Shown here: positions 1 to 42,323 of the stretch, in pieces | Layout of the letters: every line of letters begins with the position of its first letter | How positions within the stretch are numbered: the stretch's first letter is position 1 | Source: a virus | Lineage: Duplodnaviria; Caudoviricetes | Reading direction: 5' to 3' (one strand) | Length of the DNA: 42,323 bases | IMG/VR virus record: IMGVR_UViG_3300005286_000010 | Coordinates: 1-42,323 of that record | Position numbers and translations under genes: made by a program | The notes under the pieces: model-generated | The model's database searches: none | What the model was told of the DNA's origin: nothing | What the model saw: the letters and a program-made list of their open reading frames with translations, nothing else

Positions 1-250
1 AATACAATCCCTAGCCATGTATCTCCTAACGGATTTGGTTATCGCATAAATGATCCTGCATTTCTTCCGGAATTCAAAAGGTATAACACCGTACAGGAAG
101 CAGTTGACGCGATAAATGAGGCAACAAAATGAAGAGGGTGAGGAGAGCATTAAAGGTAAATTGCCGAAAATGTGGATCATATCATGTCAAACGTAACAAA
201 GAGTGTCTATGTCCTACTTGTAAATACCCAAGATAAGGAGAGAAGCGTAA

Positions 251-415
251 ATGACCTACTACATCCGGAACATTGATACCGCAGAAGACTTTTTATTAAA
301 GCACATCGATGTACCGATCGGCAAAGTCACGTTGGAAGATAAGAACGGAGAGAAAGTAGTAAAGACCCTTGCTGATGTTATCGAGAATTACGAGTTCCGT
401 TATGACTTCTGGTGA
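251..415 (+). CDS. Small hypothetical protein (54 aa, MTYYIRNIDTAEDFLLK...)
   Basis: Read manually; AAGGAG RBS upstream; lies in the off-circle branch. Confidence 0.55.
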   Translation: MTYYIRNIDTAEDFLLKHIDVPIGKVTLEDKNGEKVVKTLADVIENYEFRYDFW

Positions 416-418
416 TTT

Positions 419-517
419 CATGATCCCCCAATCCCGCACCGTATACCTCGAATTAGCCCGCATAAGCCGTAACAGGCGAACACGTATCATCTACTTCAAA
501 AACTACGTTAGGACGCT
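419..517 (+). repeat. 99-bp exact direct repeat, copy 1
   Basis: Identical to 42225-42323. Confidence 0.97.
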
Positions 518-548
518 TAACAAAGAGAGGAGCAAAGGGAAATGTTGA
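420..548 (+). CDS. Small basic hypothetical protein (42 aa, MIPQSRTVYLELARIS...)
   Basis: Read manually; start lies in the 99-bp repeat; stop overlaps next ORF. Confidence 0.5.
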   Translation: MIPQSRTVYLELARISRNRRTRIIYFKNYVRTLNKERSKGKC

Positions 549-805
549 GTGAGGAACGCCTGAAATTACTTCAACTATTAGCCTCTGAAATGATTGTAAC
601 AAAGGGCGAGCTGCGAAATGCAGTTGATGAACTGGTTTACGCATATCGTCAGTTGGATCAACAGCACAAACAGATGAAAGAGGTGTTGGAAAACATCAAT
701 TGTGAGAACAAAAGAGAACCATTTGATTATGCAGAATACTGGTCAATTGTATCAGAGATAGTTTCGCAGACAATCCGGTCGGTACAAGGAAGTGAATCCA
801 ACTGA
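542..805 (+). CDS. Hypothetical phage protein
   Basis: ORF with RBS in early operon orientation. Confidence 0.7.
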   Translation: MLSEERLKLLQLLASEMIVTKGELRNAVDELVYAYRQLDQQHKQMKEVLENINCENKREPFDYAEYWSIVSEIVSQTIRSVQGSESN

Positions 806-894
806 CACCAGAACAAAGAAAAAGAGCCCGTAGTAGCGGGCCCATCGTGACAATGCTCAAACAGATTGTACCAAACTATCGGAGGTTTTGATAG

Positions 895-1110
895 ATGGAA
901 GTGAAGCGCCGGATCATCATCAAGCGAACAGACGGTGTGCCGGTTAACCTCCACTATGAACCTGTAAAAACCATATCAGCAGCCGGCAGATTCAATGATA
1001 TTGAGGCCTACAACACTTTCATCCATGGATATTACGGACCTACAAATACCGAATTGTACAAGCCTCAGAAGATCAAGATTACCTATGAGGAGGAAGAAGA
1101 CGATGTGTAA
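895..1110 (+). CDS. Hypothetical phage protein
   Basis: GGAGG RBS; overlaps ERF start. Confidence 0.7.
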   Translation: MEVKRRIIIKRTDGVPVNLHYEPVKTISAAGRFNDIEAYNTFIHGYYGPTNTELYKPQKIKITYEEEEDDV

Positions 1111-1837
1111 CAAGTCGGAGTCGATATCCAAGATATCGGCGGCGCTAGTGGCCTTTAGCGGAGACGTAAAAGGAATCGGCAAAGACGCCACCAATCCGCA
1201 TTTTAAATCGCAATATACATCGCTTGACCATATGATCGACGAGACGAAGCCTCTTCTTACTAAACATGGACTTACCGTCATGCAATTCCCTGGAGGGGAC
1301 GGGGAAAAAGTAACCGTTAGAACTATGATCCTTCACGAATCCGGCGAATGGATCGAATCCGAACCTCTGACGCTCAAGCCGACCAAGTTTGACCCGCAGG
1401 GAGCCGGATCTGCAATCACCTACGCACGACGTTACAGCTATGCCGCGGCTCTCTCCCTATCGCTTGGTGATGATGACGATGGGAACGGCGCCAGTGCCCC
1501 TCAGATGCCCGCACAGACTTCCCAACAGACGAGACATACACAATATGGCGGACAACAACAAAACGCTTCACAGACGCCTACAGGAAGCCAGAGCGGATAT
1601 GTGAAGATGATATCCCAAGCACAAATCAACTTCATCGGTAAACTTCGAACAGAAAAGAGAATACCAGAAGATGATTATTACCGGATTGTCAGTGAAATTG
1701 GGAAGGATAAGACGAGCGTTAAGGAGTTTAGCAACAAGGAAGCGCAAGAAATGATTAATTTCCTTACAAACTACGTTGCTCAGGAATATACACATCCACC
1801 GGTTAAATATCCTGATGTTGATGACTTGCCATTCTGA
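1103..1837 (+). CDS. ERF-family single-strand annealing protein
   Basis: NPHFKSQY, GSAITYARRY and DDDDG motifs; acidic DDLPF tail; start refined to ATG 1103. Confidence 0.93.
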   Translation: MCNKSESISKISAALVAFSGDVKGIGKDATNPHFKSQYTSLDHMIDETKPLLTKHGLTVMQFPGGDGEKVTVRTMILHESGEWIESEPLTLKPTKFDPQGAGSAITYARRYSYAAALSLSLGDDDDGNGASAPQMPAQTSQQTRHTQYGGQQQNASQTPTGSQSGYVKMISQAQINFIGKLRTEKRIPEDDYYRIVSEIGKDKTSVKEFSNKEAQEMINFLTNYVAQEYTHPPVKYPDVDDLPF

Positions 1838-1846
1838 GGTGATCCC

Positions 1847-2233
1847 ATGGCTATACCCTATCCAAAGTCCAAGCAGCTCTATCACAACAAAGTAGACAAG
1901 CCCAAACTAAAGCACAAAAGGAACGCTCCCCGGTTACGTGATCGTGGCCGGGTACGTACCGAAGTCTACAACGAAGCGTATGAACGCGCTGGAGGCCGTT
2001 GTGAGCGTTGCGGATACGTAGACGGATCGTTAGACCCATCGGGGCAGAAATGGCGTCTAGAGGCCGCACACGTGGTCAGACGGAGGCATCTCGATCAGAC
2101 TACCGCAGACGACATTATCATGCTATGCGGTCCATCGGTTAATACAGGTACATGCCATAACTTCGCGGATTATACGAAAGCTGGACGCGAATGGATGATT
2201 GAACATCAAAAGCTGCGCAAAGAAGGCGCGTAA
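1847..2233 (+). CDS. HNH-type endonuclease
   Basis: CERCG ... LEAAH ... LCG ... CH pattern. Confidence 0.75.
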   Translation: MAIPYPKSKQLYHNKVDKPKLKHKRNAPRLRDRGRVRTEVYNEAYERAGGRCERCGYVDGSLDPSGQKWRLEAAHVVRRRHLDQTTADDIIMLCGPSVNTGTCHNFADYTKAGREWMIEHQKLRKEGA

Positions 2234-2248
2234 AGGGAGAGATATGGG

Positions 2249-2428
2249 ATGGGTGAGACGGTATTCCTTGTTGAGTACAAGATGCTGTGGGCCGGGAAAG
2301 TGGTTCGTGAAGGCGTTGAAGAAGTCCGGGCATATACCGAACACCAAGCAGAAAAAAAGGTCATCGAATACCTCGACATCGTCAACAAGAAGGCCGAGAA
2401 GCACATTCTCGCCATCGTATCTGCTTAG
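2249..2428 (+). CDS. Hypothetical protein (59 aa, MGETVFLVEYK...)
   Basis: Read manually; stop TAG falls inside the two-hairpin repeat. Confidence 0.6.
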   Translation: MGETVFLVEYKMLWAGKVVREGVEEVRAYTEHQAEKKVIEYLDIVNKKAEKHILAIVSA

Positions 2429-2460
2429 TCCCGTAAGGGACGGAGGCCGTATCAGGGTTT
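2392..2460. repeat. Two-hairpin element, copy A (degenerate)
   Basis: Hairpin-CATCGTA..GCTTA-hairpin(GTCCC GTAA GGGAC)-GGAGGCCG. Confidence 0.7.
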
Positions 2461-2503
2461 ATATCACAGGGGATATATTCCCCTAATAGGGGAGGATATA
2501 TAG

Positions 2504-2701
2504 ATGCAACTAACCATCGAAGACATCATACCGACTGTCACCATCGATGGTCGGGAGTATCGAGCAACCAATTTCCGTTACAACGGCAGCGGTAGGAAAT
2601 GGGCATATGTAGAATACTATCACCCCAATCGCGGCTGGCGAGAGGTTAATAACTGGGATCGTATTGAGCAAATAGCGGAAATGCTGTGGCCTATTAACTA
2701 A
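2504..2701 (+). CDS. Hypothetical protein
   Basis: GGAGG RBS. Confidence 0.7.
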   Translation: MQLTIEDIIPTVTIDGREYRATNFRYNGSGRKWAYVEYYHPNRGWREVNNWDRIEQIAEMLWPIN

Positions 2702-2718
2702 AGAGAGGATATGGATAA

Positions 2719-3003
2719 ATGGAAATAGCTAACGTAGCCATTTACACGGCGACTAGATACGGAAAGGCAACTTGGTTCGAGGCACAAGTAACTGCATTTG
2801 TAGGTGACGAAATCAAACGGTTTAGCGTTGACCTTCCCGTTTCAGAACTGAAAGAAATGGGCGTCTGCAAGAACTTGAACGGATGGAAAAGAGTGCAAGA
2901 GTGGGCTAATTCGGATGCTGGAAGTGAATACATCATCAAGAACAAAGATCGCAAAAGCATGCTGACTATGTTGAAAGCTCAAGAGGAGGCATCAAATACA
3001 TGA
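2719..3003 (+). CDS. Hypothetical protein
   Basis: RBS; ATGA coupling to next ORF. Confidence 0.7.
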   Translation: MEIANVAIYTATRYGKATWFEAQVTAFVGDEIKRFSVDLPVSELKEMGVCKNLNGWKRVQEWANSDAGSEYIIKNKDRKSMLTMLKAQEEASNT

Positions 3004-3413
3004 GTGACACGAAGAAGCTGGAAATAGCCATGAAGTGGCTAGAAGATATCGAAGGAGTTAAATCGCCTATCTCTTTATTAGCTTCTGCTGCATTGAGTGA
3101 GATTAGAGCTGTCGACGATCAATATCCGTTGGGAGTATCCATCCCCTCATCAGCAGAGGAACGGTATAGAGATATAGCCGAAGACATCGCCAAGTCGTAT
3201 GACATCGAATTACGTTCATTGGTCAATCGCCTGTTGAATGCAAACGACCATTACGCCGCAGATGCTGTCGAGAAACTTGCAGATCGGATGAAGTCTAAAT
3301 GTACTGAAGCCCTCTCCCCGAGCGGTGAGCAACCGAAACCGAAACAACGTTGCCCGCGCTGCGGAAATACTGGAATCCACTACTGTCGACCCAATGAGGA
3401 GGATGGAGAATGA
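3000..3413 (+). CDS. Hypothetical protein with C-terminal CPRCG motif
   Basis: Coupled ORF. Confidence 0.7.
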   Translation: MSDTKKLEIAMKWLEDIEGVKSPISLLASAALSEIRAVDDQYPLGVSIPSSAEERYRDIAEDIAKSYDIELRSLVNRLLNANDHYAADAVEKLADRMKSKCTEALSPSGEQPKPKQRCPRCGNTGIHYCRPNEEDGE

Positions 3414-3706
3414 TTAAATTAACGAGTCACGGCGGCGGGGAATTCTACTTCAATCCTGAACGAATAAACGTTATCGCTCCGTCTGGTGAAAATGGCCTCG
3501 CCTATATCGAATACGATCAAGACCGCTATGTTGTTATCGCCTCCCCCGAAGAAGTAGTCCGCAAGATCATGGAGTACAAGATTCGAACCATCCAATATGG
3601 ACAATATCTCCAAGATGCTTTAATGGGTGGAGATTGGGGAAAAACGAAGGAATCTATGAATGCTCTGTTTCAGCTCGCCGGACTGGAGGACAACCAAGAT
3701 GGATAA
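3410..3706 (+). CDS. FlbD-like family protein
   Basis: MIKLT..G.EFYFNPERI..I and V..SPEEVVRKI.EY match the FlbD pattern. Confidence 0.7.
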   Translation: MIKLTSHGGGEFYFNPERINVIAPSGENGLAYIEYDQDRYVVIASPEEVVRKIMEYKIRTIQYGQYLQDALMGGDWGKTKESMNALFQLAGLEDNQDG

Positions 3707-4688
3707 TAGGATAGAGGAGATCAAGCAGGCGCTAGAGGCAGCAAAGCCAGAACCGATAGATTGCGATGGAACATCCATTGTAGCTGATGATGATACGTTC
3801 ATTGCTTATTGCTACTACAAGGTTTATGTTCCATTATTCGCGAACTCGTCAAAATGGCTCCGCTATCTCCTCGAACAGTACGAACAGCAGCAATTGGAGA
3901 TAGCCGATCTAAAAAAAGCATATGACGAGGTACTGCAATCGTCAAGGAATCTACTCCATGAATGCGAGAAGACAAATAAGCAGTTACGACAGTCCCGAGA
4001 AGACGCCGGAAGATGGGAACTTAAATCCGATCAGCTCGCTAAAGAGAACGAACAGAAGCAAGCGGAGATTAAGGAACTCCGGCAGAAGTTACTCGAATTA
4101 TCGGATACTGGCATTAAGACGGCGTTAATCGGATTGGAACTGGAACGAGGAATGAGAGAGCTTAAATTAGACCTCGAACAGAAGCAAGCGGAGATAGAAA
4201 GGATATCGGCGGATCGCGATTTCTGGGTTAACCTCTACAATCAGGAACGTGATTTATGCAAGGGGCAAAAGGATAATTTGCGAGAAATCAACGAAAGCAT
4301 AGCCGCAGATGCTGAACGATTGCTCAAAGATAACGAACGCCTACAAGCAGAAAACACCCATCTACGAGGCATCTCTGATCGTGAGAGAGCCATAGCAGAT
4401 AGTGAGGAAAAGAGGCGTAAAGAAGCGGAGAAAGAGTGTGATCAGCTACGGGGAGAACTGGACACCACAAAGGAAGAGTTAAAAAAGACTTACGATGACT
4501 GCGAAGCTCTCGAATCTGAGCTGGACGATTACCGTAAGGTGCTGAAATGGTACGGAGAAGAGGATCAGTACGGTGTACATTTCCACTGGGAGATACCCGA
4601 GATTCTCAACGACAATGGTCAACAAGCCCGTGACATCCTATCCCGTTACAAAGAGAAGGGAGATAACCTGAATGGAAGCGACCATTGA
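3699..4688 (+). CDS. Coiled-coil phage protein with EQKQAEI repeats
   Basis: Heptad-rich; start refined to ATG 3699. Confidence 0.7.
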   Translation: MDNRIEEIKQALEAAKPEPIDCDGTSIVADDDTFIAYCYYKVYVPLFANSSKWLRYLLEQYEQQQLEIADLKKAYDEVLQSSRNLLHECEKTNKQLRQSREDAGRWELKSDQLAKENEQKQAEIKELRQKLLELSDTGIKTALIGLELERGMRELKLDLEQKQAEIERISADRDFWVNLYNQERDLCKGQKDNLREINESIAADAERLLKDNERLQAENTHLRGISDRERAIADSEEKRRKEAEKECDQLRGELDTTKEELKKTYDDCEALESELDDYRKVLKWYGEEDQYGVHFHWEIPEILNDNGQQARDILSRYKEKGDNLNGSDH

Positions 4689-5346
4689 TAAACCGCAGGC
4701 GTTCAAGTTCGAGAAAGACGTGTCCGAAGTATACCGCATCCGACTTAACAGTCTCAGATGCCAATGGGCAAACATCACGATTAATAACTCAGGGGATTTC
4801 AGCGCGATTACGGACTGTGGCAACTTCAATTACTGCTGGGGTGGATATGGTAGCGGAACGTTCAAGGATTTCCTGATTCGGATATTCAGCAAGAATGCAC
4901 AAGGGCGCGGAAGCTACGTGTACGAAAAGATTTCCGATGATTCGCGTGACTATGTCGACTGCGTGAAGACAATCGCGGCCATGAAGAAGGATTTCGTCGA
5001 GAGATATCGCGAGCTTTATAAGGATGCACGTTCTAAAGTCAGATGGGCAGACAACTTCGACAATAGGTGGGCATTCCAGGAATTGAAGGATAAGGCGCGT
5101 AACACCTGGGAAGCACTCGAATGCATCGAAGACGAAAGGACTCTCAGCAAAGACCGTTTCTTCTCGCTTGTATGGGAGGGATCACTCGACAACATATTCT
5201 TCGATGGAGATTATCTGGCGCATTGTTTGGATGTTGAGACCACTGGAGACCGGCAGGCGATAGCATTTTGCGAAGTGGTCGTTCCTGTTTTTGCAGAAAT
5301 TCTTCGTCAAGAGAGAGGAGATAACCATAATGAGCAGACAATATAA
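4672..5346 (+). CDS. Hypothetical phage protein
   Basis: 224-aa ORF with RBS. Confidence 0.75.
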   Translation: MEATIDKPQAFKFEKDVSEVYRIRLNSLRCQWANITINNSGDFSAITDCGNFNYCWGGYGSGTFKDFLIRIFSKNAQGRGSYVYEKISDDSRDYVDCVKTIAAMKKDFVERYRELYKDARSKVRWADNFDNRWAFQELKDKARNTWEALECIEDERTLSKDRFFSLVWEGSLDNIFFDGDYLAHCLDVETTGDRQAIAFCEVVVPVFAEILRQERGDNHNEQTI

Positions 5347-5752
5347 ATTTCGTGCATGGGACGTAAACGACCAAAAGATGCTATATAACATCAAAGAATT
5401 GCATCTCGATATCGGTAAAGTATTGATCGAAGGAGATACATGGGACTGGTATAAGCGGGAACGAATCCTCATGCAATATACCGGCCTCCACGACCGAAAC
5501 GGAAATGAGATTTATGAGGGGGACGTTGTGAACGTCTTCTGTAATTGTGACAGTGAATACGGATGTTCTCACGCTCCAAAAAGTTACACGGTTTTCTGGC
5601 ACGAAGATGGCTTATTCGACTTGGCTGCAGATGATATACCAAATGACTTCGCCAAGTACATGGAAGATTCATACGAAGTGATCGGCAACATTTACGAACA
5701 TCCGGAATTACTCGAATCGCGAAGCGACATCGAATCGACCGAATCCGCTTAG
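5330..5752 (+). CDS. YopX-family protein
   Basis: KFRAWD, LMQYTGLHDRNGNEIYEGD, EVIGNIYEHPELL. Confidence 0.95.
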   Translation: MSRQYKFRAWDVNDQKMLYNIKELHLDIGKVLIEGDTWDWYKRERILMQYTGLHDRNGNEIYEGDVVNVFCNCDSEYGCSHAPKSYTVFWHEDGLFDLAADDIPNDFAKYMEDSYEVIGNIYEHPELLESRSDIESTESA

Positions 5753-5780
5753 GGCTTAGCCCGGAGGCCGACACAGGGTC
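5717..5780. repeat. Two-hairpin element, copy B
   Basis: TCGC GAA GCGA-CATCGAATCGACCGAATCCGCTTA-GGGC TTA GCCC-GGAGGCCG..GGTC. Confidence 0.8.
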
Positions 5781-5782
5781 AT

Positions 5783-6104
5783 TATCCAATCAAGGGAGAG
5801 ATGAATATGAACAACAAACTTACAATGTGGTACGAACCAAACAACTCAGAAGCGATCAAAGCAGAGGTGCGCGAAAGAGTGAAGAGTCAATACGGATTTT
5901 CTGAAGGAGAACTCGTATCTATCGGCGGCGGATTCAAATTCCTGTTCGACGACGAGACAAACGGGAAAATCGAAGTCACATTCACCACAGAACCGAATGT
6001 AACAGGGCTAAAAGTGACCGTCGCTGGAACATGGCCATGGGAAGTAATCGAGATTTACAATCTGCTGCCACAATATCCGGGCAAGTGATATCCAATCAAG
6101 GGAG
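5783..6104 (+). repeat. 16-bp perfect direct repeat TATCCAATCAAGGGAG bracketing one gene
   Basis: Copies at 5783-5798 and 6089-6104. Confidence 0.9.
5801..6088 (+). CDS. Hypothetical protein between 16-bp direct repeats
   Basis: RBS is part of the repeat. Confidence 0.75.
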   Translation: MNMNNKLTMWYEPNNSEAIKAEVRERVKSQYGFSEGELVSIGGGFKFLFDDETNGKIEVTFTTEPNVTGLKVTVAGTWPWEVIEIYNLLPQYPGK

Positions 6105-6113
6105 GCATTAAGA

Positions 6114-6326
6114 ATGAGTAGACAATGCGCCAATTGCCAAAAAGACATCCCACCAGAGACGGAGCATTTCGCAATTGAGGACGAGCCTTATTGCACTGAT
6201 TGCGTAGAAATTACTCCATATACAGCGTATCTGTACTATGTGGATGGCGAATTCGTCGGAACATCGGAAGACGATCAAGTGAGGCATATTGAATCCTTAG
6301 ATGATGATTACGAGGGAGGCCAATAG
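6114..6326 (+). CDS. Small Zn-finger protein
   Basis: CANC ... YCTDC. Confidence 0.7.
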   Translation: MSRQCANCQKDIPPETEHFAIEDEPYCTDCVEITPYTAYLYYVDGEFVGTSEDDQVRHIESLDDDYEGGQ

Positions 6327-6327
6327 A

Positions 6328-6747
6328 ATGAGCATCGTTCAGCCGGGGCCGGAATTGGATAGACGGATGGCATTTGAGGTTATGGGGTTTGGGGCAACGT
6401 CAACATCATTTGATCCGAACACCGGCATCCTAACTATACGGAGTCTCCGAGAGGGAGAATCATCGGTTTCATTCCCGAGTGGCATTAAGAAGATCGAGTT
6501 CGTATTAGGAGGGCAAGAAGTTCCCTCATACTCCACCACATGGAACGGAATGCAACTGGTAGTAGAAGAGATGCAGCGTCGGGGATTCCAGTTCATGCTT
6601 TTCCAAACGAACAACATGAAGTGGAAAGCGGTAATCTACAACGGCTTCACAAGATCACATATTTACGCGGAAGCATTTGAATATACCGCCCCTCATGCTG
6701 TCTGTATGGCCGCTCTCAGCGCTCTGGAGGGACAAGCAGATGGTTAA
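6328..6747 (+). CDS. Phage ABA-sandwich-domain protein
   Basis: QPGPELD..MA..VMG; PSYST....QLVVEEM; APHAVCMAAL. Confidence 0.85.
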   Translation: MSIVQPGPELDRRMAFEVMGFGATSTSFDPNTGILTIRSLREGESSVSFPSGIKKIEFVLGGQEVPSYSTTWNGMQLVVEEMQRRGFQFMLFQTNNMKWKAVIYNGFTRSHIYAEAFEYTAPHAVCMAALSALEGQADG

Positions 6748-6852
6748 CCTATTCCAACTACTCATGAGACGATATAGAGACTGGGACGCCGCTAGGTGGT
6801 ATCGAAAACACTATAACGAGAGGGGGTAACTCCCCTTTAAGGGGGATGCTTC

Positions 6853-7686
6853 GTGCAAGGTTATATCAAACTTTACCGAAAGATCCGCGAGAATCCCGTA
6901 TTCAACAACATGGAATTGTTTCGGCTATGGATGATATGCCTTACCGAAGCAACCCATAAAGAACGGGATCAGATAGTTGGCCGTCAGGTTGTTCACTTAA
7001 TGCCGGGGGATTTTGTAACAGGTCGATTTGATCTTCAATCGATGTACAACAGGGGTTTATCCAGTGACCAACAAAAAAGCCCTAAAACAGTATGGAGATG
7101 GTTAGAGGCTCTAGAAAACGGCCATTTTTTGACCATCAAAACGACCAACAAATTCTCAGTCGTATCAATACTTAACTGGCACAAATACCAAATAATTGAC
7201 CAGCAAAATGAACAACAAGTGACCAACAAACGACCAACAAATGACCAACAAGTGACCACAAACAATAATGTAAAGAATGATTTAAATGGTTTCAATGTAT
7301 TAAAAGAATCTACTACTACCCCTAATGCGTTCGTCGTTTTCGAGAGAGAAGGATTCGGAACCATAAGCTCGACATTGGCAGAGAAGTTAGGATCATTCAT
7401 CGACGACTTCGGCGAACGCTGGGTGATCGAGGCAATGAAAGAAGCTGCATACCACAGTAAGCGAAGTCTTCCATACGTTAAGAGCATACTAGAAGATTAC
7501 CGCAGACGTGGAGTAGATGAACCATGGACGGTAGAACGGACTCAACAGCAAAAAGGATTTAATCGGCAGCAAACCAAAACAGGAAAGCCAGAAATGAGGG
7601 TTGTTTCCGGATCTCCTGCACCGGAGATATCTCAAGAAGAGCGCCAGCGAATGAGAGAACTCGCACGTGAACTAAAGACTTCATAA
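6853..7686 (+). CDS. Phage replication initiator with DnaD domain
   Basis: GYIKLYRKI N-terminus; FEREGFGTIS...WVIEAMKEA...YVKSILEDY. Confidence 0.9.
   Translation: MQGYIKLYRKIRENPVFNNMELFRLWMICLTEATHKERDQIVGRQVVHLMPGDFVTGRFDLQSMYNRGLSSDQQKSPKTVWRWLEALENGHFLTIKTTNKFSVVSILNWHKYQIIDQQNEQQVTNKRPTNDQQVTTNNNVKNDLNGFNVLKESTTTPNAFVVFEREGFGTISSTLAEKLGSFIDDFGERWVIEAMKEAAYHSKRSLPYVKSILEDYRRRGVDEPWTVERTQQQKGFNRQQTKTGKPEMRVVSGSPAPEISQEERQRMRELARELKTS
7064..7265. repeat. Iterons, probable replication origin inside the initiator gene
   Basis: Repeated GACCAACAA-like units, dense at ~7197-7262, followed by an AT-rich tract. Confidence 0.8.
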
Positions 7687-7720
7687 GGTTGCCATTATCA
7701 GCAAAGGAGAGATAACGGGA

Positions 7721-8113
7721 ATGAGTAGGGAAATCAAATTCAAAGCGTGGGACAAGAGCAAGCGAAGATGGTTATCCATGCATGAATACGATGCGAGAAT
7801 TATCTTGAACGCATATGTGGATGACTCTGGATTCGAACTGAATGAATACGACGGGAAGCACGCTAAAGATTTAGGAATAAACATCGACGTTGTCCAATAC
7901 ACCGGACTAAAGGACAAGAACGGCAAAGAGATTTACGAAAGAGACTTAGTAAAGGTGCATGACTACCATGGTGTGCGGAAAGGAAGCGTTTGGTACTCGA
8001 ATGTTTATGGAGCCTTCTTTTACGGTGGAGATGAATTCTCAGATGAGTATCTGTTTAACGCCAGAAACATCGAAGTCATCGGAAATATCTACGAGAAGGA
8101 GAAAAGCCAATGA
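7721..8113 (+). CDS. YopX-family protein
   Basis: REIKFKAWD, QYTGLKDKNGKEIYE, EVIGNIYE. Confidence 0.95.
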   Translation: MSREIKFKAWDKSKRRWLSMHEYDARIILNAYVDDSGFELNEYDGKHAKDLGINIDVVQYTGLKDKNGKEIYERDLVKVHDYHGVRKGSVWYSNVYGAFFYGGDEFSDEYLFNARNIEVIGNIYEKEKSQ

Positions 8114-8490
8114 AACTAACCCGCGAATCTATTATGTCTATGCAGCCTGGGAGAGAGTTGGATATAGAGATTGCAAGATTGTTAGGACACGATATTCAAA
8201 TGATCGCCGCATTCCAAGATGAACAGCCGAAAGCACGCATTAAACTTGACGGTGGTTCCATACCCGTTCCGCACTATTCATTCGTAATATCAGCAGCGTG
8301 GGAAGTCGTAGAACATTGGGGATACTCAGCAAGAGTTGGATACCAGGGAACTGATTGCTTTTGCAATATCATGATTGGATTCGATGACGGTGGAAAGCCA
8401 ATTTACGGAGATATTGATGGATGTAAATCTGTTCCAGAAGCAATCTGTAAAGCCGCACTATTAGCCAAACTGGAGGCGGATGAGGAATGA
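8110..8490 (+). CDS. Phage ABA-sandwich-domain protein
   Basis: PGRELD..IA; PHYS..ISAAWEVVE; PEAICKAALLA. Confidence 0.88.
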   Translation: MKLTRESIMSMQPGRELDIEIARLLGHDIQMIAAFQDEQPKARIKLDGGSIPVPHYSFVISAAWEVVEHWGYSARVGYQGTDCFCNIMIGFDDGGKPIYGDIDGCKSVPEAICKAALLAKLEADEE

Positions 8491-8849
8491 TACGCCTTCG
8501 CAACCAATCCAAGTATCGAGCACAGAAAACAACAGTTGACGGCATAACCTTCGATAGCCAACGAGAGGCACAGCATTACAGCTTTCTAAAGCTACAACAA
8601 CGTATGGGACTGGTAAAGGAGATCAAGCTCCAACCGGTATATGTACTTCTAGAGCCGTACAAGCACCCTCAGACGGGGAAAAAGGTACAGGGGATAAAAT
8701 ACCGTGCGGACTTTCTTGTCACCTACCCAGACGGCTCACAAGAGGTTATAGACGTAAAGTCAGAACCAACGAGGAAGAAAGAAGCATACGTACTAAAAAA
8801 GAAATTATTCGAGAGTCGATACGGCCAAGCGATAAAGGAGATTCTATGA
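8487..8849 (+). CDS. DUF1064-family PD-(D/E)xK nuclease, putative junction resolvase
   Basis: SKYRAQKTTVDGITFDS..EA; YRADF; VIDVK. Confidence 0.9.
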   Translation: MIRLRNQSKYRAQKTTVDGITFDSQREAQHYSFLKLQQRMGLVKEIKLQPVYVLLEPYKHPQTGKKVQGIKYRADFLVTYPDGSQEVIDVKSEPTRKKEAYVLKKKLFESRYGQAIKEIL

Positions 8850-9183
8850 AACTCTATCACCGAATCATGGCAAATCGATATAAGCGTAGATACGGACCAG
8901 CAGCATACCATAGATATATCTACCATATGCGAAAGGCGGGGGATACATGAATCCTGTACAAGAAATATACGACAAAGCGAAGTCCGCCAAACAGAACGGA
9001 ATCATGGTCATGAGCGTGGATTATATCTTGCAACAGTTTGAGCGAGAAAGTGAGTTTTACAGATTGGCCTATAGAAGCCCGTTAGAGGCGTCGAAGGTAT
9101 CGGACGCATAAATCTACAAGAGTACAATTCAAATTCAACCACGGGCCTACAACGAGCCCAAAACCACATTAGGAGGCATAACC

Positions 9184-9468
9184 ATGAAGGTACAAGTTGA
9201 AGGGAACATTTATCTGGAGTCGGACGAGCATCAATTCATCATCAAGGAGTACACCGGCAAGATAGACAAAAACGGAAATGACCTCTACACGACTCACGCT
9301 TATGTAACGAGCCTTGAATCTGCTTTTAAGTTCCTTGTAAAGCTCAAAGTTAAGCAATCGACGGCATCGAATCTTAACGAACTCATCATCGATCTAAAGC
9401 GAATCGAACAGTTTATCCGGGATCAGCTGTCGATAGACGTCGGAAATGGAATCAAAGAGGCCGTATGA
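9184..9468 (+). CDS. Hypothetical phage protein (DUF5405-like)
   Basis: AGGAGG RBS; resemblance by eye. Confidence 0.6.
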   Translation: MKVQVEGNIYLESDEHQFIIKEYTGKIDKNGNDLYTTHAYVTSLESAFKFLVKLKVKQSTASNLNELIIDLKRIEQFIRDQLSIDVGNGIKEAV

Positions 9469-9532
9469 AGAAATCACCATGGAGAAAACAGATAGCAGCG
9501 GACATTAAACGGACGGGGAAGGAGAAGGGAAA

Positions 9533-9778
9533 ATGATCGATCGAGCTATGCAATGGTGTCTCAAACGGCCGTTATTCTATCCTATCGTCATGGTTGCAAA
9601 TTCGATCTATGCGGTATTCGTAGTATTTCCTCTATGGCTGATTGGTCATTGGATATGCGATGAATGCAACAAGCGATTCGGCGTTAACGACCATAAGAAT
9701 GATCTAGTATGGGCCACGGTCTGCGACGGATGCAAAAGAAAAGCATACGGGGAGGAGTTTCCATGGTCGGAAAAGTAA
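9533..9778 (+). CDS. Membrane-anchored protein with two CxxC motifs
   Basis: Hydrophobic N-half; CDEC, CDGC. Confidence 0.65.
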   Translation: MIDRAMQWCLKRPLFYPIVMVANSIYAVFVVFPLWLIGHWICDECNKRFGVNDHKNDLVWATVCDGCKRKAYGEEFPWSEK

Positions 9779-10022
9779 ATACAGTGAGAAAAGTAATCCC
9801 GTTGAGCAGCCGGAAGAAACGTCCCAGCAAGGATGAGTACAAGAAGTACGCGAAACGACCTCCGGATGGTCCGAACGATTGTGCGTAATCTCTAATCATA
9901 TCATTTACTGGTGGTGATTGATAGAGAAAACGACGAAATATATAGATAAATGTTGGTAAATCGTTTATAATCAAGATATAGATATCGGAATATTACGAAT
10001 GATCAATATATGGAGGATGAAC

Positions 10023-11150
10023 ATGGAACAACTGACGAAAGAAATCGCACGACTTAAGCAAGAAGCGGAACATTTACGGTTGATCGGAGATGAATCTGGT
10101 TATATCGCCAAACTGAGGGAAGCAGAAGTGAAGACGAGCATTGCGAACATGACCGAGCAAGAACTGCTGGCAAAACTCTCTACGGTTACTGGAGAAGAAC
10201 GAAGACCATATGAAGATCAATACCAAGCGCTGTTGGCGGCAAAGGCCAAAGAAGTAGTGGACGACGCAACAAAATCCATCTCCAGCACCGATACAATTAG
10301 CATCGGCGGCGAGGAATATACGATTGACGATTTAGTATCTGGAGCGGACGAAGGAATCATTTTGCGACAATATCTGCGCCAAATCAAGATGCAAGTAACG
10401 GAGACGGCATCGAGATGGGCGAACGAAATGGGTGCTAAAGACGATGCGATTGCGCAACTGAAATCGGAGCTTGGCGCGGTTAAGTTGGAACGTGACGACC
10501 TTGCAAGTAAGCGCGATGCTGCCGTCAGAGAAGCAGAAGAAGCAAGGGCCGAAGTTGAGCGATTGAACAATCACGTAGACGATCTTCGCAAACAAATTGC
10601 AGTCGGGGCAACTGCGGCAGCTACGGTAATCGATATTGAGTCGGACGTCGATCTCGAAGCAGTTGCGAAGCGATTGAAGGAGAAGAAGGAAGCCGCCGAC
10701 AAAGCCGCTAGAGAGGCCGCAGAAGCCGCTAAGGTTCGTATCTACGACGTACAGCCCGGAGACCTTCGCCAAAGCTTCTACGTGGCAAAGAGAGCTGACA
10801 CAGACGAAGCAATCGAGATTCGCCCGCACTACGCCATTAACAACTACGTCGTACTCTCGAACGAAGAGGCTGCCCGATTTCGGGAAGAGTATAACGCCGC
10901 GCAAAAAGCATTGGTGGAATCCGTTCCGGAATCGACGGAAGAAACTGGAGAAGATGTTAGCGAGGGTGTAAAGGTACCTCCGACATTTCAAGATAGCGAA
11001 ACCTCAGAAATGGGAGGAGACTCCACTGTACAAGAAGTACATGGGGAGAGTGCTACGGGGGGAATGGAATCCTTGGAAGCACGGGTAAAACTGTTGGAAC
11101 AGAAAGTGGCGAAGCTTGAGGCGCAATCGGAATCTGTGGTGGCGGCGTAA
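10023..11150 (+). CDS. Large acidic coiled-coil protein
   Basis: GGAGG RBS; AT-rich upstream region with TATAAT. Confidence 0.8.
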   Translation: MEQLTKEIARLKQEAEHLRLIGDESGYIAKLREAEVKTSIANMTEQELLAKLSTVTGEERRPYEDQYQALLAAKAKEVVDDATKSISSTDTISIGGEEYTIDDLVSGADEGIILRQYLRQIKMQVTETASRWANEMGAKDDAIAQLKSELGAVKLERDDLASKRDAAVREAEEARAEVERLNNHVDDLRKQIAVGATAAATVIDIESDVDLEAVAKRLKEKKEAADKAAREAAEAAKVRIYDVQPGDLRQSFYVAKRADTDEAIEIRPHYAINNYVVLSNEEAARFREEYNAAQKALVESVPESTEETGEDVSEGVKVPPTFQDSETSEMGGDSTVQEVHGESATGGMESLEARVKLLEQKVAKLEAQSESVVAA

Positions 11151-11395
11151 TGGCTGGATTGGTAGAGTCGTTGGCTTTGGACATCTGGAAAAAAGAAGAT
11201 TACATCGATAAGCACGCAACCGGAGAAAAGATAACGAAAATAAGAATCAACCCCGAAAAATTCACTGAACTACTCAAAGAGGCAAACGCGCTATCCAAGC
11301 ACATATTTACTGAAGACGGGGAACATCAATTCAACGACATCCCTGTTGAGCGCGATAAAACGGTGCAGTTGTGGGAGTTCGACACAGTGAAGTAA
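11150..11395 (+). CDS. Hypothetical protein
   Basis: TAATG coupling. Confidence 0.7.
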   Translation: MAGLVESLALDIWKKEDYIDKHATGEKITKIRINPEKFTELLKEANALSKHIFTEDGEHQFNDIPVERDKTVQLWEFDTVK

Positions 11396-11455
11396 CAATA
11401 ACCATCAGGGAGAGCGGCTATCATCCAGCCGTTTTCTCGGTAAGGAGGAAAAACA

Positions 11456-11902
11456 GTGAAAAACGCGGGGGCTATGCACTGGAAAGAAACGTACATGGAT
11501 CTGGAAGAGGAAATACAAGTCCTAGAGCATAGAGAGCGCGAACTAACGGAACAGCTCGAACTGGCATATCAGATGTGCTACGACGGGAAGATGCCAGGAG
11601 ATTCATTTTCGAGAATGCCACTGGATAAGGCACTCGAAACCTATGACAACGTTAGAGCAAAACTGAACACAGTACAAGAATGGCTAGAGAAGAAGCGCCA
11701 AACGAAGAAGAATATGGACGAAAGCATCGGACGAATGAAGAGTTTGGAAGGACAAGTATTCTACAGACGATCCGTAATGCGTCAGACGATCCGTCAAATT
11801 GCAAGAGACATGGGATATTCCGAGGGATACATCAAGAATGTGTCCTATCGCATGGTTCAGGGAGAAGAGTTCGAGAACAGGAGAAATGTGACTTTCTTGT
11901 GA
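11456..11902 (+). CDS. ArpU/RinA-like late transcriptional activator
   Basis: C-terminal HTH (TIRQIARDMGYSEGYIKNV); last early gene before packaging module. Confidence 0.75.
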   Translation: MKNAGAMHWKETYMDLEEEIQVLEHRERELTEQLELAYQMCYDGKMPGDSFSRMPLDKALETYDNVRAKLNTVQEWLEKKRQTKKNMDESIGRMKSLEGQVFYRRSVMRQTIRQIARDMGYSEGYIKNVSYRMVQGEEFENRRNVTFL

Positions 11903-11935
11903 CCTCGCATCACCTTAAACCATGGTATTATATTA
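11887..11935 (+). promoter_or_regulatory. Late promoter
   Basis: TGTGAC repeats at 11887 and 11898; extended -10 TGgTATTAT 11923-11931; no consensus -35. Confidence 0.65.
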
Positions 11936-11945
11936 GTGTGCAATA

Positions 11946-12263
11946 GTTCCCGCGTTGCATGGAGAAACGCCATACTATCGCGAAATGGGATGAGCGTTTC
12001 TCCTGATAAAAGTGATAAGGCCAGTAGAAGCGCGGTAACGACTGAGAAGCCTAGGAGCGCGACATGGTAAATCAGTGGCCTGACATAGGTGATAAGCGCC
12101 AAGGACGGGCGGGAACGCCGGTAACGGCGAAAAGGTGGACGAAAGTCCGTGTAGGCGCATCACATACGAATCCGCTACCAGACGTTGGGCTTAGCCGAAT
12201 AGCCGTAACGTTGGACGTAAAAGGAGCGGTTGACTTAACGGCTCGAACCGCTCTGACGGATTC
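11946..12263 (+). ncRNA. Candidate large structured RNA with pseudoknot (family unassigned)
   Basis: About eight helices, GNRA tetraloops, crossing pairings, no credible CDS. Confidence 0.7.
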
Positions 12264-12270
12264 AATCATA

Positions 12271-12382
12271 CGTGGATGGCGGAAGATAGACGCTAGCTAA
12301 CAACGCCCCGTATTGATCCGACAATGCAAACGGAGCGAGTGGGTGGGGTCCACATCCATGGGTGAAAGTCCCGTGGTCCACG
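12271..12382 (+). ncRNA. tRNA-like RNA with non-canonical anticodon arm
   Basis: Acceptor CGTGGAT/GTCCACG; D arm GCG..CGC; variable arm GTGG/CCAC; T arm CATGGG-TGAAAGT-CCCGTG. Confidence 0.65.
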
Positions 12383-12402
12383 AATAATAGCTGTATACCC
12401 GG

Positions 12403-12426
12403 AACAGTCCCTTATGGGGCTGTTTT
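12403..12426 (+). terminator. Intrinsic terminator
   Basis: AACAGTCCC TTAT GGGGCTGTT TT. Confidence 0.7.
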
Positions 12427-12457
12427 GGCGTTAATGGAAAAACTTTCGCATAAAGTG

Positions 12458-12500
12458 TTGACAACGTCATACAGATGGAGTATGATTGTGTCATACAGAT
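12458..12500 (+). promoter_or_regulatory. SigA promoter with two GTCATACAGAT operator repeats
   Basis: TTGACA-17-TATGAT; repeats at 12466-12476 and 12490-12500. Confidence 0.85.
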
Positions 12501-12519
12501 TAGCGAAGGGATGGTTAAC

Positions 12520-12783
12520 ATGGAACGATTCGAAAAAGTGAAATTCAAACACTACTGCAAAAATGAAAGTAGCAAAGTCATTGCTGTGGGGAATGCCAAG
12601 GATTTCATTGCTGCATACGACACAATTGATGAAGCTGCGGAAGCTGTAAGTAAGATAAACATTGGTGAATCTAAATGGGGAGTAATATCCATTTTGAGTC
12701 CGGGTGAATCCAAAGAAATCGAACTTGAAAGAGTTCTCTACCCAGAAGAAGATTCATGGGATTTGGATGAATTGGGAAATTGA
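12520..12783 (+). CDS. Moron hypothetical protein
   Basis: GAAGGGA RBS; own promoter. Confidence 0.7.
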   Translation: MERFEKVKFKHYCKNESSKVIAVGNAKDFIAAYDTIDEAAEAVSKINIGESKWGVISILSPGESKEIELERVLYPEEDSWDLDELGN

Positions 12784-12953
12784 TACCGCCTCTTGTTGGA
12801 TTGTCTGATGCGGCAGATATTCTTGGGTGGGATCGCCGCAAAGTACAGACATATATCAGCAGAGGGGCGTTTCCTAAGCCGATACAACGTATTTCTAGCG
12901 GCCCCATATGGACACGAAAGCAAATAGAGGATTACCGAGACAGTCGCCAATGA
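12780..12953 (+). CDS. AlpA/excisionase-like HTH protein (57 aa; absent from ORF track)
   Basis: LVGLSDAADILGWDRRKVQTYISRGAFPKP...GPIWTRKQIEDY; TTGA coupling. Confidence 0.85.
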   Translation: MIPPLVGLSDAADILGWDRRKVQTYISRGAFPKPIQRISSGPIWTRKQIEDYRDSRQ

Positions 12954-12971
12954 GCGGCTGTTTTTATTTTT
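12939..12971 (+). terminator. Intrinsic terminator closing the moron
   Basis: ACAGTCGC..GCGGCTGT followed by T tract. Confidence 0.8.
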
Positions 12972-13038
12972 GCATCGAAGATGCCATCGTAGCGACCGAA
13001 TATGCTTAGCCGAAGGCGGAGGCCGTATATGATTGGTC
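12972..13038. repeat. Two-hairpin element, copy C
   Basis: GCATC GAA GATGC-CATCGTAGCGACCGAATATGCTTA-GCC GAA GGC-GGAGGCCG..GGTC. Confidence 0.8.
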
Positions 13039-13107
13039 TTATTCTATTTCTATCACTCATATTACTTTTATCACTCTGCTGGTATCTAGAGAGGAGGTAT
13101 AAAAGCC

Positions 13108-13374
13108 GTGGCTAAGATATACCGGTACAAGACATCACAAAACAACTGTATCAAAGCTCTGCGCGACTTGCTAGAACGAGCAGAACGTGGTGAAATGACC
13201 GGATTCATATTCGCTGCTAATCTACCGAATGGCAATGTCGCAACATCCTGGGCGAATGTAGATATTGGCGAGAGGCAATTCCTCATCGCACACCAGCAAG
13301 TGGACTTGAACTATGGGATCGTACAGGCGAATGCGGATCAAGTAGCGGATATGGTGAGAGAATATTTGGATTGA
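13108..13374 (+). CDS. Hypothetical phage protein
   Basis: AGGAGG RBS. Confidence 0.75.
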   Translation: MAKIYRYKTSQNNCIKALRDLLERAERGEMTGFIFAANLPNGNVATSWANVDIGERQFLIAHQQVDLNYGIVQANADQVADMVREYLD

Positions 13375-13457
13375 TATGCAGAATAGTGAATGGAAGGCTC
13401 CGATATTGCACAGTTTAATGCATAAGGAACGAATAAACGATGAATGAAGGTGAGATT

Positions 13458-13886
13458 ATGGCAGGACGCCCAAACAAATACTACTCACACGTAGAGCCTA
13501 AGCTCCTGCTGATAGAAGCATGGGCCAGAGATGGAGTAACAGAAGAACAGATGTGTAACAATCTCGATGTGAGTGTATCGGCATGGAGTGAATACAAGAA
13601 GGAATTCCCGGCATTGGTGGAAGCCCTAAAAAACGGTCGTGAAGTCATTGACACGATGGTTGAAAATGCACTTCTTAAAGCAGCATTGGGATATGAGTAT
13701 GAAGAGGATCAGATGAGTGGACAATTTGTCGCGAGAGTAAAGAAGTACGCCCATCCCAATACGACAGCGCTTATCTTCTGGCTAAAGAACCGTAGGCCGA
13801 GAGAATGGCGCGATAAGCAAGAGATCGAACATAGCGGAGAAGCTGGGGTGAGAATCATCAATGACATCCCTCGCCCAAGCAGATAA
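13458..13886 (+). CDS. terS: Terminase small subunit
   Basis: GRPNKY, HTH, VENALLKAALGY, ALIFWLKNR; precedes TerL. Confidence 0.88.
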   Translation: MAGRPNKYYSHVEPKLLLIEAWARDGVTEEQMCNNLDVSVSAWSEYKKEFPALVEALKNGREVIDTMVENALLKAALGYEYEEDQMSGQFVARVKKYAHPNTTALIFWLKNRRPREWRDKQEIEHSGEAGVRIINDIPRPSR

Positions 13887-15225
13887 TGCAGTAAGCCTTT
13901 TAAACGTGATTGCACCATCGTTCTACGATGTTCACTGGGATATACTCGACGGGAACCATACCCACTATTGGCTATCAGGTGGTCGTGGTTCTACGAAATC
14001 ATCGTTCGTTGCGACTGAAATTATTCTCGGCATTATGGCCGATCCACTCGCTAATGCTGTTGTGCTACGGAAGGTTAAGGACACATTGGGCGAGTCGGTC
14101 AAGGATCAACTCTCCTGGGCGATAGAAGCGCTTGGGGTCGAGCAATACTGGGAGATACCAGAGACAAAGTTGGTTCTCACATACAAGCCGACAGGACAAG
14201 AGATTCGTTTTCGGGGAGCTGACAAGCCTAAGAAGATTAAGTCCCTAAAATTCGCGAAGGGATACGCAAAGTTCATTTGGTACGAGGAATTAGACGAGTT
14301 CACCAGCATGGAAGAGATACGGATGATTAACCAATCCCTCATGCGCGGTGGACCAAAGTTCGTCGTATTTTACACATACAACCCACCGAAGTCGGCCAAC
14401 AATTGGGTTAACACAGAGAAGAAGTTTACCCGACCGGATCGGCTGACGCATCACAGCACGTATGAGACAGTACCGAGAGAATGGTTGGGACCTCAATTCA
14501 TCATCGAGGCTGAACACCTCAAGGCCACAAAGCCATTGGCGTACGAGCATGAATACCTTGGAGTTGAAACCGGGACAGGCGGCGAGGTATTCAACAACGT
14601 GCAGATCAGGAAGATCAGCGACGAAGAAATCGAGGACTTCTACAACATCCGGCGCGGCTTAGACTTTGGCTATGCGATTGATCCGCTTGCATACGGTGTC
14701 ATGCACTACGACCGTAAGCACAAGCGGCTATATATATTTCACGAGCTTTACAAAGTTGGGTTGTCCAATCGGTCGGCATATAAACACATCAACGAAGAAA
14801 ACAAGAAGAATGAACTTATTTATGCCGACTCATCCGAGCCAAAGAGCATTAATGAGTTGGCTCAATACGGGTTAAGGATAGCCGGAGTTAAGAAGGGTCC
14901 AGATAGCATTGAATATGGCATCAAGTTCCTACAAGACCTTGAAGCGATCATCATCGATGATGAACGTTGTCCAGAGACGGCGAGGGAATTCCTCTCGTAT
15001 GAACTGGATAAGGATGCTAACGGGAACTTTAAAGCCGGATATCCGGACAAGAACAATCACAGTATCGACATGGTACGTTATGCCATGAACGATGAATATC
15101 TGGACTTCCGGGAACGAATGAAGAGACCAGATCGACATCCTACACAAGAAGAACGTGTCCAGCAACACATTGATAGATTGGACAGACAAGCCAAGAAAAA
15201 GAAACGAGGTGAGTACGCTGGATAA
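13861..15225 (+). CDS. terL: Terminase large subunit, PBSX type
   Basis: GGRGSTKS Walker A; WYEE Walker B; GLDFG and NHSIDMVRY nuclease motifs. Confidence 0.96.
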   Translation: MTSLAQADNAVSLLNVIAPSFYDVHWDILDGNHTHYWLSGGRGSTKSSFVATEIILGIMADPLANAVVLRKVKDTLGESVKDQLSWAIEALGVEQYWEIPETKLVLTYKPTGQEIRFRGADKPKKIKSLKFAKGYAKFIWYEELDEFTSMEEIRMINQSLMRGGPKFVVFYTYNPPKSANNWVNTEKKFTRPDRLTHHSTYETVPREWLGPQFIIEAEHLKATKPLAYEHEYLGVETGTGGEVFNNVQIRKISDEEIEDFYNIRRGLDFGYAIDPLAYGVMHYDRKHKRLYIFHELYKVGLSNRSAYKHINEENKKNELIYADSSEPKSINELAQYGLRIAGVKKGPDSIEYGIKFLQDLEAIIIDDERCPETAREFLSYELDKDANGNFKAGYPDKNNHSIDMVRYAMNDEYLDFRERMKRPDRHPTQEERVQQHIDRLDRQAKKKKRGEYAG

Positions 15226-15454
15226 TTCGTTATTAATCGTTCTATCGATTCTGTCATGTATAGCGCTTGCTCTATTGGAGTTACAAAGCAGGAGGCAGCA
15301 GAAAGAACGTGATAGTTGGCAGAAGGAACGCAAGGACTTGATGGACCGTATCCAAGCTCCGACGTTTATGGAGTATACCGCCAAGGTGATCAAGGAAAAG
15401 AAGCTAGAACAACCACAACAAGAAGAATCGAAGCCGGTTGAATTTGTATCCTAG
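15209..15454 (+). CDS. Small single-TM protein
   Basis: N-terminal hydrophobic helix. Confidence 0.6.
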   Translation: MSTLDNSLLIVLSILSCIALALLELQSRRQQKERDSWQKERKDLMDRIQAPTFMEYTAKVIKEKKLEQPQQEESKPVEFVS

Positions 15455-15465
15455 GAGGCTGAGAC

Positions 15466-15696
15466 ATGGCTAAGAATATTTACGAGCTGGCTATTGGGCC
15501 AACAAAACACTTTGTAGCCGCAGAGGACGAACAAGACGCATACGATCAGGGAACGGACCCTGAGAAGTTTCCAGATATGCACTTCCTACCGTTCCAAATC
15601 ACGAAGGTTGAGATACCGGGTCACACGATAAACGTTACATCGGACGAACCGGAACAGATTGTAACGAGACGAGGGAGAAAACCAGCTAGCGCATAA
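15466..15696 (+). CDS. Hypothetical protein
   Basis: AGGAGG RBS. Confidence 0.7.
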   Translation: MAKNIYELAIGPTKHFVAAEDEQDAYDQGTDPEKFPDMHFLPFQITKVEIPGHTINVTSDEPEQIVTRRGRKPASA

Positions 15697-15723
15697 CAGG
15701 ATAGGCCAGAGAGGTGGTGAGTC

Positions 15724-17856
15724 ATGGACAAGAATAAGCCACAAGATAGTGTATCATTTGTCTCGGAAAAGTCGGAAGAAGGAACATGTTGGCCGATACA
15801 GCGACAAATTCAAATTAACCGGGCATTCTATTCGTCGTATCAGTGGATCAGTTGGGACGCTGTTAACCATCGAGTGTACGTTCCGGAATTACGACCTGGA
15901 GAACGACGTCTGACGTTTAACAAGATAAAGCCGTCTATCTTAACGCTGCTCTCTAAAATCTGTAAGAATCGCGTAAAGCTTGAGGTTAGCCCCGACACAA
16001 ACGATATCGAGCGTATCGAAGTCGCAAAGGGCGGTCATAAGTTCATTAAGTATCAATGGGACAATGACGACATGGACCGAAAGACCAGACGTCTTAAGTT
16101 TCACATGTTGGTGGATGGATTTCCGGCGCTTAAGGTGTACGTTGACAAGAACCAAGGTCAGGACATTCCCTTATCCGCGATTGATGGCGAGGACTTAGGG
16201 GATACGCCTAATGTGCCAATGAAGACGGGCAAGATTTGCACCCAAGTACTTGACCAATTCTCTTTTAAGGTCGATCCATCAGCAGAGTCTCCGGAAGAGA
16301 TTCGATGGGCCATGGAAGAACGACCGATGGATGTCGACGAGATATTTGAGATTTGGGGAAAGAAAGTAGAGCCGGAAGATAATATCACCATTCGTAATAC
16401 ATTTGATTTATCTCTAAACAACACGACGAAGAAATATAAGAACATGGCTATTGTCCGGGACTACTGGGAATTCCCATGTGCCAAGTATCCGAACGGACGG
16501 CGAATTGTTGTGTCGGGCGACAAGGAATTATATAAGAGTGACGATCCGGGAGAAAATCCATTCATCTTCTTCCCGGCAATCCCTATTCCTGGTACGGCCA
16601 TTGCAACCGGCGTGGTGACTGACATGACAACGCCGCAGAAGTCGTACAACATCAAGCGATCGGCAGAAGCTAAAATACTTGAGGAGATGGGAAATCCTAT
16701 TTGGCTCTGGCCGACTGGTTCGCTGCCTCTTGACGGAGAAGAACTAGTGAACGATATCGGAGCTACAGTAGAATATAACTCCGCAGTCAACGGAGCTAAG
16801 CCTGAGCGTGTACAAGGTGCCACGGTTGATGCAGGTTGGCAAAACGCTATGGAACGCGACGAAGCCGACATGGAGGATATATCTGGCGCTCATGAGATCA
16901 GCCAGGGAGCCACGCCAAGAGGAAACAATACGCTCGGTGGATTGCAACTCCAAGTAGAGCAGGATGAAACAAAAATAGCGCTGCTCGTTCAATCTTACGA
17001 AGATGGCATCAAGCAATGGGGCGAAAAGGTTCTGCGATTGGTACAAAAACACTTCCCGGAGGAACAACAACTATCCATAGTTGGTGAGAATGGTCAAATC
17101 GAAGCGTTCGCATTCTCCGGTGCTGATCTAACCGGCAACGAAGTGGTCGATGTCGTACCGGGATCGTCAATGCCTACACTCAAAGCGGTGCAAGATGAAA
17201 AGATCATGGCAATGTGGGGCGCGGGAATGTTCAATGACCCCCGCACAGGCGCTCCAGACGTCCGTAAGGTCGTCAGGATGCTCGGTGAGAGTATAGCTAC
17301 CCAATACTTCGACGACACCGAACAGGACGAAAATAAAGCGCTGATGGAGGATAGGACGTTCCAACAGTTGTTCGCAGATCCAGAAACGTCACAAATGCTA
17401 TTGGATTACACGAAGGTGTTACAAGAATTCGACGCCCAAGCACAAGAGATGGCGGCAAGTGGAATCGATGTTCGGCAGTTAGGCGTAGGACCTCCGCCGC
17501 CGCCTGTAAAGCTACCAATTGTGCGTGATTTCTACGATCATGAGACACACATCATGGTTCATAACCGTTACAGAAAAAGTGATGAATACGATAAGTTACC
17601 TCCACACTTACAGTCGCTTATCGATCGTCACGTTGCAGAACATGAGAGATACTTACGAGCGCCTGAGATTCAGCAGCAACAGCAACAACAGGCAATGGCC
17701 GAGGCACAAATGCAAGCACAGGCGCAGGAAGCCGAGAAACAGCGTACATTCGACCAAGAGACGAAGATGCAGGATCACTATAACCGTATGCAGGAAACGG
17801 CGCTAAAGGGAAATATAGCGCTCAGGCAAGCAGAGTTGAAGAATAGAACAGGTTAA
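15724..17856 (+). CDS. Portal protein, P22-like
   Basis: 710 aa after TerL; TFNKIKP, ISGAHEISQG; Gln-rich C-terminus. Confidence 0.88.
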   Translation: MDKNKPQDSVSFVSEKSEEGTCWPIQRQIQINRAFYSSYQWISWDAVNHRVYVPELRPGERRLTFNKIKPSILTLLSKICKNRVKLEVSPDTNDIERIEVAKGGHKFIKYQWDNDDMDRKTRRLKFHMLVDGFPALKVYVDKNQGQDIPLSAIDGEDLGDTPNVPMKTGKICTQVLDQFSFKVDPSAESPEEIRWAMEERPMDVDEIFEIWGKKVEPEDNITIRNTFDLSLNNTTKKYKNMAIVRDYWEFPCAKYPNGRRIVVSGDKELYKSDDPGENPFIFFPAIPIPGTAIATGVVTDMTTPQKSYNIKRSAEAKILEEMGNPIWLWPTGSLPLDGEELVNDIGATVEYNSAVNGAKPERVQGATVDAGWQNAMERDEADMEDISGAHEISQGATPRGNNTLGGLQLQVEQDETKIALLVQSYEDGIKQWGEKVLRLVQKHFPEEQQLSIVGENGQIEAFAFSGADLTGNEVVDVVPGSSMPTLKAVQDEKIMAMWGAGMFNDPRTGAPDVRKVVRMLGESIATQYFDDTEQDENKALMEDRTFQQLFADPETSQMLLDYTKVLQEFDAQAQEMAASGIDVRQLGVGPPPPPVKLPIVRDFYDHETHIMVHNRYRKSDEYDKLPPHLQSLIDRHVAEHERYLRAPEIQQQQQQQAMAEAQMQAQAQEAEKQRTFDQETKMQDHYNRMQETALKGNIALRQAELKNRTG

Positions 17857-17858
17857 CG

Positions 17859-17890
17859 GGGCATTCGCAGAGCAGCGGGTGCCCTTTCTC
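17859..17890 (+). terminator. Hairpin/terminator after portal
   Basis: GGGCATTCGC..GCGGGTGCCC TTT. Confidence 0.55.
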
Positions 17891-17952
17891 ATGCAATCAT
17901 TTGGCAATACATCGGGCGTTGAATCGTTATCGTCGCCGGATAACAGGAGGTA

Positions 17953-18744
17953 ATGAGCATGTTTAAGTTCAGATGGTCGATGAATCTCCAACTGTTCTCA
18001 GAAGAACTGGGATCGGTTGAAACGGGCGTAGAAGAAGCTCCTGCCGCCGAGGAGCAAGTGAGTAACGAAGCATCAGAACCGGGCGCTGAAACACAGGTTG
18101 CCGCCGAACCTGAGAAGCAAAACAACTTCGAAAAGGCTTTTGCTAAGAGGCTTGCAGACGCACAAGCCAAATGGGAATCGGAGCAAGCGGAGAAATACAG
18201 GGATTACGAGGATTACAAAAGAGCTGCTGAGTATCTTCAAAAGACGTCAGGCATCTCGGACCTTATGACGCTACGGGAACAAATTGAGATGGCCGAGCTT
18301 CAAGAGAGGGCCGACAAGGAAAACGTACCTCCAGAAGTGCTAAAGCGCCTCGATGAACTTGAAGCGAAGGCGGCCAAGGCCGAACAACTCGAAGCGGAGC
18401 AGAAACAGCAGCAAGAATGGCAACAGTTTGAATCCTCCCTCAAACAATTCTGCGAGGGAAAAGAGATTGACGGTAAGTCAGTCGATCACATGGACCTATG
18501 GAAATTCATGCATGAGAACGGCGTCACAAAGCCGGAAGTCGCATTCAAAGCGATGAAGGCTGACATTCTCGAAGCCAAGCTTGAACACGCCGAGAAAGAG
18601 GGCGTCAAAAAGTTCCTAGCGGCTAAGGGGAGCATCCCAACGATAACAGGTTCTACATCACAAGGAACCGTAGCAAGTAAACCACCAAAAACATTTGCGG
18701 AAGCACGCCAACGGGCGATGCAACGCATGACAGGAGAGGGTTAA
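17953..18744 (+). CDS. Capsid scaffolding protein with NLQLF motif
   Basis: Acidic, helical, between portal and capsid genes. Confidence 0.85.
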   Translation: MSMFKFRWSMNLQLFSEELGSVETGVEEAPAAEEQVSNEASEPGAETQVAAEPEKQNNFEKAFAKRLADAQAKWESEQAEKYRDYEDYKRAAEYLQKTSGISDLMTLREQIEMAELQERADKENVPPEVLKRLDELEAKAAKAEQLEAEQKQQQEWQQFESSLKQFCEGKEIDGKSVDHMDLWKFMHENGVTKPEVAFKAMKADILEAKLEHAEKEGVKKFLAAKGSIPTITGSTSQGTVASKPPKTFAEARQRAMQRMTGEG

Positions 18745-18747
18745 TCT

Positions 18748-19929
18748 ATGGCATTCGATTTGGCAGCGGCAAACGCGGTACTGAAAGAAGACTATCTCGG
18801 TCCGGTAAGAGAGCAATTGAACAACGACAACTATGTCATTAACAAGCTTGTACAGAATAAGCAAGAAGCAACTGGTAAGGAGTTTTGGGTTCCGTTGCAT
18901 TATGGCCGTAACAATGGCGTCGGATATCGCGGCGAAGGCGTGGCGCTTCCTACAGCTGGAAACCAGAAGTACAAACAATCCACTGGAAGCACAAAATACC
19001 TATATGGCACTATCGAAATCACTGGTCCTACCATCAAGGCCATGCGTAACGACAAAGGCGCATTTATCCGGGCGGTCGAATCCGAAATGAAAGGTCTGCT
19101 CAAGGACTTGAAGGACCAACGTGCTCGGGCACTATTCGGGGACGGAACAGGTAAATTGGCTAATTTCGCAGTCAACACATCCGCGAATACACTGACGGTT
19201 GATAAGATCAAGTATTTCCAAGTCGGTATGAACATCGATATCGTCAACAATTCCGGCACTGTGACGGTATCTAACCGTACGATCACGGCTATCGACAAGG
19301 CCAACAAAACCATTACCATTAGCGGCGCTGCTGTTACTACGGCGGCAACAGATTATGCGGTGGTTACCGGTGACTTGAATGTTGAGGCTATGGGTCTTGG
19401 CGGCATCATGAGCCAAACGTTGACGCTGCAAGGTATCAATCCGGCAACGGATACGTGGTGGAAGCCGAATCGAATTGCAAACGGTGGCACGAACCGAGCT
19501 ATCTCCCAACAACTCATGCGTCAAGCAATTGACTTCGCAGAGCTTGAGGGAGGAAAGATTGACCTTATCACAGCCTCTTACGGCGTCCGTGCGGCGTTCG
19601 AAGCTCTTCTTAATCAGAATGTAAGGTTTGTCAATCCAATGACACTGGAAGGCGGCTACAAGGTTCTGGAGTTCGATGGAATGCCGATCGTTGTTGATCG
19701 TTACCATGAGTCGAACCGGTTGTACTTCATCGACATGTCGGAGATCGACCTTTATCAACTGTCCGACTTTGAATGGATGGAGGATGACAAGGGAGCAGCT
19801 CTTGCACCGGTTCCAGGATACGACAAGTATGCGGCTACGATGTATGCTTATGAAACTCTGGTAACGTACAAGCGAAACGCACATACGGAACTTGCGGACA
19901 TTACAGAAGCATCCGGGTACACAGTCTAA
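18748..19929 (+). CDS. Major capsid protein
   Basis: 393 aa after scaffold; followed by terminator; FDGMPIVVD. Confidence 0.88.
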   Translation: MAFDLAAANAVLKEDYLGPVREQLNNDNYVINKLVQNKQEATGKEFWVPLHYGRNNGVGYRGEGVALPTAGNQKYKQSTGSTKYLYGTIEITGPTIKAMRNDKGAFIRAVESEMKGLLKDLKDQRARALFGDGTGKLANFAVNTSANTLTVDKIKYFQVGMNIDIVNNSGTVTVSNRTITAIDKANKTITISGAAVTTAATDYAVVTGDLNVEAMGLGGIMSQTLTLQGINPATDTWWKPNRIANGGTNRAISQQLMRQAIDFAELEGGKIDLITASYGVRAAFEALLNQNVRFVNPMTLEGGYKVLEFDGMPIVVDRYHESNRLYFIDMSEIDLYQLSDFEWMEDDKGAALAPVPGYDKYAATMYAYETLVTYKRNAHTELADITEASGYTV

Positions 19930-19938
19930 TACATCACG

Positions 19939-19968
19939 GGAGGGGCTTAACGGCTCCTCCTTTTTCTT
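19939..19968 (+). terminator. Terminator after capsid gene
   Basis: GGAGGGGC TTAACG GCTCCTCC TTTTT. Confidence 0.75.
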
Positions 19969-19981
19969 TAAGGAGGCGGAC

Positions 19982-20329
19982 ATGGCGATTTACGACGTTT
20001 ACAACATCGAACAACGATTACAAGAGTACGACGATAGAGTCTTACGAATTGATTGGAATGATCGGCGTAAAATGCATCACATCATTTGTTGGGACCCGAT
20101 TTTATACGAAGAATACACGGCTATGACAGTACCGGGAGGCCAACTGGATCAACGCGTTCTCTATCGAATGATGGAGATTAACCCCAAGCACTTCAACGCA
20201 CTAGAGGATATCGACAAAGCAAACGAGCAGAAGGAACGAAACGACGAAAAGAAAGTCGAAGATATGGCCTATGCAATCGGTGATATGCTACATAAACCGC
20301 TTGTAAACCATGCGATATACGGACACTAG
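19982..20329 (+). CDS. Hypothetical virion-associated protein
   Basis: AAGGAGG RBS; position. Confidence 0.7.
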   Translation: MAIYDVYNIEQRLQEYDDRVLRIDWNDRRKMHHIICWDPILYEEYTAMTVPGGQLDQRVLYRMMEINPKHFNALEDIDKANEQKERNDEKKVEDMAYAIGDMLHKPLVNHAIYGH

Positions 20330-20350
20330 CCTATATTGGGGCGTGATAAC

Positions 20351-20923
20351 ATGAATATTCAACAGATATTGGACAAAGTCGCATTAATGATCGATCACGA
20401 TTTAACAGATGATCAAGTCATCGGACAAATGAATGAGCTATCCCGCAAGCTTTATCGCAAGTTCCCACTACCAGAGAAAATCTATAAATTCACCATGACG
20501 GATATCCCCTACTACAAACTTCCGTACGACTGTTCAGAAGATAGAATCCGTTGTGTTGTCATAAATGAAACCGAATATATCAAGCTTACTCCAGAAATTC
20601 AGAATCCCCCGGATTGCTTCTGTACCGTATTCGTAGGGAGCCTTTATATACACCCAAATCAGCCGAATTATGATGCTTATATCTACTACCGACAGCGCAT
20701 TGACAACATGCGATCAGATAACAAAGGTGCGACACCAACATTTCCCGAGGACTTCCACGACCTTTACGTATACGACGCTGCTCGTTGGATCGCGGGAATT
20801 CGTAGAGACGTAGACCTAGCAAACAATTTCCAAGCCCAATTCGATGAGATTTACAAGAATATTGAATCGGAATTGAAAAAGATGGGCCTGAAACGAGTGA
20901 AAATAACAACGAATTGGTGGTGA
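20351..20923 (+). CDS. Head-tail adaptor (tail tubular A-like)
   Basis: Size and position; PTFPEDFHDLYVY motif. Confidence 0.75.
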   Translation: MNIQQILDKVALMIDHDLTDDQVIGQMNELSRKLYRKFPLPEKIYKFTMTDIPYYKLPYDCSEDRIRCVVINETEYIKLTPEIQNPPDCFCTVFVGSLYIHPNQPNYDAYIYYRQRIDNMRSDNKGATPTFPEDFHDLYVYDAARWIAGIRRDVDLANNFQAQFDEIYKNIESELKKMGLKRVKITTNWW

Positions 20924-20932
20924 TTGAAGCAT

Positions 20933-22648
20933 ATGAATCCAACCGTTATGAGCATTGCCATGAAAGACATGGGGGAATTGATCGAATATGCAAATGCGAA
21001 TAACAAGGTAATACCGGGTCCGGTATTCAACGTTGTTGGATATGGAGCTGATCCGACAGGTGTACAAGTCAGCACCGAAGCTATTCAGAATGCTATAGAT
21101 GACGCTAATGCAGCTGGCGGAGGAGTTGTTTATTTACCGTCAGGAACTTATCTTACAGGAAAGTTAAAATTGTATCGTCGAGTGATTTTAAACGGTTCTG
21201 GAAGATATGACACAAAATTATTGTTGGTACCTTTCACCACGGTTTCAGCGATGATTGAAACAGAAAATTTCATACCCACAGGGGAAATAAGCAACCCTGA
21301 AGATGTTCCCTATGGATTCGCCATTCAAAACATGACACTGGACGGGAATAGAGGCAGTGGAGCAGTCGCAAATGGAATCAATATTTACGGTTACGATATG
21401 CGGATTATTGGTGTCATCGTCCAAAACTTTGCAGCACGCGGTATCTACACGAACTGGAATGTCCCAACATGGATTGACGGATTCAATGGTCGTCCAGATA
21501 CGAACTCTTTCATAGAGGACGTACAAATTAAACTAAACGGGAAAGAAGGACTATATTGGCAAGGTCCAAACGATTCTGTTATCACTCGTCTGATGTGCTA
21601 TTCCAACAGCTTGGAGGACAGCGGACCAGATTATGATACCTATTCGAATATGGTCGTTCACGGTGATGGGTATGGACTTCAAGTATCGGATAGCCACTTT
21701 TGGAACACTGGGAAGTATCAAATCGAGGTAGAAGCACCTGGCTTTATGCTTACCAACTCGCAGTTGGAGGGCGGATTCCAAGGTCAACTCAGAATCGCAC
21801 AATGGCAATCGGCCATCTCTAATACTCGTTTCTACTCCGGTAAGATGTCGGAGAATGTCTATACTGGGAACGGCTCTACTAAAACGTTCAACTACACATT
21901 TCGAATTGATGATCCAGCTCGGATTAAAGTGTTCGTCAACAACGTGCTACAAGTCGTGAATACGGATTTTACAGTCACAGGACTAGGAAGCGACAGCGGC
22001 GGAACGGTAACTTTCACGAATGCCCCGGCAAGTGGCGCGAGGGTGGTTCTCGCTCTCTATTGGCGTGGAACGAACAGAGGAATCGTCTTCGATACAGGCG
22101 CAGACGTAGGAACGCTGACCGGCTGCATCTTCTATCATTGCTGTGACGGATCGATTTACTTCAACGATACGAATCTCATGGGCGCTAGCCAGATCGAGGC
22201 GACTGTATACCAAGAGGACGGACGAGTAGTTAACGGTAACTCCCCATCGAATACGTGCCTTGTGACGGTAAACAAGTCCGGAAATGCCGATTACGGCCAA
22301 TATGTACCGCGAGACGTGCGCATGGGACTCATAGACGCTTATGCGTGTGCGACCTATTCGGCACCTTCAACGGTTGCTGTTCAGAAGTCGCATAACATCG
22401 GAACCATTACGAAGACAGCAGATCACACGTACCGGTTCACTTTCGCTTCTGCTGCTTTAAATAACAATTACGCGGTTGTCGTTACGACGAATGACGCATG
22501 GTTCACGGGCGGGTCGGTTCCGGTTCCTCAAATTATTGCTAAGACTACGACCTATTTCGATGTGTTCATGATGTATGCCGTTTCCCCGCCTAGCGCAAGT
22601 AACGATCCTGGCGTAATCCATGTCATTGTAACTGGAATGTACCCATAG
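20933..22648 (+). CDS. Tailspike with pectate-lyase-like beta-helix
   Basis: FNVVGYGADPTG...AIQNAID..GGGVVYLPSGTY. Confidence 0.88.
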   Translation: MNPTVMSIAMKDMGELIEYANANNKVIPGPVFNVVGYGADPTGVQVSTEAIQNAIDDANAAGGGVVYLPSGTYLTGKLKLYRRVILNGSGRYDTKLLLVPFTTVSAMIETENFIPTGEISNPEDVPYGFAIQNMTLDGNRGSGAVANGINIYGYDMRIIGVIVQNFAARGIYTNWNVPTWIDGFNGRPDTNSFIEDVQIKLNGKEGLYWQGPNDSVITRLMCYSNSLEDSGPDYDTYSNMVVHGDGYGLQVSDSHFWNTGKYQIEVEAPGFMLTNSQLEGGFQGQLRIAQWQSAISNTRFYSGKMSENVYTGNGSTKTFNYTFRIDDPARIKVFVNNVLQVVNTDFTVTGLGSDSGGTVTFTNAPASGARVVLALYWRGTNRGIVFDTGADVGTLTGCIFYHCCDGSIYFNDTNLMGASQIEATVYQEDGRVVNGNSPSNTCLVTVNKSGNADYGQYVPRDVRMGLIDAYACATYSAPSTVAVQKSHNIGTITKTADHTYRFTFASAALNNNYAVVVTTNDAWFTGGSVPVPQIIAKTTTYFDVFMMYAVSPPSASNDPGVIHVIVTGMYP

Positions 22649-22661
22649 GAGGCTGTTAAAT

Positions 22662-22940
22662 ATGGCTCTCAAGATTATGAATAAGCAATTCATGGGTATT
22701 CAGGTACCCGAAACTTACGCCAAAATTGGAAATATCAACGGAAATCAGACGGAATTGCGTTGTACTCTTAGCTATTACGCAATGAATAACGGAGTCTTGT
22801 CTGATTTGAGCTACGATAGTTATAATTTCTCTATCGTCCCTTCTGTCGCTGACGGTGCTGATAACTTCATTAAGCAAGGGTACAGTTATTTAAAAACGCT
22901 ACCGGAGTTCTCTGGCGCAACTGATATTCTAGAGGAATGA
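22662..22940 (+). CDS. Small tail-associated or chaperone protein
   Basis: Follows tailspike; Y.YLKTLPEF.GA.D C-terminus. Confidence 0.65.
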   Translation: MALKIMNKQFMGIQVPETYAKIGNINGNQTELRCTLSYYAMNNGVLSDLSYDSYNFSIVPSVADGADNFIKQGYSYLKTLPEFSGATDILEE

Positions 22941-22949
22941 GGTGGGTAT

Positions 22950-24362
22950 ATGGCCTACTGGCAGCCTCTAAGGGGGATTCAAGATCCGATTCCGATTAGG
23001 CAATTTGATGGTGTATATAAACCGGATGATCCGGGATTTAATTTATCGGACAATTTGTTCACTGACCTAATCAATTTTTCCCCAGACGCTTATCCTGCAA
23101 TAAAAACAATGCCTGGTAACGAGGTGCTTGGCGCCTTCGGATCGGGCATTGTGCTTGGAATGGGGGCATGGAAGGATAAAGAGCTCCACGTATTGTTCAA
23201 CGACGGTAGTTGGCGAAAGTGGAACGGCACAAGCTGGACGACATTACTAAATGCAGGGACACTTAACACTACAGACCGGTCTTCATTTGTTAACTTTCAA
23301 GGAAATCTAAGCACAATAAGCTTGATTATGGCAAACGGCGTTGATCCTGTGAAGTATTACGACGGTTCTACTGTTCAGAACCTATCTAACGCCCCTAGCG
23401 GCTCGAAATTCATTGAGCAACACGATAACAGGGTTTATGTAGCCACGGGGAATATCGTCAATTTCTCGGCCTTGAGGAAGCCCACAGACTGGACGACTGT
23501 AAACGACGCAGGACAGATTGTGGTAGAGACGCCAGACGGCGAGAATATCACAGCGTTAAAGGCCGGTCCTAAGCATTTAATTGTGTTCAAACCAAACAAT
23601 ATGTTCGATCTATTGGGATCGGGACCGAGTGATTATACACTCGTTCCTATCGCTGCTGATATCGGAGCGATCAACAACAACTGTGTGGTGAACATCGGTG
23701 GCATGGTGTACTTCCTACACACGACCGGCGTTTACTCCTACTCAAGCGCACGGCCCAAAAATGATTTCTGCAAGCCGATTATGCAATACATTAAGCGTAT
23801 CAACCTTAATTCCTTAGATAAGTGCAGCGTGGGTACAGACGGATTACACCTTTATGTGTCTCTACCGCTCGATACTTCTACTACACCGAATATCATCCTC
23901 CAATATGATCTCTCACACGGAACGTGGTACACATGGGCCGATTATTCGGCTGTGAACTTCGCATTCATCGAGGGATCTCTTTATATTGGGAATGCAAACG
24001 GACAAGTTCGGCGTGTAACGGGCACGACGAATAACGGGTCTGCAATCGTGGCAACAGCCATCACGAAGCCATTCACAAACGATTCTATAGCAAGACGGTC
24101 AGAATGGTTCAAAATATGGGTCGTCGCCAGCGCGTATTCGACCAGCACATTAACCATATCCACTAGCCGTTCCCCATCTGGAGATAGCGATTGGCAGAAA
24201 GTTAAGGTGCTATCTCTAGCGGCAGGAACGCACTATAAAATGGTGCTTGTGCCAACAAACGGGCTTGTTAACGTGAACGTAGTCCGGATCAAACTAGTTT
24301 GTACAGGAAACATGGCGATACATGAAATATCCAGGCAACTTCGTATTCTGCCAATGAAGTAA
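22950..24362 (+). CDS. Tail hub/nozzle protein (P22 gp10 or tubular B-like)
   Basis: Beta-rich 470 aa; position. Confidence 0.75.
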   Translation: MAYWQPLRGIQDPIPIRQFDGVYKPDDPGFNLSDNLFTDLINFSPDAYPAIKTMPGNEVLGAFGSGIVLGMGAWKDKELHVLFNDGSWRKWNGTSWTTLLNAGTLNTTDRSSFVNFQGNLSTISLIMANGVDPVKYYDGSTVQNLSNAPSGSKFIEQHDNRVYVATGNIVNFSALRKPTDWTTVNDAGQIVVETPDGENITALKAGPKHLIVFKPNNMFDLLGSGPSDYTLVPIAADIGAINNNCVVNIGGMVYFLHTTGVYSYSSARPKNDFCKPIMQYIKRINLNSLDKCSVGTDGLHLYVSLPLDTSTTPNIILQYDLSHGTWYTWADYSAVNFAFIEGSLYIGNANGQVRRVTGTTNNGSAIVATAITKPFTNDSIARRSEWFKIWVVASAYSTSTLTISTSRSPSGDSDWQKVKVLSLAAGTHYKMVLVPTNGLVNVNVVRIKLVCTGNMAIHEISRQLRILPMK

Positions 24363-24373
24363 GGAGGGATATC

Positions 24374-25006
24374 GTGCCGATACTTAATTTTGGAACTGTT
24401 GATCCTGATGAAGAACCGAGAGAGCAGCTAGCAGAGCTTTCAAAGCTATTGAACTTCCTACTCAACGGAAAAATAGACTTCCAGAATATCCGAGCTAGAA
24501 GCATTAAGGCCGAAAACATTGAGACCGGTACGCTTACCGCTAATGAGATCGCGGCCAACACCATTACGGCAGATAAGATGAATGTCGATGAGTTGTCGGC
24601 AATCACCGCTAACCTCGGCACAATGATAGCGGGTATCATTCGAGGTATTCAGATATTCGGATCGTATATTGCAACTGCTGAGGGGACTTATCCAAGGTCA
24701 GAGATGAGCGCAACAGATGATTTATTTGCCGTATATGCTGGACCCGATTTTTGGATTAGGATGTCTCCGTTTATCGGTTCTCCAGCATTACAATTCAAGG
24801 ATGGGACAAATGTAGCCGGCATTAACTATCTAGGGGGAATATTCGGGATAACATCGGCAGATGTACTGCGACTTAATACTACAAATGAACTATTGTTGAA
24901 TTCATCGAGTATTAAGGTTAATGGCAATACGGCATATTCTGGAACCGTAACAACAGATACAAACACATTAACTTTCGAGAATGGCCTACTTATCTCTGTA
25001 TCCTAA
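24374..25006 (+). CDS. Tail needle/fibre-like protein
   Basis: ITADKMNVDELSAITANLG motif. Confidence 0.65.
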   Translation: MPILNFGTVDPDEEPREQLAELSKLLNFLLNGKIDFQNIRARSIKAENIETGTLTANEIAANTITADKMNVDELSAITANLGTMIAGIIRGIQIFGSYIATAEGTYPRSEMSATDDLFAVYAGPDFWIRMSPFIGSPALQFKDGTNVAGINYLGGIFGITSADVLRLNTTNELLLNSSSIKVNGNTAYSGTVTTDTNTLTFENGLLISVS

Positions 25007-25049
25007 TGATGATATACTGTAGGAAAATACAGGGGAAGAGGTCGAATTT

Positions 25050-25541
25050 ATGCGAAAATACATCATTGGGGCTCTCGTAGGCGCTGCTCTGACGTTCTCG
25101 GCGACTTCCTACGGCGCGGAAATCAGTAAGATAGGTAAAAAGGTGCAAGGAGAATATATAGTCGTTGTAGATGGCGCTACGCTGTCACAGAAGGCAGTAG
25201 GTGTAGACGGATCGACATACGCGCCGTTACGTTCAATCGGTGAAGAATTGGGATATGATGTGACATTCGTTAATAAGCAAGTAAAATTCGTCAAGAAAGA
25301 AGGTGACCCAGTGGAAACGGCGTTACCTACTCAATCACCAAATAATAGCATTGAACAGCAAATTGCAGAGTTAGAGAAAAAGAAAGACAAGGCGGCGGAA
25401 CGCTATCTTGATTTCATTGGAAAATATGAAGTTGGGAACATGACTGACGCTCAAAAGCAAGAGGTACAAGCTGCATTTGATGAAGTTCAAGACCTTCAAA
25501 AACAAATCGACGCCCTAAAGGCTCAGGCGGCGGGCAAATGA
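25050..25541 (+). CDS. Secreted protein with stalk (copper amine oxidase N-terminal-like) domain
   Basis: Signal peptide; DGSTYAPLRSIGEELGYDV. Confidence 0.75.
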   Translation: MRKYIIGALVGAALTFSATSYGAEISKIGKKVQGEYIVVVDGATLSQKAVGVDGSTYAPLRSIGEELGYDVTFVNKQVKFVKKEGDPVETALPTQSPNNSIEQQIAELEKKKDKAAERYLDFIGKYEVGNMTDAQKQEVQAAFDEVQDLQKQIDALKAQAAGK

Positions 25542-25759
25542 ACTACGGTAAAAAGTTACTCTTAGGTATATCCCTATGTGTAGGATCGTTATTTTTTAGC
25601 GCCATAATTGGGATTATATACTCATCTATCACCAATGAAGAAATTAGCGATCAAGCTTTTTATCTTATTGGATTTGGATTCGTTGCGCTTAACTTTACTA
25701 GATTAGACGTTAATGGTTTCATTTCTGACAAAAAGAAGAAGAAGGACTCCTCATTATGA
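25538..25759 (+). CDS. Small two-TM membrane protein
   Basis: Two hydrophobic helices; AT-rich; ATGA coupling. Confidence 0.7.
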   Translation: MNYGKKLLLGISLCVGSLFFSAIIGIIYSSITNEEISDQAFYLIGFGFVALNFTRLDVNGFISDKKKKKDSSL

Positions 25760-25770
25760 GGGGTCTTTTT
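25742..25770 (+). terminator. Intrinsic terminator
   Basis: AAGGACTCCTCA TTA TGAGGGGTCTTTTT. Confidence 0.75.
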
Positions 25771-25794
25771 CATTTCCTCTAAGGAGGGTTAAAC

Positions 25795-27108
25795 ATGGCT
25801 GTTCCAAATCCCACAAAGAAGCCAACAACAGCAGCGACAGGAGCAACTACATTGCAACCTGTTAAAGCTACGTCCATCCCCGATCCCCTTGCAAAATTCG
25901 GAGGTAGAGATGCCTACGTAGCGTCACAGAATAAGCGCTGGCAGGACGCTAATGCTTCCAACAATGCGTCGCTCATGTCCAGCCTACAAGCAGACGCTAA
26001 GCGGGTAGGTTACACCCTGAACCCGTATAAAGCACCGTCTACCACGACGCCAAATGCAACACAAGCGCCTACATCGCCATATGCGGAAGAGTATTCTCAA
26101 TGGAAAACGAAGATGAACGACGCTCTTTCAAATTATGAAAAACTGGCTGGAGGTTCGTTCAGTTACGATCCGAATACCGACCCAAAGTATCAAGCGATGC
26201 AAACACTGGCTAAGCAAAGGGCTGGAGCCGCGAAGCAATCGACAATGGAGGACCTTAATAGCCGAGGTATCTTGAATAGTTCCGTAACAGCCTCACAACT
26301 CGGTCAAATCGAGCAAGCGGCAGAGCAGGAGGCATTAGCATACATTCCTCAATACGAAGCAATGGCCCGACAAGATTACCAGAATCGTCTATCATCTGCT
26401 GCTAACTTGCTGAATACCTACGGCGGATTGGCGGATACTGCTTATAACCGTGACTACACAGCAGGACGGGATGCGAGAGCAGATATGGAGTCGGACCGGA
26501 ATTATAATCGCGGTGTACTGGAGTCTGACAGAAATTTTGAATATCAACAGAATCGCCAACAATTTGACCAAGACGTCACCATGGCCGAGCTAACCGGAAG
26601 ATTGCCTGATGGTACGCCTACAAACGCATATCAACAGCAACAACTCGCAAATCTGTGGACGGTAGCAGAACAGACCGGCGTGATCCCGAACGAGCTGGCC
26701 GATATGTACGGTATCCCACGTGGTACACAGACACAAGCGGCTAAACAGTTTGCGCTTAACTATGCACTAGATGAGCAAAGAACAAACGCAAGCATAGCGA
26801 ATCAAGAAGCACAGACGGCGCTCGACTATCAGCGCTATAACGATTCGCTATGGAATCCGCAAGGGGCGACGAGTACAAGCGGACTAACGCCGAATCAAGC
26901 CTATGATGCTATTCGTTCGCAGTACCTTGTTACTGATCCGGATACAAAGAAAAGCTACATCACCAAGAACAAGGACGAGCGCAAAAACATGATCGCTCAG
27001 ATTATCGCGCTTGGAATGCCTGATGCACAGACTGACCAACTGGCCGCGGCTCTTGGTATCACGTCTAAGGAATGGCAGGATGTAACGGGTGTTCCGTTGG
27101 GGGAGTAG
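25795..27108 (+). CDS. Putative DNA ejection (internal virion) protein
   Basis: A/Q/T-rich; FSYDPNTDPKYQA; position. Confidence 0.7.
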   Translation: MAVPNPTKKPTTAATGATTLQPVKATSIPDPLAKFGGRDAYVASQNKRWQDANASNNASLMSSLQADAKRVGYTLNPYKAPSTTTPNATQAPTSPYAEEYSQWKTKMNDALSNYEKLAGGSFSYDPNTDPKYQAMQTLAKQRAGAAKQSTMEDLNSRGILNSSVTASQLGQIEQAAEQEALAYIPQYEAMARQDYQNRLSSAANLLNTYGGLADTAYNRDYTAGRDARADMESDRNYNRGVLESDRNFEYQQNRQQFDQDVTMAELTGRLPDGTPTNAYQQQQLANLWTVAEQTGVIPNELADMYGIPRGTQTQAAKQFALNYALDEQRTNASIANQEAQTALDYQRYNDSLWNPQGATSTSGLTPNQAYDAIRSQYLVTDPDTKKSYITKNKDERKNMIAQIIALGMPDAQTDQLAAALGITSKEWQDVTGVPLGE

Positions 27109-27512
27109 CAACCGGCAACGTAAAAGTGCCAACACGTTACGCCGGATTGATTGACTCTGCTACTGAAAAATACGGATTGCCTAGCGGATTGCTTGCGGCG
27201 GTGGCACAGGCCGAATCCTCTTGGAATCCGAATGCAGTAAGTAGCGCAGGAGCTAAAGGATTGTTCCAATTCATGCCGGCAACGGCTAAGGGATATGGCA
27301 TCGACCCGACGAATCCAGTACAGGCTACGGACGCGGCTGGTAAGATGCTGTCCGGTCTAATGGCGAAGTACGATGGAGACTTGTCTAAGGCGCTCGCGGC
27401 TTATAACTGGGGCGGCGGAAACTTGGATAAGGCCATTAAGAAGTATGGTTCTAACTGGCTTTCCCACGCTCCTACAGAAACGCAGAAGTACATTAGAAAA
27501 ATCCTTGGATAA
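27072..27512 (+). CDS. Lytic transglycosylase (SLT) domain, possibly reached by -1 frameshift
   Basis: AESS.NPNAVSSAGAKGLFQFMPATA; ALAAYNWG; ETQKY. Confidence 0.92.
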   Translation: MAGCNGCSVGGVATGNVKVPTRYAGLIDSATEKYGLPSGLLAAVAQAESSWNPNAVSSAGAKGLFQFMPATAKGYGIDPTNPVQATDAAGKMLSGLMAKYDGDLSKALAAYNWGGGNLDKAIKKYGSNWLSHAPTETQKYIRKILG

Positions 27513-27518
27513 CGGGCG

Positions 27519-30500
27519 GTGAACACATTGGCATCTAAATACGATAAGTTCCGTGAACAGTATGCTGATAAGTTCCAATCATACAATCAGCATTACACCG
27601 GAGGCGCCACTAGAACGCCAACAGCACAGCCCGTTACACAGGGAAGTAAGTACGATGCCGTTCGTTCCAAGATTAGGGACGGCGGCATTGAATCTGTTAC
27701 GAAGCCGCAGACAACTGGTCTGAAGAACCTGGTCACAACGATCGGCAAAGCTGTGGCAAAGAATGCAGCATCTCCAGCACCGCAGAGAACGATTCAGCTT
27801 ACGCCAGAACAACAACGTTTGAAGAGTGCTGGGATGGATGCTCAGGGAATTCAGAATAGTATTAAGTCCTTCGACGTTAATACCGCAAAAGCGGCGGCTA
27901 ATAACTTTAAGGCGCAACAATCACCTGTAGATAAATTCTTGGATGAGCGTAAAGAGGCGAATGAATCGGCTCCGAAACTGATACGCGAATTTGCAAACAC
28001 AATGGATTATCTAATTTACGGAAATAAATATGGCCGTGAAATCGCCGGTATCGGACAAGGCGCACTTACATCCACGACAGGGCTTTCTCCTGAGGATGTG
28101 GGTACGCCTTCTGTCGGTTCTCCGGTTTCAAAAGGAATCGGTGCTGTTGTAGGAATAGCGGCTAATCCTGCACAAATACCAGGAGGCATGATTAACACTC
28201 CGTATGCGGCCCCTATAACCCAAACAATAGCAGGTACAGTAGGGAGTAGGGTTGCCAACCCAACAGCGTCTAGAATCGCCACAGAGGCTACTAGAGAGGC
28301 TATCGCTGGTGTACCTGTTAGCGTCGGCCAATCTTTAATGACAGGGCAAACAAGTCCGCGTGAACTGGCAGAAAGCGTAGCACTTGGGGCCGGTCTTGGT
28401 GCAGGTGGAGGGGCGTTATTGCGCGGGGCAGCAGAAGCTGCACAAGTAGGCGTAAATGCGCTTAGACCGACGCTAGAGGAGATTACAAAGAATCAGTTAA
28501 CGGCTGTTCGCAATGCGATGGCGAAGAGCTTCCCGACAACATTGCGTAATCCTGGCGCACAACAACAACTGGATAAGGTCATGTCAGAGATTCAGCCAAT
28601 TGTTACGGAACGAATTACACCGCCGCTTGAGAACGATAACGAATTGGCGAAGTGGGTACGAAATAACTTTGATCCGAATATGTCCTTGAACGAGGTCCGT
28701 AAGCTCTCATACGACGATCTGGCAGAGATGGTGAAGGAACTGAGCAACCGCAAGGGAATCGTCTATGATGAGGCTGTAAAAGTCGCCAGAGAGCGCGGAT
28801 ATGACTTGCCCGCATTGTTGGAGGGTAAAGGCAATACAATCGCTCAGAAAGGCTCACAGATACGTAGCCAGAGGGCTTATGGGGTACGCACCGAGGAACT
28901 ACCTAATGTGCGTAGGAATATTCCTGATACCAACGTTCCTGAGGAAACGCAGCCTACAAATCTAAGCTGGTTCCAACGTCTATTCGGAAACCAGGGTGTC
29001 GGTATCCGTGCCGGATCGAGGAACGTAAAAACCGGGACCCAGCAACAAATCGTCAACAATGCGCTTAAAAAGGATAAGGAAGGAGTTCTAAACGCAATCG
29101 GTACCGCCGGACGGAACACGTATCAAACGCTTGTTGACTCTCTAAGTCCTATCAAAAGGGCATTCGGACAGAAAGCCTATGACATAGCGATGGACGCAAA
29201 CCGCGCTAGCAACATTGCAAACACAATCATTCACGATAAATTCGTGGATCTCGAAGGCAATGTTCTCGGCAAAGGAATGTCCGAAATCTTCAAGCAAGTT
29301 CCGCGAGGACTGGATAACGAAGCGATTGATTATCTCGTTCTACGGGACGCAAAGGCGCGTGTATCAAGAGGCGAAAAGGTCTACGAAGATCGGCTAGATA
29401 TGAACGACGAGATTAAGATTCAGAAACGAATTGAGGATTACGAAAGAAAGTACCCGGTTCTTAAGGACTTAGGCACGGACTGGGACGCATTTACGAAGAA
29501 CATTCGCCAAGTATACGGTCTTGATTCTGGCCTACTGAACGCTGAACAAGTAAAGGCGATGGAAACGTTGCGACCTAATTATGCACCGATGCGCCGTCAA
29601 TTCAAACTGTCTGAACGTGTAAAGCGTACATTCGGCGGAACAAATACCGGGTTTAGCGGCCAGAAAGCGCCGATTCAATCCGTTTCTCCAACCGGTTCGG
29701 TAAGGAAGATCGTTGACCCTCGTCGTACCATTATGGAAGCGACCGAAAAATGGGTTCAGAACAGCATGAACAATCGTGTCATGCAGTACATTGGCGATGA
29801 AGTCATGGCGAACCCCGATGCGCTCAAGGATATTGCAGAGATTGTTCGGACGCCTACCAAGACGGCAAACAAGATGGCGAAGGCATTCGCAGACGCCGAT
29901 GATCTTGCGAATGCTATCGCTGCCGGGAATGAGGAGCAGTTCCTTGATGACTTGTCCAAGCAATTCCGAAAATTGTTTGATAAGGCCAAAGCCGGAGACG
30001 ATACCGTTCTAACCTACATGAAGAATGGGCAACCAGTCGCAATCCGAATAAAAGACCCCGAAGCTATTCGCGCTCTCGCATCACTTGGACCGCAGCAAAC
30101 GGGATTTATCGTCAAGGCATTTGGAGGACTCAGCAACCTTACAAAACGCTCTGCCACTGGTTTGTTGGCTCCGTTGTTCGCAGTACGACAACTCACCGTC
30201 GATCTTCCGCAAGCGCTGATCCAATCGCCTAATGCGGTCAGACACTTGGGGGACTACACCCATGCTCTCGTAAGCAGTATTGTCGAAGCTGTACCTGGTC
30301 TTCGAAACACCAAGTTAGCTAGTTTAGCGACAGATTTCCGGCGTTCTGGCGGTGTATATTCCTCTTTGCTCAAAACAGAGAAGGGGATTAACAAAAGCTT
30401 ACGAGGCATGAAGCGAAATCCTTACCTTTCTCCTGCGGGCGTTGCACAAGGCGTTACAGCAACGGTTAAGGCTCCGTTTAAGGCGTTGGAGAAGGTAGGA

Positions 30501-31703
30501 GACGTAGCAGAGAACTTGAACAGGATCGCGGCTTATAAAGGCTCCTTAAGAGCTTCTGGCAACGTCAGAACACCGGAGAGTGTGCGCAATGCCATTAATG
30601 CAGCACGAGATATTACGACTAACTTTTCTCGTAAGGGCACGGCAGCAAAGGAACTGGAGAGTCTTATTCCTTATAACAACGCCGCCGTTCAAGGTCTTCG
30701 CCGGTTCCTGGTCACATACAAAAAGCATCAAGTTAAAGCTACTATAGGTACATTAGCACTTGCAGTAGCTCCTAAGATGCTCGAATATGCGACGTTTGGA
30801 AATGATCCCGACTATCAGCGCATTCCCGCACGGGACCGCTACCGCAAACTGTTTATCTCCAAGCGTCCTGATGGGTCGTTTGTGAGTATCCAGATGCCGC
30901 CAGAATATAACGCCATTGGAGCGCTTACAGAAGATTTGATGCGTCGTTATATCGGGGATGATCCGCAAGCGATGAAAGGCGTAGCCGATGCTCTCATGAA
31001 CGCTTATACGCCTCCTGCTGTAGCTGGACTGGCACAAGGGGCAACACAAGGCGGAGGGATCGACCAAAGTATTTGGGGCGCTGCGAACGCAACGTCGCTC
31101 GGTCCTATCGCTGGTGTCGCCGCTAACCAGTCCTTTACTGGTTCTCCAATCGTTCCGAAGTCAATGGAGGACGTATCACCGCAATATCAATATGACGAGA
31201 AGACGACGGTCGCAGCGAAAAAATTAGGAAGCATCTTGAAATGGTCGCCCAAGAAAATTGATTATCTTCTCAGACAATATACAGGTGATATCGGGCGCTA
31301 TATCCTACCTCTTACTTCGACTACGGGGAGCGCGGAAGTACAGAAGACGCTTGCGAAAAACTTCATTACCGATCCTATCTATACCAACACGCTTACCGAT
31401 GATTATTACAAAGCCAAGGATTTAATAAACCGTGTCGAAGCGGATAACAAAGCGGTTGGTAAGGCGCTTCCGTCGTGGTATTCGGAGGACATCCATAAGC
31501 TTATGACTTCGATGGCCAAGGATACAATCGGAGCGCAACTTAAGGAACTGAACACGCAGAAGAAAACCATTAACGCGGATAAACTCATGAGCAACCGCGA
31601 GAAGGCCAATAAACTGCGGGATATTCAAGTTCAGATTAACAGTCTGTACACCGACATTCTATCCCGACTTGAAGATGCAGGAGTACCGATTAGGGGGCGC
31701 TAA
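27519..31703 (+). CDS. Large ejection protein with C-terminal LPD38-like domain
   Basis: 1394 aa; RDITTNFSRKG, NQSFTGSPIVP, SPKKIDYLLRQYTG. Confidence 0.75.
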   Translation: MNTLASKYDKFREQYADKFQSYNQHYTGGATRTPTAQPVTQGSKYDAVRSKIRDGGIESVTKPQTTGLKNLVTTIGKAVAKNAASPAPQRTIQLTPEQQRLKSAGMDAQGIQNSIKSFDVNTAKAAANNFKAQQSPVDKFLDERKEANESAPKLIREFANTMDYLIYGNKYGREIAGIGQGALTSTTGLSPEDVGTPSVGSPVSKGIGAVVGIAANPAQIPGGMINTPYAAPITQTIAGTVGSRVANPTASRIATEATREAIAGVPVSVGQSLMTGQTSPRELAESVALGAGLGAGGGALLRGAAEAAQVGVNALRPTLEEITKNQLTAVRNAMAKSFPTTLRNPGAQQQLDKVMSEIQPIVTERITPPLENDNELAKWVRNNFDPNMSLNEVRKLSYDDLAEMVKELSNRKGIVYDEAVKVARERGYDLPALLEGKGNTIAQKGSQIRSQRAYGVRTEELPNVRRNIPDTNVPEETQPTNLSWFQRLFGNQGVGIRAGSRNVKTGTQQQIVNNALKKDKEGVLNAIGTAGRNTYQTLVDSLSPIKRAFGQKAYDIAMDANRASNIANTIIHDKFVDLEGNVLGKGMSEIFKQVPRGLDNEAIDYLVLRDAKARVSRGEKVYEDRLDMNDEIKIQKRIEDYERKYPVLKDLGTDWDAFTKNIRQVYGLDSGLLNAEQVKAMETLRPNYAPMRRQFKLSERVKRTFGGTNTGFSGQKAPIQSVSPTGSVRKIVDPRRTIMEATEKWVQNSMNNRVMQYIGDEVMANPDALKDIAEIVRTPTKTANKMAKAFADADDLANAIAAGNEEQFLDDLSKQFRKLFDKAKAGDDTVLTYMKNGQPVAIRIKDPEAIRALASLGPQQTGFIVKAFGGLSNLTKRSATGLLAPLFAVRQLTVDLPQALIQSPNAVRHLGDYTHALVSSIVEAVPGLRNTKLASLATDFRRSGGVYSSLLKTEKGINKSLRGMKRNPYLSPAGVAQGVTATVKAPFKALEKVGDVAENLNRIAAYKGSLRASGNVRTPESVRNAINAARDITTNFSRKGTAAKELESLIPYNNAAVQGLRRFLVTYKKHQVKATIGTLALAVAPKMLEYATFGNDPDYQRIPARDRYRKLFISKRPDGSFVSIQMPPEYNAIGALTEDLMRRYIGDDPQAMKGVADALMNAYTPPAVAGLAQGATQGGGIDQSIWGAANATSLGPIAGVAANQSFTGSPIVPKSMEDVSPQYQYDEKTTVAAKKLGSILKWSPKKIDYLLRQYTGDIGRYILPLTSTTGSAEVQKTLAKNFITDPIYTNTLTDDYYKAKDLINRVEADNKAVGKALPSWYSEDIHKLMTSMAKDTIGAQLKELNTQKKTINADKLMSNREKANKLRDIQVQINSLYTDILSRLEDAGVPIRGR

Positions 31704-31880
31704 ATAGCGTCCCTTTCTTATTGAAAGGAGTATCTATGTGATAAAGATGGTGATACGATTTTGCCATTGTTGCGATGTAGAGGCGGATAAATGCAAGTAC
31801 CTGACGCGCCTCCGTCAATTCGGGATAGGCAAGGATAACGACTTGCTTAACGCACTCTCTTATGAAATAGAGGTGCCATC

Positions 31881-32462
31881 ATGTACGAGCTTTACGAGTG
31901 GATCAGGCAGCATCGGCACAACCCTGTAACATGGGCCGCATTAGTTCCGCTCATTATCATCATCTTAGATAAGCTTGGACGGGAGTTTATAACCGATCAG
32001 GTCAAGAGATTGCTTCATATTCAGCATAGAGATGAGTTTAAAGAGTACATCGCCAATCAGAAGCGAATCGAGCGGAAGATTGATCGTCTTGCATTATATA
32101 TGGAGGTGCCAGAATGGAATGTAGAAGAGACAAGCTATACCGCCAATACGGTAAAGACTTCGTCGATATTATCACGCTTGGGGCGATTAAGTGCCCAGTA
32201 TGCAAAACAATTCACTATGCGGAGGCGAAGAAACATGAATTATAAGACGCTTATTCCATCCCTTATCGGCGCTATTAAGCTGATTTTACAGCCCTTTGGA
32301 GTTGATCTGAGCGAAATTACCGACGAACAGATCAACCTCGTTGTAAACGGGATCTCCGCTCTGCTGGTTATCTGGGGCATCTTTGCGAAGCACATCCGAA
32401 AGGGAGGTAAGAAGAGTGACGCTACCAACAACCTTAACGTACCCATCGAATCTGCCGAGTAA
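31881..32462 (+). CDS. Membrane protein in frame with a holin (internal start at 32235)
   Basis: N-terminal TM; second GGAGG RBS before MNYKTL..., two-TM holin-like C-terminus; precedes endolysin. Confidence 0.7.
   Translation: MYELYEWIRQHRHNPVTWAALVPLIIIILDKLGREFITDQVKRLLHIQHRDEFKEYIANQKRIERKIDRLALYMEVPEWNVEETSYTANTVKTSSILSRLGRLSAQYAKQFTMRRRRNMNYKTLIPSLIGAIKLILQPFGVDLSEITDEQINLVVNGISALLVIWGIFAKHIRKGGKKSDATNNLNVPIESAE
32114..32245 (+). CDS. Overlapping 43-aa Zn-ribbon-like ORF (Com-like, degenerate)
   Basis: GGAGGTG RBS; IKCPVCKTIH. Confidence 0.4.
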   Translation: MECRRDKLYRQYGKDFVDIITLGAIKCPVCKTIHYAEAKKHEL

Positions 32463-33177
32463 CCTATCGTCAGTCCAGATTGTGGACTTACGACCGGTTC
32501 TGCCGACGAATCCAAAATATACGTGGGAGTCGCTGAATGGCTCTCGTAATCTAAACGATCTGACAACAATCGTATTCCACCACGACGCCTTATCTAAGGC
32601 CAGTACACGCGGCTACGATAATCGTACATTGGCTACCAGGATTGCACAAAGTCATATCAATACGAAAAAAAATCGTGCAGACGGGGACGCAGGTTTCCCG
32701 TACCACGCTTGGATAAGGAACGGCGTAATCCATATCACGAACAACCTTGAAGCCCTAACCTACGGCGTAGCGTCTAACAACGGCTACACGGTTCATATCT
32801 GCGTCTCTGGCGACTATGCGAATCACGATACACTGACGGATCAGGACCGTAACGCACTGTATGCGGCATACTTCTTGTTCAAGCAATGGCTACCGAAGTT
32901 CCGTCAGTTGATGGGCCATAAGGAGCTTAGTCCGACCGCATGTCCCGGCTACGATATGGCTAAGGTACGCAAGGATATCGCATCGATCGAACTCGAAATG
33001 TCGCTCAACAATACGCCGAATACGGCCCTTGCGCGTATATTCGGGTTCCATACGCGTTATCAGGACTTATACAACAAGGCGGTAAACGCAAAGGACCCGA
33101 ACCAAGTTGCGGCACAGGCGAAGCTTCTGGACATTATCCAAGTGGCAATCGATAAAGGGTACTATGTTCCGCAATAA
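32416..33177 (+). CDS. Endolysin, N-acetylmuramoyl-L-alanine amidase (Amidase_2)
   Basis: IVFHH, PYHAWI, GHKELSPTACPG; start refined to GTG 32416. Confidence 0.92.
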   Translation: MTLPTTLTYPSNLPSNLSSVQIVDLRPVLPTNPKYTWESLNGSRNLNDLTTIVFHHDALSKASTRGYDNRTLATRIAQSHINTKKNRADGDAGFPYHAWIRNGVIHITNNLEALTYGVASNNGYTVHICVSGDYANHDTLTDQDRNALYAAYFLFKQWLPKFRQLMGHKELSPTACPGYDMAKVRKDIASIELEMSLNNTPNTALARIFGFHTRYQDLYNKAVNAKDPNQVAAQAKLLDIIQVAIDKGYYVPQ

Positions 33178-33268
33178 TTTCCTTGACAAAACATCGATAC
33201 AACCAAATTGCCGAAAAACCAGAAAAAATACAACCAAAGGAAAAGGGCTTGCTCCCATGAGCAGGCCC

Positions 33269-33440
33269 CTACATCATTTGCCACTTTGGACGATCCATTT
33301 CAACTTTATACGGCTTAAACTCTGGCGGATTAGACTCCAACAAATCCGCGAATCCATCCACCATCGCTTGTATTTCCTCATCCGCAATCTTACGCTTTAC
33401 CCCGAACCGTTCCTTCTCGCCTCGTCTTGCTACATTAATG
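33269..33440 (-). pseudogene. 3' part of IS-interrupted yhjD-like gene
   Basis: Rejoins 35639-35894 in frame when the IS and one TSD copy are removed. Confidence 0.85.
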
Positions 33441-33470
33441 GGGTATTCGGATTAACGTGTTGAAAAGGGG

Positions 33471-34784
33471 CTAAAAGCTCCCCTTCTCAATCACCTCAAC
33501 CAGTGTTGAAATGTCTGTTCCGAGGTACAACGTTTCTTCGTAATCTTGGCTGTTGTAGGACATCATCGAGTAATATGTGTTGTACTGTGATCGCATGGAA
33601 TGCTTCGTCGTCTTGGTTTTCCGCATGCCTTCTGTGAAGAGTATTTTGGCTTTTAAGGCTTCGAATGAGTAGCCCCTACCGATTCGATTAGCAAGCCTTA
33701 TGAGGTTGTTCACAGACTCCGTATAAGCGTTTGTGACGGGGTGATCGAAGTAGTTGAACACTTCTTCTTCCCAGTTCCTCATAGCCGTTACAATCGGCTT
33801 AAATGGGGCTTGCATCTCATCAGGGATACACCTTAACCAATGCTGGTACTTGTCGTAGGCTTCCAGACGGCTTTTGGAGTCCCATATCTTGAAGAAGTCT
33901 TCCTTGAGGTCGTAAGCCATTTTCAACTTGGGATAGTTAGCCGTCCACAAGTCCAGCAGAAGCATGTCCTGGGCGGTGAGATCGTGCTGACGCTTCAGGA
34001 GAACGTATCTATCACGCATGAGCTGGCGACGTTGCTTTGGTTCAATCTCTTTGCGGTGAGCTTTGCGTATATCCTCTAAGGCGGTGTTAGCCATGCGAAC
34101 CACATGAAACTTATCAACGACGATCATAGCTTGTGGCATCATAGCCTTCACAGCGTCCTTATAGGGGTTCCACATGTCCATGGCAACGTACTGTATTTGA
34201 TGTCTGTTAGGGAGCTTGCTGAGGTACTTTACAAGCGTATCCTTATTGCGATTCTCCAGCATGTCAAAGATCGTATTCTCTTCGATGTTTGTGAGCACGC
34301 AACGTGGCTTGATGATGTGTATCTCATCGATACCAAGCCATTTAGGAGTCTCGTTACGGAAATTCTCATACAAGAAGTTCACGTATTCACGGAAGATATT
34401 ACGTACCGTCTTCTCGTCCATGCCGACTTCCTTGGCTATGCTGGTGAACGTACGGCTAAGCGATTGCTGGCTCACGTACTCGATTAGACGCTGCGTAGCG
34501 AGCCTCTTATCGCTCATATCAAGTTGTATCTCAAAGCAAGTTGTACCGCAGTTCTTGCACCGATAACGCTGTTTCTTGAACGTTATGGCGACTCTCTTAC
34601 CATGCATAGGTGTATCGGCGTAAAGATGCTTCTTTGTCCCAAACTTCGACAAGTATTCTTCACCAAAACCGCACTGATCGCACATATCAAGAAGCGGAGA
34701 TGCACTCTCCGCCTCGACATGGTAAGTATCATCGGTTTCATGGACTGCAAGTATGTTTAGACTTGGGAGGTTGAGTATGTTCAT
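33471..34784 (-). CDS. tnpA: ISL3-family DDE transposase
   Basis: Zn finger; LGIDE, AMDMW, VDKFHV, TNAYTESVN. Confidence 0.96.
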   Translation of the reverse strand: MNILNLPSLNILAVHETDDTYHVEAESASPLLDMCDQCGFGEEYLSKFGTKKHLYADTPMHGKRVAITFKKQRYRCKNCGTTCFEIQLDMSDKRLATQRLIEYVSQQSLSRTFTSIAKEVGMDEKTVRNIFREYVNFLYENFRNETPKWLGIDEIHIIKPRCVLTNIEENTIFDMLENRNKDTLVKYLSKLPNRHQIQYVAMDMWNPYKDAVKAMMPQAMIVVDKFHVVRMANTALEDIRKAHRKEIEPKQRRQLMRDRYVLLKRQHDLTAQDMLLLDLWTANYPKLKMAYDLKEDFFKIWDSKSRLEAYDKYQHWLRCIPDEMQAPFKPIVTAMRNWEEEVFNYFDHPVTNAYTESVNNLIRLANRIGRGYSFEALKAKILFTEGMRKTKTTKHSMRSQYNTYYSMMSYNSQDYEETLYLGTDISTLVEVIEKGSF

Positions 34785-35155
34785 TTTGGACGAATCACAG
34801 AGCCGAGGACTCTTTCACAGTCTAACTTAGCTTGCCAAAGCTTTTCGAAATCCCCAACTTCTTTACTTTCTAATACGGTGTAGGCTGGTAACGTCTCTTG
34901 CAATAAGGCGACTGTCCAATACTTCTTTTCTGACCAATCAATATTCATGAGACGCACCTCCGTAGTTCGGGATTCTTGTATATGTTTCAATAGCTTTGCG
35001 TTCTTCAGCATATCGCCGCTCTCTAACTCGTCTGCAATTGTTTGAAAGTGTCGAGCAGATTGCCGCTCATCAACCCGTTCGCTATGCATCCAATTACTTT
35101 CGAGATGACGAAGATGCCTTAGTAAATACTCACGTTCCAACATCCAATCATCCAT
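34781..35155 (-). CDS. IS passenger, hypothetical protein
   Basis: GGAGGTG RBS; ATGA-coupled to transposase. Confidence 0.75.
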   Translation of the reverse strand: MDDWMLEREYLLRHLRHLESNWMHSERVDERQSARHFQTIADELESGDMLKNAKLLKHIQESRTTEVRLMNIDWSEKKYWTVALLQETLPAYTVLESKEVGDFEKLWQAKLDCERVLGSVIRPK

Positions 35156-35522
35156 GAGATGCACCTCCTTGGATTTCGTACACGTTGCCGATAACTTTTA
35201 GTTCAAGCACTTTCGAACGCTCCGATTGTTTATATTGCCAAAGAGGAAAACACAGCCCTTTCACTAACGTTGCACCTTTGATGACTTTAACCATAAACAT
35301 AGCCATGTCATCTCGGTAAACAATTTCATATCTGTGACCTTCGTTTTCAGCAATGTCACGTTCACAGACTTCCTTGCCGTTTATATCAACGAGTCCTGTG
35401 TATTGCATAACAATGAATCTGGGATCACTTGACCACTCACCAATGATGTATTCATCCTGCAAGTCCATGGTCATCATGTTATTGGCGGTGTCCCACCCAC
35501 GAAACTTAATATCTCTTGGCAT
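35148..35522 (-). CDS. IS passenger, YopX-family protein
   Basis: RDIKFRGWD, MQYTGLVDINGKEV, KVIGNVYE. Confidence 0.92.
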   Translation of the reverse strand: MPRDIKFRGWDTANNMMTMDLQDEYIIGEWSSDPRFIVMQYTGLVDINGKEVCERDIAENEGHRYEIVYRDDMAMFMVKVIKGATLVKGLCFPLWQYKQSERSKVLELKVIGNVYEIQGGASHG

Positions 35523-35638
35523 ATTAAAGCCTCCTTTTATTACCATTCTACCATCTTAGGAGGTGGATAACAACACGATAATCCGATTTTAATATCATTT
35601 GTCGTCAAGTGGGTTTCAACACGATTTTCCGAATAGCC

Positions 35639-35894
35639 CATTAATGTAGATCATATCTACTTGATCCTCTATCCAAGTGGATATGCCGAGTGTACGCATC
35701 TCCTTCTTTACATCCTGCAACCTCGTCCGATAATAGCGGCCAAGTGCCTTGTTAAACATGATGGCTGCATCCTTTAATGTGATATGCCGCGATTCGTATA
35801 GTTCCTGGATGCTCTCTACAAGCTTAGGGAGTAAAAGTGTGATGTGCATGTGTTCGCGGATTAGGTTAGTGGTGTGTTCATCGAGATCGATCAT
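35639..35894 (-). pseudogene. 5' part of IS-interrupted yhjD-like gene
   Basis: GAGGTGA RBS; reconstructed 139-aa ORF resembles B. subtilis YhjD by eye. Confidence 0.75.
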
Positions 35895-35912
35895 GGGATT
35901 CACCTCATGATT

Positions 35913-35942
35913 ATTATATGCAGAACATATGTTTGTATTCAA
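35913..35942 (-). promoter_or_regulatory. SigA promoter with LexA (SOS) box in spacer
   Basis: TTGAAT-18-TATAAT; GAACATATGTTT at 35923-35934. Confidence 0.8.
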
Positions 35943-35948
35943 TGGCCA

Positions 35949-36020
35949 ATTGTATTGTTTTGTCCGCATAATTATATTCTGACGGAAGTGAGTATCAAAT
36001 CATGTGGACAAAATTACAAT
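35949..36020. other. Putative attP
   Basis: Imperfect inverted repeat (TTTTGTCCGCAT../..ATGTGGACAAAA) centred near 35985, at integrase 3' end. Confidence 0.7.
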
Positions 36021-37435
36021 GTTATTGGAGTCGGATAGGTATTAAATGTAATCTCCGGATCTTGTCCTCTATGGTTAATCTTTATCGAAAGTATGATTTT
36101 CCGCAAGATGATCTTTTGTTCTTCTTCTGTCCATTGATCCCATGCGTCCCCGATCTCTTGGATGAACGACACGTCTACACTATCGGACGTTTCTGAATCT
36201 GCTTCCTCCAATTCGTATAGACTGCTCTCTGCAGCTTCTTTTTCTTCTTCTAGGTCTTTTATCCGTTTTGCAACGGCGGAAGCTTTAACCGCGCCAATCT
36301 GAATGGCTTCCATCAAATTTTCTATTCCAGTCTCCGCCGACTTGATTCTTGCTTCAAGTGATTTTATGATTTCCGTGTTGTCATTCTCGGTATGTCTTAA
36401 CTGGTTTTTCATGTCATCGGCATATGTGGACATGTTCTTAATTTTGTTGATAATATAGTTTTCAACTTTAATGCGCTGATGATATCCCATATTGCAACTA
36501 TATGGCTTGAACTTTTGCGACTTACAGCAGATATAATCTTTATGATAAATTTTTCCATTCTTCTTGTGCTTGTACTGCTTCGTTTCATGGACTACGGACG
36601 ATCCGCATAATCCACACCGGCATAGCCCTGTAAGCAAGTATTCGCCACGTGGTGGGAGTCCGTCGTTTCTGCGCTTTAATTCCTTTCCCGAATCTGCCCA
36701 CGTCTTCTCATCGATGATCGCTTCCGTTCCGCTTTCATAAATGGTACCAGAATAGAGCATTCTCCCGGCGTACGTTGGACGGCTAATAAGCCTCTTTATA
36801 ACTCCCGCATCAAAAGTGTGCGATGGGTGTCTATCTTGAGCCCACTTTGCAAGCTCGCTATACGATGCGCCATCGATGAATCTACGGAATATCTCTCTGA
36901 CTGTCTCGGCTTCATCGGGTACAACTTCTAAATGGTCTCCTTCTCCCGGCCACATGTAACCAAATGGAGCATGTCCACCATGCCACTTTCCGCCGCGTAT
37001 ACGCTGTAATTTTCCGCCTACGGTACGTTCTACGATCATATCCCGTTCGAGCTGGGCAAATACCGCCAGAATACCGATCATGGCTTTTCCTAATGGCGTT
37101 GCCGTGTTAAATGGTTCTGTAGCCGACATAAAGGCCACGCCGTTTTTCTCGAATACATCCTCCAGCAAATATAAAACGTCCTTTTGCTTACGCGAAAGGC
37201 GATCCAATTTCAATACGATAACAGCGTCGATCTTCTTTTCCTCTACATGTCGAATAAGCCTTCGCATGCCGGGCCTATCGAGGTTTGTAGCGCTCTCGCC
37301 ATCATCCATGTAGAAGGTGAAGTCTCCCCATCCCTGAGCCTTACAGTAGGCCTCTAGGCGCTCTCGTTGCATGTCTAATGAGTAACCTTGAACCTGGTCT
37401 AATGTACTGACGCGTAAGTAGCAAGCAACACGCAT
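36014..37435 (-). CDS. int: Large serine recombinase (integrase)
   Basis: YLRVST catalytic Ser; DRLSR; Zn ribbon CGLCG; coiled coil. Confidence 0.97.
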   Translation of the reverse strand: MRVACYLRVSTLDQVQGYSLDMQRERLEAYCKAQGWGDFTFYMDDGESATNLDRPGMRRLIRHVEEKKIDAVIVLKLDRLSRKQKDVLYLLEDVFEKNGVAFMSATEPFNTATPLGKAMIGILAVFAQLERDMIVERTVGGKLQRIRGGKWHGGHAPFGYMWPGEGDHLEVVPDEAETVREIFRRFIDGASYSELAKWAQDRHPSHTFDAGVIKRLISRPTYAGRMLYSGTIYESGTEAIIDEKTWADSGKELKRRNDGLPPRGEYLLTGLCRCGLCGSSVVHETKQYKHKKNGKIYHKDYICCKSQKFKPYSCNMGYHQRIKVENYIINKIKNMSTYADDMKNQLRHTENDNTEIIKSLEARIKSAETGIENLMEAIQIGAVKASAVAKRIKDLEEEKEAAESSLYELEEADSETSDSVDVSFIQEIGDAWDQWTEEEQKIILRKIILSIKINHRGQDPEITFNTYPTPITL

Positions 37436-37461
37436 ATTATCACCTCAAAGATATTGTATAA

Positions 37462-37490
37462 AATAAAACCCCTGTCTAGGGGATTATTTT
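37462..37490 (-). terminator. Hairpin terminator between repressor and integrase
   Basis: AATCCCCT AGAC AGGGGTTTTATT on minus strand. Confidence 0.6.
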
Positions 37491-37543
37491 CGAAGCAGGC
37501 AACGATCCGGCGCATACCGCATCGTTGAAGCTCCTTTTAGTTA

Positions 37544-37996
37544 TTAATTTTGTTTATCTTTGTTTTCAAGTTCATTAACTTCTGTGAGTAATGATATCCA
37601 TTCGTCGCCTTCTTGGGCAAAGTTAAGAGTAGTTTCTTTGACGAATGGAATTTCTGACAAAATGTTATACAGCAAAGTCCTTGCCGCTTCTCTTCGTTGA
37701 TTCCATAATGCTTTTTCCTTTTCCGATTCAACTACAGCAACAGCCATACAAGCCTCGTCATATTTGTTAGAAATAATTGTTGCATTCTTAGTGAAGTCAG
37801 TTACACCTAGAAGAAAATCAAGTGATTCATCCAAGATTGCAGGAAGTTGGGCCAAAATCTCCAGTTTAGGCTCGCGAAGATTGTACTCATATTTTGAATA
37901 ACTGGATTGAGTCATACCAATCTTTTCGGCCATTTGTTTTTGAGTCAAACTCCTTCGCTCTCTGCACCACTTTAGTCGAGCTGCGAACAATTCCAC
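37544..37996 (-). CDS. XRE-family HTH repressor 1
   Basis: LTQKQMAEKIGMTQSSYSKYE...SLDFLLG; no peptidase domain. Confidence 0.92.
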   Translation of the reverse strand: MELFAARLKWCRERRSLTQKQMAEKIGMTQSSYSKYEYNLREPKLEILAQLPAILDESLDFLLGVTDFTKNATIISNKYDEACMAVAVVESEKEKALWNQRREAARTLLYNILSEIPFVKETTLNFAQEGDEWISLLTEVNELENKDKQN

Positions 37997-38013
37997 GACA
38001 AAACACCCACCTC

Positions 38014-38044
38014 TTGACAATGGTCCATAATGTGTTATTATAAT
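38014..38044 (+). promoter_or_regulatory. SigA promoter for Cro-like gene 1
   Basis: TTGACA 38014; TGtTATTAT/TATAAT 38033-38044. Confidence 0.7.
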
Positions 38045-38083
38045 CTCGAAATGAACTAATACATTCCTAAATGGGGTGATAAA

Positions 38084-38299
38084 ATGGCAAAACCTAAAAG
38101 CAGACTAGAATATCTTCGAAAGATCAATTTTATGACTCAGGCAGAAGTTGCAGCAGCACTTGCGATTACACAGTCTCATTACAATAAGATTGAACGCGGA
38201 GATCGAGGTCTGTCGATGAACATGGCAAGAAAGCTTAAGGCGCTTTTTAAAGTCGATTATATTGATGACTTGCTTGATGAACATGTAGCCGTTTCGTAA
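38084..38299 (+). CDS. Cro-like XRE HTH protein 1
   Basis: TQAEVAAALAITQSHYNKIERG; divergent from repressor 1. Confidence 0.9.
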   Translation: MAKPKSRLEYLRKINFMTQAEVAAALAITQSHYNKIERGDRGLSMNMARKLKALFKVDYIDDLLDEHVAVS

Positions 38300-38342
38300 T
38301 CATTATACGCACAAAGTGAACCAATTAAAAGGAGGAAAGAGA

Positions 38343-38813
38343 ATGGGAGCAATTAAATTGATGATTGAAAATAAGGACTTCGAAATTACAGTCAAGGAGT
38401 TTAACGGACATCGAGTAGTAACTCTAAAAGACATTGATACAATTCATGAACGTCCGGACGGAACTGCAAGAAGAACGTTTGCCTCTGCCAGGAAGCATTT
38501 TGTAGAAGGAGAAGATTACTTCGTACGCAATACGTACGAAGCATTTGCAGAGTTTGGTTTAAAAGCTCCAAATGGGCTCCTACTATTCACTGAATCTGGA
38601 TACTCATTACTGGTAAAACCATTCACTGATGAGCTTGCGTGGAAAGTACAGAAACAACTCGTTAAAAATTATTTCAAAGCAAGGGATATTATTTCCCAAA
38701 ATCAAGTAGTTCCGCATACAATTGAGGACATTCTTATCTCCGCTCTAACTAGCATGAAAGAGATGAAGTTGGAAAATGCTGAATTGAAGCGGAGTGTTTG
38801 TTGTCGACAATGA
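38343..38813 (+). CDS. ORF6N-domain antirepressor-like protein, N-terminal part
   Basis: KEFNGHRVVTLKDID..H.RPDGTA; LFTESGY.LLVKPFTDELAWKVQ. Confidence 0.88.
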   Translation: MGAIKLMIENKDFEITVKEFNGHRVVTLKDIDTIHERPDGTARRTFASARKHFVEGEDYFVRNTYEAFAEFGLKAPNGLLLFTESGYSLLVKPFTDELAWKVQKQLVKNYFKARDIISQNQVVPHTIEDILISALTSMKEMKLENAELKRSVCCRQ

Positions 38814-39033
38814 AGTCGTTCTAACTAAACAACAAAGAGCTGCAATACAACAGGCTGTTGATAGGAGACAAGGAGAACTAAATTCTGAAGGATACACAAG
38901 TGCTCATTTTCAAGGAATCTATAAGACATTGAAAAATCATTTTGATGTTTCTTCGTACTCCGAAATTAGACGTGTAGATTTTCCCGTAGCCATGAAGATA
39001 ATTTCTGGATGGTATCCTAAAAAAAGTGGATAA
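38794..39033 (+). CDS. ORF6C-like C-terminal part, out of frame
   Basis: LKNHFDVSSYSEI...F..A...ISGWYP. Confidence 0.7.
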   Translation: MFVVDNEVVLTKQQRAAIQQAVDRRQGELNSEGYTSAHFQGIYKTLKNHFDVSSYSEIRRVDFPVAMKIISGWYPKKSG

Positions 39034-39048
39034 GGAAGGAGAAAGTAA

Positions 39049-39354
39049 ATGAAATACAGCGATATAACAACAGAAGAATTAGGAAAACTTCTTAAAATGT
39101 ACAACCACAAAGTGCAGGTTACGCCTGAGTGTGTAACAAGTGAAGATGTTAATGATTCGTGGGATGTAATGTTTGAATTCTCAAGTCGATTGTCATACCA
39201 TCTTACTGAACAAGAACAGCAATTAGATGAAATTAAAGAAAAGTGTGAGAAGAACTCTGACGCTGTGGATTTCATTTTAGAATATGGTCTATTCGAAGAA
39301 TTCCAGGAGTATCGTCGAAAATTAAAATCACCTAAGTTGTACATTGTAAAATAA
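39049..39354 (+). CDS. Hypothetical protein
   Basis: AAGGAG RBS. Confidence 0.7.
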   Translation: MKYSDITTEELGKLLKMYNHKVQVTPECVTSEDVNDSWDVMFEFSSRLSYHLTEQEQQLDEIKEKCEKNSDAVDFILEYGLFEEFQEYRRKLKSPKLYIVK

Positions 39355-39532
39355 AAATCGCCTCCAACTGGAGACGATCAAGGCCTCTTACCGGTCCCGC
39401 CAAGAATCGAGTAAGTGGCTGAAAAGGAACGCTCACCAGTTTTGTGAACGTTAAATCCGGGACTACGCCCACAAAGACATTATAACGAACGAATACATAC
39501 TTGGATAGTGGGCGAGTCTCTTTTTTACTGTA

Positions 39533-39562
39533 TTGATAGGAACGTGCGTTCTCATTTATAAT
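39533..39562 (+). promoter_or_regulatory. SigA promoter with LexA (SOS) box in spacer
   Basis: TTGATA-18-TATAAT; GAACGTGCGTTC at 39540-39551. Confidence 0.85.
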
Positions 39563-39593
39563 GGAAAATATCATACAGTGCGGAGGATACTTA

Positions 39594-39749
39594 ATGGAAA
39601 ATACTATCGAATTAGCGCCACGTTTCCGAGAGTTATTCGACATTTGCACGGTAGAGCAGATGGAAAGCGCTATCATCAATATCCCAAACAGCAATAGTGC
39701 CAGTTTGAACGAAGTGCTTAAGATAGCATTAGAAAAGCGCCCTGGTTAG
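39594..39749 (+). CDS. LexA-controlled 51-aa protein, candidate antirepressor
   Basis: GGAGG RBS; directly downstream of SOS promoter. Confidence 0.7.
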   Translation: MENTIELAPRFRELFDICTVEQMESAIINIPNSNSASLNEVLKIALEKRPG

Positions 39750-40138
39750 GGCGCTTCATCTTTTTTAGGGAACATTCTATCCAGCATACCTCTAAGAGTA
39801 TTTCTATCATCTTCAGTGAGAACATGATCGTTTACCGTGAGTGCATGGTTGCTATTCAACAATTTCATTATTTCGTTGCTAATTTCTTCTGCTGTTTTTG
39901 TGTTTTTTACTTCAACCCCATTAATGTATCCGGCCTCTTTCATCAACTCATTATAATCAACACCAAGTGGACCAGAGAGCTTCTGGAGAATTTCCGGTGA
40001 TGGAATTCCACGGGCTCCGTTCTCCATTTGAGAAATATAAGAGTGGGAAACACCAGATTTTAAATCCAGTTGTCGAACAGTAAGCTTTCTTTCTTTGCGT
40101 TTCTTTTTCAAATACAGCCCGAAGTCAACGGGTTCCAA
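39746..40138 (-). CDS. XRE-family HTH repressor 2
   Basis: LTVRQLDLKSGVSHSYISQMENG; TTG start with GAGGTG RBS; no peptidase domain. Confidence 0.92.
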   Translation of the reverse strand: MEPVDFGLYLKKKRKERKLTVRQLDLKSGVSHSYISQMENGARGIPSPEILQKLSGPLGVDYNELMKEAGYINGVEVKNTKTAEEISNEIMKLLNSNHALTVNDHVLTEDDRNTLRGMLDRMFPKKDEAP

Positions 40139-40279
40139 TTGTAACCACCTCGTTCTTATTATAAACACATTTGTGTTACTTATATCAAACTTTTTAAAAA
40201 TAGTGGTTGCACATGTGAACATCATGGTGTATATTGGTTACATAAGAAACAACACAAAAGTGAACAAGGGGGTGAAACA

Positions 40280-40516
40280 ATGAAAATTCTAATCCGCGAT
40301 CGCATTAAACTTCAAGAAGCGGTCATGAAGAGAGGGTTCACGCGTCGTGGGTTTGGACAAGCAATCGGTATCTCTCATAGTACTGTTGTTCAACTCTTAA
40401 ACGGAAATCGTAATCCTAGCCCTCCGATTGCCAAGAAGATTGCTGATTTTTTAGAAGAAGAGTTTGACACCATTTTTTTTATCGAAAATGGTTACAAAAG
40501 TGAACAGAGCGCATAA
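40280..40516 (+). CDS. Cro-like XRE HTH protein 2
   Basis: GISHSTVVQLLNGNRNPSP..AKKIA; divergent from repressor 2. Confidence 0.9.
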   Translation: MKILIRDRIKLQEAVMKRGFTRRGFGQAIGISHSTVVQLLNGNRNPSPPIAKKIADFLEEEFDTIFFIENGYKSEQSA

Positions 40517-40684
40517 GTAATTATTCGACGATTTTCAGAAAACACCTTCAAGGAGGCCAACCATGAAACTGAGCACACGCGACTTACACCCTGACGTACA
40601 AAACGACGTTAACCGCCTTCTCGCACTAGCTGCCGAGAGAAAGGCTAAGGCCAATCGCGAGAATACGCAGAAAGGAGCGTAAAC

Positions 40685-40861
40685 GTGTCACTCAAATCCG
40701 CGGCCTATTACCACGGCCAATTCGCACAACGAGTACGAGCTGCATCGAACAACATGGACAAGCTTAAAGCACTGTTCGAGTACGAAGCATTCATGGACGA
40801 AGTCGAGAATGATTTACTCATGGCATCTTACGGAAAGGGTGAACAGAGTGAGAGTGCATGA
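40685..40861 (+). CDS. Small hypothetical protein (58 aa)
   Basis: Read manually; AAAGGAG RBS; GTG start. Confidence 0.55.
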   Translation: MSLKSAAYYHGQFAQRVRAASNNMDKLKALFEYEAFMDEVENDLLMASYGKGEQSESA

Positions 40862-41027
40862 CCGAGTGTTGCTGGTCGAACCAGAAAAGGATTACCCATC
40901 ATGTGCGTGTGGATGCGGGAAGAAGGTACCGCCAGGAGGCTACATATACATCGACGATTACCTTTACGACAAAGACTGCTGGTTCCGACTGGCGATCAAG
41001 GAACAGTGGATCAAGGAGGTAAGCTAG
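40809..41027 (+). CDS. Small Cys-rich protein (true start probably downstream)
   Basis: CACGCGK motif. Confidence 0.55.
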   Translation: MIYSWHLTERVNRVRVHDRVLLVEPEKDYPSCACGCGKKVPPGGYIYIDDYLYDKDCWFRLAIKEQWIKEVS

Positions 41028-41153
41028 TTGGTTGATCTCCTCTACTGCGAAATACACAACAAACTACACAGACTGTACCCCGATCCAGTATCGAAGAGTA
41101 TCAAACTATGCTGTATCCAATGCCAGATAGAAGAGAACGGGAGGAAGTAGTGC

Positions 41154-41390
41154 ATGGAAGAACTGTTTGAAAAAATCGAGGAAATTAGATTCAGTTTAAC
41201 GACATTAAGAGAAAACACGCACAAGCAACCATTTTTTGCCGCACCTAGTCCTTATGAAATCCTTGAGAACCTTAGTCTATTCATGAAAAACGAGCTTGAT
41301 AGTTTGATCCAATCGGCAGATAGAGCGCTCGAAATTATTGAAACCTTAGAGGAGGAACAACACCATGACAACGATACGCAGACTCCCTAA
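41154..41390 (+). CDS. Hypothetical protein
   Basis: GGAGG RBS. Confidence 0.7.
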   Translation: MEELFEKIEEIRFSLTTLRENTHKQPFFAAPSPYEILENLSLFMKNELDSLIQSADRALEIIETLEEEQHHDNDTQTP

Positions 41391-41429
41391 ACCGCCTGTA
41401 CGTAATCCTAACTTTCCGAGAGGTGCTGC

Positions 41430-41645
41430 ATGAACACAGCCGCATCCCCCATGATCGAATACCACGTAGAGACGGAATGCGGACGTAACTTCTGCTGGTC
41501 GGCAAGCTCTCTAGAATCGCTTTTCCGGGACTTGATCTCCAAACAGTATTATGCCACTAGAGTGATGCTTCAAAGCGAATATGAGGCCGAACAGGACCGT
41601 ATAGCGATGATTCGAGAGAAGCTTAAGGAGGATGAAGCGGCGTGA
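41430..41645 (+). CDS. Hypothetical protein
   Basis: GAGGTG RBS. Confidence 0.7.
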   Translation: MNTAASPMIEYHVETECGRNFCWSASSLESLFRDLISKQYYATRVMLQSEYEAEQDRIAMIREKLKEDEAA

Positions 41646-41839
41646 ATACAGTCAGTGGATGTTGCTTAAAACCGATTGAAACCGGTCAAAAGAAATCATT
41701 CCCGTACGACGCAGAAACGCCAGTTTTCTACAAAGTGGACTACTGTACGGGATGCGGAAAAGAAGTGGAGGAAGTTGTATCGGTACATGGCTGTTGTGGG
41801 CTTGAAATCTGTGAATGTGAGGTGTCGGAAATTGCCTAA
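41642..41839 (+). CDS. Cys-rich hypothetical protein
   Basis: GTGA coupling; several Cys pairs. Confidence 0.65.
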   Translation: MNTVSGCCLKPIETGQKKSFPYDAETPVFYKVDYCTGCGKEVEEVVSVHGCCGLEICECEVSEIA

Positions 41840-42176
41840 TGCTAAAGGGTGGTACACGAAAGAAGAAGTGCAGGAAACGGGATTGCCTTACTACATCCCT
41901 CGATCTGAACGTTGGACACATGAGCCATATCCATTTGCGGTTCTGCTCACTAGAACACGTTGCAAGGAACTGGGGATCCCGGCGCTTAGAAATGGAAACG
42001 AAGGGCCTTCCGCTTTTCGTTACGCTTCGGCTGCCGGACACGGTGGGACCAATGAAGATAAGAAGCACAAGTATATCCCCTTATACGACCGTACAGACGT
42101 ATTTGAAGCCGGTGAAATCAGTATGGACAAGCTCTATAAGCACGAAATCATGGGGAGGATGGAACAACATGAGTAA
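41832..42176 (+). CDS. Hypothetical protein
   Basis: GAGGTG RBS before TTG 41832. Confidence 0.65.
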   Translation: MPNAKGWYTKEEVQETGLPYYIPRSERWTHEPYPFAVLLTRTRCKELGIPALRNGNEGPSAFRYASAAGHGGTNEDKKHKYIPLYDRTDVFEAGEISMDKLYKHEIMGRMEQHE

Positions 42177-42224
42177 AGACCCCGAATTCTACGAACGCCG
42201 CGACTGGATTAAGGTGGTATGAAC

Positions 42225-42323
42225 CATGATCCCCCAATCCCGCACCGTATACCTCGAATTAGCCCGCATAAGCCGTAACAGGCGAACACGTATCATCTAC
42301 TTCAAAAACTACGTTAGGACGCT
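42225..42323 (+). repeat. 99-bp exact direct repeat, copy 2
   Basis: Identical to 419-517. Confidence 0.97.

What the first reader, a model, noticed from the sequence alone, without database searches (positions are those of the whole stretch)
2392..13038. Three-copy two-hairpin element with covarying stems at accessory-gene boundaries
Seen: copies at 2392-2460, 5717-5780 and 12972-13038 share [hairpin 1]-CATCGWA-(..GACCGAAT..)-GCTTA-[hairpin 2]-GGAGGCCG, with an outer GACC/GGTC pairing in copies B and C. Stem sequences differ but pairing is kept (TCGC-GAA-GCGA vs GCATC-GAA-GATGC; GTCCC-GTAA-GGGAC vs GGGC-TTA-GCCC vs GCC-GAA-GGC) while linkers are conserved. In A and B the element supplies the TAG stop of the upstream gene. 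B abuts the 16-bp-repeat cassette; C abuts the moron terminator. Known: c-GNA-g triloops are exceptionally stable in single-stranded DNA. Inference: a structure-defined site, either an ssDNA recombination or insertion signal driving gene-cassette turnover (attC-like in concept) or a protein-binding/antitermination RNA.
Basis: partly seen in the sequence, partly recalled or inferred. Interest (0 to 1): 0.78.

Follow-up and report, generated by a model that had tools for sequence, protein, structure and literature searches.

The report
Folded ssDNA signal bracketing phage genes

Summary
Real. The three copies (core 2413-2449, 5728-5770, 12985-13025) belong to a family of about 285 distinct copies, up to 12 per phage contig, seen only in early regions of Paenibacillaceae-type temperate phages. 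There is no Rfam match. Copy A has lost the 9-base core.

The hairpin loops are GNA, GNYA or TT, never UUCG, and stems almost never use G-T, which points to folded single-stranded DNA. Copies occur on both strands relative to transcription. Opposite-strand copies bracket single genes with 5' ends inward (28 pairs against 11.7 expected). Gene content does switch at the element, but not at one base, and there is no target duplication and no linked recombinase, so attC membership fails.

Best reading (0.42): a single-strand initiation signal read by the host primase or primosome. Unpaired copies sit on the predicted lagging-strand template around the initiator gene (42:1 downstream, 11:7 upstream), and a Firmicute primase triplet (CTA/TTA) is modestly enriched at the 3' foot. 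The main rival is a nick site for an unlinked ssDNA nuclease. The scan noted the same architecture for other elements in other genomes; no sequence look-alike was found.

The parts
2392..2412 (+). Copy A, 5' hairpin (in the coding end of the 59-aa ORF 2249-2428)
2413..2449 (+). Copy A core, degenerate: 9-base CGACCGAA block deleted; hairpin 2 at 2428-2441 with GTAA loop; supplies the TAG of ORF 2249-2428
2450..2461 (+). Copy A 3' tail with TTA at +10 (candidate primase triplet, inferred)
5717..5727 (+). Copy B hairpin 1 with c-GAA-g loop, fused to the end of the YopX gene 5291-5752
5728..5770 (+). Copy B core, complete; hairpin 2 at 5752-5762; supplies the TAG of YopX
5771..5784 (+). Copy B 3' tail (TTA at +12); homology to prophage G001, which has no element here, starts at +7
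12937..12964 (+). Intrinsic terminator after the HTH gene 12780-12953, directly 5' of copy C (context, not part of the element)
12972..12984 (+). Copy C hairpin 1 with c-GAA-g loop
12985..13025 (+). Copy C core, complete; hairpin 2 at 13009-13017 (GCC-GAA-GGC); identical core in G001 behind a different upstream gene
13026..13041 (+). Copy C 3' tail (TTA at +14)
6853..7686 (+). DnaD-like replication initiator with four 11-base iterons at 7206-7258; presumed origin, used as the reference for the orientation test
995..1837 (+). Erf-like single-strand annealing protein; candidate for joining cassette ends at short homologies (inferred)
1847..2233 (+). Small HNH protein (phrog_7370); associated with element-bearing phages but neither necessary nor sufficient

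Best explanation
The element is a conserved 55-70 base phage DNA motif that likely folds on one strand when that strand is exposed and likely acts as a single-strand initiation (priming) signal for the host primase or primosome. Shown: a conserved core (C-N-Y-C-G-N3-CGACCGAA-N2-4-R-CYYA-[hairpin]-GG-N-R-GCCG plus a ~12-base tail) with covarying stems, DNA-type loops, use of both strands, and inverted inward-facing pairs around single genes. Inferred: the mini-hairpins keep the site free of SSB; a primer starts at a CTA/TTA in the 3' tail and synthesis runs back through the element into the gene on its 5' side. Single copies would prime the lagging or displaced strand during phage replication. 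Two copies facing each other would copy both strands of the gene between them, giving a gene-sized duplex that the phage's Erf/RecT-type annealing protein joins to other phages at resident copies or at a few bases of microhomology. The three window copies are unpaired sense copies, and A is probably dead.
For: DNA fold: hairpin 1, never constrained by my patterns, has GNA 69, GNYA 29, TT 7, GNRA 1, UUCG 0 and other 47 of 153. Hairpin 2 has GNA 55, GNYA 24, GNRA 3 of 96, with 3 G-T among 247 pairs. The named 10-pair structure is 92.6% paired with 72 two-sided changes, against at most 16 when slid. PMC13037366 (passages) says GCGNAGC/GCGNNAGC hairpins are far more stable in DNA than RNA, resist SSB, and occur at the G4, St-1 and alpha3 origins and in RSF1010 ssiA (CCGAAGG, the commonest hairpin-1 loop here). 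Orientation: unpaired copies are 42 sense to 1 antisense downstream of the initiator gene, and 11 to 7 upstream, with 6 of the 7 within 0.9-1.7 kb (Fisher p=5e-4, 34 contigs); this is the lagging-template pattern. Triplet: CTA/TTA starts at +7..+14 in 47% of 154 sense tails, against 21-29% further out, 33% in within-tail shuffles (0 of 3000 as high) and 40% in column shuffles (p=0.016). Bacilli primases start at CTA/TTA (PMC2978363 section 13). In G4 the annotated primer starts at a CTG 3' of the mini-hairpin stem and runs back through it. Three junctions with element-less alleles fall near +7 to +11. Pairing: 28 against 11.7 +/- 2.7, 0 of 20,000 permutations as high, and partners are no more alike than random copies (0.43 against 0.51), as expected if each works alone on its strand. 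Restriction to one host family across unrelated terminase and initiator modules fits a host reader.
Against: No biochemical test was possible. No copy was found where priming is unavoidable: none in plasmids (four short blastn searches, insensitive) and none recognised in an ssDNA phage. The covariance model does not score the phiX174 F-G region (0.4 bits), and the DNA profile does not hit the G4 origin. The phiX-like pattern scan returned 108 unrelated hits of 111. Eleven unpaired upstream copies, including window A and B, lie on the predicted leading template of a leftward fork. The 7 upstream antisense copies reduce to about 5 independent events, and could be left ends of cassettes that carried the initiator. 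Only half of the tails have CTA/TTA, and the excess over column shuffles is small. One junction (L127/L401) lies at -3 to +5, not +10. Copies whose local strand vote opposed the initiator, including window C, were dropped. Many relatives have no copy, so it is dispensable.
Confidence: 0.42

Rival explanations
1. Nick site: the folded strand is cut near its 3' tail by a structure-specific ssDNA nuclease or HUH enzyme encoded elsewhere (Ssn/SRM-like, REP/RAYT-like or IS91-ori-like), and the freed 3' end carries the adjacent gene into another phage. One copy gives one-ended capture, two give a cassette.
For: The element ends near +9 to +12 and joins targets with little homology. Many cassettes have an element at one end only (54 of 81 sense copies are unpaired). 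About 13 near-invariant unpaired bases suggest a specific reader. SRM hairpins flank ssnA at both ends in 42% of homologs (PMC11893778 section 7).
Against: 195 adjacent genes fall into 171 families, the largest with 3 members. Pfam scans of 154 of them found no GIY-YIG, HUH or transposase domain. The one associated nuclease (phrog_7370; 11 of 19 element-positive against 17 of 132 negative genomes) is missing from complete element-bearing records G012 and G015 and sits in 18 regions with no element. There is no fixed target tetranucleotide and junctions vary. This reading does not predict the asymmetry around the initiator.
Confidence: 0.25
2. Exonuclease stop plus crossover linker: the fold blocks 3'-5' ssDNA exonucleases, so DNA fragments survive with an element at each 3' end and are annealed in by Erf/RecT. 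The shared sequence then serves as a PeSL-like homology for gene swaps. No priming is involved.
For: Both 3' ends of a cassette carry the element. Mini-hairpins resist 3'-5' exonuclease (PMC13037366 passages). First mismatches between alleles that share the outer flank are scattered 3-44 bases into the element (51 valid pairs of 52). PeSL precedent (PMC2839356 abstract).
Against: A simple hairpin would suffice, so the invariant single-stranded core is unexplained. Partners are dissimilar. It does not explain antisense copies just upstream of initiators. The crossover role is probably true as a by-product under every model.
Confidence: 0.17
3. A structured RNA (small self-cleaving ribozyme, processing site or protein-binding element) working in sense transcripts and in antisense transcripts.
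For: 81 of 120 classifiable copies are sense, often right after a stop codon or terminator. The compact fold with optional capping hairpins and an invariant core resembles small ribozymes (inference). PMC5737381 notes that ssDNA and RNA motifs are hard to tell apart computationally (passages).
Against: No UUCG loop, and GNYA outnumbers GNRA 29 to 1 in the unconstrained hairpin. Two-pair stems dominate and G-U pairs are almost absent. 39 copies are antisense just before a ribosome-binding site. Copy C lies behind a terminator. No Rfam match.
Confidence: 0.1
4. attC-like site-specific recombination site of an integron-type cassette system.
For: Gene-by-gene spacing, diverse small cargo, some direct arrays (7 '++' and 3 '--' neighbours within 1.3 kb), and the DUF1874 motif precedent.
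Against: Inverted pairs dominate. No tyrosine recombinase is linked (the window's integrase is a large serine recombinase). There is no fixed crossover base. Alleles are replacements that cut into resident genes. No circle junction at an element appeared in the source sample's contigs (weak).
Confidence: 0.06

Closest known systems
Single-strand initiation signals: G4/St-1/alpha3 primase-dependent origins, phiX174 pas, RSF1010 ssiA/ssiB, pAMbeta1 ssiA
   Same: 40-100 base folded ssDNA with GNA/GNNA mini-hairpins, strand-specific, a candidate triplet 3' of the hairpins as in G4, and opposite-strand pairs as in RSF1010 (recalled). The phiX174 F-G gap holds a GACC..A-GCGAAGC..GGTAG stretch at 2352 that resembles the family core (post hoc).
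   Different: No significant model match to phiX174 or G4. Many copies per dsDNA temperate phage, bracketing accessory genes rather than one origin. Priming untested. The RSF1010 and pAMbeta1 sequences were not obtained.
attC sites of integrons and the attC-like DUF1874 motif (Weinberg 2017, PMC5737381)
   Same: Folded ssDNA between small genes; cargo turnover.
   Different: Inverted opposite-strand pairs, no IntI, no fixed crossover base, strong primary-sequence conservation. Rfam 15, in which I recall the Weinberg motifs being filed, gives no hit.
SRM/NTS hairpins with SsnA (PMC11893778); REP/RAYT and IS91 ori ends (partly recalled)
   Same: Short ssDNA hairpin repeats that flank genes and affect gene exchange.
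   Different: No nuclease gene linked; confined to phage early regions, not hundreds of chromosomal copies; multi-hairpin fold.
PeSL cassettes of T4-type phages (PMC2839356)
   Same: Conserved intergenic repeats in plastic regions at which genes are swapped.
   Different: No promoter-terminator content (one search lists no promoter-like site at any of the three copies), both orientations, DNA-type mini-hairpins.

Membership tests
ssi / pas priming signals | Folds on one DNA strand with SSB-resistant mini-hairpins | tested here: met
   Loop census and covariation; loops are of the DNA class on one strand only (0 of 96 on the other strand). SSB resistance itself was not tested.
ssi / pas priming signals | Lies on the lagging or displaced template relative to the origin | tested here: inconclusive
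   42:1 downstream, 11:7 upstream, p=5e-4, but 11 exceptions, few independent upstream events and an inferred origin position.
ssi / pas priming signals | Primase start triplet 3' of the hairpins (G4 type) | tested here: inconclusive
   CTA/TTA in 47% of 154 sense tails against 33% and 40% in two shuffles.
ssi / pas priming signals | Sequence or model similarity to a characterised ssi | tested here: not met
   phiX174 0.4 bits; G4 no hit; RSF1010 record not held.
ssi / pas priming signals | Converts ssDNA to duplex in vivo or primes in vitro | not testable with these tools
   Needs an M13 ori-minus rescue or a primase assay.
attC / integron | Direct (same-strand) sites between successive cassettes | tested here: not met
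   28 inverted inward pairs against 10 direct neighbours within 1.3 kb.
attC / integron | Fixed crossover base | tested here: not met
   First mismatch at 3-44 bases in 51 allele pairs (mixes mutation and crossover); element-less junctions vary.
attC / integron | Linked IntI tyrosine recombinase | tested here: not met
   The window encodes a serine integrase only; no such family among those most shared across 29 contig segments.
MITE / composite transposon ends | Near-identical terminal inverted repeats and target duplication | tested here: not met
   Partner score 0.43 against 0.51 for random pairs; no clean empty site among 37 cassettes and alleles are replacements.
SRM-Ssn or HUH-end systems | Cognate nuclease gene flanked by or linked to the motif | tested here: not met
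   An unlinked host enzyme is not excluded.
Described structured RNA (Rfam 15) | Covariance-model match | tested here: not met
   0 hits at gathering threshold in the window; only an unrelated E=4.6 hit in 1-14000.

The most novel reading that the evidence does not exclude
Temperate phages use pairs of inward-facing, host-read ssDNA priming signals as a natural PCR-like device: any gene that comes to lie between two copies is copied on both strands into a gene-sized duplex and recombined into other phages. This would be an enzyme-less gene-cassette system that explains part of phage mosaicism without integrase or transposase.
Probability: 0.25. Interest if true: 0.87.

Novelty: new variant of a known kind. 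Interest (0 to 1): 0.68.

Why it matters
How single accessory genes enter and leave temperate phage genomes is a long-standing open question, usually put down to chance illegitimate recombination. Here 195 adjacent genes in 171 families, including several DNA methyltransferases, PAPS reductase, a queuosine-precursor transporter and YopX, sit against one small conserved ssDNA fold, and at orthologous slots the gene is swapped while the element stays. The element is short, has a minimal form of about 30 bases, and occurs in a cultured phage (Paenibacillus phage PG1, NC_021558.1 29485-29565), so priming, nicking and exchange can each be tested directly. It is also a rare candidate for a natural ssDNA with more than a simple hairpin.

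Tried and rejected
Rfam at gathering and E-value thresholds: nothing. Known small ribozyme consensus motifs were compared from memory on both strands and did not fit; this is not a tool test.

Model R1 and the first pair count used mis-indexed structures and were discarded. A loose genome pattern matched 398 of 401 genomes at control level and was uninformative. The outer GACC/GGTC helix was rejected. The HNH gene as obligate partner was rejected. Transposon-end and TA-duplication ideas were rejected. CYYA as a universal primase site is weak (TTA 88, CCA 75, CTA 29, TCA 22 of 219, and absent from GCGA short forms).

The phiX174 resemblance has a chance of 0.04 per shuffled genome with a pattern designed after seeing it and did not generalise. 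A recalled 7-base pas consensus could not be confirmed in print. A scan for an ssiA-like hairpin gave 15 unrelated hits. Five Bacilli pattern hits outside prophages lacked the hairpins, and one weak phylum hit was dropped. No RNA holder was listed. Source-sample contigs show no circle junction at an element.

Literature searches for a prior description found none; most subscription papers are not held. The supplement of PMC5737381 could not be read and may bear on novelty. PMC398378 and PMC3008174 are not held.
Full report
Setting. The window is a circular temperate phage of 42,323 bases (99-base terminal repeat), with a serine integrase, repressor, Erf, DnaD-like initiator, late activator, terminase and structural genes. 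The three copies lie in the rightward early-middle operon, all on the + strand.

Observation. The pattern matches three times and never in 100 shuffles. Rfam has no match. A model built from 49 members (two rows are window B and C) scores C 68.7, B 56.9 and A 27.3 bits. A has lost nine bases including CGACCGAA, whereas its orthologue in prophage G001 is intact.

The family. Pattern scans, model searches of whole records and a DNA profile run over 663 held loci gave 285 distinct cores at 15 bits or more; the best score on shuffled loci was 10.6. All 34 viral records tested, chosen because they held one copy, have 1 to 12 copies. Nineteen of 151 genomes in the family of G001 carry it; G001's record is titled Cohnella xylanilytica and G002's Paenibacillus sp.. 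Among 401 Bacilli genomes a strict pattern gave true hits in 6, five from that family sample and one from the order sample. Among 151 genomes of the phylum only G001 hit convincingly. Chromosomal singletons that I checked lie among phage early or packaging genes. The cultured phage PG1 has one copy in the 19.6 kb searched.

Anatomy. An optional 5' hairpin (153 of 258) is followed by C-N-Y-C-G-N3-CGACCGAA, a 2-4 base linker, R-CYYA, hairpin 2, GG-N-R-GCCG and a tail of about 12 bases. Hairpin 2 covaries fully. The G of CG near the 5' end swaps with the C of CCGAA (GC 111, AT 5, other 7), and the second Y-position partly covaries with N. In 39 copies the whole 3' arm shrinks to RC-[CCAA or GCGA]-GC. 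A long-range CG-CG pairing is possible but invariant, so untested.

DNA or RNA. Hairpin 1, which no search constrained, has GNA 69, GNYA 29, TT 7, GNRA 1, UUCG 0 and 47 others. Hairpin 2 stems are mostly two pairs, with 3 G-T in 247; the larger hairpin-2 count is biased by the pattern and is not used. These are the GCGNAGC/GCGNNAGC mini-hairpins that are much more stable as DNA, bind SSB poorly, and occur at G4-type origins, RSF1010 ssiA and N4 promoters (PMC13037366, passages). Of 128 copies on mapped contigs, 81 are sense, 39 antisense and 8 between opposed genes (gene calls from my own simple ORF scorer).

Arrangement. Antisense copies sit just before a ribosome-binding site and sense copies just after or inside a stop, so the 5' side faces a gene. 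Opposite-strand pairs facing inward at 100-1300 bases number 28, against 11.7 in 20,000 label shuffles (maximum 24). Twenty-eight of 39 antisense copies have a partner, but only 27 of 81 sense copies do. Partners are not more alike than random copies. Thirty-seven distinct cassettes carry Dam and C5 methyltransferases, YopX, Vut_1 and mostly unknown genes. Overall, 195 adjacent genes form 171 families.

Gene switching. G030/G023 and G087a/b keep both elements and both flanks but hold different genes. Against the window, G001 shares copies A and C and their 3' flanks but has different 5' neighbours. It also has an extra [antisense element - Dam - sense element] cassette where the window has the 65-aa gene, and no element at B. 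In 51 allele pairs sharing the outer flank, the first mismatch falls anywhere from 3 to 44 bases into the element. Alleles without the element show replacements, not insertions. L127's cassette replaces L401's methyltransferase-like gene (my reading of its start) at an 8-base microhomology spanning -3 to +5. The interior of an ABA-sandwich-like gene (L448, L358, L475) is replaced by three different genes plus a sense element in L344, L445 and L482, with the 3' junction near +9 to +11, probably one ancestral event. The G001/window junction is at +10.

Who reads it. The most shared gene is a small HNH protein (18 of 29 segments). It is enriched with the element (11 of 19 against 17 of 132 genomes, p=4e-5) but is absent from near-complete records G012 and G015 and present in 18 regions, some truncated, with no element. 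Pfam scans of 154 neighbours found no HUH, GIY-YIG or transposase domain. Element-bearing phages differ in terminase, initiator and recombinase families but share a host family, which favours a host reader (inference).

Priming test. Taking the initiator gene as the origin (iterons at 7206-7258 in the window), unpaired copies are 42 sense to 1 antisense downstream, and 11 to 7 upstream, with six of the seven antisense copies 0.9-1.7 kb from the gene (p=5e-4; 34 contigs; 10 contigs had no initiator called; copies whose local strand vote opposed the initiator were left out). That is the lagging-template pattern for a mainly rightward fork with a leftward fork at initiation. The upstream antisense copies are only about five independent events. 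CTA/TTA, the Bacilli primase triplets (PMC2978363 section 13; PMC5204125 passages), peak at +9 to +12 of the tail. They occur in 47% of 154 sense tails, where a stop codon on the other strand cannot explain them, against 33% and 40% in two shuffles. G4's annotated primer likewise starts 3' of its mini-hairpin stem and copies back through it. B. subtilis has a plasmid primosome assembly site needing PriA, DnaB, DnaD and DnaI (PMC5703833 passages). Against this, there is no model match to phiX174 or G4, no copy in plasmids by short blastn, and A and B lie upstream of the initiator in sense orientation.

Verdict. A real and apparently undescribed family of structured ssDNA elements tied to single-gene exchange in Paenibacillaceae phages. 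It works most likely like a single-strand initiation signal (0.42), less likely as a nick site (0.25) or an exonuclease stop and crossover linker (0.17). It is not a member of attC, MITE, SRM or any Rfam family by the features tested. Two unchecked notes of this scan describe the same inverted gene-bracketing layout for other ssDNA elements. They gave me the priming lead, are not independent support, and no sequence look-alike was indexed.

Noticed in passing
window 33430-35649: ISL3-family transposase (33471-34784, minus) with two passenger genes, one a YopX, inside 36-base inverted repeats (89% complementary): a transporter IS inserted between the lysis genes and the integrase.
   Followed up: partly
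window 38316-39033: The antirepressor appears as two overlapping ORFs (38316-38813 and 38794-39033) matching the N- and C-terminal parts of phrog_373: a frameshift or split gene.
   Followed up: no
window 5783-5799 and 6089-6105: A short direct repeat containing the ribosome-binding site flanks the 95-aa gene 5801-6088; G001 shares this gene at 98.5% but has no element upstream.
   Followed up: partly
L344, L358, L445, L448, L475, L478: Related Paenibacillus phages share many 24-60 base start-associated linkers at gene boundaries; different genes are fused in frame to the same first 6-7 codons (MTLTRE), a second kind of exchange point.
   Followed up: partly
window 5291-5752, 7721-8113, 35148-35546: Three YopX paralogues in one phage, and two ABA-sandwich genes (6301-6747, 8110-8490); YopX C-termini often abut an element, including a variant contig in the source sample diverging at 5701.
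   Followed up: no
window 9999-11150: A 375-383-aa coiled-coil protein with no PHROG or Pfam match sits just before the late activator in 9 related phage segments.
   Followed up: no
window 37544-40516: Two divergent repressor/Cro-like HTH pairs (37544-38299 and 39746-40516) in tandem in the immunity region.
   Followed up: no
L361 375-627; L348 6184-6351; L353 15129-15319: Five tail-to-tail element pairs only 44-184 bases apart with no gene between them, consistent with adjacent cassettes.
   Followed up: partly
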